DNA of 64,000 bases from Candidatus Altimarinota bacterium (lineage in GTDB: Bacteria > Patescibacteriota > Gracilibacteria > BD1-5 > UBA2023), in assembly GCA_023260135.1 (NCBI GenBank), contig JALQWG010000002.1, positions 52,440-116,439 on the forward strand, read 5' to 3'. Every line of letters starts with the position of its first letter. Position 1 is the stretch's first letter. The notes beneath the pieces were generated by a model. The model was given only the letters and a program-made list of their open reading frames with translations. It was not told the origin of the DNA and did not search any database. Below are positions 1 through 64,000 of the stretch, piece after piece. The position numbers and the translations under genes were made by a program.

Positions 1-889
1 TTTGTCAGTTTTTTACATCTTGTCTGAGGAGGAGAAGGCGCTGGTGGTAGACCTCATTACCTACGGCAGATGCTACGATACGTATAGCTTCGATGACTGA
101 TACACCACTTCCGATGAGGTTCGAGAATACACGGGCAAACCGAGAGAGGATTACTTTGCGTAGGAGTGGTCCGAATATTGGCATATGGAGGAGTATTCCG
201 TCCCATTTATATTTTCCACTTTTGGTCTTCTTCCAGATAGTAAAAACAAAATATCCAATTCCAAGTATACTTCCTATGAGGAACCAGTATTTCTGGAAAG
301 CTTCACTTGTACCGATAATCAGCTTGGTTGCTGGTGGGAGCGTCTCTGGATCTCCAAAAAATGATGTAAGTGTTGGAATAACCTTTACCATGAGGAGTGT
401 TACACAGGCAGCCATACCAACAACAAGAAGCATTGGGTAAGTCATGGCACCTTTGATTTTTCTCGTGATTGAGTCTACTTTTTCTGTCTGGTCTGCAATC
501 TGTAGAAGAGCCTGATTGAGTTTACCTGTACGTTCTCAGGCTTCGATGAGTGATACCTCGGCATCAGAAAAGTTTCCATAATATGCCTGGAGGGATTCAT
601 GCATGGTAAGCCCTCATTGGATCTTATCTATCATGAATTCATAGAATTTGACCATGCCAGGATCTTTTTCTTGTTTTTTGAGTGATGTGAGGCTCTTGAG
701 TACTGTGAGACTCGCGTTTACCATCGTAGCAAGAATACGGAAAAATATTACCTTCTGACGGAGTTTGATTGTTGCTCCGGGAGACAGAAGGTTTTTTATA
801 TATTTTAAAAGATCATCTTTTTGGCTAGCTTGCTGTCATTCCTCAATATCGAGAATCACGATGTCTTGAACTTGGGTATTATTCGCCAT
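1..889 (-). CDS. pilC: Type IV pilus / T2SS platform protein PilC (GspF family); the C-terminal end runs off the window
   Basis: Code-25 translation from the ATG at 887-889 gives MANNTQVQD... It has a GspF-type motif IEA[G]ERTGKL (G = TGA) and polytopic hydrophobic segments. The standard-code fragment 5..445 is in the same frame. Only TGA interrupts the frame. Confidence 0.8.
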
Positions 890-914
890 AGTAGTTTTTT
901 AAAAAAAGAGGGTT

Positions 915-2177
915 TTAATCGTTTTCCTTGGCTGCCGCATATACTTCTTCGAGAGAAGTTCTCCCGTTGAGAGCCTTGATGATACCATCTTGTTCGAGAG
1001 ATATCATGCCATCAGTTATGGCAACGTCGTTGATCATTACTGCAGAGGCTCAGTCAATAATCATTTTTTTGATATTTGGTGTGATCTCGAGGATTTCATA
1101 GATACCGACTCGACCCTTGTATCCGATATTATCACACTCTGGACAACCAACTGGCTCATAGAACGTAGGGTGTTGGAGGATATCTGGAGTGATACGCCCG
1201 AGGAGTTCTTCTTTTGCTGTTCGCTTGAGTGCACGTTCTACGCGTTCTCGCATGTGTGAATCGAGATTCTGCATTGCGACAGGCTTTTTACACTTTTGAC
1301 AGAGTTTGCGGATGAGACGCTGGGCAATGATGGCATTGATCGATGCTGGGAGGAGAAACGCAGGTATTCCCATGTTGAGGATACGTGTGAGTGTCTCGGC
1401 GGCTGAGTTCGTATGGATTGTCGATACCACGAGGTGACCCGTGAGAGCAGCTTCGATCGCGACGTTGATTGTCTCATGGTCACGGATTTCTCACACCATG
1501 ATGATGTCAGGATCTTGACGGAGGGCAGTACGGAGTCAGTAGGCAAATGTATATCCAATATCAGGAAACATCTGTGACTGATTGAGTCCATCGATCTGGT
1601 TTTCCACCGGATCTTCGAGAGTCATGATATTTACATCTGGGGCATTGAGCTTGGAGAGACAAGAATAGAGTGTTGTAGACTTACCAGAACCTGTTGGACC
1701 TGATGTGAGGATGATACCATTTGGGAGGGCAATAGCCTTTTCGAGAAGGACCTTGTTGCGTCACTCGATACCGAGTTCGAAGAGGTCAGGAATCTTCTTG
1801 GATTTATCTACGATACGCATCACTATCTTTTCACCGTGAACAGTTGGGAGTGTTGAGACACGAAGGTCGAGAGCCTTGTTGTTGATAACAGTCGAGAGAC
1901 GTCAGTCTTGAGGTATACGTGCTTCGTCAATCTTGAGGTTTGACATGATCTTGAAACGCGCCACTACCTGTTGATGGAGGAATGGTTGGTATTCGAGAAT
2001 CTCACGGAGTTCACCATCTATACGATATCGGAGACGGACTATATTTGTCAGTGGTTCGATATGGATATCAGATGATCCACTCTCTACCGCTCAGATAATC
2101 ATGAGATCACAGATTTGTCAGATGTTTTCTCCTTTGTATATTTGTTCCTTGAGGAGGTCGATTGATGGAGCAGCCAT
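915..2177 (-). CDS. pilB: Type IV pilus assembly ATPase PilB/GspE, short form (420 aa)
   Basis: Walker [10 protein letters not shown]; Walker B DPDIIMV[G]EIRD with G = TGA at 1491-1493; GASDIHIEP-like [10 protein letters not shown]; C-terminal Zn motif CQKC...CPEC. TAA stop at 915-917. Length is a multiple of 3. Confidence 0.85.
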
Positions 2178-2190
2178 AGTTATAGGTGTA

Positions 2191-3291
2191 TTATTTTTTT
2201 ATTGGTTTGATGATAGCCTCGAATTCATCGCTCATTCACTTGAGTCCACGTGCTACCTGTCCGAGTATTACGATATCACCAGATTCGACTCATTTTGTAT
2301 CTCAGAGTGATCGAGTATATTCCTTCCACTTTTTCTGGAACTCTTCGTATTTTGGAAGTGTTGTTGCACAGAAGTCTTGTTCTCGACACTCAACGATTGC
2401 TTCAGCGATAGATTTTTCGAGCTTATCTCTTTTTGCGATAATAGATTCTTTTAGGAACTTGATATCCTCAATTGATGAACCACGTACATAGAATCTGATT
2501 GTGACTCTTCCTGTATTGATAGCATCAGGCTTGGTTGAGTCGAGTACGTTCTCGAGAGAGAGTGACTCTACGGTCATGAGTGGATTAGAAAAAATCTTTG
2601 GGATTTTTCATTCTGTGAGGATGCCTGTAAAGCTCAGTATCTCTGGATTTCCAGATTCATTGACGTAGGTTATGAGTCTCTGGATATTGCTATTGGTTGC
2701 CCTAAAGTCGAGACGGAGGTCAAATACACCAATAGTAGAAGGATTAATATCTCGAGGGTATGTCACTCACTGGAGCCCTATCACCACAGTACTTCCTATT
2801 TCGAACTCATCGAGGAATCGTTTTTCGATGAATTGTGTGTATTCTTTGAGAGTGATATATTCCTGGTCTACAGAGTTACTGATTGGACTCATCGTTGGCA
2901 AGATACTATTGATTTTTTGTTTTGCTTGCGTGAGCTTCTTCTTGTCTTCATCACTACTGAGAATAGATGAGTTGAGCCAATCGAGATAGTCTCCTTCTCC
3001 AGTTTTGGTGATTACCTTTCGTGCATCATCTTGCGCTGATCGGATAATCTTGAGGAGCTCTTCTTTTCATTCTACTTTTGAGAGTTCTTGTCCTATAGTT
3101 TCGATGGGAATACCATTTTTTCTGACATTATTGTATTCTGTGATAGCTTGCTCGGCTCATTCTGTGGCAGCATTTATCTTGCTAATTCATGGAAAAATAT
3201 ACATCCATGCAAGTATACCAACTCATATGAGTATCGTACATTGGAGAATGAGGGTATAGGTGAGATGTTCTTTTTGAGAAGTACTGATCAT
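2191..3291 (-). CDS. Membrane-anchored coiled-coil protein in the pilus operon (PilN/PilO-like by position only), 366 aa
   Basis: I checked every in-frame triplet by hand and found no TAA or TAG between the ATG (3289-3291) and the TAA (2191-2193), with 9 TGA. It has one N-terminal TM helix (LTYTLILQCTILIGVGILAWMYIF). It absorbs the standard-code fragment 2302..2577. Confidence 0.45.
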
Positions 3292-3303
3292 ATATTGATA
3301 ATA

Positions 3304-4176
3304 TTAGGATTTTTTATTAAGTGGTACGTATCGTGCTTGAATCTGAACGGTTGTTCGTGTTTTGAAAAGTACACTTTTTACATCTTCTCCTGCTCGTATA
3401 TTTTCCACATTGAGTGAACTTGGAGGATTGAGTATTATGAACTGACTTTTTCCTGTATTAGCGAGATTCTCGAGAAATGAGAGTGCTTCGATACGAGCGG
3501 ATCCAAGCTTGTTGTTTTCATCATCATCACCGATATTGCCACCATATACTGTACACTGCGTCGAGAATGTATCACCGTTGGTGATGGATATACCATTGCA
3601 TTCTATATTTGGTGCCTGTGGGTATTCAGAGCTTTTTCTCATAAACTCAAATTGCTTCATGATGTCATCTACTTTTACCTTATTGTTATAGGTATTGATA
3701 ATAAAATCTTTTTCAGGAGAGGCATCAATAATATTTTTTGATATTTTTACTGGAATAAAGTCAGTTAATCAGTCTATAATCTCGAGTTTGAGACTATTGG
3801 TTCGAGTCTTGTATTCCTCTTGTATCATGGTCAGAGTTTTACATTCCTTGTCATCGACGTCAATCCCCATGTTGAGGTATGGACAGATAAATGGATAATT
3901 TGCTGCAAAACTGTTGTTTACCTGTGTACGCACGAATACATGTGCAGATCAGAGTATTCCTATAACTATAAGTATAGGAACGAGATACCCAAGAATAGTT
4001 GTTGCAATCTCGAGCTCTGACTTTTTCACTTTGTTTCCGATAGTGAGATTTCCATCTGATTTTTCCTGAAAGAAATCTCAGTATGGATTGGCTGAGTCTG
4101 CACCTGTATTACTTGTACTGAGAAAACTCTCGGTCGTAATAGACTCGTTGGATGCTGAAGTTGTATCGTTAGGCAT
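3304..4176 (-). CDS. Single-pass membrane protein, first gene of the pilus operon, 290 aa
   Basis: Code-25 ORF from the ATG at 4174-4176 to the TAA at 3304-3306. TM helix IATTILGYLVPILIVIGILGSAHVFV follows an acidic/Ser-Thr N-terminus. It extends the standard-code fragment 3304..3660 upstream through TGA codons. Confidence 0.4.
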
Positions 4177-4205
4177 AAGAAAAAGATATATACTCACGTA
4201 GCATA

Positions 4206-4246
4206 TCAAAAAAAGATTTTTTATGCAAATAATCGCATAAAAAATC
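4206..4246 (-). terminator. Rho-independent terminator downstream of dinG
   Basis: Perfect 12-bp stem GATTTTTTATGC / GCATAAAAAATC (4215-4226 / 4235-4246) with an 8-nt loop. On the minus strand it is followed by a T-run (plus-strand A-run 4208-4214). Confidence 0.7.
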
Positions 4247-4272
4247 TCTTGCTGTTTATTTTTTTCGAGTTT

Positions 4273-6597
4273 TTACACTATCTCACGGAGTATCTCTTGT
4301 CCCCAAGTTGTCTCAGATAAGCGATTATCAAGGCAATATATACTTCACTCATAGCCAGAACTATATATACGTTCTATGAGAGTATTGAGTTTGATAATCA
4401 TCATTGGCTCACTATAGAGGGAGAAGTTATTTTTCATCCCGACTGTTCGCGCGAGAAAATAGGAATCCGTCGGTGGATCGAATGGGAGCTTCGCGAGGAT
4501 AATATTGGTTGCCATACTCCAGAGGGTGAGGGTATCGCGCCACATATCGATAGTTCCTATGAGTATAGTATTATTTCTATTTGCCGTAAAGAGTCAGAGC
4601 TGTTTTCATTTTCCTCCAGATATGCCTTGCATGAGGATTTTTTTACCAGTTTTCTCGAGTGACTTCCCGAGTTCACGGACATGCTTCATACTGGTGGTGA
4701 GGATAACAGTTCCACCGATTGTATCTGTATCTCTGAGTTTTTCGAGAATGTTAGGTGCTACACTGAGACTTTTCTCACCAGTACTGCCTACTATAGTGAT
4801 ATCTCACACCGGAATACTCGACTCACGAGTGAGAAAATCCTGCATCTTCTCGCCATGTATCCCAACGCCTGAGAGATATGCATGACTATACTTCGCAAAA
4901 AATCCGTCGATAAAACTATCAACTACACGTGGAATATACGTAAGTGTGATATCTCACTCTACTATAGTGAGGATGGTTCCATAGCTGCTCTCACGTCTAT
5001 GATAGTGTATCATGAATTCTATCATGGTATCTATTTTTCTGAACCTGATAGTATCTCTCCTCGATTGTATCACTCGAGTGGATTTCCACTCAGTATACGC
5101 ACCATCGAGTCTATCTGTGATGAGTGCGAGTGCCTCGAATCCATGATGCCATATATCTCCTTGTGTGAGAAAGTATGTCTCACCATATTCACCTGGAGGG
5201 TGAGGATTCTCACCAGTAGGTCTCTCTGGGAATTCAGAGTAAAGACCACTCATCCAGAGGAGCATCTCCTGTATCTCTGTTGTCTCGCTATAGTTCTCGA
5301 GAAGTCCCATGAGCGACTTCATATCGACATGTATACTTCGCGCACGGCGCATCTGCTCTTCGAGGAGGGGAATATCTTTTATCACGACTGTATCTCCATC
5401 TGGCATGGAGTGATAGAGTCACTTCCGGATATTGACTATATTCCAGTCTGCAGGACTCTCATCCTTGTATCTATTCGGTTCGGTGGACTCTGCCCGGTAA
5501 TACTCTATCAGATTGCGTTCTTCTCCATAGAGCTTGAGCTCTCGGAGGAGTCCTGTAGTTGTATCTTCTCTCCAGATGAGGAGCTTGGTGATGAGGATTC
5601 ATTCCTTGCGACCCCACGAACTACCCTGGAGCATAGACTCGAGCTCGAGTTCTGAGATGTATTCACTTGCATCCTCATGTACTCGATATGATACTCCGAG
5701 TTCTTCGAGGAGTCATGACATGTGAACTCCTTGTTCTTGTCAGAATACACATATTGTTCCAGTTTTTCCAGAGAGGGTCTCTCGTAGATATTCTCTCTCA
5801 TGCTTTCTTCCTGGTGAGAGGGAAGTGATGTGATAGTGAGTGGTTGGTGCCTGTCATGTCGACACAGTCGTCTCTATCTGTGATGATGACACAGCTTGCT
5901 CCGACTTCGAAAAAAGTGACTCCATATCAATCGTATCACTATATCCCGTGATTCATACGAAGAGTGTAATATTTTCCTTGGATTCATGCTGTCCGCAGAG
6001 TGTGAGGATTTGTTTTTTGCGGTTTGAGAGTCACTCGAACTGATTCAGATAGTGGACAAAAAGTCCTATCGAGAGACGAGTATCTCCGAGTGCACGATGT
6101 TCCTTGTCTCAGGCTGAGAGCCCATACGCTCATGCGAGATATCCGAGATTGAGGCTCTCTATATCCTGAGAAAATATCTCAGACAGTTCGAATGTGTCGA
6201 TAATCCCATGATCTGAGAGGTCTATCCCATGTGTAGCGAGCATCGCGATATCGAAGAGGACATTGTGCCCGACGATGATACTCTCATCACCGATAAATTC
6301 CCTCACACGTTCACGGATATCTCACCATACTGGCTTGCCAACAAGCATCTCATCCGTGATGCCTGTGATCATCGATATCTCCTCGGTCATCTCACGTTCT
6401 GGATAGACGAGTTGGCTGTGCTCAACGATATTTGTTGCCGCATAGTGTCACTCACTATTCTTCTCTATGTCAAAAGCAACTGCTGCCACCTCGATAATCG
6501 TATCAGTTGTAGGGGAGAGTCATGTGGTCTCGAGGTCGAGGGCAACAAATCTGTAAGGCATAGGCATAGTAAGAGTAGAGTGGAATGTTTCTGTCAT
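4273..6597 (-). CDS. dinG: DnaQ-type 3'-5' exonuclease fused to a DinG-family helicase-like region (774 aa)
   Basis: Exo I motif FVALDLETT[G] with G = TGA at 6520-6522; Exo II-like VGHNVLFDI; C-terminal DinG-like LAKLPFDPPTD. I translated the whole frame by hand; only TGA interrupts it. The true stop is TAA at 4273-4275. Confidence 0.65.
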
Positions 6598-6785
6598 TTC
6601 GACTGGAGCAATAGCGGAATGGAGAAATCTTGCTCTGAAATATAATATCAAGTATATCAAAAATTCTCGAAAAGTCGAAGTGATACAGGAAGTGCGAGTT
6701 GACAAGTGTTGTATCTAGTAATTAATATTGACTTTTACTTACCAATCTATAACATAACCCATATTTTTATTCATAATATTATTTT

Positions 6786-7373
6786 ATGGAGTGAGCATTT
6801 GAGTATTCTTGGTTCTTTGAAGATAAAAAAGCAGTTACCCTCTGAGAATTGCAACAACATTTTGGTTTTCTACAATTAAAAGATCCCAGAAATATAGTTG
6901 ATGAAATACTTGCATTTGAATGAATTAGTCAAGTTGTTAGTAAATCTACAGATACAATTGTGCTTACATCAAAAAGAGTAGAAACTATACTACAATGAAT
7001 AAAAAAATGGCAATCCGAACAGGAGAAAATTATAATGAAAAGATTGGGAAAAAAATGGGAATCACCCCAAAAGAAAAATAGTATAAATACATGAAAAGGC
7101 ATGAGAATGAAAGATGTATTATCTAAATGCATCCAATTAACTCCTGCACATTGGTCTCATGCAACTAGAATATATAAAGACACATGGTTTTTTATTACAC
7201 CATGAAGCAATAGGACAGATAGGATATATTGCTTAAGAGAAGAGTTCTTAGATACATTTATACGGACCTATTCAGATCTATCGATTCATGTTTGACTGGA
7301 AGTAAATGACACAACTAGGCCACAAAAAATAACAGATTCATGAAAGTTTCTTAAAAATGCGAAATCAATTTAA
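6786..7373 (+). CDS. Hypothetical protein, 195 aa, in an AT-rich patch
   Basis: Every codon was verified: ATG 6786, TAA 7371-7373, 8 in-frame TGA, no TAA or TAG in 195 codons of very AT-rich DNA. No recognisable motif. Convergent with ftsZ. Confidence 0.45.
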
Positions 7374-7384
7374 ATTTCAGTAAT

Positions 7385-7414
7385 AAAAAATCTCTGAAAA
7401 CTCAGAGATTTTTT
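7385..7414. terminator. Bidirectional intrinsic terminator between the convergent ORF 6786-7373 and ftsZ
   Basis: AAAAAA-TCTCTGA-aaac-TCAGAGA-TTTTTT. Confidence 0.6.
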
Positions 7415-7442
7415 ATCTGATACCTTTATACTCTTTCTGTCC

Positions 7443-8678
7443 TTATTTCAGTTTGTTTCTGAGAAACGCTGGAACATCATAGTCGTTCTGTGGCTCTGAT
7501 TGTGGAGCTGGAGCAGGAGTATTTGCTGTGTAGAATCCACCATGATTCTGAGCTGGAGCAGGAGTAGCATTACCGAAGAGACGATTCTGTCCGAATCCAC
7601 CACGACTCATACCACTGAGCTGTACATTGGTCTCTTCTGAGAATCCTGTTGCGATAACAGTGATCTTGATCTCACCAGTGTAGCGCTCATCGATAGACGT
7701 ACCGAAGATGATATTAGCATTTGGATCACAGAGTTCCTTGATGAGACGAGATGCTTCATCCACCTCGAACATAGAGAGGTCAGAACCACCAGTGATATTG
7801 AGGAGGAGTCCACGAGCACCATTGATAGAGAGTTCGAGGAGTGGAGACTCGATCGCTGCACGGGCAGCCTCGATACCACGATTCTCACCACTTCCGTATC
7901 CGATACCCATGAGAGCAGATCCAGCATTTTCCATCACTGAGCGTACATCGGCGAAGTCTACGTTGATGAGACCTGGATGTGTGATGAGTTCTGATACACC
8001 CTGGACACCCTGCTTGAGGATCTCATCTGCTACGTGGAATGCCTCGAGGAGCGGAGTCTTCTTATCGATGATAGAGAGAATCTTGTCATTCGGGATGGTG
8101 ATGAGTGTGTCTACCTTGTTCTTGAGACTCTCGAATCCATCGAATGCCTTGTTGCTGCGCTGTTGTCCCTCGAATGCAAATGGCTTCGTCACGACACCAA
8201 CCACGAGTGCACCGAGTGACTTTGCAATCTCAGCGATCACGGGAGCAGCGCCAGTACCAGTACCACCACCGAGACCACATGTGATAAATACCATATCAGC
8301 ACCAGAGAGGGCCTGCTTGAGTTCTTCACTTGATTCTTCTGCAGCCTTTTTTCCTATCTCAGGATTAGCACCTGCACCGAGTCCGCGAGTGGTTGCGCGT
8401 CCGATATTGATACGAGTCTGAGCCTTGGAAGTGAAGAGTGCCTGTGCATCAGTATTAACAGCGATAAATTCTATACCTTCGATACCGGACTCGATCATGC
8501 GGTTCACGGCGTTGTTACCACCACCACCGACACCTACTACCTTGATATTGGCGATAGGAGAGATATAACCACCGACATTTACCTCTTCTATCTGTGCGAT
8601 AGGGGATGGTGGAGTGATGGGTTGGACATTGGTACGGAGGAGCTTCTTGAGACGATCTTCGTTAGATGAGAGGGACAT
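7443..8678 (-). CDS. ftsZ: Cell division GTPase FtsZ (411 aa)
   Basis: Intact even in the standard code. Tubulin signature [17 protein letters not shown], and a C-terminal DYDVPAFLR peptide. TAA stop. Confidence 0.97.
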
Positions 8679-8773
8679 AGGGTAGAAGTTAGAAACTAAT
8701 AGATAAAAATGAATAACTGAGAGAAATATTTTTGAATAACTATTACTTTTTAGTTATTCGTTGTTACCTGTTT

Positions 8774-10011
8774 TTATGGCATTATTTTTTTGAAGAGGTG
8801 CTTGAGTGAACCCATAATACCGTCAAATGAAAATTGTACCTTGAGTGATTGCTTGATATTACCGTACTTCTGGACGAGGAGGAGGATACCGATACTCGCA
8901 GAGTATATAGGGTCTGCGATAGATGTACCGACGACTCATTCTACATTTTCAGGTACTCCGATATTGGCAGGGAGGCGGAGATAGTCGCGAGCGAGGTCTA
9001 CGAGTCCGTGCATCTTGGATGCTCATCCTGTGAGGATGACTCATTCTGGGAGCATACCATCTCGACCAACTTTTTTGAGTTCCATATTCACATGGTGGAA
9101 TATCTCCTCGTATCGTGCTCGCATGATCTCGTTCATGAACTTGCGACTGATGACGATAGTATCCACATTGGACATGCCAGCGAGGTCTATCTCTTCGTCA
9201 TAGTCAGGCTTCATGCCTTCTCCGAATCCGAGGTCACCATAGGAGAGTTTTATCTTCTCAGCTGTATCTATAGATATACGGAGCCCGAGCGCGAGATCTG
9301 ATGTGACATGTTCTCCACCGATAGGGATGACTCCAGCATAGATGAGTGCACCCTCCTCGTAGACTGCGAGATTGGTAGCACTTGACCCAATATCGAGTAC
9401 GACGACACCGAGCTCCTTCTGTCTACGAGAGAGTGTAGATTCTCCGATGGCTATCACGTTCGGATAGACATCTGCTATCTCTACACCAACATCGAGGACT
9501 CATTTTTTGATATTGGAGAGAACATTGGTACCCATGGTGATAATATGACTTCTCACTTCGAGTTTTTTCCCGCTCATTCCAATTGGATTTTTGATACCAT
9601 TTTCGAGATCGAGAGAAAAACTCTCTGGAATAACCTTGAGCACTGTACGATTCATGAGGTCTACTCAGTTCTGGCTCATATCGAGTGCTCGGTTGATGTC
9701 ATCTTCTGTGACATCGATACCACCGACAGCAACGATACCACTCTTGCGTACTATATCTATATGTACACCAGAGAGACCGAGGCAGACGTGTGTTACCTGT
9801 GCTCCGATCATCTTCTCTGCTTCACCGAGTGCGATGTCGAGATTCGCCTTGAATTCCTCCATATCGAGGATATTTCACTTGCGGATACCGCGAGACTCTG
9901 CAGAACCAACACCGAGGATACGAAGTTTTTTATTTTCTCCCCACTCTCCGATGACGGTTTTGATACGAGAGCTTCCTATATCTATGGCGACGAAGTATTC
10001 TCCTGATACCA
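8774..10011 (-). CDS. ftsA: Cell division protein FtsA, with an apparent 1-nt frameshift near the N-terminus
   Basis: Actin-like phosphate-1 motif MVSGEYFVAIDIGSSRIK is in one frame (9958-10011). The rest (TVIGEWGENKKLRILGVG..., fragments 9665..9862 and 9041..9457) is in another frame. Total length 1238 nt is not a multiple of 3. TAA at 8774-8776. Confidence 0.85.
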
Positions 10012-10356
10012 TATATTGTATAAAAAATTAAGTGTATAAAATGTGTATTCTTTTGTTTTGGCTTCAGTATGAGAAAATAGAGAATCACTCATATCTGAAT
10101 ATGTGCCTATTATATATCTCGGTTATGCTTTTTCAATCATATTCTCCGCATCATGTTCACGATATTTATACTTGTCCGATGTTATTTTTTTATATTTTGC
10201 TTTTCTCTTGCGGATTCTCGATGTCAAAAACTTATTTTCTACTTTTATGACTTGAGTGCAATCGAGCTACCTGAAGGTAATATGATATTTTTTTGGATAT
10301 GGTGCATGCGTGAATAAAACCATTCTCAAAAGAATAATTCCTATAAAAGTTGTCAG

Positions 10357-10384
10357 AAAAAATCTCCTCAAATGAGGAGATTTT
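10357..10384 (-). terminator. Intrinsic terminator after the H1-like gene
   Basis: A-tract, stem TCTCCTC / GAGGAGA with a 4-nt loop, T-tract. Confidence 0.55.
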
Positions 10385-10386
10385 AA

Positions 10387-10938
10387 TTATTTCTTTGCTA
10401 CTGTTTTTGCAGGAGTAGGCTTCTTTACTGGAGCAACTTTTTTCGCTACTGGTTTTTTTGCAGCAGGTACAGCTTTTTTCGCTGGAGCCTTTGGAGCTAC
10501 TGCTTTCTTCACTGGAGCAACTTTTTTCGCTGGAGTGGCTACTATAGTTGGTGTGGGTTTTGCTATGGGAGTTGCTACTGTTTTTGCAGGAGTAGGTTTT
10601 TTCGCCGGAGCAACTTTTTTTGCTACCGGTTTTTTTGCAGCAGGTGCAACTTTTTTCGCTGGAGCCTTTGGAGCTACTGCTTTCTTCACTGGAGCAACTT
10701 TTTTCGCAGATTCCTTTTTTGATTTTTTAGCCTTCTTTGCAGCCTTTTCTGCTTCTTTCTTTGCCTTTTTTGCTGCCTTTTTTGCTGCCTTTTCTGCTTC
10801 TTTCTTTGCTTTCTTCTCTTCCTTTTCGATTTCCTTGAGCATTTTCTTTTCGAGTTTTTCTACTTCTTTTGGAGTCAATGCGCGATCTTTTTGATGCTTT
10901 TTAGACATATGAATATTGGTTAAATAAATATGGGACAT
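10387..10938 (-). CDS. Lys/Ala/Pro-rich histone H1-like basic protein (183 aa)
   Basis: Intact ORF with KKAAKKAKKEAEKAAKK and repeated AKKVAPVKKAVAPKAPAKK tracts. AAAGG Shine-Dalgarno-like element upstream of the ATG at 10936-10938. An alternative ATG is at 10908. Confidence 0.6.
   Translation of the reverse strand: MSHIYLTNIHMSKKHQKDRALTPKEVEKLEKKMLKEIEKEEKKAKKEAEKAAKKAAKKAKKEAEKAAKKAKKSKKESAKKVAPVKKAVAPKAPAKKVAPAAKKPVAKKVAPAKKPTPAKTVATPIAKPTPTIVATPAKKVAPVKKAVAPKAPAKKAVPAAKKPVAKKVAPVKKPTPAKTVAKK
10397..10707. repeat. Two near-identical 134-nt copies (10397-10530 and 10574-10707), period 177 nt, inside the H1-like CDS
   Basis: Both copies start GCTACTGTTTTTGCAGGAGTAGG and end GGAGCAACTTTTTTCGC. 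They encode the duplicated about 59-aa AKK/PAKK module. Confidence 0.8.
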
Positions 10939-11163
10939 ACTATACCTTTGGTAGTAAAAGTCAAATATTTTTTTGCATACCCTAAAGGGTATAGAGTATA
11001 GAATAAAAGCAAATAGTCAAATACACTCTATACACTATTTAGTATCTATTTTTTTGTTTGTTTTTTTGAGTTCTATATTCTCGCTTGCTGACAAAAAACT
11101 CTTTTGACAAAGGAATCTATACGAATAGAATAGTATGGATTTATTCTTCATTTCTACTTTATT

Positions 11164-11997
11164 ATGAAATCCAATATTGTGCGTGCGATTGGAGTTCTCA
11201 CACTTGGCTCTCTGTATTTTCTCTCTGGTACTGAGAACATGAGCGCGGCTAATTATTCCCCAGTGAGTTGTAGTTCACAACCATTCTTCTCGGCTAATAG
11301 CTGTGATCTCTGTTACGAAGAAAAAACTCCAGTTATAGTTGATCAACGACTCACGGGACTCTACGATACCTGGGTATGAAACGATATGAACCCGCCTATC
11401 GTCTACGAAGATGAACAGACTCTCCGTCCGATGATGGTAGATATTGCTGGACCTGGTACAGAGTGGTGATATAGCTCCACAGATCCTGCATCTATATTCC
11501 AGCTCGTTCCGACAATCCCATGGACCATGACTGGCTCCACGAATCGCAAGGTAACTACTATCGAAAAATGAAAGATTCTCAAGTTCATGGAACAAAAGGA
11601 ATGAAGTTATATCTACCTCAAGTCCACTGATAAAAAAGAATGAGAATTCCTCGGCATGATGAAGTTCCCACTCATATATAGATATATCGATCCAGTTACA
11701 GGAAAAGAATCAGACCCAATTCCACACTATGAATGTGTGACATACAAGATGGGCGCTACGCAGTCTGGTATCACTATCGTTCCCCCTAAAACAGAAACAG
11801 TAGTAACTCCACCACAACCAACTCCAGTTGTAGCTGCAACCACGCCGACTCCTGTACCCAAGCAACTCGATGCGGCTCCTACACCAACACCAAAACAAAT
11901 CACATCCACAAAAACAGGTCCAGAACTCTACTTCCTCGCTGTGATAATTGCACTTATCACTCCGGCACTTATCATCTTCCGCAGGAGACGCGCATAA
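11164..11997 (+). CDS. Secreted Thr/Pro-rich surface protein with a C-terminal anchor (277 aa)
   Basis: Fragments 11164..11379 and 11656..11997 share a frame and are joined through TGA codons. There is an N-terminal signal peptide. The C-terminus is TKTGPE, a hydrophobic helix, then RRRRA. TAA stop. Confidence 0.55.
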
Positions 11998-12002
11998 TAC
12001 AC

Positions 12003-12034
12003 AAAAAATCCTCAATTAGTTTGAGGATTTTTTT
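12003..12034. terminator. Bidirectional terminator between convergent genes
   Basis: AAAAAATCCTCAA-ttagt-TTGAGGATTTTTTT. The TAA of the minus-strand gene (12016-12018) lies in the loop. Confidence 0.6.
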
Positions 12035-13005
12035 ATCACGAGAGATCGATTTTCTATGTGTCACCATTTTCTCATCCACTCACTTGTTGGATATATATGT
12101 CGACCAGTATCAGTATCCCAGACAATTATATGGGTTGGTGATTCTTTTTTTCCTATATATCAGAGGAGGACGAATACATGATCCCCGTTGAATGCTATAA
12201 CTTCTTTTCCGTCTGGAGTTTTCCAGGTGAAGTCTCGATTGATATGCCAGCTTTTACAGATATTTTTTCCTGGGATAGGGAATAGCTTGGTTATGAGTCA
12301 CTTATCCCTCCCGAGTATTCCGTCTTCGTATGCTGGATTCGTACACCAGTCTCACCAGATGATGACATGTCATCATGTATCGAGAGTGTTGAGGAGGTGT
12401 GTCAGGTGCGTCTCATCCGTGTATTTTACTGGACGAGTGAACTCATTCCATGCCTCGGTTTTGAGTGTTGGGATATATTTTCCGAGTTCCTGGTGAAAAT
12501 TCTTCTCGATAGCTGTCTCGTATATACCGTATCCAGTCTTTTTATTTTGACTCCCATTAATCAGTCCAACAAATTCCTTATCTGGGTCTCACCATGTGCC
12601 ATTGGCTTCGTTGAATGGTTCGTTGTGGAAGGGAAGTGTTGCGATAATCTGGTCTTCTGTTCGCTTGTACCCGAGGGCTCCATATATAGCCTTCATGGCT
12701 GCTATCTCACAGGAGAGCTTGTATTTCTGGAGTGTGAGTGTATAGTCGAGTGTTCTATCTGTTGTTGGTATGTAGTTCCATGTCTCTATGAGATTTGAGA
12801 GACTTTTTTGATTATTCTTGATGATAGTTGCGCGTTTTTTCTTGTAGTCGAGTGTTTTTCCTGTACTCGTTCTGATAGTCTCATCGAGTCTGAGTATGCG
12901 CTTCAGTCCCCATGCGGCATCGAACTGCTCATCAGCATGTATCTGAGAGAGTGGGAGGAAGAGTCCGAGAGAGATGATGAATATATAGAGTCGCTGATGC
13001 TTCAC
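12016..13005 (-). CDS. Secreted papain-fold cysteine peptidase, peptidase_C39-like (329 aa)
   Basis: Signal peptide MKHQRLYIFIISLGLFLPLSQIHA. Candidate Cys in QKYKLSCEIAAMKAIYGALGY. Candidate His in GDHVFVLLGY and Asp in VWDTDTG. The fragment 12589..13005 is extended through TGA codons. Confidence 0.45.
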
Positions 13006-13123
13006 TCGATAATAGATAAAAAATAAACTTAGAGAAATATATAGTAAATAATGAAAAACACAAACAAAATAGTATGAGGTGACCCTAAAAACAATTAGCT
13101 ATTCCTTATAATCTATTCCTTCA

Positions 13124-14893
13124 CTAAAACCCACTCTGTAGTTCCAACATCTTCGCATAGACTCATCATGACTCAGAGAGGGTAGAATGAGTTCATCTCT
13201 CAACCACTTCTCATCACTCTATCACTATGATATCATCTGCCTTCTTCACTGTCTGGAGTCTATGAGCAACTATAATCACTGTTCTTCATTCGAAGAGTGT
13301 GTTTAGCGCTTCTGTAATCTTCTCCTCTGAGAAACTATCCAGTGCTGATGTTGGTTCATCCAGGAGGATGATCTCAGGATCTTTGAGGAATATCTTCGCA
13401 ATAGCAAGTCTCTGCTTCTGTCCTCCAGAGAGCCTCACTCCTCGTTCTCCTATCTCAGTATCCAGTCACTTCTCGAGTTCGAATACGAAGTCACATTGAG
13501 CCAGATGGAGGGCTTTCTCGAGTTGTTCATCAATATTCTTCTTTTCCTTTGTGCCTTCTGTATATGTATCTGTCTTCTTCTCTGCAATTGCAGAGATCAG
13601 ATTCTCCCTGATAGTAGCATCAAATACTCCTGGTTCCTGAGTGAGATATCCTATGTGAGGATAGTAGGTTTTGAGTGCAGTATCCGAGAGGTTATTCCCG
13701 AGTACTGAGATACTTCCATTCTCTGGATGGAGGTATCCTGCGATGAGCTTCATGAGTGTAGTTTTTCCTCCTCCTGATGCACCGACGAGTGCTGTCTTCT
13801 TGCCACGAGCAAGTGTGAGAGAAAAATCAGAGAAGACCTTGGATTCATTGTAGCCGTAAGTGATAGAGGAGATGATGATGTCTTTGTTGTGCTTCTTGAA
13901 TGGGAATCCAGTGGAGTAGCCACGGATAGGAGTGAGGGAGTCGAAGGTGGACCAGAGGAGCTCTATCCCCGAGAGATGTCTCAAAAATGCACGAATACTA
14001 TTGAAAAGTTCATTGAGGGACTTTTCCATAACAGTAATGACTGTTATAAATATCGCAAAATCTGCTAGATTTATTTCCGGATTTTGTAGAATAGAATTCG
14101 CTATATAGATGTAGATTCCTGCACGCAGCAATAAAAATGCAACTCTTGGAAAATCCTCTAATATGAGAAATCCGATATTTACAGGAAAACCATAGATCTT
14201 TGCCTGTGTGAATTTTTCACTTACCTTATCAAGGATTCTCTCAAGTCAATTGTTTTGTAAGAGTTCATTTTTTGACATGAGTGCAACTGTCGCTTGGTGA
14301 TTTCATTCTTTTTCGGCATCATATCTGAGGAATCGTTTTTTTCTCATCCAGATATTCACAGGAATTGATACAAGACTGATGATAACCGCTATAAGGATTC
14401 ATATCCATCACCAAAAATTGCTTATCTGGAATATAAAATAGAGTCCATATATACACAGTACAAGATTCATGATTCCTCCATAACTAAATTCCCACAATGC
14501 TTCAAGCCAGTCTCATACTCATTTTTGGATAATGCTAATAAATCTTCCTGTTCCTATCTTTTCTACCTGATTTCCATCTGCAGCTATGAACTCTCTGAGA
14601 TATTTCTTGTAGTAAAACTTCATTCATTCAAACATGATAGATGTCCATCATTGTTTATACAGCAGGGTTCTGAGTAATATGAGGAGAATCGATACTCCTA
14701 TATATGAATATAGAAGATGATAAAAAGTATCTATATTTTTTTCTTCTAGAGAGACAAAAATTCTCTGAAGCATCTCAAATGAGAATATAAAATAGAATGC
14801 CATTCATAGTGCTTCCACTGTATTCCAGAAGAATAGTATTTTTAGAACAAATATAGGTTCGATGAGTTTCCGGATTCTCTTATAGAATGTCAT
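13124..14893 (-). CDS. ABC exporter, fused permease and ATPase (589 aa)
   Basis: Walker [10 protein letters not shown], signature LSGGQKQR, Walker [10 protein letters not shown]-loop VAHR. The motif IE[G][G]EVVER[G]TH has three TGA = G. TAG stop at 13124-13126. Confidence 0.85.
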
Positions 14894-14941
14894 AAACTAG
14901 AGTAAGATAGAGAGAAGTATAGGAAAAATATCTGAAATATC

Positions 14942-14978
14942 AAAAAAACGGAACCAAGATATGGTATTCCGTTTTTTT
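14942..14978. terminator. Hairpin terminator downstream of topA and its 3' repeat block
   Basis: A7-CGGAA...TTCCG-T7. Confidence 0.55.
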
Positions 14979-14980
14979 AT

Positions 14981-15125
14981 TTGCTCGTTATGACAGAGAC
15001 GATAGAGCAGATTCTTCCTTCGCACCCCAGGGTGGACTCTCTTTTCGTTTCACTCGAATTCACCTTCTCAGAATGACAGGAACATTGGATCCCCGCCTAG
15101 GCGGGAATGACGGAAACAACGGAGA
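14981..15125. repeat. Cluster of GC-rich REP/MITE-like repeat units in the topA 3' UTR
   Basis: Contains the palindrome ATCCCCGCCTAGGCGGGAAT followed by GACGGAAACA, plus units TCGTTATGACAGAGAC and TTCTCAGAATGACAGGAAC. The same cores occur at 18646-18740, 24140-24180 and 37108-37150. Confidence 0.6.
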
Positions 15126-17696
15126 CTATTTTGTTTTTTTCTTGGTTGGAGCTTTTTTTGCAGCTGGTTTTTTTGCTACAGTTGCTTTTGTTTTGGTTTT
15201 TTTCTCCTTGAATGCATCGGGTATCTGTTCAGAGATCATCTCCTTCACATCTGCGAGTGTGAGTGACTGTATCTCCTCGAGTTCGGTGATTTTTTTGCCA
15301 CCACGCTTGAGATAGACATTTTCTTTGCCGAACTTGATATATGGACCATAGCGACCGTTCTCGACGGAGATCTTTTCTTCTTCCCAGTTATGGATATAGC
15401 GGTTAGCCTCTTTTTCTACCTTGGCAGCGATAAGTCTCTCTGCTTCCTCTGGAGTTATGTTGTCGAAGTCGATATTTTTCGGGACATTCACATAGAGTGA
15501 CTTCCACTTGAGGAATGGACCGAATCGACCCTTACCCTTGGTGTATGGTTCTCATTCGTAGGTACCGACTGCTGCATTTTCTTCTTTTTTTGCCTCGATG
15601 ATCTCGATAGCACGTTCTAGGTCGACTGCATGTGCATCTTCGCTGCGAGGGATCGAGACGAATGCATCTCCCCACTTCACATACGGTCAGAATCTGCCTT
15701 GTCCGATGGATACTGGTTTTTCCTCGTATTCTCCGATATCCTTCGGGAATGCGAACATCCGCATAGCTTCTTCGAGTGTGATGTCATCGATAGACATGCC
15801 AGGTCCGAGATTCGCGTAGCGAGGTTTTTCTCACTCGGCGAGTTCGTCGCTTGCTCCTATCTGCACAACAGGTCAGAACCTACTCATGCGAGCGAGCACT
15901 GTTTTTCCTGAAGCTGTATCCTTACCGAGGATGCGCTCACCTGAGAATCGTCACTCTGCACCGAGAGCACCCTCGATCGATGTGTGGAATGGAGTATAAA
16001 AATCTCCAAGCATCTTCTTCCAATCGAGTTCTCCGCGAGATATCTGGTCGAATTGTTCCTCAACCTCTGCCGTAAAGCTATACTGCATGAAATTTGTGAA
16101 TTCTTTTTCGAGATAATCAGTCACCACAAATGCGATATCTGTTGGAATGAGCTTCTTCGCCTCGATCACGACGTATCCACGATCCTGGATCGTCTGGATA
16201 GTGGCAGCATAAGTCGATGGACGACCGATTCACTCTGATTCGAGCTTCTTCACGAGGGCCGCTTCTGTATATCGCGGAGGTGGGAGGGTGAATTTTTGAT
16301 TGGCAAACCATGTCTCTGAGTGGACTTTTTCTCATTCATGCACTTCTGGGAGTTTTTTGCTTGTATCTTCTTCATCATCCTTTTCCTCATCAGTTCACTC
16401 GATATAGAGCTTCATGAAACCTGCGAATTTGATAACTTCTCATTTTACGATCCAGTCCTCATCATGTCATTCTGGGGAAAAGTGGTATGTTGTTGTCTCG
16501 ATGAGGGCTTCCTTCATCTGACTGGCTATCGTGCGTTCCCAGATGAGACGATAGAGCTTGGCTTCTGTAGCATCGAGTCCGAGTGACTCTGGAGTCTTGT
16601 CCATGTAGGTTGGACGGATTGCCTCATGTGCTTCCTGAGCATTGGCTTGCTTGGTCTTATATTGGCGACCATTCGGGAGTGAATATTCTTTTCCGAATTC
16701 CTTCTCGATAAAGTCCCGAGCAGAGTTGATCGCGAGATCTGAGAGATTTACCGAATCGGTACGCATATAGGTAATATGACCGTTCTGATAGAGGCGTTGT
16801 GCGATATCCATCGTCATCTTCACATTGTATCCGAGCTTGCGTGATGCTTCTTGCTGGAGAGTAGATGTCGTAAAAGGGGCACCCGGCATGCGAGTTCCTG
16901 CCTTCACTTCTTTTTCCTGGAGGACGAATATTGCATCCTTCGGGAATGTCCAGATAATTCCTCACTTCTTGTCAGCGGTTTTCTTCCCTGTGGAACCGAT
17001 GATATCATGACTCTTAAAAAACTCTGCAGCATCGAGTTCAGACTTGAACTTGATGGATTTTCCTCATTGCTTCATGAACTCGAGAGTCATCGGAGTATCT
17101 CCTCATATACGAGCCTGTACCTTCCATGACTCTTCTGGGACGAATGCTCGTATCTCACGCTCACGCTCGACCAGGAGCTTTACTGCGACTGACTGTACAC
17201 GTCCAGCTGAGAGACCGGAACGGACTTTTCTCCATAAAACAGGTGATACCTCATATCATACGATACGGTCGAGTATTCGACGAGACTGCTGTGCATTTAC
17301 GAGGTTGATATCTATGTGACTTGGCTTCGAGAATGCATCTGCAATAGCACTCTTGGTAATCTCATGGTATGTCACACGCTTCGCCTCAGTAGGATCGATA
17401 CCGAATACATGTGCGAGATGCCATGCGATTGCCTCTCCTTCGCGATCCGGATCAGTTGCGAGGATGATATTCTCGGCATTCTTCGCGAAGGACTTGAGTT
17501 CTGTCACTCGCTTCTTCTTGTTCGCAGAGACCTCGTACTCCGGAATGAATCCCCCTGCGATGTCGACTCACATATTCTTCTCTGGGAGGTCGCGGATATG
17601 TCCTATGGATGCTTCTACTTTGTAGTCTTTTCCAAGGTATTCTGCGATTTTCTTTGCCTTTGCTGGAGACTCGACGATAACGAGATTTTTTACCAT
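15126..17696 (-). CDS. topA: DNA topoisomerase I (856 aa)
   Basis: Toprim N-terminus [17 protein letters not shown]...[12 protein letters not shown]; active-site region HITYMRTDS; Lys-rich C-terminal tail. Four standard-code fragments are all in one frame. TAG stop at 15126-15128. Confidence 0.92.
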
Positions 17697-17834
17697 ATTC
17701 TTTTGATTTTTATGATATGAACTTGTCTAGAGGGTAGGGAGTGCGTAGCGAAAGTCAAGAAAAAATTAAAAAAAGAACAGATTTTCGTTCTTTATGATTG
17801 ATTCATTTCTCTAATAATTAATAGATTGAGAGTG

Positions 17835-18320
17835 TTATTTTAGAGATTTTATCATCAAATACTTATGATTTCTTTCAGAGTCTATCTTATAACCAAGTTT
17901 TTGATAGAAAGTCTTTGCAGGATTATTATCCCAAACCAATAATTCAATTTCAGAGTATTTCTTGGTTCTAGCAATATCTTCAAAATAACTCATTAGATAC
18001 TTTGCAATACCTTTTCCTTGGTACTTCTCTGAGAGAAATAATCCTGTAACTGCCAACCTATTATTTCTCTCAGATAATTGAAACATTCCAATCCTCCGCG
18101 AGGATCTTAAAAGAATCTTCTTTTCTTTGTAGTCTGAATAAAAACGCTCATCGAACATTTTAATGGTTGGCTTATGGTATGCGGAAATATACTTAAAAAT
18201 TGTTTTTCTAAAAAGCGTCAAAATAAAATTCCTATCCGAAATAGTGCATGTTCTGCAGTGAACTTCGTAGCCATTAATATTATATTTAGATTTAACTCTC
18301 ATAATAGTAAGTAAAAACAA
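17835..18320 (-). CDS. GNAT family N-acetyltransferase (161 aa or slightly shorter)
   Basis: Motif A LFLSEKYQGKGIAKYLM and downstream NNPAKTFYQKLGY. Intact ORF with no TGA. AT-rich. TAA stop. Confidence 0.7.
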   Translation of the reverse strand: MFLLTIMRVKSKYNINGYEVHCRTCTISDRNFILTLFRKTIFKYISAYHKPTIKMFDERFYSDYKEKKILLRSSRRIGMFQLSERNNRLAVTGLFLSEKYQGKGIAKYLMSYFEDIARTKKYSEIELLVWDNNPAKTFYQKLGYKIDSERNHKYLMIKSLK

Positions 18321-18589
18321 TCGTACTTTATCATTATTCCTAATGAACTTTCAAATGAAGTAATCTCAGTATAATTCTTTTTCCCACGTTTCAATTCTTT
18401 TTTCATGAAAACATTCTAGTTCCCATAAATAACAAAAAATTCCTATTCAAGTAGGGAAGTGTGGTATAGTTGAGACTTCTTCCGACCAAGGAGAGGTTCT
18501 CGGGTATATTTTCTTTTGAGGTTTGCTTTAACCACGAGTGATGATATCTATACTTTTGAGAATTGCAAGAGTTTTTGTGTGAAGATTTT

Positions 18590-18740
18590 TCAGTCATTCC
18601 GTAGCAACCCCTTGGTTCCTGTGGCAGGGAATTCATATATCCGAGATAGATTCCCGCCTCCGCGGGAATGACGGAAACAGTAGAAATGATACAAACAACA
18701 GAAACTCTGGATTGCTTCCTTCGTCGCAATGACACAAACT
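18590..18740. repeat. Second cluster of the REP/MITE-like repeat family
   Basis: GTCATTCCGTAGCAA..., ATTCCCGCCTCCGCGGGAATGACGGAAACA, and CTGGATTGCTTCCTTCGTCGCAATGACACAAAC. The overlapping standard-code ORF 18403..18735 contains the tell-tale VIPAEAGI peptide. Confidence 0.6.
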
Positions 18741-18818
18741 CAGATAAGGAAGCTACAGAAGCATTTTATGGAAGGAAATAATCAATAAAAAAGAAGGACT
18801 CACGTCCTCCTTCATGGA

Positions 18819-19085
18819 TTATCTGATAACCTTGAGAAAATCACGTATTTCCTCGACATCCTTGTCGATGATGGATCATTTTTTCTCTGAGAGACGCTCG
18901 AGTGAACAGACGATCTCTTCGTTCATGGCTTGTCCCATGGCAGAACGGATAGCCGAGAGTTGCTGGAGTATCTCGCGAACTCCCGCCTCGTCCTCTATCA
19001 TCTGGATAACACCACGAATCTGTCCCTCGATGCGACGGAGTCGATCTCAGACTCTTTTCTTTCCTGCTGCGTCTTTGATTTTCAT
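18819..19085 (-). CDS. CsoR/RcnR/FrmR-family (DUF156) transcriptional repressor (88 aa)
   Basis: RLRRIEGQIRGVIQMIE core typical of the family, with one in-frame TGA. ATG 19083-19085; TAA 18819-18821. Confidence 0.7.
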
Positions 19086-19316
19086 AACTATAGTGGTAAT
19101 AGGATAGAATTTTCCTCAAAAATAGGCGTTTTTCCTCTATTTTTTCGGTTTTTCTCTGTGTTTTTTCTGAGAGTTTCCTCTACAGATACACGAGAATGGT
19201 CGAACATACTAGAGAGTGTATCCAAAAATTGTCACATTGCAAAACTTTATGAGAAAAATTTTCCTTTTCTTCACTTTTGATTATACTCTGAGACAATTAT
19301 TTTTTACATATTTTGT

Positions 19317-19856
19317 ATGAATGAAGCTATCACGACATTGGTTGAGAATTTTTGGAAGGGACTTGGTATCACTCTCCAAGAAGTAGAGACAGTCATCGAA
19401 AATGATGATGTCAATATCCGTATCGAGACCCCAGATAGTGCTCTCATCATCGGTATGCATGGTCGGTCACTCGAGAATTTTTCTCACATACTCTCTCGTA
19501 TGATAGAGAAGATAACAGGAAAATACATCCACGTACACCTCGAGGTCAATGACTATATGAAGTCCAAGGATGAGAGACTCTTCCGATTCCTCGAATCCAA
19601 GATAGCATTCGTCATGAGTACTGGCAAGTCTGTGCGTATTCCTGAACTCAATTCCTACGATCGTAAAAAGGCACATAATTACATAGCAGAAAAGGCTATA
19701 GACTGACTCGCAACTCATAGTGAGTGAACTGGAACTGAGCGAGTACTCGTACTCGACTACACTGGCGAGATCAAGGCTGTTACTCCTACGAATACCCCTG
19801 CTACACCTCGCGCTTCTTCCGTAGTAGACCTCTCAGAGGATGGCGTTGGCATATAG
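19317..19856 (+). CDS. jag: Jag/KhpB-like RNA-binding protein (KH + R3H), 179 aa
   Basis: KH-like ALIIGMHGRSLENFSHIL. R3H-like RKKAHNYIAEKAID[G]LATHSE[G]TGTERVLVL. The fragment 19317..19706 is extended through two TGA to the TAG at 19854-19856. Confidence 0.7.
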
Positions 19857-19861
19857 ACTCT

Positions 19862-20959
19862 ATGAAGTACAAAAAATACATAACATCAGCAGTACTTGCC
19901 CTCGGTATCATCACTGTTGGGTGAGTATTTTCATATCTCAATACGGGGTCACTCTATATACAGTATCAGTATCTCTGGGACTATCGTAGACTCCACCCAG
20001 ATATCATACCACCAACAACAACTCATAGGATACTTGCAGTAGGACATGATACTACCTATGCAGATGTGATGTGGCTCAGGCTCATACAGTTCGTTGGAGA
20101 TAATATCGGGAATGGTCGATTCCTCGACTTCACACACAAGATACTCTCCCAGGTCCAGGAGCTCCATCCGAGATTTGCTCGTGCATATGAACTCGATCTC
20201 CTCCTCCTGCCGACAGTGTCTCCAGAGAATACGACGTCAGAGTGAGAGAGAAGACGAGAGATCCTCCGTGCTGGTATCGGCGACTATGATGAGAGAATTG
20301 GGCGTATATGTGATATGAGAAAAGTTGCACAGATATCGGAACTCTGATTCTGAGATGAACTCTGGAATCGTGAGGATCTCAGGAACCCATGCATATCCGG
20401 TGATATACTGTACTATATAGCTGCTCGATATGATACCGATCTCCTCGATAGAAAAAAAGCAGTCTACTACTACAAGATAGCGAGCATGCATGATGATGCT
20501 CCTGTGGCTACAAAGTTTCTCTGAGTACTCGCGTATTCGAGTGATGGGAATTATAGGGATGGTGCTCTGACATTTGCTCTCATGGCAACGAGTGGATATG
20601 ATAATGATAATCATACATGTCAGATATTTTCTGAAGAGATAGTAACTCATCTCGCGAACAAGACCCCGTGGACATGGGAGTGGATTGATTCCATATATCA
20701 AAAATCTCAGGCACTCACAGCTCCTCCATACGATCCACTCAAGTGAACATCATGTTATGAATCAATAGAACGATCTCTCAAGCAGATATACCTCGGATAT
20801 ATCGATGAACTCACTCGAGACAAACCCGATATCACGAAGGGTGATGATCTCATCAGTTCTGGTCTCCTCCCATATATCCCTACTATCAGATCACAGATAT
20901 GATATACAGTTACAAAAACCACTGGAATCTGGAAGTTCCGTGAGAATATCGATAAATAA
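19862..20959 (+). CDS. Hypothetical membrane-anchored protein (365 aa)
   Basis: Full code-25 translation from the ATG at 19862 to the TAA at 20957-20959; length is a multiple of 3. N-terminal TM helix. No TAA or TAG in frame. No recognisable domain. Confidence 0.45.
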
Positions 20960-20986
20960 AAACTCCTCGGTAATGAGGAGTTTTTA
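20958..20986. terminator. Bidirectional terminator
   Basis: AAAACTCCTC-ggtaat-GAGGAGTTTTT between convergent genes. Confidence 0.55.
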
Positions 20987-20988
20987 TT

Positions 20989-22050
20989 TTATTTTTTACA
21001 GAGAGTTGTGTATTTTGTTATGAGGGATTGGTCCTTGTTATATGTAGCGATGACTTGCGCATCACATGCAACCGCAGATGACATACTACCCATGGATTCT
21101 ATCTTGGCTATCTCACCGAGTGACTCTGTGTATTTTCCGATGATGAAGTATGTACGGTATCGTATACGGAGGAGGTCGTAGGTGGCAGTATTGGCTGTGA
21201 GGTATGTATTCGAGAGAGAGATAACTGAGAGATATCTCTTGTCTGAGTAGGCTTTTTCTATCTCAGCAAGGGTTGGGATTTTTGTAGTTGTAGTTACCTG
21301 AGTGCCAGTATTGGTTCCTGTAGTAACTATTGTGGCAGGTACGACTACGGTTGTTGCGAGTGGATCCTGGACGAATATGCGTGTTACCCCTGCAAATGGA
21401 TTATTCCCAGAGCGAGTCTTGTAGTATCCTGTCGTCCTATCATATTCGAAGAATCCAACGAGTTTTCTCTGGTATGTTCCAGTATTGTATTCATAGAGGA
21501 TTTTTGCATCGTAGGCATTGGTTGCATTTGCCTTGTCATAGACGATATCCACGAATGCATGATTGTCAGCACCTTGCTTTACGAATTCATATCCGCCGAT
21601 ATATGCTGTTGCTGGGAGCTTGTAGGCTCATCTGATTCCAGCCCATTCTGAGTGTATACGTGCTATGAATCCTGCGTATCGCTCTCACTGATTCATCTTG
21701 AGTGACTCTATCATACTCGCAGAGAGTCATGTTCCAGTGGAGACCACTGCAGTTCCAGTACTCGTGACGGCAGTTGTTCCTGTGCTCGTCGGAGTTGTAG
21801 TAGTTGGAGCTGTAGTGATAGCTGTAACACCAGAGAATGCAGAGAGAGGTATCTGGATTCCCGCCTTGCGTATCTCTTCACGGAGAACGGCATTTTCCAC
21901 TTCGAGGGCGCGGATTTTTACTGCGTATTGATCGAGAATAGTCTTCATCTGTGTGACCATGCTCTCGGCTTCTGCAGATGTCATAGTTGTCGCTGCTATA
22001 GCCTGTGCAGGAACTACTGCGATGAGTCAGAGGAGGAGATATTTTTTCAT
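20989..22050 (-). CDS. Secreted protein with a coiled coil and Thr-rich linkers (353 aa)
   Basis: Signal peptide MKKYLLL[G]LIAVVPAQA. Fragments 21727..21984 and 20989..21552 are in the same frame, and I checked the gaps triplet by triplet for TAA and TAG. Confidence 0.5.
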
Positions 22051-22080
22051 AAAATTGTAATTATACAAGTGTCAATACGA

Positions 22081-22800
22081 CTATACTGAACTCGAATTCA
22101 AAATCAAGGACTTCACCGGTGCATAGCTCTTGCGATGTATGGGACTTATGCCATAATGTAACATTGCTTCTTGGTGTTTTGCTGTTCCATAGCCCTTGTG
22201 CGTGTCGAATCCATACTCTGGGAAATCCTCGTGAAAATCACACATCATACGGTCTCGTATCACCTTGGCAACTATCGAGGCTGCTGCTATCTGCCTGTAC
22301 TCGCTATCTCATCGGATTTTGTAGTAGATTTTTATCTGTTCAGTATCGTCCATCTTTACGTTGTATTTTTTCTCCCTCTTGCTCCGTGCGAGACTGTATC
22401 AGATGCTATCATATCCTATATCGAATATATAGTCATCACTTCAGTCAATATATATCTCTACAGAGTCTGTTGTATCTGTGTATTGTAGGAGTGAGAGGAG
22501 GACGTCTTGCATCGAGAGTCGATTTGCCTCGCGGATTCATATGGTGTCTATATCTCATGCATCTCGATATGCAAATGCAAACTGACATTCACTTCGGTAC
22601 TGAGATGCCTCTATCGCGAGGAATAATTCTTCTCTCTTTTTTTCTGTGAGTTTTTTTGAGTCATCGAGTCCATGAAAACTCTCGAGCAGGTCCTCAAATA
22701 TATCTGCCCGTGCCATCCATCATCATGCCACAACTGGTCATGCCCATGGTCCGCGTCCCGCCTCGTCGATGCCGATAATATAGTTCAGAGTATAGAGTAT
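22081..22800 (-). CDS. rnhB: Ribonuclease HII; start codon uncertain (no in-frame ATG)
   Basis: GIDEAGRGPWA[G]PVVA[G][G] N-terminal motif and C-terminal DTHKGYGT. An in-frame TAA at 22801-22803 lies 10 codons upstream of GIDEAG with no ATG between them. TAG stop at 22081-22083. Confidence 0.85.
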
Positions 22801-22879
22801 TTAGAATATAGAGTGGTTATTGTATATTTTTTTATGAAAAAACAAATTCAATTCTATGTCTATGTCTATGCACTTTTTC

Positions 22880-22907
22880 TTGCTTTTTATCTCGTTTCCT
22901 CTATTAT
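22880..22907 (+). promoter_or_regulatory. Candidate sigma70-type promoter for rnpB
   Basis: TTGCTT, 16 nt, TATTAT, ending about 7 nt before the proposed RNase P RNA 5' end. Confidence 0.35.
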
Positions 22908-22913
22908 TCTCCT

Positions 22914-23272
22914 GGCCGAAAAAGGACAGGTATACACGCTCTCGCAAGAGAGTGAGGAAAGTCTGGACATCACCCTGAGGGGAGAAGAGCTAACGGCTCT
23001 GGCTCGCGGATATATCTAAAACCGAGAGTACGGACAGTGCCACAGAGACAATACTAGCTCGCAAGAGTCAAAGGTGAAAAGTCCATCTTAGATGGATGCA
23101 CCCGCAAGGGTGTGTGGCAAACCCTCTCTGATGCAAGGAGAATGGTACTCGCACTCTACATATGCCTCAGGGCAGTAGGGAAGAGTATACTCCGCTCGAG
23201 CCATGGGGTGACTCATGGCCTAGATCGATGTATATCGAAGTACAGAATCCGGCTTATTATCTTTTTTCGGTT
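22914..23272 (+). ncRNA. rnpB: RNase P RNA (bacterial type)
   Basis: Universally conserved blocks GAGGAAAGTCTGGAC (CR-I), GTGCCACAGAGAC, GGTGAAA, and ACAGAATCCGGCTTAT (CR-V). P1 pairs CCGAAAAAGGA (5') with TCTTTTTTCGG (3'). Confidence 0.85.
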
Positions 23273-23290
23273 TTCTTTTTTATACAAAAT

Positions 23291-23914
23291 ATGACACATA
23301 TCATGCTCGTGGGAATCCAAGGTTCTGGCAAATGAACTCAAGCCCGCAAAATCCTCGAAAAATATCCAAACGACTATGTACTTTTTGAGATGGGAGGAGA
23401 ACTCCGGAGGTTCATCCAGACAGATCATCCGCTTGCCGAGGAGTCAAAAAAACTCATGGATGCAGGACACAAGGCAACTACAGAAGCTATTATCGAGATG
23501 ACAAAACAGTTCCTCGCGAAAAATACTGGAAAGCGTATCATCATGGATGGAGTTATCCGAAGTGCTGATCAGAATGAGGCAATTGGGCATCTTTTCGGGA
23601 ATTTTGATGTTCTCTACTTCAGGCTCGATGAAGATACTGCAGTAGAGCGCCTCTGTGGTCGTCGTATTGACCCTGTGACTCAGGAGACTTTTCCTGCTTC
23701 TTTTCCTGGTGATACCAATCCAAAAACAGGAAATAAGCTCGTCACTCGTGCAGATGATACAGAAGATGCTATCCGCAAGCGTATAGCATGGTCTATCTCT
23801 GATACTCTCCCACTCCTCGATGTATGGCGTGAGGGTGGACACAATGTCTACGAGATAGATGCTGATCAGAGTGAGGGGGAGATATTTGCAGAGGTGGAGA
23901 GGGTACTTTCCTAA
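23291..23914 (+). CDS. adk: Adenylate kinase (207 aa)
   Basis: P-loop GIQGSGK[G]TQA with G = TGA at 23333-23335; MDGVIRS; LID-region RRIDPVTQETF. TAA stop. Confidence 0.9.
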
Positions 23915-23949
23915 TATACAATTCTGGCGCTCTTGGGGCGCCTTATTTT

Positions 23950-25191
23950 ATGCACTATTATCTCCACATCCCATTCTGCCGACAGAAGTGTCCGTATTGC
24001 AAGTTTGCACTGACACCTGTTTTTGATGAATTCAAGAAAAAGAGATATATCGAGTACTTGAAGAAGGAGATAAGAGAGTATTTTGATTCTGTCATCGCCA
24101 AGAATGAAACAATCCAGAAAGGTAACAGTAAGGAATCCTTAATATCGACTGGATTGCTTCGTGCCTCGCAATGACCGAAACCGGATACTATAAAAACCAT
24201 CTATTTCGGCTGAGGGACTCCATCGGTTCTATTACTTGATGAGGTTCAGGATATTTTGGAGTGTTTTCCTTTTTATAATCAGGAAAAACAGGGCAAGATC
24301 TCTCGTCGTCCACAGATACAGGACTCTGCCCTGATGACAGAAAACTGAGAATCATCTATTGAGATAACATTTGAGTGCAATCCTGAGGATATAAACACAG
24401 AGTATATAACATGACTTCTTGATCTCGGTATCAACCGTATATCCCTCTGAGTTCAGAGTCTGAATAATACTACCTTAGCCGCAATACATAGGAGTGATGA
24501 GAGTACGATATTTTCCGCACTTGATTGTATCAAAACTTCTCTAGAATCCCACAAGAATTCAGATATATCAGTGAATATTGACTTCATCCTCTGACTCCCA
24601 CATGCTCAGGTATGACAGACTCTAGGGGATATAAAAACACTCCATAGGAAATATCCGTTCATCACACATACGAGTGTCTATATCCTCGAAAAGTGACTCT
24701 ATCCGAAAAGTTGGAAAAGTCATACTCTCGATGATTCGGGGATTCAGGAGGAATATATGAACATACTAGAGTATTTCGACTCTATCTGATGGAATCACTA
24801 TGAGCTCTCGAATTGGGCTCATCCAGGATGCGAGTCTCTACATAATCAGGCATATTGGAATCACTCTGATACTCGTGGATTCTGACTCTCGGCTGCGAGC
24901 TATATTGATCGGAGGAGATTTTCTAATAGTGATTCCTTTTCTGGATACTATAAGTGACAACTCATAGAGGATGAGATGCTCACGCCTGAGCAGATTGTTC
25001 TGGAAGATCTTATGTTCTGACTCCGTACGTCTCTGTGATATAACACAGACAATCCTGAGCTCACTCTCAATGAGTGAAAACTCCAAGAATTCATATCGAG
25101 TGGATATGTTATACGGGAGCGAGAGAAGATAAAACTCACAAAAACTTGAATTTTTCTCATAGATTATATAATGAGCGAACTCATCTCCTAG
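23950..25191 (+). CDS. hemW: Radical SAM HemW/HemN-like heme chaperone (413 aa)
   Basis: CxxxCxxC = CRQKCPYC; IYFG[G]GTPS with TGA at 24211-24213. All 20 sequence lines were checked: no in-frame TAA or TAG. TAG stop at 25189-25191. Confidence 0.8.
24140..24180. repeat. Copy of the CTGGATTGCTTC...TCGCAATGAC repeat unit lying in frame inside hemW
   Basis: CTGGATTGCTTCGTGCCTCGCAATGACCGAAAC matches 18706-18740 (CTGGATTGCTTCCTTCGTCGCAATGACACAAAC). It encodes STGLLRASQ[G]PK between the Cys cluster and GGGTPS. Confidence 0.5.
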
Positions 25192-25196
25192 ATGAT

Positions 25197-25272
25197 GCCG
25201 CCATAGCTCAGTTGGTAGAGCGTACCCATGGTAAGGGTAAGGTCTCGGGTTCAAGCCCCGATGGTGGCTCCA
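25197..25272 (+). tRNA. tRNA-Thr (anticodon GGU), CCA encoded
   Basis: Acceptor GCCGCCA / TGGTGGC (one G-U pair); D arm GCTC-AGTTGGTA-GAGC; anticodon arm TACCC-ATGGTAA-GGGTA; T arm TCGGG-TTCAAGC-CCCGA; discriminator T, then CCA. Confidence 0.9.
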
Positions 25273-25280
25273 TAGATTTC

Positions 25281-25308
25281 AAAAAACTCCGCTTCGTGCG
25301 GAGTTTTT
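25281..25308. terminator. Bidirectional terminator after tRNA-Thr
   Basis: AAAAAACTCCGC-ttcgt-GCGGAGTTTTT. Confidence 0.6.
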
Positions 25309-25747
25309 ATTCTTTGAGTTCTCTTTTCTTCTTCTCGATAGAGTCTATCATGTGTGTCAGAAAAGCATCTATAATCTGCTTACTTGTATCGCTGATTTTT
25401 GTAGAGGACTTGTTGAGTTTGCGACGAGCCTCGAGAGTTTTTTGGATTTTATCGTATGCTTCTATTCTATCTTCTATATTGGGTACATTTTTCTGGAGGG
25501 TCTGATCGATATCCTTGATTATCTTGTCTCACTGTGCCTTGTATGACTCGATGATATAGCTTGATACCTCTTGTTTTATCTTTTCTTTTTTTTCATCCTT
25601 AGCATTAGACTCTGAGTCCGTATCTTCTGACTGGACTGATCCAGTTCGAGAAGGCGTATCCGAAGTATCTCCACTACTCGCAAAAACACTCGCTGAGAAA
25701 GCAAGTGATAGGAGGATGACGGATATGATACGAATAAGTGTGTTCAC
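25307..25747 (-). CDS. Small secreted coiled-coil protein (146 aa)
   Basis: Signal peptide MNTLIRIISVILLSLAFSASVFA. The fragment 25529..25747 is extended through TGA to the TAA at 25307-25309. Confidence 0.45.
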
Positions 25748-25809
25748 GGATTGAGAATACTCATCTTCACATAAAAAGCAAATTTTACTCTGTGAATTTT
25801 GAGTGAGTC

Positions 25810-26676
25810 CTATATGTCGTTGCGTATGATATGGAAGCCATCATCCTGATATTCCATGAGAGACTTAAAAAAATCTATATAATTAAAAAAATATTTTTGT
25901 CCAATTATCGGAAGAATCTCAGGTATCCCGGGAATGATTCTCCCATAGAGGAGTTCTCGGTATATGTCTTCTCATATGGCTATCTCTCTGATATCAGGGA
26001 ATAGTCGAGTGAGGGGTATTGTATTTTCTGGATTGAAGTCATCGAGCTCTATGCTGTCCTTGAGTGTTAGGATGGTATTATTCTTTTTGAGTTCTATACG
26101 CCTGAGGGCTGTCACATACCCAGATCCAGTCAGTCAGAAAAACTCTCAGATAACCGGAGCAAATGACCTGATATACCCACCAGAAGTAATAGTGAGTGCT
26201 ATTGTAATAGTTGTTGGTGGAGAGAACTCGAGTATCTCTACATCCTGTACATGTATCGGACGGGGCTCAATCTCAAAATCCACACCATCTCGTGCAAGGT
26301 CATATGCACGCTCACCATCTATATGGAGTGCACTATATCGCGGAGGAACTTGTTCCGTCTGTGAAAGGAGATAGCCTATGAGTTCCTCCTGTGTGCGAGC
26401 TCGCATAATAGAGGTATCATATGGTATTATCTCTGTTCCGAGATCTAGGCTCGCTGTTATTCCGGTGAGGTTTACGGTGAATATATATCGTTTCTCTGTT
26501 CACTCAAGGAGGGGGAGGAGCTTGGTAGAGTTGTGTGTAGCGATGAGGAGGAGTCCTGTTGCAAGTGGATCGAGTGTTCCTGCATGTCAGATTCTCGTTG
26601 TTTGGAGTATCTTTTTGAGTCTGCGTATAACATCGTAGCTCGTGATGCCGAGAGGTTTGTCTATGAGATAGAACAT
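25810..26676 (-). CDS. truB: tRNA pseudouridine(55) synthase TruB (288 aa)
   Basis: N-terminus MFYLIDKPLGITSYDV...[G]HAGTLDPLATGLL contains the catalytic Asp motif. The fragment 26146..26406 is in the same frame. TAG stop at 25810-25812. Confidence 0.85.
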
Positions 26677-26685
26677 GGGTTGGTA

Positions 26686-27492
26686 TTATTCTCAGAGTTC
26701 AGGATATGAGGCAGTGCGTGGATGAGCGAGGAATCGAGGAGGAGATGTCCATCCGAGGTTCTTGGTATCTACGATCCAGGTACCATCCTTGAAGATATGT
26801 AGGTATCAGAAGTTGATGAGTGCATGACCGATGATATCTGAACGCTTGATGAAGTGAGCAGTATATTCCTTGTTATAACAATCCTTGAAACACGTACGTG
26901 AGTCTGATGAATTTTGACGATTGTCACCCATGACCCAGTACTGTCATTCTCCGAGGAGGAACTGTCTCTCCTGTATTGCCTCAGAGAGATAGGTATGACC
27001 AGAGTTACTGAGTGAGAGATATGGTTCTGATATCTGTACGAATCCACTTGCCGTAGGGGTTTTAATATAGACTTGTCCATTCTCGAACCGGATAGTATCG
27101 CCAGGTATGGCTATGACACGCTTGATATAGTATTCACGAGTTTTGTCTACATGAGGAGTGATGACGACGACATCTCCACGTTTTGGATCACCTACTCTGA
27201 GGGGGATTTTTCAGAGGATATTGTAGACAAATGATTGGAGTTCATTGGTTGTCTTTTTTGCTCCATAGGTATCAGGGAGATTGAGATATGAGAGCTTGTC
27301 TACGAGGATATATTCCTTCTCATGGTAACTCTCCTCCATAGAGGTTCAGTTGATGCGAAACGGAGTAACCAAAAATATACGTATCAGTATAACAATAATA
27401 AGTATAATGATAAGGTCTCGGAAGAATGTGATAAACTCGCGAAATGTGCTATTGGCTTCATCGAGTTCTACTGTTTCGAATTCTGTACTCAT
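26686..27492 (-). CDS. lepB: Signal peptidase I (268 aa)
   Basis: Box B IN[G]TSMEES, box D KRVIAIPGDTI, box E GDNRQNSSDSR, and an N-terminal TM helix. TAA stop at 26686-26688. Confidence 0.8.
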
Positions 27493-27537
27493 GAAAAGTG
27501 ATAAGGGAATAAAGTATGAAAAGTATGTATTATCTGA

Positions 27538-30312
27538 CTAGGCATTTTTTCAGTGACACTGCTTGTATTTTTTACCACTACCACATGGACATGGTGCATT
27601 GCGCTCAGTACCTGTATATTCTATTTTTTCTCATTTTTCTCCTGTAACTCGTATCACCTGTACTCCATCTTCTATTCCTCATAGAACTGGTGAACCTGGG
27701 ACTATCTCGGCTTTGAGGAGTTTTTCGACTTGTTTTTCTGAGAGAGTTTCTTGGTTCATCTCGCCTTCATTGGTATAGCTCTCGAGGAGTTTTTCCTCTA
27801 GATTGACTGAGTCAACTCATTCTGCTGGACGTGCTGTGACGAGTCACTTCACGACACGATGTTCTATAGTTCCGATCATCTCGATAAAAAAATCGTACGC
27901 CTTCTCACGATATACTACGAGTGGGTTTTTCTGAGCATATCACTCGAATGCTACCTCTTCTCTGAGGTGTGACATACGATCCATGTGCTGCATCCAGAGC
28001 TCGTCGATAGCTGCGAGTGTGAGTCTGCGTTCGAATTCTGCAAATTGTTCTTCTGTTCCAGTATTTCTGAGGGTTTCGATTTTTCCCATGATAACTGAAC
28101 GAGTTTTCTCATAGATAAGCTCGATAGTGTCGTCCTGGCCGAACGTACTGATGCCTATAGTTTCATCACTTGCGAAGTCACGAAGCGCGCTGATAAGTCG
28201 TGAAAAATCCTTATCATTGTATTCACGCTCCGGAGGAGTATAGTTGGTATCAACAATTCTCTCAGACTCATGTGCTATCATATCGAGCACCTCTGCGTGG
28301 ATATCTGACCCACCGAGTATACGGTTGCGACGAGAGTATATCGCGAGACGATGGTGATTGAGGACATCATCGTATTCGAGGATATGTTTGCGTATATCGA
28401 AGTTGCGTCCTTCTACCTGTTTTTGGATTGTGGTGATATTTTTCATGAGCATATTGGACTCGATGAGTGGGTCTCATTCCGGATGAGACTCAAAACTCGC
28501 GAGAATACCAAAAAGCTTGTTCCCACCAAAAATACGCATGATATCATCTTGGGGTGAGAGGAGGAACTGAGAGAGTCCAGGATCACCTTGGCGACCTGAA
28601 CGACCACGGAGCTGGTTATCTATACGGCGTGTTTCGTGCTTTTCTGTACCGATAACATAGAGTCCGCCGAGAGGATATTCTTGTACTCCTGCGGCTCACT
28701 CGAGCTTCACTACGCCCTCGAGTGTACGTACTCGGTCATCTATCTTGATATCTGTACCACGACCTGCCATGTTGGTCGCGATAGTGACTGCACCATACTG
28801 TCCAGCCTTGGAGATGATCTCAGCTTCACGAGAGTCTTGTTTTGCATTGAGGACTTCATGAGGAACTCATGCTTCAGAGAGCTTGTTCGAGAGGTATTCA
28901 CTCTTGGCAACAGAGACAGTTCCCACGAGGATTGGTTGTCACTTTTCATGGAGCGCCTTGATGAGCTTCACGAGGTAGTCGTATTTTCATTTTTCAGTAC
29001 GAAAAAGTACATCCCCGCGGTCAATACGACGAATTGGCTTATTAGTCGGAATAGTGATCACCTCGAGACGATATATCTTGTAGAATTCTTCTTCTTCAGT
29101 TTTTGCAGTACCAGTCATTCCGGCAAGTTTTTTGTAGAGACGGAAATAATTCTGGAATGTGATAGACGCAAGTGTGCGAGACTCTTGCTGGATAGATACA
29201 TTTTCCTTCGCCTCGAGTGCCTGATGGAGTCCATCAGAGTACCGACGACCTGGGAGGACACGACCAGTGTGCTCGTCGATGATCATCACCTCATCATTGC
29301 GTACGAGGTAGTCGATGTCTTTTCTATAGACTGCTGATGCCTTGAGGGCGTTTTCTACGTGATGGAGGTCGTTAAAATGCTGACTCACGTAAATATTGTC
29401 TACTCCGAGATAGTCCTCTACCTTGCGAATACCAGCCTCTGTGAGGGTAGCAGTTTTTTGTTTTTCATCGATCTTGTAGTCCGTCTCAGCTGTGAGTGAT
29501 CGTGCAAAGGCTGCAAAACGAACATACTTGGTAGTAGGTTCTGAGTCTGGTGCAGAGATGATGAGTGGCGTACGTGCCTCATCTACGAGAATCGAATCCA
29601 CCTCATCTACGATAGCGAACCATCTCTTGCCCATCGCACGACGCTCAGGACTGATAGCCATATTGTCGCGGAGATAGTCGAATCCGAGCTCATTGTTGGT
29701 TGCGTAGATGATATTGGAGTTGTAGGCGTTTTTCTTCTCCTCGTAGCTCTGTCCATGGGTGATGACACCCACTGTGAGTCCGAGGGTATGATAGATGATA
29801 CCCATCTCAGCAGCATCACGACGTGCGAGGTAGTCATTGACCGTCACGATATGTACACCAACTCCAATGAGAGAGTTCAGGTATGCAGGGAGTGTCGCTA
29901 CGAGCGTCTTACCCTCACCAGTGCGCATCTCTGCGATGCTCCCATCATGGAGGGTGAGTCCACCGATGAGCTGTACATCATAGGGGATCATATTCCACTC
30001 TACTTCGTGTCCATTGCCGAGGTCGAACTTCTGTCCGTAGATGAGCTCACAGGCACGACGATGCAGTGCAAATGCCTCGTATTTTGTATTTTCGAGTCGC
30101 TTTTTTATCTCAGTGAGGTCTTCTTCCTTTTCTATATCGAGTCCTGCGAATCGTGTCTGGAATTCGTGCGTTTTTGCCTGGACTTGTTCTACGGTTGTGA
30201 TGAGCTCACGGTATTCTGTCTCTATTTTTTTGATAGATTCTAGGTCTTTTTCGTACTTTTTGAGACGCTTGGAGTTAGAGTCACCGAATATTTTTGTGAG
30301 GAGTGAGAGCAT
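27538..30312 (-). CDS. secA: Preprotein translocase ATPase SecA (924 aa)
   Basis: [14 protein letters not shown]-terminus; Walker [10 protein letters not shown]; C-terminal Zn finger [13 protein letters not shown][G] with TGA at 27550-27552. The gaps between fragments 27940..28452 and 28987..30366 were checked for TAA and TAG. TAG stop. Confidence 0.95.
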
Positions 30313-30420
30313 AGTGTTTGTTTCTAGAAATCCGGCGAAGTATACAAAAAAAATCAATTTTTTCAAATTGGCTCACGTGAAAACTGAGTGAATAGATTGA
30401 CAAATACTCTATAATAATCA

Positions 30421-30448
30421 AAAAATCCTCTCGAAAAGAGGAGATTTT
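30421..30448 (-). terminator. Weak hairpin terminator between ORF 30498-30863 and secA
   Basis: Stem CCTCT / AGAGG with a 5-nt loop, followed by a T-rich run on the minus strand. Confidence 0.4.
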
Positions 30449-30497
30449 GAGTTGAAAAAAAGAAAAATTTACTTAAAGTCTATCCAGTAGTAATAAA

Positions 30498-30863
30498 CTA
30501 GTTTAGGTATTTTTTCGAACCTAATGAGAATTCTTCTAGTCGCTCTAATGCCTTAAGTCAATCCTCACTTAGATGTTCCGTATGCTGACTGAGTGTTGCG
30601 TATACTTGCTCAAGTGTCATTGGTTGTCCCGTACTAACCACTCAATCGTGTATAGCTCCTACTTTTGCCTTATAATCGTATCTAACTTGCGGGAGTCATC
30701 CTTCAAATTCTCCTAAACGTACAAGACTAGCACGAACCTCAGGCACATCGACACTATTAAATTCTGCAATGAGTGTATAGTATATGTCTGATATAGAAAG
30801 AGGGGCAGAAGGGAATTTTCTTCATTCCGCATAAGATGCATTGGTTCAAACTGATTCAATCAT
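30498..30863 (-). CDS. Hypothetical protein (121 aa) in an AT-rich patch
   Basis: Translated codon by codon: ATG 30861-30863, TAG 30498-30500, 6 in-frame TGA, no TAA or TAG. The sequence (MIESV[G]TNASYAE...LERLEEF) looks like a real protein. Confidence 0.45.
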
Positions 30864-30934
30864 ATAATAGTTGCATAGATATAAAGTGCTTCTATACTAG
30901 CATTAATAATATAATAAGTCAATTTAATTTTACA

Positions 30935-32950
30935 ATGAAAACATTTTATATAAAAACATTCGGATGTCAGATGAACTATGCTGATAGTGAGAAGATCAAT
31001 ATGATCCTCATGTCTGCAGGACTGCGCAAGGTCATCGATCCTGTGAGGGCTGATGTTGTCATCATGAATACGTGTTCTGTCCGTCAAAAGTGAGAGGACA
31101 AGGTTTTTGGTTTTATGCGTGAGATTGCTCGTTTCCACTCTCAATCTAGAGAGCAGAGAGCAGAGAGCAGAGAGCAGGGAATGATAAATTCTAGTCAAGA
31201 AAAAAATTCTGCCAACTGCCAACTGCCAACTGCCAACTATCCTCTCTTCGGTATCACGGGTTGTATGGTGCGTAAGAGTGGACTCGCGAAGAGATATCTC
31301 GTGGATGAAGAATGAATAATGAAGAATGAAGAATACAAGAGGCATGGAACCAAAAAAATAGAACTCCTCAGTGGAGTAGATTCTCTCATGAACTATGATG
31401 ATGAACTCTTCCTCCGCTCACCACTGATAGACTTCGTATTCCGTATCGAAGAGGTCTCATATCTCACCAAGATCCTCTCACTCATAACGGGTGATGATAT
31501 CGGTAATGATGCCAAGTTCAACGAATACCTCCAAGTGAAGCAACTCTCCGAGAATCCTGCCAGTGCGAATATCATCATCCAGACTGGTTGTGATAACTTC
31601 TGTACATTTTGTATCGTGCCGCATACTCGTGGTCGCGAACTCTCTCGCTCAGAGAATGAGATAGTTACTGAGATACAGGAAGTGGTGAAAAACTGAGCCC
31701 GTGAAGTGACACTCCTCGGACAGAATGTGAATAGTTATGGAAAAGAAACTCGTGCCAAGCTCTGGAATCCAGAGGAACTGACATGGGATAAAAGCCTCCT
31801 CTTGAAAGGAGGTGCCGACGAAGGAGGCGGAGGATTTCCTGGTAGTATCCGTACATGAAAGGAAGATAGGATATGGTATAGACAAGATCTTGTCCAAAAA
31901 GCTACTGAACTCAGGAAAAATATGACTTGACCTGAGAAGCACCTTTGGTATGAGCTACTTTCTTGAAATAGACTTGAATGATTTCATTTTCTGAGACAGA
32001 AACCGCTTTTGGATTATATTGTAGACTTCTATTGTGATGACCTGGCTCTTGTGATTGAGATAGATGGTGAGAGTCATATAGGCAATGAGGAATATGATAC
32101 AAAAAGAGATTCCGAATTATTAAAAGAGGGAATTTTGACTATTCGTTACACCAATGATGATATCATCAAGAACCTAGATGGTGTGAGAGAAAATCTTTTA
32201 CAGGTTATACAGGAAAGACAGAAAATCCTCAGTCGCTATCGCGACAGCTCCTTTCAAAAAGGAGCCCCAAAAACCCCTTTCCGTGAACTCCTCGAAGATA
32301 TCAACTCTATCGACGGGCTCGATCGTATCCGATTCACGAGTTCCAATCCTCATGACATGACTCGCGATATTCTCGATGCACACTTCGACCTCGATAAGAT
32401 GTGTCCATATCTCCACTTCGCACTGCAGTCGTGAAGTGATAAGATGCTCAAGCGGATGAATCGAAAGCATACCTATGCTGACTTCAAGGCGCAACTCGAC
32501 TATCTCCGTTCTCGTGATCCACTCTTCTCGATATCGACTGACATCATCGTCGGATTCCCCTGAGAGACAGAGGAAGAGTTCCAGGCAACTGCGACTGCGA
32601 TGCGCGAGTGTCAGTTCGACTTTGCATTCATCGCGAGATACTCTCCACGCTCGGGTACTATCGCGACTGACAAGTACGAGGATGACATCTCTCCGAGTGA
32701 GAAGGCTCGTCGCTGGAATATCCTCAATGATATCCTCCGAGAGTCAGTCCACGCTCGCAATGCACTCATGATTGGTCGCGAAGAGGAGATACTCATATCC
32801 TGAGAATGAAAAGATGATACCATGACAGGACGTACTCGCAACTGGAAGGAAGTACTCACCCCGAAGACATCAGATATAAAAGTTGGAGACCTTGTGAAGG
32901 TAAAAATCACAGAGAGTGAAGGGTGGGTGTTGAAAGGGGAGAGAATATAG
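30935..32950 (+). CDS. miaB: tRNA methylthiotransferase MiaB with large in-frame insertions (671 aa, versus roughly 450 as I recall for typical MiaB)
   Basis: UPF0004 N-domain [13 protein letters not shown]...NTCSVR; radical [14 protein letters not shown]; [10 protein letters not shown]; RIRFTSSNP; LHFALQS[G]S; C-terminal TRAM domain. All pieces (30935.., 31319..31696, 32009..32434, 32600..32803) share one frame. TAG stop at 32948-32950. Confidence 0.85.
31148..31177 (+). repeat. Tandem heptanucleotide repeat (AGAGAGC) x4 plus AG inside miaB
   Basis: Read directly from the sequence. Encodes [10 protein letters not shown]. Confidence 0.9.
31209..31238 (+). repeat. Tandem heptanucleotide repeat (CTGCCAA) x4 plus CT inside miaB
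   Basis: Read directly from the sequence. Encodes ANCQLPTAN. It lies 31 nt downstream of the first array. Confidence 0.9.
31793..32265 (+). mobile_element. DUF559 (Vsr/MutH-like endonuclease fold) cassette inserted in frame in miaB, bounded by hairpins
   Basis: Insert peptide ...RKNMT[G][11 protein letters not shown][G]NRLE[G][32 protein letters not shown]...[10 protein letters not shown] matches the DUF559 pattern. Flanks are CCTCCTCTTGAAAGGAGG (31795-31812) and GCTCCTTTCAAAAAGGAGC (32247-32265). Confidence 0.6.
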
Positions 32951-33007
32951 TTGCAAAAATACTATAATCGATTATCTTGAGGGAGTTTACATTCTCTCTT
33001 TATTACT

Positions 33008-34549
33008 ATGTTTGACATCACTTCTTGGGTTCGTGAGACAGTATTCCGTCGGCCGAAGCTAGTTCAGAGTATTGCTGGAGAGGAGCTCTCAGAAAAGCAG
33101 ACAACCAAGATGGGCTACTTTCTTCTGGTGTGTATGTTTTTTGCCATCATCTCGACGGCTCAGTGGACACTCTCTATTATTAAGGATATTCCACAGAGAC
33201 CAATGCCAGTTCCAACATGTATCTCGAAACTTCTGAGTACATTTGACCAGCAGAATACAAATTATACTAATTATATCTATAACGATTATTCTTATTCGTA
33301 TAGCTATTATGGATACAATGATTGTAATCTCGTCTCTACCAATCCTGAATATGACTTCACAACTCAATATAATACCCTAAGGGTTCCGTATGAGAATATC
33401 AAGTCAAAATCCCAAGAGATAGCTGAATTAGAATCAAACAAAAATAATGCACAGTATCGTCAGAATAGTAATCAACAGGACTACAATACTTCACTCTCGG
33501 AGAGAACTGCAGGAGAGGATAGACCTATATATGATGGACAACAGATACGCAATAATATCATGAGTACGAGAGATACTCTTACTTATCTTGAATCTCAGAT
33601 CCAAGTACTGAGCACTGATATCGATACTCTTAAGAAGCAATATGCTCCACAAGTATCAATCCTAAAAAATCAAGCGAGTATAGCAGAATCTGCATATTAT
33701 AGAGCACAGCTCGTATACCGTATGACGATAGCGCTTCTATCACTCTTTTTTGCTGGGGCTGTATTTATCGTTCTCTATCGTCTCTATGTCCGTAGGAAGA
33801 TAGAAAATAGTCCTCATACAATTATTTTTTCGGTTGCGACTTTTGCATATTGACTTGTCCTTCTCCAGATCCTTCTCTTTTTTCTCTGGGATATCATACC
33901 ACACAAGTTCCTCAACTGGCTTCTTGGTATTATCTCGCTTTTTACTCCACTTCTCTATCTCGTCCAATTCCTCTGGCCTGTAATCATTGTTGCTATATTT
34001 GGTTATCTTGTCTACCGTATCCAGAAGCGACTCTATTCTCCTCAGAATGTTCTCAAACGGTTCGTTATGGATAAAAAATGTCCAAACTGCTGAAATGCTG
34101 TAGATATGCTGAAGCCATTTTGTCCTCTCTGTTCACACGAGATACATATACACTGCCCACATTGTCATGAGCTTACCATGAAGGGTATGCCATATTGTTC
34201 AAATTGTGGGACTAATTTACCCAAGGAAAGCGATATTATAGAGTCAAAAAATGTTTTACATATCGCTGATGAGAAAATAGAATCACAAGGATATTCAGGT
34301 GTTGTGTTTTACCTTGATGATGGTACGAGTTTTGTATCTCGAAGAGAGACAATTATTCAACTCGCGCTCTATATACAATCAAAGATGAATAAGAATACAT
34401 TTGCTGCATCAGAATTTGTACCATTTATGGAAAACATCCTGAATCAAGTAGATAAAAAAGGTATAAGTCAGACTGAACTCGATCGAATAACAGGTAAGAT
34501 ACATACATGGGCAAAGGTATGATGAAGATTTGAACTACAAAAGAAGTAA
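33008..34549 (+). CDS. Membrane protein with double zinc-ribbon and Tyr/Asn-rich low-complexity regions (513 aa)
   Basis: Fragments 33008..33853 and 34106..34522 share a frame. CPNC...CPLC...CPHC...CSNC zinc ribbons and several TM helices. The fragment's TGA end at 34520 reads through to the TAA at 34547-34549. Confidence 0.55.
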
Positions 34550-34550
34550 T

Positions 34551-35345
34551 ATGACTATCATTCTCACTCTGCTCATCTCATACACCATCCTCTTCCTCTA
34601 TGCACTCCATAAGCGAGATAACTCTCTCGTTGATGTGTTTTGGGGATTTGGTTTTATGATCATCGCGGTATTCTCGTTCGCTCAGTCGGATAGGGGAGTA
34701 GTGCAATATGTCATGACAGCACTTATCCTCCTCTGGGGTATACGACTCACATCGCATATTGGTTTTCGCAAGGTCCGTGAAGGCAAGGAAGATCCACGAT
34801 ATGCCAAGTGGCGTGAGGAGTGGGGAAGTGGATGGTATTTTATTATTCGGTCGTATCTGCAGGTTTTTCTCCTCCAGATGGTACTGATGCTCGTGGTCGC
34901 AATGCCGATATTGGTGGTGAATCTGGATTTTCAGTATATATTGGGTGGATTATCTACATTGCGGGAATTCCACCCTGGAGTATTATTGACAGTTTTGTTA
35001 TTATGAACAGCTATCGCACTCTCGGGACTCGTATTCGAGACGATTGCAGATAGACAGCTTCGCGAATTCATGAAGATCAAGAAGCCAGGACAGATATTCA
35101 CCACTGGACTGTATCGATACTCGCGTCATCCGAATTATTTCGGGGAAAGTGTATTCTGGCTCGGTGTGAGTCTCATTGCTCTGCCTTTTTCATATCTCGG
35201 ACTCATAGGTTGGGTGACGATTACTTGTCTCCTCCTCTTCGTCTCATGAGTTCCTCTCCAGGAGGCTCGGTATGAGTGACGTCCAGAGTGGGAAGAATAC
35301 AAGCGGAAAACAAGTGTATTTGTGCCGTGGTGGACCAAGAATTAG
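34551..35345 (+). CDS. DUF1295 / steroid-reductase-like membrane protein (264 aa)
   Basis: KEDPRYAKWR motif and C-terminal YRYSRHPNYFGE. In frame across the TGA at 35004. TAG stop at 35343-35345. Confidence 0.7.
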
Positions 35346-35551
35346 ATTTTTTCTGGTTTTGGTGGTCAGTAGATAGCTGCTCAAGTTGATTCAGAAGTTT
35401 TTTGCTGAATTTGCGCAGTTGGGGTAGTGGCAGGATCTCAGAGATTATTGTTGAGAGCAGATAATTGACCTTGACGCTTGAGTTTATCTACATCATTGAA
35501 TGCATCAGAGAATCGTAGTAGCTCACGCTGATATTGCGCTGGATTAGACAT
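35342..35551 (-). CDS. Possible small protein (69 aa)
   Basis: Code-25 ORF from the ATG at 35549-35551 to the TAA at 35342-35344 with 3 TGA. No motif. Weak call. Confidence 0.25.
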
Positions 35552-35661
35552 AAGTGCTGAGAAAAGTAATTAATTTTTCAGTCTATGAATACTCGTTAGG
35601 AAGTCAAAACTTTGTATGATAATTGATTTTGAGTTTCGTGAGAGACTGTTATACTGGTTCT

Positions 35662-36339
35662 ATGCAAAAGAGAACGTTTTTCATCGGGGATGTACATGGT
35701 TGTTATGATGAACTCATCGCGCTTATAGCTCATGCGGGCATAACCGATGACGATGATATATACTTCGTCTGAGACCTCATCAACAAGTGACCTCGTTCCC
35801 ATGCGGTTGTCGAGTACGTGATGCATCGTCCGAATACATACTGTGTGAAGGGGAATCATGAATTTTTTACATTCTTTGACGTGGCGCATATAGACTCGCT
35901 CGAGTGAATATCTGAGAGTAGGAAAAACTGGATCAAAAAAGAAGTCCCAGCATATGCTCTCGCAACATGAGGACTCGATGAATATGCTGAGTGGCTCAAG
36001 TCTCTCCCGCATATTATCGAACGAGAGGATTTTATCGTCGTGCATGCAGGATTGCATCCTGACTATGGACTCGCAACTCCACCAGAACTCGCAAGTATGA
36101 TTCGAATACATGAGTGACGGCCGTGGTATGAGTACTATACAGGAGACAAACCTGTTATCTATGGTCACTGGGCAGCAGAGTGACTCCGAGTGAGACACAA
36201 TACTATCTGACTTGATACTGGTTGTTGCTTTGGTGGGGCGCTTACGGCATACTGTCTCGAGACAGGTGAATTCTCTCAGGTACGGGCGAATAAGGTCTAC
36301 AAGGAACCGGCACATTGGAAGTATAATTCTATATCTTAA
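35662..36339 (+). CDS. Metallophosphoesterase, ApaH/PrpE-like (225 aa)
   Basis: FIGDVHGCYDEL, FV[G]DLINK[G]P and GNHE motifs. It lies antisense to the spurious 239-aa standard-code ORF 35596..36315. TAA stop at 36337-36339. Confidence 0.8.
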
Positions 36340-36352
36340 TCTAATATTTGTT

Positions 36353-37060
36353 ATGAACTATATCTTCCTCATTACATCTCTCATTGTAATTGCCTTTACC
36401 ACTCTCGTGAGTATCCCGGGTTCTCCGTATCTCATCGGTGGGATGACACAGGCGGATATCTCGAACATGTTTCCCTCGGCTATCACGCCTGCAGGGGTTA
36501 CATTCTCTATCTGGTCTCTCATCTATCTCTCATGGATAGTTGCTGGAGTGTATGTTGCATTCTTCCAGAAGAAAAAAGAGACTAGTAAAACTCTCTGTGT
36601 ATTTTCTCTCGCGATCCTGCTCACAGGAGTCTGGCTTGTACCATGGGGATATATCTGGATCGGTACTTCACTTGTCGTGATGCTCGTGATACTAGGACTC
36701 CTCAAGTACACATTCCACCATACTCGCGACTCGCATCCTGCACTCAAGTATAGTGTCGAGCTCACACTCGGATGGATCAATATAGCAACTGTTGCCAATG
36801 TGACTATCTGGCTTCTCTCACTTGGATTTACCGGTGCGGGGATACCAGAGGTCTACTGGGCAATTGGCGTACTCGCTCTCGCACTCGGACTCACACTCTA
36901 CTACCAACTCAGATATCGTGCATATATCATCTCAGCTGTATTTCTCTGGACGATGATAGGGGAGTGGATAGCACATGATAACTTTCTCCAGAGAGGATTT
37001 GTCATCGGTTATGCAATCATATCTATCGGTGCAATAGTCTATACATATATGAAAAAATAA
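36353..37060 (+). CDS. Polytopic Trp-rich membrane protein (TspO/MBR-like, tentative), 235 aa
   Basis: Intact ORF with about 6 hydrophobic helices and W-rich loops. The family assignment is by general resemblance only. Confidence 0.4.
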   Translation: MNYIFLITSLIVIAFTTLVSIPGSPYLIGGMTQADISNMFPSAITPAGVTFSIWSLIYLSWIVAGVYVAFFQKKKETSKTLCVFSLAILLTGVWLVPWGYIWIGTSLVVMLVILGLLKYTFHHTRDSHPALKYSVELTLGWINIATVANVTIWLLSLGFTGAGIPEVYWAIGVLALALGLTLYYQLRYRAYIISAVFLWTMIGEWIAHDNFLQRGFVIGYAIISIGAIVYTYMKK

Positions 37061-37085
37061 AAATCCCCGAGTGGGGATTTTTTTA
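37058..37085. terminator. Bidirectional terminator
   Basis: AAAAATCCCC-gagt-GGGGATTTTTTT. Confidence 0.6.
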
Positions 37086-37107
37086 ATGTATATGATATAT
37101 CAAAAAT

Positions 37108-37150
37108 CAGAAACCCTGGATCCTTCGTTCCTCAGGATGACGGAAACAGA
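37108..37150. repeat. Single unit of the REP/MITE-like repeat family
   Basis: CAGAAACCCTGGATCCTTCGTTCCTCAGGATGACGGAAACAG. Compare 18697-18740 and 15084-15117. Confidence 0.5.
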
Positions 37151-37164
37151 ATATTGAATATTTT

Positions 37165-39786
37165 TTAATGCACAAGTGTGTGCTTCATGAACTTCTTGCG
37201 AAGCTCCATAAATATCATCGGAATGAGTGAAAAGAGGAGGATGATACCCCAATCCTTATATCCGAGTGGTTCTGTACCAAGGACAGAGTTCAGGAATGGG
37301 ATATAGACGATCGCGAGGACGAGAAGGACTGAGAGTGTCACCGCCCCGAGATGGTAGAGATTCGCGAGGTAGTTCGTCTCGAATATAGAGCGAGTCGGTG
37401 CAATAGCGGAGAATGTATTGACCATCTGGATGATCACGAGTCCAGCAAAAGCGGCTGTTACAGCGTGCTGCCAGTTGCCATTGTCTATCGTACCATATGT
37501 CCAACCATCACCGAGAAGAGTGATGAGGAATATCCCAACAACACAGAGTCCGATGGTGATACCCGTGATGATAAAACTCATGATGAACTTCCGATTCACG
37601 ATACGAGCACGAGGGTCCCGAGGAGGCATCTTCATGTTTTCTCTATCTGCTGGCCCGACTCACATCGCGATAGCAGGGAGGATATCTGTACCGAGGTTGA
37701 TACAGAGGATGAGGACGGCAGTGAGGGCATTCGGGATAAAAAATATAATTGATGCGGTCACTGTCACGAGTTCACCAGTATTGGATGAGAACATGTACCA
37801 GATGAATTTTTTGAGATTTTGGTATATGCGTCGACCTTCCTCGACTGCCTTCACGATAGAGGCAAATGAATCATTCATGAGGATCATGGTTGCTGATTCC
37901 TTGGATACCTCAGTTCCTGCGATTCACATGGCGATACCGATATCTGCCTTTTTGAGTGCTGGAGCGTCATTGACTCCGTCACCAGTCATGGCGACGACTT
38001 CTCCGAGTTCCTGGAGGAGTGATACGATACGCATCTTGTCTGCTGGGAGTGCGCGAGAGAATATGAGAGATTCTTTGCGTGCGAGAATCTTTTTTAATTC
38101 TTCATCTGATATCTTCGCGACATCCTCTCCGACGAATACGTTTTGGAGTTCTTTTTTTGCATGATCTCGGCCTATAATCTTCGATATGATACCAAGTTCC
38201 TTACCTATGGCGCCTGCAGTGATGCCGTAGTCACCGGTGATAACGATGACACGGATACCAGCGTCCTTGCATTCTCCTACTGCGACCTTGGCTTCTTCAC
38301 GAGGTGGATCGATCATACCAACAAGACCGATGAATGTGAGTCCTTCTTCTGCTTCGGTTTCATCTTTTGGTGTTTTTGTATATGTTCGCTCAGCAAATGC
38401 CAGTACTCGGAGTGCCTGTTCTGCCATATGAGTATACTTGTCTCGGATATTTTCGAGGTCAGTCTCGGTCATCACACGTACCTCTGTACCGTCATCGATA
38501 TGTGTACAGTGTGCGAGCACATGGTCAGGAGATCACTTGACGAGGATTTTTCACCCTGCGAGAGCACTCATCATCTTGCGATCCGAGTCGAATGGAAATA
38601 CTCCATCTAGTTTTTTGTCTCCACTGATTGTTCCTGGATGTATCTTCTCCACGAGTGTCATGAGGGCTCACTCGGTCGGATCTCCGAGCATGATATAGTC
38701 GTCATCTTTTTCGGTGAGAGAGGATTCGTTACACTTCCATGCTATGTTTGTGAGCTTCGTGAGGAGGGGGTCAGTTGTATCTCCAGTGATCTTGCCATGA
38801 GTTGGATCATATCCGACACCACTGACACCAATATGCTTGCCGTCAGCGAGGTGGATGACACGTACGGTCATCTCATTCTTCGTCAGAGTTCCTGTCTTAT
38901 CCGAACATATGGTTGTCACTGCACCGAGTGTCTCGACGGAGGAGAGTTTTTTGACCACGACTTTTTTTCCTGCAAGGACGGATGCACCGAGTGCGAGTGC
39001 AATAGTGATAGTGGTTGGGAGTCACTCAGGAACTGCCGCGATAGCGATAGAGACGGCATACATGAGGTTGTCGACAAATGCTCCTGCTCCGTCGCGGTAC
39101 ATCGATATCATTAATATGATGATACAGATACCGAGCGTGAGCTTGGCAACGAACTTTCCTATGTTTTTGAGTTCTTTTTGGAGTGGAGATTCGACCTTCT
39201 TAGTCTCGACGGCGAGTCGTGCAATCTCACCGAATCGCGTTGCGCTACCAGTTTTGGTCACTTCATAGATACCACTTCACTTCGCGATACCCGTTCACAT
39301 ATAGACTTCGTCTCCTATTTCTTTGCCGACTGGAACACTCTCACCCGTGAGTGCTGCTTCCTCGACACGGAGCGAGTGTGACTCGATGAGTTTTCCATCT
39401 GCTGGTATCTTGTCTCATTCTCCGAGGATAACCATATCTCATGGAACGAGTTCCTTCACACTGATCTTCTGTTCTCATCCATCACGATATACTCGTATCT
39501 CTGGGAGTATCATCTTCTGGAGGGCTGCGAGAGTTTTTTCTGTGCGGAATTCCTGGAAGAATCCGATGAATCAGTTCAGGAGGATGATAAAAACTATCAC
39601 GAGCGTATCGACAACTTCACCATGATATCCCGATATCATCGCTGCGATGATGAGGATGATGACGAGGATGTCACTAAATTGGCTCGCGAGCATCTTGTAC
39701 CAAGGATTTTTGTTTTCTGCCTTGAGTTCGTTGGGTCCGTACTGGAGGAGGAGCTTTTGTGCTTCGGCGGTGGAGAGTCCCTGCAT
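37165..39786 (-). CDS. P-type (P2, Ca2+/cation) transporting ATPase (873 aa)
   Basis: Phosphorylation site CSDKTGTLT; hinge [21 protein letters not shown]; TGD. Six standard-code fragments are all in one frame. TAA stop at 37165-37167. Confidence 0.92.
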
Positions 39787-39949
39787 ATTGATGGGATTAT
39801 AGAGTATGATATTATGAGACTATCATATATTTCTGTATTTGTAAAAAAACAGAGTATTTTCTCTCCAAAAAATTGCATTTTCATGATTTTTGTCTATTAT
39901 CCTCTCGGTTTTATCAAAAACTCAATCCTAATTCCTAAAAATTCAATAT

Positions 39950-40249
39950 ATGGACTTCAAACAAGCACAAGAACTCATGAAACTCCAGCAACAAGCCCAA
40001 AAAATCCAAGAAGAACTCTCAAATACTCATATCGAGGCTGAGGTAGACGGAGTGGTTGTTACTATTGATGGTCAACTCAAAGTCGTCACAACAGTTATCG
40101 AGGACAAGTCTATCCTCGCAGATCAGGCAAAACTCGAGAAGGCATTTACAGACGCAGTAAACAAGGGTATGAAAAAGGCTCAAGAAATCGCTGCAGATCG
40201 TATGCGTGGGGTTATGGGTCAGATGGGACTCAACCTTCCTGGAATGTAA
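39950..40249 (+). CDS. ybaB: YbaB/EbfC nucleoid-associated protein (99 aa)
   Basis: Intact ORF of typical size. Central VVVTIDGQLKV beta-hairpin region and C-terminal GLNLPGM. Confidence 0.85.
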   Translation: MDFKQAQELMKLQQQAQKIQEELSNTHIEAEVDGVVVTIDGQLKVVTTVIEDKSILADQAKLEKAFTDAVNKGMKKAQEIAADRMRGVMGQMGLNLPGM

Positions 40250-40273
40250 TACTTTTCAGTGTATAGCCATAGT

Positions 40274-40336
40274 AAAAGTGCATAGATTCGAATAAATAAA
40301 ATAAATACAAATCTATGCCTATGTCTATGCACTTTT
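40274..40336. repeat. 13-bp perfect inverted repeat AAAAGTGCATAGA ... TCTATGCACTTTT (possible ybaB terminator or operator)
   Basis: Arms at 40274-40286 and 40324-40336, separated by 37 nt, followed by a T-run. The same 13-mer occurs at 22865-22877 and an 11-13-mer at 47152-47164. Confidence 0.5.
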
Positions 40337-40348
40337 TTCTAATAATAT

Positions 40349-40822
40349 ATGAATCCAAAAGTTCAACTCTCCACTAACTTCGGTGATATCATCCTCGAAC
40401 TCTATCCTGAATACGCTCCGAAGGCTGTCGAGAACTTCATCGGTCTCACGAATCAGGGATACTATGATGGTGTCATATTTCACCGCGTCATCCGTGACTT
40501 CATGATCCAGTGAGGTGATCCAACTGGTACAGGTCGTGGTGGGCAGAGCATCTGGAAGCGAGCATTCGAAGATGAATTCACATTCGACCTCACGCACAAG
40601 CGTGGAGTCATCTCTATGGCCAATGCTGGTCGCAATACCAACGGCTCACAGTTCTTTATCGTCACGGCTGATGATGCATCGTTCCTTGACCGCAAGCATA
40701 CGATATTCGGACGAGTCATCGAAGGTATGAGCGTAGTTGATGATATCGAGCGACTTCCAGTTGATGGGCAAGATAGACCGAAGATGGAGGTCAAGATACA
40801 AAAAGCGACGGTACTCGCTTAA
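40349..40822 (+). CDS. ppiB: Cyclophilin-type peptidyl-prolyl isomerase (157 aa)
   Basis: [11 protein letters not shown][G]GDPTGTG with TGA at 40511-40513; [19 protein letters not shown] stop. Confidence 0.9.
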
Positions 40823-40867
40823 AAGTCCTCTCAGGAGGGCTTTTTATTTTCCTAAAGTTTCAGAAAT

Positions 40868-42187
40868 ATGTACAACCGCAGCCTCTACATATTCCGTCAG
40901 GATCTCCGAACACATGATAATACTGCGCTTATCGAAGCAGTAAAAAACTCAAAAGAAGTTTTTCCTATTTTTATCCATGATACTCGTGCAATAGAGGAGT
41001 TCGGTGAGGATGATACACGATTCGGATTCATCCGGGAGGCACTCGAGGAGATAGATAGGACACTTCAGGAGTTCTGATGACGAGTGAATGTATACTCTGG
41101 AAAACCTGATGATATAGTTCCAGGAATTATAGAAAAGTATTATATCGATGCAGTATTCGTGAATCGGAGTTACTCGCCTCGTGGTAAGTCCCGTGATGAG
41201 TTTATTATGGCATATTGTGATGCTCATGGTGTAGATTTTCATTCGTATCAGGATTTTCTCATGGTGGAGCCATACGAGTGTGAACAACGGAAGGTATTTA
41301 CACCCTATTCTATGCTATGGAAGAAGTTCCTCCTCGCACATCCAGAGAGACTCGAGATACAGGAATTCGATGGCAGTGGTACAAGTTGGTTCGTACCAAC
41401 AGACAGAAGAGAAATATCTGATATTATCAGTGTGCCATATCATCGGTACTGGACTCTCACTCTCGGTCGAGAGAGGATAGGTCGTGACTTCTCTCACTAT
41501 GATGAACTCCGCAACCTCCCTGCTATAGATGGTTCTACGAGACTCTCTCCGTATATCAGGTTCGGGATATTCTCTGTGAGAGAGATATATGCCAAGGTAT
41601 CATCCAATCCTACACTCCTCTCAGAGATAATCTGGCGAGAATTCTGGTACCATATTGCGTATTATTTTCCATTCACGTATGAGCTCGAGTTCCAGGAACG
41701 TAGACGCTCTATACTATGGAAAACTGATGTTACATCATACGAGTATGAAAAGTTTGAAAAGTGAGAAACATGATATCCTCTCGTTGATGCGGCTATCCGT
41801 CAGCTCATCGGGACCAACTGGATGCACAATCGACTCCGTATGGTGGTGGCATCCTTCCTCACCAAGAATCTCGGATATGACTGGAGAATAGGGGAGAAGT
41901 TCTTTAAAAAATACCTCATCGATTATGATGAGGCAGTGAACTATGGAAACTGGCAGTGGAGTGCATCGGTTGGTGCAGACCCCAAGCCTGTCAGGATTTT
42001 TAATCCTTTGTTACAATCAGAGAAGTTCGATGCTGAGTGCAAGTTCATAAGGCGCTATATTCCAGAACTCGAGTGAGTGAGCTCAGAAGATATTCATACT
42101 CTCAATCTCACAGGAAGATATCATCGACCGATAGTAGGGCAAAAGGAGAGTGCGGCAGAGGCAAGGGAGAGGTATAGAGGAGGTTAA
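40868..42187 (+). CDS. phr: Deoxyribodipyrimidine photolyase / cryptochrome family (439 aa)
   Basis: N-terminus [16 protein letters not shown]; FAD-binding region [32 protein letters not shown]. Three fragments share one frame. TAA stop at 42185-42187. Confidence 0.85.
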
Positions 42188-42513
42188 CACTTTCTCTTCT
42201 TCGGTTTCGGTGGTGGAGTGAGCGAGAGAGTATGATTCGCTACCTGAATGAGAGTCTCTCGTTCGCTCTCGAGCCACTCTGGATTGGCTGGTGCAGTATT
42301 CTTGCTTCCTGGATATGCCTTGGTCTCTGTATCAGCGAAGTAGTGAATTGTCTCAGGAAAGGTCTTGAAAAAGAGTGTTCCATCACACGCAAGTGCGAAC
42401 ATCTTTTCATCCGAGTATATCCCATATTCTCCGAACATTGCCTTCGCTCTGAGGTCGGGAACTCAACTCAGACATTCGAGGAAGTAGTCGAGAGTGGAAC
42501 TAGAAGTTGACAT
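42184..42513 (-). CDS. tfoX: TfoX N-terminal-domain protein (109 aa)
   Basis: AMFGEYGIYSDEKMFALACDGTLFFK pattern typical of TfoX_N. Its TAA (42184-42186) overlaps the phr stop. Confidence 0.6.
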
Positions 42514-42525
42514 GGATTATAAAAA

Positions 42526-44334
42526 TTAAGGATTCTCTTCCGTATCTTCCTCATCGATAAATCCATCATGTTGGAGTTCGATGAGGTGACGATACTTGTC
42601 ACTCGTCTTCATGAGTTCACTATGATTACCGCTCGCGATGACCTGACCACCGTCGAGCATATAGATACGGTCGACGTGTTGGATTGTCGAGAGACGGTGT
42701 GCGATGATGATAGATGTGCGTCCTTCCATGAGCTTCTCGAGTGAATCCTGGATGAGTCGCTCTGTCTCAGTGTCGAGAGCACTCGTTGCTTCATCGAGTA
42801 TGAGTATCTCTGGATCAGCGAGTATTGCTCGTGCGATGGCGATACGTTGCTTCTCTCATCCAGAGAGCTTGAGTCCGCGTTCACCTACCTCTGTCTCCCA
42901 TCACTCTGGGAGTGACTCGATGAAGTCGAGGATATTGGCTTCTCGGCATGCCTTTTGGAGTTCTCCATCTGTCACTCCATCTCTCACGTACTCGAGATTG
43001 TGCCTGATAGATTCATTGAACAGTGTCGTATCTTGGAATACACTCGCGAACCTTTTTCTATATGAGTCGAGTGTGAACTCCTCGATATCTATTCCGTCTA
43101 TCTCTATACCACCTGATGAGCTACTATAGAACCGCATGAGGAGTTGTACTATAGTGGATTTACCGCTTCCTGTATGTCCTATGAGAGCTATCTTCTCTCA
43201 CTTCTTGACTTCGATATTCACTCACTGGAGCACCTCGCGTGTTGTCTCTGGATAGATGAATCCTACATCCTTGAATATGAGAGATTTTTTTATACCTTTG
43301 AACTCCCTTTTTCCTGAGTCTTTTTCACTATTGATGGTGAGTAGGGCAAGTCACTTTTTATAGTTTGCTATATTTTTAATGAGATCTCTATAGGTATACA
43401 GTATGCTCATAATTGGACCATATATCCTTCCTATAATAACGAGAAAAAGTATAAGTTCTCAAATCGAAAGGTCTCATACTCATACTTGGTATATTCCCAC
43501 ACTAAACACTATAATTTTTACTATTAGCTGGAATCATTCTGATGCTGATTCAGTAATAGCCCATCAATTATTCACTTCTAACTGCTTATAAATAGCTTTA
43601 TCGTACAGTTTTTTTATGATTTGTATTTCATGATTTTTTCGTGCAAAAAGCTTGATGATACGAATATTGATAAGCGCATCTGCTATACGATGGAGAGTGT
43701 TGTCCCACAGATCATTTCCATGAGACTGCATTCGTGACAATCTATCTCATGTTCTCGCGAGCCACCAAGTTCATATTGGTAGTGGGATAAGACATATGAC
43801 CGTCATGAAAGTATTGGTATAAAACCCCAGAGTAATCATACAAAAAAATATTGCTACAGGTATCGAGAGTCGATTGAGGATGGCGTTCGCTATCTCCCAT
43901 TGCCCGTTAGCAGTTCTATCGAATGTCTTTTGTATCTCGTTGCTTCAGAGGCTTGAGTGGGTATCTATAGGTAAGAGTAGAAACTGTCTCACAAGATATA
44001 TTGCCAGATTGCCACTGTCTATATTGAGATATTTCCAGACTATATATTGAAAAACCGCAAACGAAATTATGCCTCATATAATGATTATACCCCATGCTCA
44101 GAGAAAATAGAGAATCTTTCCATAAAATAAATCGTGGAAGCTTTTTGTATTAGTTAGTGTGAGATCAATAATCTGCTGATATATAAATGGTTCAGACACT
44201 GTACAGATTATATACGTCAAAAATAGGATAGTCAGGATAAACCACTTTTTTCGGGTTTCTCCACTTCAGTTTTTATAAACATGGAGTAGGACATCAATAT
44301 TTGATATACTACTTGTATCCGTTAGGCGTGTCAT
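42526..44334 (-). CDS. ABC exporter, fused permease and ATPase (602 aa)
   Basis: I translated the whole TMD codon by codon with no TAA or TAG. Walker [10 protein letters not shown]; H-loop IAHRLS. TAA stop at 42526-42528. Confidence 0.85.
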
Positions 44335-44450
44335 GGTATTGAGTTATCTAAAAATTTATTTTTCGTGCTTGCATGCTCTATTTTTGTCTTTTTTCTCACC
44401 TCTATGAGATTTTTTCCGATATGCTTGAGTGTTGAGAGTTTTGTCATACT

Positions 44451-45476
44451 TTACCTGAGAAAGTCATTTTCTCGTTCCATAGTTCTATCGATAACATCGC
44501 CAGACAAGGTTTGAGTGATGGTCATCTGTAATTTTTTCATCATATCACTATCTTCGAGCACTGTATCTCATCGATTTTCCTTGAACCAGAGGGCATTGTG
44601 GTATTGGTGGTTCTGTGAGCTCCATGGGAGCGGGATAATGAGTTTTCTCTTGTGGAGAATATCGAGTTCCGCTAGTGTAGTGGCACTACCACGTGTTATC
44701 ACGAGACTTGCACCTACTGCTATTGAGGCAATCGTATGACTATCGAGCCAGTCATAGATAGTTGCATGTGGGAAATCCGCGAACAACTCACGTGCATCAG
44801 TATTGAGTGTACCAAGTACTATTATCCACTCTACATCAAGGTGCTTACAAGTTTTTGCAATAGCATTGAAAACATTGCGAGATCATTGACTTCCACATAT
44901 GACAAATATTTTTTGCTTGTCTGTTTTCCAGTAACGATATTCTTTTGGTGGCTTGAGGAAGTCTGGATTTACTATCTGTCCCGTTACAGTGCATTTGAGA
45001 TCTGGAAAATATCGTCTCGCCGTTTCGAATCAGAGGAATATCCTCTCAGCAATACGCCCGAGGAGTCTGTTGGACCAACCAGGAACAGTATCTGATTCAT
45101 GAATCCAGAGTTTTTTCTCGAGAAGAAAACAGGCGATACCAACCGCAACTGACCCAGGTCATCACTTGGAAAATATGATATCAGGATTTTCTCTCACGAG
45201 TATCATACGAGCCTGGAGGATTCACTTGATGAGCACGAATGGATAGAGGAGTATTTTAGGTGAAAATACGGTTGAGAGCTTGAGTATACTTATTGGGAAG
45301 AACTTTATATTTGCCTTTTTCGCTTCAGTTTCCTCGAGTGAGCTATGTCCGCCGATCCATATATAGTCGAGTTTGACTTGTGCATGCTCATGAACAAGCG
45401 CTACAATAGGTGTGACATGTCATCCAGTTCCACCACCGACGAATGCTATTTTTTTGTATTTTACGAACGAGATCAT
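44451..45476 (-). CDS. murG: MurG-type undecaprenyl-PP-MurNAc-pentapeptide GlcNAc transferase (341 aa)
   Basis: G-loop FVGGGTG[G]HVTP with TGA at 45420-45422; C-terminal ITRGSATTLAEL...HQYHNA. All triplets were checked. TAA stop at 44451-44453. Confidence 0.75.
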
Positions 45477-45530
45477 AGAAAAATGTATATAAAGTTTACC
45501 TGTCGATTGTAGCATATTCTCAGGAAAAAT

Positions 45531-45557
45531 CAAAAAACTCCACATGCATAATGTGGA
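45531..45557 (-). terminator. Terminator after the NUDIX gene
   Basis: Stem TCCACAT / ATGTGGA with a 5-nt loop, followed by a T-run on the minus strand. Confidence 0.5.
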
Positions 45558-45572
45558 ATCTTGTGTCTGATG

Positions 45573-46046
45573 TTATTCTTCCTCTCCATCTCAGAGAATT
45601 TTCCCCAGCATCTCGATGATAAAATCCCATGTCTCGGTATTGGGCTTCATCGTGAGAATCTCATCTGGATCGAACCAACGATATTCATATATCTCTTCAT
45701 TTTGTATTTTTTTGATAGTATCATCGCTCTCCATGAGGAATACATATTCTCGTCGTGACTTGTCTCGTCATTCGCTATCTGTATATGAGAGATCATAGAT
45801 GGAGACGGGGAGTGGGTGATGTGTGAGTTTTTTTCACTGGTGATGGAGTATCTCTTCATGATCCATCTCAAAAAACCTCGCAGAGATAGAAAATTCTTCT
45901 TGGAGCTCTCGAATCATGGCATCATGGAGAGTTTCCCTATCTTCTACATGACCGCCTGGGAGTACCCATGGTGTGTCTTTTTTGTGACGAGTCATGAGGA
46001 TCTGACCTTCTGGATTGAATACATATGCACGGACAACGGATTTCAT
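45573..46046 (-). CDS. NUDIX hydrolase (157 aa)
   Basis: Nudix box GGHVEDRETLHDAMIRELQEEFSI. The fragment 45834..46046 is extended through TGA. TAA stop at 45573-45575. Confidence 0.75.
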
Positions 46047-46079
46047 AGGATAGTTGGATGAGAAAAGTAAAGGATTGTG

Positions 46080-47159
46080 TTATATGATCTCGTATTTCCC
46101 ATGAGTATTGAGCCTGATGTATCAGGATAGTTCCATGAGTGTGAGATTCATGACGATGGTATCGAATTCGAGATCCGTATTCTGTCAGAGTTCATCAGTA
46201 GTGGTATACCCATCGAGGAGGGCACTATAGATGATTTTCTGTTCTTCGGACTCGAACTCAGGGCTCTCAAAAAGCGAGAGCTTCTCTGTTGGCACCGATG
46301 GGAAGTATTCCTCGAGGATATCCTCTGCCTGTTGTATACACTTCGCCTCACCCCGAGCAATGAGGGTATTGGTTCACATGCTTGTCTCCCGAGTGATATC
46401 TCAGGGTATTGCGAATACATCACGACCATGTTCCAGCGCAAGAGCTGCTGTGATGAGGGTTCCACTCTTGATACCTGCCTCTGGGATGATAATACCTACC
46501 GAGAGTGCTGCAACAACCTCATTGCGTATGGGGAACATATATGGTTCTGCCTGAGTTCCGAGGGGGAATATCGATACGAGTGCTCCACCCTGTTCGAGTA
46601 TCCTGTCGAAGAGTCGAGTATTCTGGACTGGGTAGTATATGTCCACAGAACATCAGAATACTGATATCGTATATCCCCCATGTTCGAGTGTTACTTCGTG
46701 TGATATAGCATCTATACCATAGGCTCATCCGCTCACGACACCGAATCATTTTGCTGTGAGTTTTGGGATGATGTTTTCGAGAACCTTCTTGCCATAGCTC
46801 GTACTCTTCCTCGATCAGACGATACCGAGGAGTCTCATATCATTACGTAGTGTTCATCGTATATAGAGGAGGTATGGAGCTTGCTTGATCGTGCGGAGTG
46901 ACTCTGGATAGCGGGAGTCATGAAGTGTTATTAGTTCTATATTTTTCTCATGTATGATATGTTGGATATTTCATACATTTATATTTTTTATATTTTTGAG
47001 TATTTTTTCTTTTCTCTCGGGAGATATCCACGGATATTCTACGGTATTTTCTGAGAGTATCTTTTGGTATACTTTTTCATACTCGGTATTGGACTCGAAT
47101 ATTTTCTTGAGATCTGCATGAGTGAATCAGATGGCATGGAGTGTCGCGAGGAAGTGCAT
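46080..47159 (-). CDS. dprA: DNA processing protein DprA/Smf (359 aa)
   Basis: Rossmann-like core VVS[G]...GIDAISH...SGTLITAALALEHGRDVFAIP[G]. TAA stop at 46080-46082. Confidence 0.85.
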
Positions 47160-47162
47160 AGA

Positions 47163-47849
47163 TTAGGATATTCTATTCTTAAAATATTGATTGAGTGTGA
47201 GAACTAGTGGTATATCTGTCTGGAGTATGATTCATTGCACTCAGTGTTTTGCAAATAACTTTTTGTGAGAATCATGTACTCTCTCGACAGATTCTCGATA
47301 GCTATGTATGTCGACTCAGTATCACTCGAGGATTGGTCAACGAGTTGGATTGAGTTCATATGGATGAACGAGTTCGATGGGAACGATATCATTAGAGTGA
47401 GCAAGTCATCATATGAGCTCTTGGGAGAGTGTATCTCAGAGTCAATAGAGGACAATTACCATGGAGTTTTTTATGATCTGTAGTTCATTGGTGTTCCTGA
47501 GTTGTCTATAGGGAAAGTGGTATTGTCTCGCAGATGACTGTAGTATCTCTATGAGGGTATTGCGGTACTCTGAGACAGATGGATTGGTATCTATCGTGAA
47601 GTTCCGTTCTTCTCCGATGAGATCTACGAGAATAACTTCAAAATTCGATTCTTCTTCGCGGATTTTTTTCTCTATGGTATTGTGTTTTGCTGTATGAATC
47701 CACGATATATCGCGTATATCATCTCAGGGGCTATAGGGTCATATGTCGAGGACGTCAGTTCCACGTCATCTTTTTTTTATCCATGATGCACCTCATGTTG
47801 TATGTGTACGGATTTTTCTCGATCGAAATAATACAGAGTGTTGTTCCAT
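47163..47849 (-). CDS. DUF58-family protein (228 aa)
   Basis: Translated codon by codon. KKRGRGTDVLDIGPYSPGDDIRDISWIHTAKHN...EVILVDL matches the DUF58 core G.G.EF..R.Y.PGDD.R.IDW..TAR. TAA stop at 47163-47165. Same frame as the upstream gene, 1 codon after its stop. Confidence 0.6.
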
Positions 47850-47852
47850 GGC

Positions 47853-49034
47853 TTATTGTATCTGATAAAATGATCCACGTGAATATATGAGTGACTTGTC
47901 AGGGGAGAGAATACTCGGGAATACTATATCACACGATCTGAGTTCCTCCAGTATCGAGAGTCTATTCTGGCATGGGCAAGTGTCACATACTGGCTCACCG
48001 ATGATGAGTCATCTCTCTCGTTGGTATCTCGCGAGACATGCATTGGTGCGGAGTCATGATATCAGGCTGTATGGAGAATTGGCAGTGTTTCCCTGGAGGA
48101 TATCGAGTATATGTGTTCCATATGTACGTGTTCCTATCTGTGGACAACCATTCTCTGTAGATGCAGATACAAGTGGGCAGAGGTCTCTGTCGTCCATCAC
48201 TCTATCGCCATCGGAATCAACTATTCACTCTACTGTCACTGATGTGCTCGTAGAGAATTCTCGACTATCATCGGCTGCATACACGGTCACGATATAGGTT
48301 CCAGGTCGTGCATAGGTATGTGATATGGTGCTGGTAGTTCACTCGACTACTATACCATCTCCGAACGCCCATCTGTACCTCTGTCATGTTGTTCCTGTGA
48401 GTGTCATCACCTCTGTCAGAGTAGTTCCTGTACTCGAGAGAGTCGTTCCTGTACTGGAACTTGGTACGAGTAGTGGCTGGATATATCAACACTGATTGAT
48501 ATTGCGGAGAGAATTGGTCATACTGATGAGTTCTCATCGTGTGAAGGTCGATCATAGAGTTGTCGGAACGAATGAAGACTCTGTGATATTGGAATTGTAG
48601 CGTCTATTGTGTCGTAGGAGTCAGGCTATAGCATCTTCTCGACTGATAGTATCTGTGGGACAATAGGTGTCATCTGTACATGATGGTATCGCCCTATTCC
48701 TGAGGGTATAGGCTATACAGTACTTATATGAATTAGTATTGGACACATCAGACATACCAGCATCATCTGTATATGTACTGATATCACCTGCGCTCGGCAC
48801 GAGACAAGGAGTACAACTACTCGCCATCACCATACTCGCATAAAAATCCCGAGTTACAGGACTGTCTGGACTGAGATTCTCAGTATCGATGAGGACTCAC
48901 TCTGTCGCGAATCTGTCCCCAATCTGATAGAGAGGATGTGATTCCCCGATATCACGAAAAAATACTCCCTGAACAGCATGCGTTCCAGCTATCATTCCTA
49001 TACCGAGGATGATTGGGAGTATGATTTTCTTCAT
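47853..49034 (-). CDS. Secreted surface protein with PKD and thrombospondin type-3-like Ca-binding repeat (393 aa)
   Basis: Translated codon by codon. Signal peptide MKKIILPIILGIGMIAG. PKD motif WAFGDGIVVE[G]TTSTISHTYARPGTYIVTV. TSP3-like DSDGDRVMDDRDLCP. TAA stop at 47853-47855. Confidence 0.6.
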
Positions 49035-49072
49035 GGAGGAATTATAGGAATAAAAGAATCAAACGCAAATGA

Positions 49073-50935
49073 TTACATCTCACTTGGCATCTCGATACCG
49101 AGGAGGTCGAATGCCTTTTTGAGCGTCTCTGCAGTCTCATGTACGAGTGTGAGGCGGAAGTCACGGAGTGCGGTACTCTCTTCTTCGAGGATCTTCGGAG
49201 TATGGACATAGAATCCATTGAATGTCACCGCGAGACTATACGCGTAGAGTGCGATATGATGAGGCTTGTAGGTCTTGGCTGTTGTATCGACTGCGTCAGG
49301 AAATAGTGCAAGTGACTGGATAAGTGACTTGTCGTAAGACGAGAGTTCTAGAGTATCAGGAGACTCCTTGGCAGAAAAATCTGCTGGTAATATCTTTTTT
49401 GCGCGGACATATGCATACTGGATATATGGACCAGAGTTCCCCTCGAATGCGAGTGCCTTGTCCCAGTCGAATGTCACATCTTTTTCTCTATCTTGTGCGA
49501 GGTATGAGTACTTGATAGCTGCAACAGTGATAGCCTGTACATCACTCGGACTGAGTCTCTTGTCTCATGTTCTTCACTTTTCTTCGAGGATTTTCTCTGT
49601 ACGTTCGTTGCCTTCTTCGATGAGCTTCTCGAGGAATATCACTGTTCCATGACGAGTCGACATAGCACCTTCCTTGAGCTTGATAAAACCATTGAACGCA
49701 TGAAAAAGCTCGACTCACTCTGTGAGTTCTGGCCATGCCATACGAGCAATAGTGAATGCTTGCTTCAGGTGAAGTTGCTGACGAACATCGACTGAATAGA
49801 CTATCTTCGATGGATTCCAGCCATTGGTGAGACGATACTTGATAGCTGCGAGATCAGAGGTGAGGTAGAGTCATGTTCCGTCCTTTTTCTGGAGGATACA
49901 TGATGGCATCTTGGACTCCTCAGGAAATACTACACCCACACTTCCATCCTCATTCTGTGTTGCGACTCACTTCTCTATGAGTTCCGCGACGATACTCTTC
50001 ATATTGAACTCCAGATCTGGATAGTCCTCTCCATTCGGGCGGGGAAGTCCGAGTCACTCATAAAAACTCTCACCGATATTGTATGTTGCATGGACATTCA
50101 GGAGGTCGAGCTTCTTCTCTGTCTCAGCGATAGATATAGAGGTGAACTTCTGCCAGAGTTTAGTATTTTTCTTATGATATCATTGTTCTTCGTCCGTTGC
50201 TAGATTGATTCATGAAAGATATTGAAATTCAAGACGAGACCATCACTCCCTCTTTATATGTTCAGTTAAATCATCAGAGTGAATAATTTCAAATTGTTGA
50301 TATAGTCTTAGTAATAAATTCACTCATTCTTTATCCAAGAGTTTTCATAAAATAACTTCTCGATCTTTCGATAATGTATCCAGAAAATCATATTTTTCTA
50401 CCCATTCGGCTGTGACAATCTGTTTTAAATCTAAATATTTCCATCCCCATATCAGCTTCCCAAAAATCCCACCCCAATCACCGAAATGCGAGTCACCGAT
50501 TACATTGTAACCAAGGTGACGATACGTATTACAGATAACTTGTCCGATAGATGGAGTACAGATATGTCCGATGTGGAGTGGTTTACCGACATTGGCACCG
50601 ATATAGTCGACGACGATGGTTTCTCAGTTTTTCGTTTTTGGTGATTCGTTTTTCGTTGATGCAAAGAGGTTCAACCATACTGCATCCGTAAGGAAAAAGT
50701 TCACATACCCACCATTAGCACTCGTCGAGACGAACACATCTGTGTGTTTTGCGAGTTCGGTTGCAACCTCTTCTGAGATGAGATTCGGTGCTTTTCCTGC
50801 GGTCTTCGCGAGAGGGAATACATTGATGCAGTACTCACCGAGTTCTGGCTTGGGTGCGACGGATATCTCGGGTGTATAGTCAGAGTTGTAGAGTGACCTC
50901 AGTGTACTCGTGATGAGGGAATTGATAGTGTTCAT
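49073..50935 (-). CDS. argS: Arginyl-tRNA synthetase (620 aa)
   Basis: HIGH motif PLHIGHICT; GDSHFGDWG; C-terminal DALR domain ending GIEMPSEM. I checked 49441-50623 triplet by triplet and found no TAA or TAG. TAA stop at 49073-49075. Confidence 0.9.
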
Positions 50936-50980
50936 AATGTTCGGTATTATAGGAAGAAAATCAGAAAAATCGAGAGAAAA

Positions 50981-51466
50981 TTAGAGTTTTGCTGTTTCCA
51001 GGAATTTTTGATTTCAGAATACATGATCATCGATAAGTAAGGCTTGTCCAGATTCTATAAGATTAAGAACATCTCCTTTTATCTTGTTTCTGTATACTTC
51101 AGTTTGTTTGAATTTCTTACATGCTTGTTTTACCTGCAGAACATTCGTTACACATAGAAGCGCCTTGTCATTGTGTGCGGACAATATATGTTCTATGAGT
51201 TGATTCGAGAGTCACTGTCCGCGGTATTGTTCCAGAACAAATAAACTTCACCACTCGTAGATGTTATTTCAGAGTGGCATTACTTTTATGAATCAAACTA
51301 AGATTCCTTCAATATATATTCCATAAGCAGTCTTTAGTTTACTCCACTCGTAGAGAGATTCTGCAGTTACAGGCATCATATGTGGACTTTTTTTATTTTC
51401 TTCGGTGATACCGTTAGATATTACTGTGCAGTCTTGGAAGGTTGGGTGTCAAAATGTTGTTTTCAT
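50981..51466 (-). CDS. GNAT family N-acetyltransferase (161 aa)
   Basis: Motif A LFVLEQYRGQ[G]LSNQLIEHIL, with 6 TGA. TAA stop at 50981-50983. AT-rich. Confidence 0.65.
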
Positions 51467-51471
51467 ATATT

Positions 51472-52317
51472 TTAGGGATTAGTAATAATTTTTCAGAGAT
51501 AACACCACTCTCATCAGTTTTCTACAGATGAATTCGGCATGATTATAAGTCATGTATATGGTGATGATATTGATTTATGGGAGATTAGATTTTTTCAGAT
51601 AATTTCATCCTTTTCTATAGGATCAAAATTTTTCCATGCGTTTATGAAGATAAAATCCTCTTGTTTTCTGATAATAGTATCGACAGATATCCATATTTGA
51701 TTTTTGTGAAGAACATTTTCTCATTCTTTGATGATGTTATAGCTCTTGAGTGCTGAAAAGATGCAGGCATATGCCGTGTCTATACTCTGACTATCTTCGT
51801 TTTGTCAGCATTCTATAGTGATGCCGGGGATATTATTTTTCTTGGCAAAACCTATCGTGTCTAACTCTTGTAGTCATGTGTATAGCTCGGTCCATCATAT
51901 CATCACATGTTCGATGGGAATGGAGTGTATAATAGTATTTACCTCTTCCGTATTGTAATCATTGAATATAAATGCTTCTTTTCATGCAGAAAAGGAATGT
52001 AAATCTAAAACAAAATCACTTTGGAGAATCAATGATTCAATATATCTTGCTGTATCATGGATACCTCATTGCTCATCTTGTCAGAAAATACGATTGAGAT
52101 TATGAGTGATTTGTCGTTTTTTCTCTCTATATGCTTCATAATTTGCATAGGGAATACATGTTATTTTCCCGGATATTAGGGTAATATTTCACTGAATTAT
52201 ATCTTCCCGTAAGCGCTCTATGGCCATAGATCCACATACCTCATCACCATGAATCGATCAGAGTATGAGAATATGTTTTCCTGCTATTCCAGAGTCAAAA
52301 GAATAAGATATCTGCAT
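51472..52317 (-). CDS. Succinylglutamate desuccinylase / aspartoacylase (AstE/AspA) family zinc deacylase (281 aa)
   Basis: IL[G]SIHGDEVCG and LDLHS zinc-ligand motifs. TAA stop at 51472-51474, 5 nt before the GNAT start codon. Confidence 0.65.
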
Positions 52318-52325
52318 AAGATGAA

Positions 52326-52362
52326 AAATAAAAAATAAAAACAGCTCCCATACGAGAGCTGT
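52326..52362 (-). terminator. Terminator downstream of cysS
   Basis: Stem ACAGCTC / GAGCTGT with an 8-nt loop, followed on the minus strand by TTTTATTTTTT. Confidence 0.5.
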
Positions 52363-52500
52363 TTTCGATATTTGTAAAAAGAGTATTATCTCACAACTAC
52401 CGAAAATAACCCTCGAGAGAGAGTGCTTCGGCGACGACGTGATGATATAGATGAGATGAACATACTTTGGAATATATGGAAAATGTGGAGAAAAGCAAGT

Positions 52501-54003
52501 TTATATCTTTTCCACTCTCCATCCATTCTTTTCATCGATCATTTTCCATCATTTTGATGCGAGCTCATCACGGATTCTATCGGCTTCTGCCCAGTTTTTT
52601 GCCATCTTGGCGTCATATCGGTCGAGTGCGAGAGCTTGTATATCAGCAGGGAGTGACTCGGACTCTAGGAGTGAGAAGTCGAATATGCCGATAACTTCGT
52701 TCCAACTCCTCATGAGATCTACGAGGGAACGTGCTTCGAGTGGGGAGAATAGTTCTTCATCTATACCAGAGTTCACATATCCCTGGAATTCGAATACTAT
52801 GGTCATGGCAGATACCGTATCGAAGTCATCTTCGAGCTTGTCTACGAATTCCTGCATGAAGTATTGTTGGTTATCTCGGAACTCACGAGATATCTCATGG
52901 AACTTGAGTTTGCCTCGTCCTGTACGTTCTTCGCTTGTCTCCGGGAGTTTTGCTATATAGCGTCCGAGTCGCTTCATCATCTCATCGAGTCCGCGGATAG
53001 TATTGACAGCTGCACCGAGACGCTCGAATGTGAAGTTAAAATTCTCTCTGTATTGGTTCTGGAGTGCCATGAGGCGGAATCCACGATAGATGAGTTCTGG
53101 GGCTGTATCTGATTGCTTCTCAACTACATCACGAAGCGTGTAAAAGTTACCTGCAGACTTCGCCATTTTCTTGTTATCTACGAGGAGGTGCCCACCGTGC
53201 ATCCAATACTTGGAGAATTGTTTTCCAGTATATGCCTCTGTCTGAGCAACTTCGTTCTGATGGTGCGGGAAGAGGTTATCGATACCACCCATATGTATAT
53301 CTATCTGCTCACCGAAGAATCGGTAGTTACACGCACTACACTCGATATGCCAGCCTGGACGTCCATCGAGTTTCTGAGTTTTTCCATCGAGAGTTATCTC
53401 GATAGTCCACTTATTTGGACCATCAGATTCACTATCATATGCCTTCCAGAGTGCGAAGTCTGCAACTTGATCCTTGTCGTATTCATCATTGTTGATACGT
53501 ACAGAGGATATCATTCCGCTCATATCCAGGTGTGCAAGTTCACCGTATTTTCGGAACTTGGATACCGAATAATAGATGCTTCCATCCTCAGCGAGATAAG
53601 CATATCACTTATCGAAGAGTCACTGTATCATCTTCCTCATGTCTGTGATGAGGGTTGATATTGGTGCTATCGTATCTGCATGACGTATTCCCAGTTTTGA
53701 TAGGTCAGTGAGGAATTCTCCTGCATAGAATTCGGTGAATTCCTGGAGAGTTTTTCTGGATTTTTGACTATCACGGATGGTTTTATCATCGATATCGGTG
53801 ATATTCATGACAGTTTTAACCTTGTATCCGAGGAATCTGAGTGAGCGCACAACAAAATCCGAATTCAGATAGGCTCTGAGATTCCCGATATGTGCATAGT
53901 TATACGGTGTTGGTCCACAGTAGTAGACTTTTACCTCATCTTGGCGGATTGGCTTGAATCGTTCAGTTGTACGAGTGAGAGTGTTATAGAGATGGAGGCT
54001 CAT
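52501..54003 (-). CDS. cysS: Cysteinyl-tRNA synthetase (500 aa)
   Basis: CGPTPYNYAHIGNLR (HIGH) and KMAKSAGN (KMSKS variant). Fragments 53620..54036 and 52549..53523 share a frame. The TGA at 52549 reads through to the TAA at 52501-52503. Confidence 0.92.
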
Positions 54004-54104
54004 GGGGATATACTTAGTATTCGCTTCAATATACATAAAAACACAGAAAAATCGAATGTATTTTCTCTATATATTTGACACTTTATAAAATTATTGAAAT
54101 ATTA

Positions 54105-54133
54105 TTGACATATGTAAAAATATGAGCTATAAT
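54105..54133 (+). promoter_or_regulatory. Consensus sigma70-type promoter
   Basis: TTGACA (54105-54110), 17 nt, TATAAT (54128-54133), 25 nt upstream of the ATG at 54159. AAAGG Shine-Dalgarno-like element at 54151-54155. Confidence 0.5.
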
Positions 54134-54158
54134 TATTATGTTCTTTTTGTAAAGGTAT

Positions 54159-54617
54159 ATGAAACATCCTCAGTACCAGAGACACCATAACTATAGTGTC
54201 GAGTGGCTTCAGGCAATGTTTACTCTCATGGTTCTCGTAGGAATCTACTACGCTATGCCGTATTTTGACTCATACGAGACGAGCCTCGTACCAACAGAGA
54301 AACCATCTACACCAGTGACATACTGGAATGACTCTCTCTGATATGGATTCCAAGGCTGATCATGATATGTCTATGTTCCTGAGACAACACCAGACAATGA
54401 TACTGTACAGATACAGTCAAAAAATGGACTTGTCTACAATGATTCGGGCGTGAGAGTATCTTTTTATTCTGATGCCACTATCGATGAAGTAGAAAAAAAC
54501 CATAATTCTGACCTTCCTCGTACGTATTCACGTCTTCCTACTGGAATAGCAGTGATCGAATGAGATCTCGCTTCTCCAGTAGCCAAAAATGTCCTCGCTA
54601 CTCTGCACTCTCGTTAG
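54159..54617 (+). CDS. Hypothetical membrane-anchored protein (152 aa)
   Basis: The fragment 54159..54341 is extended through 4 TGA to the TAG at 54615-54617. One TM helix. Confidence 0.4.
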
Positions 54618-54638
54618 TCTCACACCCATCTGTGTTTT

Positions 54639-54680
54639 CCTCCTCTGGCGTTTGGATTCGCCGTATAGAGGGGGTTTTTG
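54639..54680 (+). terminator. Hairpin terminator upstream of ssrA
   Basis: CCTCCTCT...GGCG-tttggatt-CGCC...AGAGGGGG followed by TTTTT. Confidence 0.45.
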
Positions 54681-54733
54681 TGTTTGCTTTTTTCATGATT
54701 TTCACTACTATAACCCCGTTCTTTAACATACTT

Positions 54734-55160
54734 GGGGATGATATAGGATTCGAGGAAAAGAATCGTATGTTATATATGCTCTCTCGGGGCTCCTCGCCTC
54801 GTTATCAAAGGGGAATCAATAGATGCAAAAACATCTCCACTTTCTCGCCTCGCTTCATTCATGAAGGGTGGTGTTGCTGTTGCTGCCTAACCGCTCAACA
54901 GTGTAGCCTTGTCTTAGACATGAGTGCCAGATGGCCTGCTACATATTTCACTTTCGGATACTGGTAGGGAAGTGTCATATTTTCCAGTTTCTCACTGATC
55001 TTAGTATAGGGAATTCGTAGGATGAGAATATCAGAAAACCTATTTTCCAAGAGCTTTTTGTTCGTTTTTTATTTTTGGAAATATCAAAACCGAACTACAG
55101 GGAGTAGATGTATATGGTGTACCTTTTTCGACGCGAGGGCAGTGCTCGCCATCTCCACCA
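54734..55160 (+). ncRNA. ssrA: tmRNA (SsrA), about 427 nt
   Basis: 5' GGGGATGATATAGGATTCGAGG matches the GGGGxUGAxxxxGGAUUCGAC consensus. The 3' end is GACGCGAG-GGCAGTG-CTCGC-CATCTCC-ACCA. The acceptor has a G3-U70 pair. Candidate tag ORF is ...GCT TCA TTC ATG AAG GGT GGT GTT GCT GTT GCT GCC TAA (ASFMKGGVAVAA, TAA at 54888-54890). Confidence 0.8.
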
Positions 55161-55175
55161 GTTTTAGAACAATAT

Positions 55176-55207
55176 AAAATACCTCCGATTAAATCGGAGG
55201 TATTTTT
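55176..55207. terminator. Terminator hairpin H1 after ssrA
   Basis: AAAATACCTCCGATT-a-AATCGGAGGTATTTT. Confidence 0.65.
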
Positions 55208-55361
55208 AGTATTATACGTATTCAAAAGTTATGTTTTTGGCTATTTGTATATTTTGCAGTATTTTGACAAAAAATTTAATTTATTGTAAAATAAATTAGT
55301 GTCAATAAATAAAAAACCACATCACAGGAATATATCATCACATTATCCATCAGGATGAAAT

Positions 55362-58193
55362 ATGAGGGTGATTCCACGTATCACAGAAGATGCCGCCAGG
55401 CTTATGTCATGAAAACTCTCCATCAAGGATGTGAGAGAGATCGCACGATATAGGCATTATTATCCTCTCGAGGATACCAAGGAGTGGCTAGATTCTTTTG
55501 ATGTACAATGAATTGATACTATCATGAGATTTACTCCTGATTGGTGGACACGCTGGAATATACTAGATACGGCAAATTCTGTTGCATGACACCTTCTTGA
55601 TAAAAAGCCTGATCTTCTTAAGGATTTTGTAGAGATTATCATCGAAACATTGAAAAGTAATCAGGTAGATAATGCGGATAATTTTCAAAATAGTAATACC
55701 TTTTCTTTATTGCAGCGTTTTAAAATCAAATATAATGAGTTAGACAAATATAGTGAAGAAGAATATCTGGAATTCTATAGGAGATATAGTCGTGTTATCT
55801 CATTATTTGCTGATATAGAATCCTATAAAACCGATAGTATACTCGAGAATCTCCTCAGATCATGAGCCTGGAAGAATTATTTTCTCTGGCTCGAACTCAC
55901 TTGAGTGGAAGCTAATTTTATAATGGGATGAGATCTTCCATGAATGTTAGAGATCTTTAGGCAAATTCATGAGGATGAGATACGGTCTCTTGCACTTATC
56001 TGTGATAAGAAATCCTTTTGAAGATATTCCAAGAATCTACTAACATTTTATCATAGATCAAAAAAGATATTTCGATCCGATCATACAAAAATATGGGAGA
56101 GAATAAGGATGTCTTTTCAGGATAACCCTCTCGGTTCAATTTTTTTTGAGAGTGGAGTCTATCTTTCTGAAAATACTGAGGATGCTAATAGGGAATTATT
56201 TTTCTCACGATATATGTCGGAGATAGAGTTTTTATGAGATCTTTGAAGAAAAATACAATCAAAACTTGATCGTTTTGGTTTAGAAAAACTTTTATGACTT
56301 CGTAAAAAAATAAAAAAGAAATATTGAGAGAGTGATGATGTATGCTCCTCGGTACTATGAGTTCTTGCATGAATCCACACAGAATATCTGAGTGACTATA
56401 TTAAGGCAATTGATAAGAATCTTGATATCCTCCCTCCTGTTGATAAATTGCAAGAATTGATTCTCGAATCCGAGAGACTCGGAAATAAGATTCGAAACCC
56501 ATTTGAAGCAAGACACGAATGTTTTCTCAGTTATCTTATTCGGTTCCAGCGTATCCGAGAGAGTAGACATGACCTAGAGCGATTCATCGATAAGATATGA
56601 GGTCAGTATATCGTAAATGTTATAGATAAGCTCCCTCAGGAATATGAGTCCAACTGGCATGAGAACCCTCTCTACGAGAGATCGATCCAGACAAAACTTA
56701 TCAATCCAAATAATCCAAAAGAAGACTTACTTGATACTTCTTCTATATTTCTCAGTCTTGGAAACAATGGTCTGGATATCGCGCAATGTGAGAGGCTCTA
56801 TGCTGATATGTCCAAGTCAAAAGATGCCTATACAGACCTTAATAATTTCTATAATAATTGATGAAGGAATCAGGCTGATTTTGCCTCAATGGCAAGCCTA
56901 CTACAGTTCCGACCCAAGAGCTATCGAAGAGTCTTGCGAAATATTTTTCCTATATTCCATGAGTATGTGAGAGATATATCATTCTCATCATTTTTTCGAC
57001 ATGTTCTCTGGAAAAAACTCAACCCCAATCAACTCCAGGAATTACGATGAGAATGAGGGGGATCGTATAGAGAGAGGGTCACATCACTGTGTTATTTTCT
57101 CTGAAAAGATCCATCTGAGTACGAAAAAGCATGGTTATGATTCCAAAAGGCGACACAATTTTATCCAGATATATCTAGTAATATTGATAAATTCAGGCAA
57201 TTTGAAGACTTACTTATTACCCTCGAGACTGAGAGTATGAACAAGAAAGTTTGTGATTATTATATTCAGAATGCATGACTGGATAAAGAGGAGCTCACTC
57301 CAGATATGCTTGCAATTGATGCAATCATGGTGATTATAAAGTCTTTGGTAACAAATTATAGCAACAAAGAAATATGAAAAAAATTGCTGAGAAAAATGAT
57401 CGCAAAAAAGAATGAGCCGTTTTCATATAGTTGGGATGAATCAAAAAACCAAGAGTGGTTTGACGAAAACCTGACCCTATTACAAAATAAGCTGTGGAAT
57501 AGTGAAAATAGGAAGACATATCCTGTGACGTCTGAATTCCGGAAGACAGATGAGACTATGCTCTCTGAAATCAATAAGTTTCTCAGAGTTGCAGAAGGTC
57601 TTGTGGATTCCTTATGACTTTCTCTTGAGATCAATACGCAAGACTATGAGATATTTTTAGTAGAGCTTGCAGGATTTTTTGAAAAAAACCCAACAATTGA
57701 TATTCAGATAAAGAAAAATATAGAACTCCAGGCAGCTTCTATAAAACGAGTATTAAATAGATGAAAAGAGAGATCTATCCGTGAAGTTAGTATTTATCAT
57801 GAGATAAATACTTCGAGGATTGTTATGATGGGTGATTGGGTTGATGGTTCTTGCTTGTCTTCATCTAGTAATATCAAAAATACTTGGTCAGTGATTGCTA
57901 ATGCCTGTGAATGAAATAAAGGAGTTTTCTATGCACAAGATGAAAAGTGAAATATACTCTGAAGACTTTTGGTTGCAATAGATTCCCAAAATAGACTTGT
58001 TCTATTTTGAGTATATACAAAATGATCTCCTGATATTGATCTTCAGAAGGTATTTGAGAGGTATATTCGTGATTTTTCCAGAGATATAGAGTTGAGTCTC
58101 TGATGAGATCCAAAAAAGGTGGAAAAAATACTCGATTGTGATTGGTATATTGACCCAGTATGGACTGAGGTCTCTCCGATAGTTAGTAGATAG
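55362..58193 (+). CDS. Large orphan protein (943 aa), AT-rich and TGA-dense
   Basis: All 48 sequence lines were checked codon by codon: ATG 55362, TAG 58191-58193, 32 in-frame TGA, no TAA or TAG. Standard-code fragments 55650..55865 and 57384..57617 lie in this frame. I recognise no domain. Confidence 0.7.
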
Positions 58194-58228
58194 TTATAGG
58201 GTAGCTAGTATGTCATAATAGTTACATC

Positions 58229-58260
58229 AAAATATCTCCGATTAGATCGGAGATATTTTT
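58229..58260. terminator. Terminator hairpin H2, paralog of H1 (bidirectional, between the orphan ORF and the histidine kinase)
   Basis: AAAATATCTCCGAT-tag-ATCGGAGATATTTT. Confidence 0.65.
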
Positions 58261-58262
58261 GA

Positions 58263-59531
58263 TTATTTCATCTGTATCACAAAACTCGTCCCAACTCACT
58301 TCTCACTCTCTACCTCTATAGTCCATCCATAGAGTCTCACAATTCGTTCGACAATAGTGAGTCCGATACCTGTTCCAGGAACCTTGCCAGTTCTATCTGC
58401 CCGGTAGAATCGTTCGAATATTCGCTTGCTTTCTTCCTTAGTCATACCGATTCCTGTATCGGTGATGGTGAGTTTTTTTCCTGAGGCTGTGATAGAGATA
58501 GTGCCACCATCCTTGTTATATCTGATGGCATTGGATATGAGATTCGACAGGAGTATCTGGAAGTGTTTTTTCTCTATGGATACCTGGAGCTTCTCGGGGA
58601 TATCGAGTGTAGTTGTGAGGTGCTTCTTCTCGATATTCTCAGATTGGAGTGAGAGGGTTTCTTCTATGTTTTCTCGCAGATTCAGCGTGGTTGTGCTCGT
58701 TGGTGCCTGTAGATTCGCGAGCTCTACGAGTCAGTCGATGGAGTCTCACATAGAGTGTATGGTTGAGATAGATTCTTCGATGATATCCTTGTCTGGGATT
58801 TTGCTATCTCGGAGTATCTGGAGATTGCCTGATACTATCGCGAGTGGAGTCTTGAGCTCGTGTCCAGCATCGTGGATGAAGTGAGACATAGTGTCGATGT
58901 TCTTTGCAACAGGCTCGAGTGTGCGCTCAACATAGTATCGTCCGATGAAGTAAAACGGTAATATAAGGGCTATGTCTATCATGAGGAATCTGAGGATATC
59001 TCGGAGGATATCATCGAGTGGATAGCCAGATTTTTTGAAAAATATGACACTGTATTCCTCGTCTCCTATTTTTTGCTTCTTCTTGAGGAGGAGAGTCCCA
59101 TCATAGGTGATGATAACATCTGGTTGTAGTGTACTAAGCGTAACAGAATCAATAAACTCAATAAACTCCTTGGCATCAATATTGCCACGTACCTCCATGA
59201 TCTCTCCAGATCCATTGAGAATAATAGAGTTGATACCAATACGAGCTGGTCCTGAACGCTTGGTTCTCTCTATTGGTCATTTGCCTTCGATGATTCACTT
59301 GATATCTCCGATGAATTCTTCCTTCTGGAACCTGTCTTCTAGTATGAGACGTGTCCCGATAAAAAATGCCTCAAATAAGAGTAAAAACGTAAAAGCTCAT
59401 ATCACAAAAATAGATATGAGTCGACGTTCTGTCCGGAGAAGGGAAGAGTCCTTTTCCTTTTCTCTGTATTTTTTGTTATTTTTCCAGAGGTTTTTGCAGG
59501 ATGTTTTGAGTGTATTGAGGTGGTTTTTCAT
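58263..59531 (-). CDS. Sensor histidine kinase (422 aa)
   Basis: H-box HDAGHELKTPL; N-box LSNLISNAIRYN; G1 DTGIGM; G2 GTGIGL. Two TM segments flank an extracytoplasmic loop of about 120 aa. TAA stop at 58263-58265. Confidence 0.85.
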
Positions 59532-59539
59532 AGTATTGA

Positions 59540-60202
59540 TTATGCACTGAGACTATAGCCGATTCACTTGTGCGTCTCGATGACGTGTGTTCAGAGCTTC
59601 TTGCGGAGGTAACCGATATAGACTTCGACCACTTTTTGGTCTGCCCAGGCATCGTAGATTCACCAGATTTTTTCTGCGAGTTCTGTTTTGGAGAGTATAC
59701 GTGGTGAATTCTGCATGAAGTAGAGGAGGAGTTCGTATTCACGTTTTGAGAGATCTATGGTGTCTCATGATTGGGTGACTTCATGGTTTTCCTGATTGAT
59801 GCGGAGGTCTCCGATTTCAATAATCTCAGTGGATTTCTGATTGTTATTACGACGCGCGAGTGCCCGAATACGCGATGTGAGTTCGCGATAGTCACATGGC
59901 TTCACGAGGTAGTCATCGGCACCATAGTCGAGTCCTGCAATGATATCATCCTGGGTGGCACGCGATGTGAGCATGATTATGGGTGTTGATTTTCACTCAG
60001 CTCTGAGCTTGCGACAGACCTCGATACCGTTCATATTCGGAAGCTCGATATCGAGTATGATGACATCATAGTTGTTCTGTACAGCTTCTGAATATCACTC
60101 TACTCAGTCAGTTCTGAGAGTACAGCTGATATCCTGACTCGCGAGGTAGCGTGTGACAGTCTGTGCGAGGGTGATGTTGTCTTCGATGAGGAGGGTGTGC
60201 AT
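59540..60202 (-). CDS. OmpR/PhoB-type response regulator (220 aa)
   Basis: Receiver domain: LLIEDN, ILDIELP, LTSR, VKP. Winged-helix C-terminus LSKREYELL...IETHK[G]IGYSL. TAA stop at 59540-59542. Confidence 0.9.
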
Positions 60203-60360
60203 AGTGTGTAGAGATTATAGATATTGGAGGTTTTTTTCCAAATGAATATCTCGATGATATCCCCGCAATGTAAGAAAAAAGTAAGAATACTTTTTGGCTT
60301 TTTTCTTGCTTTTCATACTCTTTTTTATAATATACGTCTCGTTATTTATAGTATTGGATT

Positions 60361-60966
60361 ATGGCATTTACCATCGATCGAGAGTGAGCTGCTGCTCGTC
60401 TCGGAGTCTCATCTCGAACTATCGACCGCCACATACAGGCAGGACGTATACGTACTCGTCGTATCGGTAAAAAGATGTTCCTCGAAGATGAGGATGTTGA
60501 ACTCCTCAGGAATCAGGATAGTGCGCGCAAGGCTGACGACTATGTTATAATTATGGATAATCAAAAAGATGCTCCAACTCAGGAGATAATTCATCCTCGT
60601 GATGCCTCTACAGGACTCTCTCCTGTTGATGTGGCTGCTGTGACCGAGCTCGTACGTCTTTATGAGGAGACGCGCACTATCATCGCAGAAAAAGACAATA
60701 CCATAAAAGACCTCTCATACAAGCTCGGAAAAGTTGAAACTGAGCTCCGCAACACGGTACCACTCGTCGACTATAACAAGGCTACATTCCTCCTCGAGAC
60801 TGCAAAAACTCGTCAGGTAGAAGATGCGAATTCACTCCAGACCAAGATAGAAACTCTCGAAAAGGAGGTCAACAAGCGCAATGGTGTTATCCTCTCGATT
60901 ACGCTTCTTTTTATTCTCGTTCTTGGATTCTCTATTGTATTCTTCTTCTCATCTCAGTTCATGTAG
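60361..60966 (+). CDS. Excisionase/MerR-like HTH protein with a coiled coil and C-terminal TM anchor (201 aa)
   Basis: N-terminus MAFTIDRE[G]AAARLGVSSRTIDRHIQAGRIRTRRIGKK. C-terminal hydrophobic helix. TAG stop. Confidence 0.55.
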
Positions 60967-61002
60967 ATGAGTTTTTTTATGTTTTTTTCTCTCTAGATTC
61001 CT

Positions 61003-61731
61003 ATGAAAAAGTATCATACCCCCAAGCGTATTCTCCTCAAGCTCTCTGGTGAAGCACTCCAGTGAGATCAGTGATATGGAATTGATCCAAAATTTCTCAC
61101 ATTCCTCGCGAAAAAAATAGTATATCTCGTGAATAATGAGAAACTCGAGATAGTTGTGGTTGTTGGTGGTGGGAATATATTCCGATGAATAGAGCTCGAG
61201 GCTGGTGGATTCGACCGGAGTACGGGTGATAGCATGGGAATGCTCGGTACCATCATCAACTGACTTGCTATCTGAGAGGCTATCGAGAAGCAGTGAGTCG
61301 ATGTTCGCGTCATGACTGCAGTGCCAACTGATAAGGTTGCAGAGCCATTTATCAGACGTCGAGCCCTTCGTCATATAGAAAAGGGGAGAGTGGTTGTCTG
61401 TGTTGGGGGAACAGGGAATCCATACTTCACGACCGATTCATGTGCCGTACTCCGTGGACTCGAACTCGACTGTGATGTAGTGGTCAAGGCTACCAAGGTA
61501 GACGGTATCTATGACAAGGATCCAAAAAAACATACTGATGCGGTACGTCATGAAGAACTCCATATGCATGAAGTCCTCAAAAGGGATATCCGAGTCATGG
61601 ATCAGGCAGCCATAGCACTCGCTCATGATGAAGGAATCCCTATCTATGTCTGTCGTATCGAGGATATAGATACACTGGCAACAGAACAAAATGTTGGAAC
61701 CTACGTTCACTGAGATAAGAGAGACCGATAA
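61003..61731 (+). CDS. pyrH: UMP kinase (242 aa)
   Basis: ILLKLSGEAL, VVGGGNIFR[G], GTGNPYFTTDS. The fragment's TGA at 61711 reads through to the TAA at 61729-61731. Confidence 0.9.
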
Positions 61732-61758
61732 AAAATCCCCGATATTCGGGGATTTTTT
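61730..61758. terminator. Bidirectional terminator
   Basis: AAAAAATCCCCGA-tat-TCGGGGATTTTTT. Confidence 0.6.
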
Positions 61759-64000
61759 ATTCTCATGGGATAACCTTGTATTTTCCTGTTGCTTGGCGTT
61801 GTGTACCGTCCGCATAGGTTGCAGTGACAGTTACACTATATTCTCACGCCTTCTCAAATATATGCGTAACAGATATGCCGCGTTGACTCGGCGTATTGTC
61901 AGAGAATGCCCAGGTGTATTCCTCCACCTGTCATGCATCACCTGTGATGCTAAAATCCACAGGAACGCCTACTATTCATGGAGAGAGGCTCGGTATGAAC
62001 TCTACAGTTCTTGGAGTTTCCTTGAGTACTATTACCTTTTTGATAGAGGCAGTATTTCCAGCATCATCGATGATGGTGAGGCGTATTTCTTTTTCTCCTG
62101 GAGTGCTATATGTATAGCTCTGTACAGCATCACCTACGGCATCCTGTTTTCCTTCACCGAAGTTATAGATGAACTTGATAATCTCATTATTCTCTGACCA
62201 AGACTGTGATGCATCAACTGTGACTGTAGTTGGTATATAGTCAGAGGTCTGGAGGAGCGTGAGGCGTGGTATGAGAGTTTTTCTCTCCACATCGATAGTG
62301 ATGCTATCAACTGCGATCTTTATTTCAGGGTTATTTCATGGTACTACTTTTTCAAATGTATAATACCCGAGTATTGTGTAGCGATATGTATTCGATATTG
62401 TAAAACTGACTCGTTCGCCCACCTTTTCTATATTGGTTCTACCATCGGAGAACTTCCAACGTACTTCCTTGAGTTCGTATCCAGGATTCTCTGTGACAAT
62501 ATCTCGAGCATCGAATACGAGTGTATCCGGTGGGATAATGCTATCGATGATATATGTTTTGAGTATCTCATCATATGATTCCTCAGGGTTGAGGAGAGTG
62601 TTATCACTTCCATATACCTGAGCATGTTTGAGGAGGCGAAGGGGTTCTTCTACTACAACATCTTTTTCTATCTCGTACGAGTTACCATTACTCATGAGGA
62701 TTTTTACTTTTACCGAGTTACGTCCGTAGTTTCAGAAGTTGTACTTACAAGTATTCACTTCATTTCTACAGATGATAATACCATCGTTGACACTCCATTC
62801 TATATCTGTGATAGAGTTCCTGTCCGACGTTATTCCTGTGAGGTACATAGTGTATTCTTTTGCATCGATAGTGGATTGTACGAGTTCTATCGTGGCATCT
62901 CCTGTGAGGATATCTCTTTTTTGTATGAGAAATATTCTCTCAGGAATAGATGTAGAGATTCTGAGGAGGATGAACAGTGGTGTCTCACTTGGTTTTTCTG
63001 TTATGGTTGGGGTTTTGACAGACTTTCCAGTATTTTCATAGATCCATTCTACATCACCGAGGAGGGCAAGTTTCCTCGCATCGAGAGTGATGATATCTTC
63101 ACCTGATATGTTTTTGTCTTCCTTGATATCTATGAGTCCGCGTATCTCGACTGCTTGGAGATCCATAGGTATCTCTATCTCTTCACTATTGATATCTGTT
63201 CCATAGTACGTTCCACGGACATTATAGTTTTTTATCTGGTCAAAAGTACAGATAATTCACTGTTCTTCCTTGGGATTTGTTCCGGTGACAACACTCCTTC
63301 CGTCAGCACAGACCGCGCCATCGAAGTTGATCTCGTAACGTTCTATCTTGATACCGTTATTGATCTCATATGCCTTGGCATTGCCTCTGATATCATAGCG
63401 GAGTGATATTGGTCCTATCATATTCTGGGTTTTTGATACCTGTGCGTATGGCTCAGAGAGAGGATTAGAGTAGAGGATATTGTCATATACTCAGATTACA
63501 CCACCATCCCAGACGATTTCACCGATTTTTTTGAAGAGAAAAATCCAAAAAGTAAGAATAGAAAAGAGGAGTATACCAACGAGTGTTGCTACCATCCATG
63601 CGAGTATTTTTTTACGCTTCTGTTCTCGGGGAGTCCATATCGCACGAAAAAGCGCCACCATCCACACAATCGATACGACGAGCATGATGATGCCAAAACT
63701 TCCGTTGATGAACTTGCGGAGGAGGGTTGCTACGTCCTTGGTATCTATACCGAACATGATGATGAAGAACTGTGCTTCTCCAGGATTGAATACGATATAA
63801 GCGAGAAAACTCGCGAAAAATATCACCCCAGTAAAAAAGAGGGCACCTATAGCCTTGAGTATTGTTCCCGGTGGAAGTGGTTGTCTTGGTTTTTTTGATG
63901 GAGGAGGAGTTACTCCTGGGCTCGGAGGAATTGGTGGAGTGGCATCAATATTGGTAGGTGTTGCCGTATCTGCTGATGTTGCATTCCCTGATGTTTCTTG
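61757..64000 (-). CDS. Large membrane-anchored surface protein with PKD-like repeats; the N-terminus is outside the window
   Basis: Fragments 61976.., 62336.., 62732.. and 63491.. all share one frame and are joined by TGA. PKD-like motifs FIYNFGEGKQ...YTYSTPGEKEIRLTIIDDAGN and WAFSDNTP. TM helices at 63491-63826. TAA stop at 61757-61759. Confidence 0.6.

What the first reader, a model, noticed from the sequence alone, without database searches (positions are those of the whole stretch)
55362..58193. A 943-aa orphan ORF hidden by 32 in-frame TGA codons, directly downstream of tmRNA
In the standard code this 2.8-kb stretch shows only scattered ORFs of about 110 aa or less in several frames. In code 25 a single frame runs from the ATG at 55362 to the TAG at 58191-58193 with no TAA or TAG. 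I verified every codon on all 48 lines. The DNA is clearly more AT-rich than the flanking housekeeping genes, so an open frame this long by chance is very unlikely. By my count, 32 of 47 Gly residues (about 68%) are TGA. The protein looks mostly helical. Its C-terminal region of about 150 aa is distinct: IVMMGDWVDGSCL...NACE[G]NKGVFYAQDEK[G]NIL[G]RLLVAIDSQNRLVLF[G]VY. I cannot place it in any family. Location beside ssrA, atypical composition and bracketing paralogous hairpins all suggest an accessory, lineage-specific function.
Basis: seen in the sequence. Interest (0 to 1): 0.8.

Follow-up and report, generated by a model that had tools for sequence, protein, structure and literature searches.

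The report
Recoded accessory gene with GNAT-like domain
This is a genuine gene for a ~110-kDa protein in a Gracilibacteria genome that reads TGA as glycine; it is not an orphan but belongs to an unnamed protein family whose conserved tail resembles an acyltransferase fold, and it sits in a frequently rearranged spot next to the tmRNA gene.

Summary
Window 55362-58193 (+) is one frame of 943 codons with 32 TGA, no TAA and a terminal TAG, which is far beyond chance (about 1e-24). It lies 200 nt after a tmRNA gene that Rfam confirms.

An exhaustive HMMER search found 257 homologous clusters. One is full length (37% identity). Many are 700-1400-aa proteins from recoded CPR bacteria, DPANN archaea and high-GC bacteria. 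These share its C-terminal ~290 aa.

TGA codons fall on columns that are glycine in standard-code homologs, so the code-25 reading is correct.

Two AlphaFold models give the C-terminal module pLDDT above 90. It is a helical subdomain followed by an alpha/beta domain, and that domain's structural neighbours in the PDB are almost exclusively GNAT-fold acyltransferases. The matches are weak, there is no CoA-binding motif, and an invariant Cys/Glu/Asn-Lys/Arg set is present instead.

No Pfam, NCBIfam, PHROG or PADLOC family matches.

The true start is probably GTG 55299 (964 aa).

Related Gracilibacteria keep CysRS-u175-tmRNA but lack this gene, and they carry other cargo at the same site.

Verdict: a real accessory gene and a new, divergent GNAT-like family of unknown activity.

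The parts
54734..55160 (+). tmRNA (ssrA) gene immediately upstream
   Evidence: Rfam RF00023, 81.2 bits, E=6e-30, full model. The CysRS-u175-tmRNA arrangement is conserved in 7 related Gracilibacteria.
55176..55207 (.). Hairpin 1: A-tract / 14-15-bp stem / T-tract, the intrinsic terminator of tmRNA. It is copy 1 of a 32-nt direct repeat.
   Evidence: Folds at -19.6 kcal/mol, z=-6.2. The tmRNA terminators of relatives have unrelated stems.
55264..55292 (+). Sigma-70-type promoter TTGACA-17-TAAAAT
   Evidence: 11 of 12 matches, the best site in the region. The -10 box ends 6 nt before GTG 55299, and -10-like boxes 5-12 nt before start codons are typical of this genome.
55299..58193 (+). Preferred CDS: 964 codons, GTG start, 33 TGA (Gly), TAG stop
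   Evidence: The frame is open from 55290. The public gene call P0001 has the same extent. Homology with P0002 covers residues 17-956, including PSG[TGA]N against PGGN upstream of ATG 55362.
55362..58193 (+).
   Evidence: The AGGA 6 nt upstream looks like a Shine-Dalgarno motif, but only 3 of 36 genes in this genome have such a motif.
55362..57311 (+). N-terminal ~650 aa: all-alpha, poorly conserved region (26-37% identity to the only full-length homolog)
   Evidence: AF2 model: helices only, pLDDT mostly below 60. Identity by segment. No signal peptide and no clear TM segment.
57312..57770 (+). Helical subdomain of the conserved C-terminal module (aa 651-803; conserved N668, N696, W712)
   Evidence: pLDDT 82-97. 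The same subdomain appears in the model of homolog P0017, pLDDT 92.
57771..58169 (+). GNAT-like alpha/beta core domain (aa 804-936). Invariant or near-invariant residues: E814, M823-G824, S830-C831-L832, N840, S843, N847-A848, N852-K853, R868, Y885, Y901, W928-Y929-x-D931.
   Evidence: Conservation over 127 sequences. Foldseek neighbours are GNAT-fold proteins. TGA codons at aa 863, 867 and 915 fall on Gly columns. The Cys831 codon TGC is at 57852-57854.
58229..58260 (.). Hairpin 2: a bidirectional intrinsic terminator between the convergent ORF and the histidine-kinase gene. It is copy 2 of the 32-nt repeat, 29 of 32 identical, with a compensatory C-G to T-A change in the stem.
58263..60202 (-). 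HisKA histidine kinase (58263-59531) and OmpR-type response regulator (59540-60202). Together with the ORF they form the ~5.1-kb segment that is absent between tmRNA and the w_201 homolog in relatives L012 and L050.
   Evidence: Pfam families of the called genes. Synteny comparison.

Best explanation
What it is. The stretch is a genuine, independently transcribed gene of a Gracilibacteria (BD1-5) genome that translates TGA as glycine. It has its own promoter, a short or absent leader, and its own terminator.

The product. It encodes a soluble, acidic, cytoplasmic protein of ~110 kDa. The protein belongs to an unnamed family present in recoded CPR bacteria, DPANN archaea and some high-GC bacteria.

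Architecture. Family members combine a long, fast-evolving all-helical N-terminal region with a conserved ~290-aa C-terminal module. That module is a helical subdomain followed by a ~130-aa alpha/beta domain with a GNAT-like (acyl-CoA N-acyltransferase-like) fold.

Proposed mechanism (inferred). The N-terminal helices select a macromolecular partner. The C-terminal domain then carries out a group-transfer or hydrolytic reaction on it. The reaction would run through the invariant Cys831, sitting in the alpha1-alpha2 loop that forms the acceptor site in GNAT enzymes, helped by the invariant Glu814, Asn852-Lys853 and Arg868. This chemistry would be Cys-centred rather than classic CoA-pyrophosphate-loop chemistry.

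Genomic setting. The gene is accessory. It lies in a variable segment at the 3' flank of ssrA, and a duplicated copy of the tmRNA terminator hairpin brackets it, which suggests insertion by recombination at that hairpin.

Shown: the gene is real, TGA = Gly, family membership and conservation, the fold prediction, and the accessory location.
Inferred: enzymatic activity, the catalytic role of Cys831, the target-binding role of the N-terminus, and the mode of insertion.
For: Coding and genetic code:
- The open frame has a chance probability of ~1e-24.
- Of 31 aligned TGA codons, 19 face GGN or TGA in the 39%-identical homolog gene, against a 3.4% background.
- TGA at aa 863, 867 and 915 falls on columns that are Gly in 71, 79 and 46 of 102 standard-code homologs.
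- TGA aligns with conserved Gly in ArgRS.
- The whole window is recoded.

Expression signals:
- Promoter with 11 of 12 matches, plus terminators.
- -10 boxes lie 5-12 nt before start codons in this genome.

Family:
- 257 clusters with E<=1e-3. P0002 is full length with E=4e-165.
- Near-invariant residues are listed.
- Members are annotated only as 'hypothetical protein' in Ca. Absconditicoccus praedator and a Woesearchaeote.

Fold:
- The C-terminal 300 aa have pLDDT above 90 in the model of this protein. An independent model of homolog P0017 reaches 92.4.
- Foldseek top PDB lists are essentially all GNAT-superfamily. Examples: PaiA prob 0.99 with TM 0.47; RimI and AAC(3) TM 0.50; FemX E=0.03.

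Cytoplasmic: no signal peptide or TM segment.

Accessory location:
- CysRS-u175-tmRNA is conserved in 7 relatives. In L012 and L050 the tmRNA is followed directly by homologs of window genes 60361-60966 and 61003-61731, at 53-83% identity.
- No homolog of the ORF lies within +-10 kb in any of the 80 CysRS-anchored loci fetched (about 40 of them Gracilibacteria-like MAGs).
- The same site holds photolyase, type I HsdR, AAA_14/DUF4143 or HxlR genes in other relatives.
- The hairpin duplication is specific to this genome.
Against: - No Foldseek PDB match reaches E<=1e-3, and TM scores are at or below 0.50.
- The beta4-alpha3 loop lacks the Q/R-x-x-G-x-G/A CoA-binding motif. The domain stops after beta5 and a short tail, so helix alpha4 is missing.
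- No GNAT Pfam model matches any of 40 family members, even at E<=10.
- No conserved gene neighbourhood points to a substrate.
- The window protein has Thr at the near-invariant Pro817.
- No expression data exist.
- No integrase or transposase lies in the inserted segment, so the insertion mechanism is conjecture.
Confidence: 0.5

Rival explanations
1. Non-catalytic scaffold or adaptor. The GNAT-like domain is a pseudo-enzyme or ligand- or protein-binding module. The invariant residues maintain a binding surface, and the long helical region acts as a repeat-type scaffold.
For: The CoA-binding loop is missing and the GNAT fold is truncated. No GNAT HMM matches. About 70% of the protein is helical with low conservation.
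Against: The polar and nucleophilic set that is invariant in 123-127 of 127 sequences across bacteria and archaea (Cys, Glu, Asn-Lys, Arg; Asp in 120) is more typical of an active site than of a binding surface.
Confidence: 0.2
2. Effector of a conflict system (defence or counter-defence), carried by a mobile element and distantly related to PcfJ-like proteins of phages and conjugative plasmids.
For: The best BFVD structural hits include several 'PcfJ-like' phage proteins (E 7.6e-4 to 2e-2). PcfJ has a comparable ...EG..L.HC.G... then beta-meander layout. The gene sits in a hot spot that holds type I restriction genes in relatives. Other family members lie next to an rve integrase or ParDE toxin-antitoxin genes. 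There is a weak sub-threshold hit to CTD10 of ABC-3C systems (E=0.027).
Against: Profile-profile comparison with a narrow and with a broadened PcfJ alignment gives probability 0.1-0.2%. There is no Pfam PF14284 hit. There is no PADLOC hit for the protein or for 9 homologs. PHROGs gives no hit. tblastn finds no homolog in 50,697 phage records or 72,556 plasmids, nor in IMG/VR. No partner genes are conserved.
Confidence: 0.2
3. A translation-linked modifier. The GNAT-like domain uses aminoacyl-tRNA or acts on a translation component, by analogy with the Fem, MprF and ATE1 GNAT-fold transferases.
For: FemX is the best PDB hit (E=0.03), and MprF and ATE1 are also listed. The neighbours of family members are often translation genes: tmRNA here, RF1 and Obg, ABC-F, GatB/aEF1A/S10.
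Against: The FemX alignments have rmsd of about 18 A. The neighbourhood pattern is post hoc, involves separate transcription units, and comes from small genomes rich in translation genes. P0002, P0106, P0052 and P0012 show no such neighbours.
Confidence: 0.1
4. Not a functional gene: a chance open frame, a decayed pseudogene or an assembly artefact.
For: No expression data. AT-rich with an unusually high TGA share.
Against: The chance probability is ~1e-24. Full-length homology has E=4e-165. Catalytic-type residues and Gly positions are conserved. The same sequence appears in three further assemblies.
Confidence: 0.01

Closest known systems
GNAT-fold (GCN5-related) acyl-CoA N-acyltransferases, e.g. 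PaiA 1tiq, RimI 7n1l, AAC(3) 1bo4, GCN5, and the aminoacyl-tRNA-dependent FemX 1ne9
   Same: The predicted C-terminal domain has the beta1-alpha1-alpha2-beta2-beta3-beta4-alpha3-beta5 order. Its structural neighbours in the PDB are almost exclusively this superfamily. A helical region precedes the alpha/beta domain, as in malonyl-CoA decarboxylase and FemX.
   Different: The matches are weak (E>=0.03, TM<=0.50). There is no Q/R-x-x-G-x-G/A pyrophosphate loop and no alpha4. No GNAT HMM matches. The conserved residues (Cys831, Glu814, Asn-Lys, Arg868, Trp-Tyr-x-Asp) are unlike any GNAT signature I know of (own knowledge). The domain sits at the end of a ~650-aa helical protein.
PcfJ-like proteins (Pfam PF14284) of conjugative plasmids and phages
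   Same: Foldseek against viral models ranks several PcfJ-like proteins near the top. Both have a conserved Gly...Cys motif before a three-strand beta-meander at the C-terminus of a larger helical protein. The function of PcfJ is also unknown.
   Different: No HMM or profile-profile support. The motif is H-C-V-G in PcfJ and (S/T)-C-L here. There are no homologs on phages or plasmids.
Hypothetical proteins WP_231176292.1 (Ca. Absconditicoccus praedator) and MBT6774120.1 (Woesearchaeota), with the other ~255 clusters
   Same: True homologs. They share the whole C-terminal module with the same invariant residues.
   Different: Only P0002 (37% identity) shares the N-terminal region. The others have unrelated or unalignable N-termini and lengths of 650-1400 aa.
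Genomic islands integrated at the 3' end of ssrA/tRNA genes
   Same: The position is immediately 3' of tmRNA. The segment is absent from the same site in relatives, the cargo at that site varies between genomes, and a direct repeat flanks the gene.
   Different: There is no integrase in the segment. The repeat is the terminator hairpin, not the 3' end of the tmRNA. The repeat brackets a single gene of 3 kb.

Membership tests
Protein-coding gene read with genetic code 25 (TGA = Gly) | The frame is open only if TGA is sense, and is far longer than chance allows | tested here: met
   33 in-frame TGA and no TAA or TAG in 964 codons. P is ~1e-24, and the shuffle maximum is 237 codons.
Protein-coding gene read with genetic code 25 (TGA = Gly) | TGA codons align with glycine (not Trp) in homologs | tested here: met
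   In the P0002 gene, 11 TGA codons face GGN, 8 face TGA and 1 faces TGG. Gly is the majority in standard-code homologs at aa 863 and 867 and the commonest residue at 915. ArgRS control.
Unnamed family defined by the C-terminal module (hits) | Significant sequence similarity over the whole ~290-aa module, with the invariant residues present | tested here: met
   82 clusters with E<=1e-10. E814, G824, S830-C831-L832, N852-K853, R868, Y885 and W928-Y929-x-D931 are all present. Only Pro817 is replaced, by Thr.
GNAT superfamily | Characteristic alpha/beta topology beta1-alpha1-alpha2-beta2-beta3-beta4-alpha3-beta5-alpha4-beta6 | tested here: inconclusive
   The DSSP strings of both models match through beta5. 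Alpha4 is absent, and only a short C-terminal strand follows.
GNAT superfamily | Significant structural similarity to solved GNAT proteins | tested here: inconclusive
   The top lists are nearly all GNAT, but the best E is 0.03, TM is 0.45-0.50, and no match reaches E<=1e-3.
GNAT superfamily | Q/R-x-x-G-x-G/A pyrophosphate-binding loop between beta4 and alpha3 | tested here: not met
   The loop reads F-G-V-Y-T-K-G-S-P-D-I-D-L. The family consensus is F-x-x-Y-x(5-8)-L, with no conserved Gly pair.
GNAT superfamily | Match to a GNAT sequence model (Pfam Acetyltransf_1 and others) | tested here: not met
   No such hit for the protein, for 8 homologs, or for 40 members at E<=10.
GNAT superfamily | Binds acyl-CoA and transfers the acyl group | not testable with these tools
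   Needs biochemistry.
PcfJ-like (PF14284) | Match to the Pfam model, or profile-profile similarity | tested here: not met
   No PF14284 hit. hhalign probability is 0.1-0.2% against two PcfJ alignments.
PcfJ-like (PF14284) | Structural similarity to PcfJ-like proteins | tested here: inconclusive
   BFVD hits have E of 2e-3 to 2e-2, but TM is 0.14-0.25 and rmsd exceeds 20 A.
Integrase-mediated genomic island at ssrA | Located at the 3' flank of tmRNA and absent at that site in related genomes | tested here: met
Integrase-mediated genomic island at ssrA | Flanking direct repeats derived from the target | tested here: inconclusive
   A 32-nt repeat at 91% identity brackets the ORF, but it is the terminator hairpin rather than the tmRNA 3' end.
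Integrase-mediated genomic island at ssrA | Integrase or recombinase gene inside the element | tested here: not met
   The segment 55208-60290 holds only the ORF, a histidine kinase and a response regulator.
Known anti-phage defence systems (PADLOC) / ABC-3C CTD10 | Match to a defence-protein model above threshold | tested here: not met
   PADLOC gives nothing for the protein and nothing meaningful for 9 homologs. CTD10 scores 15.5 bits against a cut-off of 28.1.

The most novel reading that the evidence does not exclude
The C-terminal module defines a previously unrecognised enzyme family: a minimal GNAT-like fold that has replaced the CoA-binding loop by a Cys/Glu/Lys/Arg centre. On this reading the family is spread by horizontal transfer among ultra-small symbionts (CPR bacteria, DPANN archaea) and some free-living bacteria. 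It would carry out a new covalent modification of a cellular or invader macromolecule, possibly a translation component, given the tmRNA, RF1, ABC-F and GatB neighbours.
Probability: 0.2. Interest if true: 0.6.

Novelty: new variant of a known kind. Interest (0 to 1): 0.4.

Why it matters
- Annotation. Standard-code or code-4 pipelines shatter or mistranslate such genes. The public copy of this protein carries Trp at all 33 TGA positions, which hides glycines that are conserved family-wide.
- A new family to define. The work turns an apparent orphan into a member of a definable family of ~260 clusters at 50% identity, with a high-confidence fold model and a short list of candidate catalytic residues. 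The family is missing from Pfam, NCBIfam, PHROGs and PADLOC, so it is a concrete candidate for a new domain entry and for biochemical testing.
- Genome plasticity. The tmRNA 3' flank is shown to be a cargo-swapping site in Gracilibacteria, holding photolyase, type I restriction genes, regulators, or this gene. That is useful for finding accessory functions in these reduced genomes.
- If the Cys-centred GNAT-like domain proves to be an enzyme, it would be a new chemistry on an old fold, shared by CPR and DPANN symbionts.

Tried and rejected
- Curated libraries. Pfam, NCBIfam, PADLOC, PHROGs and PDB-sequence searches with the code-25 translation gave nothing above threshold. The same libraries on homologs also gave nothing.
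- Word-indexed protein search. It returned only the window's own protein. With a domain alignment it returned only one fragment.
- Tool restrictions. I used the database copy P0001, in which TGA is read as Trp.
- PDB profile searches. The only result was a weak, probably spurious match to ribosomal protein S8 (E=0.011-0.026).
- PcfJ lead. It came from BFVD hits. I tested it with pCF10 PcfJ plus 17 homologs, and with 9 added phage PcfJ-like sequences. There was no profile-profile signal, so I rejected membership.
- Other collections. tblastn against phage and plasmid collections found nothing. Pattern scans of GTDB genomes, JGI metagenomes and IMG/VR for close relatives found nothing. One alignment was too diverse for scanning.
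- dN/dS among strains. This was impossible because three other assemblies carry an identical ORF. The 37% homolog is too distant for dS.
- Paralogs. An HMM of the domain found none in the window or in the 80 CysRS loci.
- Literature. PcfJ searches were swamped by C. elegans pCFJ vectors, and nothing functional turned up.
- Shine-Dalgarno argument for ATG 55362. I rejected it because only 3 of 36 genes here have such a motif.
Full report
1. The observation

Window 55362-58193 (+) translates with table 25 into 943 residues. The frame has 32 in-frame TGA, no TAA, and one TAG at 58191-58193. With table 11 the same stretch contains 33 stops. Gly is encoded 32 times by TGA and 15 times by GGN, so TGA supplies 68% of Gly codons.

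Given the local base composition, a run of 964 codons without TAA or TAG has a probability of about 10^-24. In 500 shuffles the longest open run averaged 116 codons and never exceeded 237. The other five frames carry 23-56 TAA/TAG.

The ORF has 35.4% GC against 42.0% for the window.

Rfam finds a complete tmRNA at 54734-55160 (+) at 81 bits. ARAGORN does not report it.

All long ORFs of the window contain in-frame TGA, so the whole genome is recoded. In ArgRS, TGA aligns with conserved glycines of the E. coli enzyme.

2. Gene boundaries and signals

The best sigma-70-like site in the region is TTGACA-17-TAAAAT at 55264-55292, with 11 of 12 matches.

The frame is open from 55290, and a GTG lies at 55299, 6 nt after the -10 box. 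This genome almost lacks Shine-Dalgarno motifs (3 of 36 genes). Its -10-like hexamers pile up 5-12 nt before start codons (12 of 35 genes), which indicates short-leader or leaderless mRNAs.

Homology with the closest relative continues upstream of ATG 55362. The window reads P-S-G-[TGA]-N-M-R-V-I and P0002 reads P-G-G-N-I-R-V-I. P0002 has no Met at that position. The public gene call P0001 also starts at 55299.

I therefore prefer 55299-58193 (964 aa, 33 TGA), with roughly 0.6 confidence.

Two 32-nt hairpins lie at 55176-55207 and 58229-58260. Each has an A-tract, a 14-15-bp stem and a T-tract. They fold at -19.6 and -18.3 kcal/mol, with z of about -6. They are 29 of 32 identical, with a compensatory C-G to T-A change in the stem. 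They are the only copies in 64 kb.

The first hairpin terminates tmRNA. The second serves the ORF and the convergent histidine-kinase operon.

3. Not an orphan

Curated libraries give nothing for this protein: Pfam, NCBIfam, PADLOC, PHROGs and PDB sequences. The word-indexed protein search found only the window's own product, stored with Trp at each TGA.

The exhaustive HMMER search against 1.84 billion representatives found 257 proteins with E<=1e-3 and 82 with E<=1e-10. P0002 (955 aa) aligns over residues 17-956 at 37% identity, with E=4e-165. Nearly all other hits are 650-1400-aa proteins that match only the last ~130-300 residues, at their own C-termini.

Many hits are Trp-rich and Gly-poor, meaning they are recoded genomes translated with code 4. 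Others come from standard-code low-GC organisms or from high-GC bacteria. Two carry names: hypothetical proteins of Ca. Absconditicoccus praedator and of a Woesearchaeote. One lies on a 1.2-Mb archaeal-type contig.

None of the homologs tested has a relevant Pfam, NCBIfam, PHROG or PADLOC assignment.

4. Evidence for TGA = Gly and for selection

In an alignment of 127 C-terminal regions, the TGA codons at aa 863, 867 and 915 fall in columns that are Gly in 71, 79 and 46 of 102 standard-code sequences. Recoded relatives show 'W' (that is, TGA) or G there.

I also compared against the P0002 gene (L004:1197-4064). Of the 31 window TGA codons that align, 11 face GGN, 8 face TGA and only 1 faces TGG. 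The background chance of Gly at a non-Gly position is 3.4%.

Identity to P0002 rises from 26-37% in the N-terminal 650 aa to 45% in aa 650-800 and 58% in aa 800-943.

Three further assemblies contain an identical ORF, so within-population dN/dS cannot be computed.

5. The conserved module and its fold

These positions are invariant or nearly so across the 127 sequences:
- E814, P817 (Thr in this protein), M823-G824
- (S/T)830-C831-L832
- N840, S843, N847-A848, N852-K853
- R868 (127 of 127), Y885, Y901
- W928-Y929-x-D931

AlphaFold2 on P0001 with 63 sequences gives pLDDT above 90 for residues ~660-955. The N-terminal 470 residues are low-confidence and all-helical. An independent model of the standard-code homolog P0017, built with 40 sequences, reaches pLDDT 92.4 and pTM 0.87 with the same layout. 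That layout is a helical subdomain followed by beta-alpha-alpha-beta-beta-beta-alpha-beta.

Foldseek against the PDB returns almost only GNAT-superfamily proteins for both models. Examples are NatD, serotonin N-acetyltransferase, GCN5, AAC(6'), FemX, PaiA (prob 0.99, TM 0.47, rmsd 4.0 A over 115 columns), RimI and AAC(3) (TM 0.50), MprF and ATE1. However, no match has E<=1e-3.

The beta4-alpha3 loop lacks the GNAT pyrophosphate-binding motif, helix alpha4 is absent, and no GNAT HMM matches.

I therefore call the domain GNAT-like in fold, but I do not file it as a GNAT family member.

The invariant Cys lies in the alpha1-alpha2 loop. Glu814 ends beta1 and Asn-Lys begins beta2. In a GNAT sheet these ends are adjacent, so a Cys/Glu/Lys(/Arg) centre is plausible. 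That is inference, because I had no coordinates to check it.

The protein has no signal peptide or convincing TM segment, and its pI is 5.8.

6. The PcfJ lead

Against viral models, the best matches include several 'PcfJ-like' phage proteins (E 7.6e-4 to 2e-2), with poor superposition.

pCF10 PcfJ has a superficially similar EG..L.HCVG motif followed by a beta-meander.

Profile-profile comparison with a PcfJ alignment, and with one broadened by nine phage sequences, gives only 0.1-0.2% probability. There are no homologs in phage or plasmid records or in IMG/VR.

The resemblance remains a hint about fold, not about membership.

7. Genomic context

The CysRS of the window is 66-80% identical to that of Gracilibacteria MAGs, which places the organism in that group.

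In seven such genomes the order CysRS - u175 - tmRNA is conserved. In L012 and L050 the tmRNA is followed directly by homologs of window genes 60361-60966 (53-54%) and 61003-61731 (75-83%), and then by the 689-aa PKD-type gene.

The window thus carries about 5.1 kb extra between the tmRNA terminator and that promoter. The extra segment holds the ORF, a HisKA kinase and an OmpR-type regulator.

Other relatives carry different cargo at the same place:
- L015: DNA photolyase plus membrane proteins
- L022 and L018: type I restriction HsdR
- L018: an AAA_14/DUF4143 ATPase
- L013: an HxlR regulator

No homolog of the ORF lies within +-10 kb of CysRS in any of the 80 loci.

The tmRNA terminators of relatives have unrelated stems, so the hairpin duplication is specific to this genome. 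It brackets only the AT-rich ORF. The kinase and the regulator have ordinary GC (42% and 47%).

This fits insertion of the single gene by recombination at the terminator. No integrase is present, however, and the donor must itself read TGA as Gly.

Neighbourhoods of other family members are not conserved. Several include translation genes (RF1/Obg, ABC-F, GatB/aEF1A), and others include an integrase or ParDE. Both patterns are post hoc and weak.

8. Verdict

Solid points:
- The gene is real, read with code 25, and independently transcribed.
- It is a member of an unnamed but widespread family.
- Its C-terminal module is confidently folded with a GNAT-like core.
- It occupies an accessory position in a variable tmRNA-flanking locus.

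Inferred point: it is an enzyme using Cys831, with the helical N-terminus as the target-recognition part. I put this at about one in three on its own.

High TGA usage and AT-richness are shared with other low-GC genes of the window and are not special.

Interest is moderate. The 'orphan' disappears, but what replaces it is an uncharacterised, cross-domain family with a testable active-site hypothesis.

Noticed in passing
window, all gene starts (e.g. 37165-39786, 49073-50935, 59540-60202): Shine-Dalgarno motifs are almost absent (3 of 36 genes). TATAAT-like hexamers cluster 5-12 nt upstream of start codons (12 of 35 genes). This suggests that leaderless or very short-leader mRNAs are the rule in this Gracilibacteria genome.
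   Followed up: partly
window 54734-55160: ARAGORN fails to report the tmRNA that Rfam's covariance model finds at 81 bits. The same holds for the divergent tmRNAs of relatives, which score 54-94 bits.
   Followed up: partly
L015:5163-8616, L022:5870-8680, L018:1490-5777, L013:7283-8713 (3' flank of tmRNA in related Gracilibacteria): The tmRNA 3' flank is a cargo-swapping site. Different genomes carry photolyase plus membrane proteins, type I restriction HsdR, an AAA_14/DUF4143 ATPase, or an HxlR regulator. L012 and L050 have nothing there.
   Followed up: partly
window 54102-54629 (-): A 175-aa Cys/Trp-rich protein with no family assignment sits between CysRS and tmRNA. It is conserved in that position in at least 9 related Gracilibacteria at 28-39% identity.
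   Followed up: no
window 53757-53935 and 58896-58904: Differences between this window and other assemblies of the same organism (L001, L003) are clustered in the 5' part of CysRS and in a 9-nt patch of the histidine kinase. There are none in the 2.9-kb ORF. This looks like short recombination tracts or assembly-end effects.
   Followed up: no
window 47163-47849 (-), 51472-52317 (-), 50981-51466 (-): Other AT-rich genes without family hits also use TGA for 50-81% of their glycines, against 26% on average. The gene at 7443-8678 has no TGA at all. TGA usage therefore tracks low GC and probably low expression.
   Followed up: partly
window 60346-61815 (-) versus 60361-60966 (+) and 61003-61731 (+): With TGA as sense, long spurious antisense ORFs appear. 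One is a 489-aa frame opposite two real genes that are conserved in relatives. Code-25 ORF maps need homology checks.
   Followed up: partly
L005:7065-11279; L006:8001-15153: Family members in other lineages lie next to an rve integrase (on an archaeal-type 1.2-Mb contig) and near a ParD/ParE pair and a large Tubulin_2-domain protein (on a high-GC bacterial contig). This hints at mobile or conflict-island contexts.
   Followed up: no
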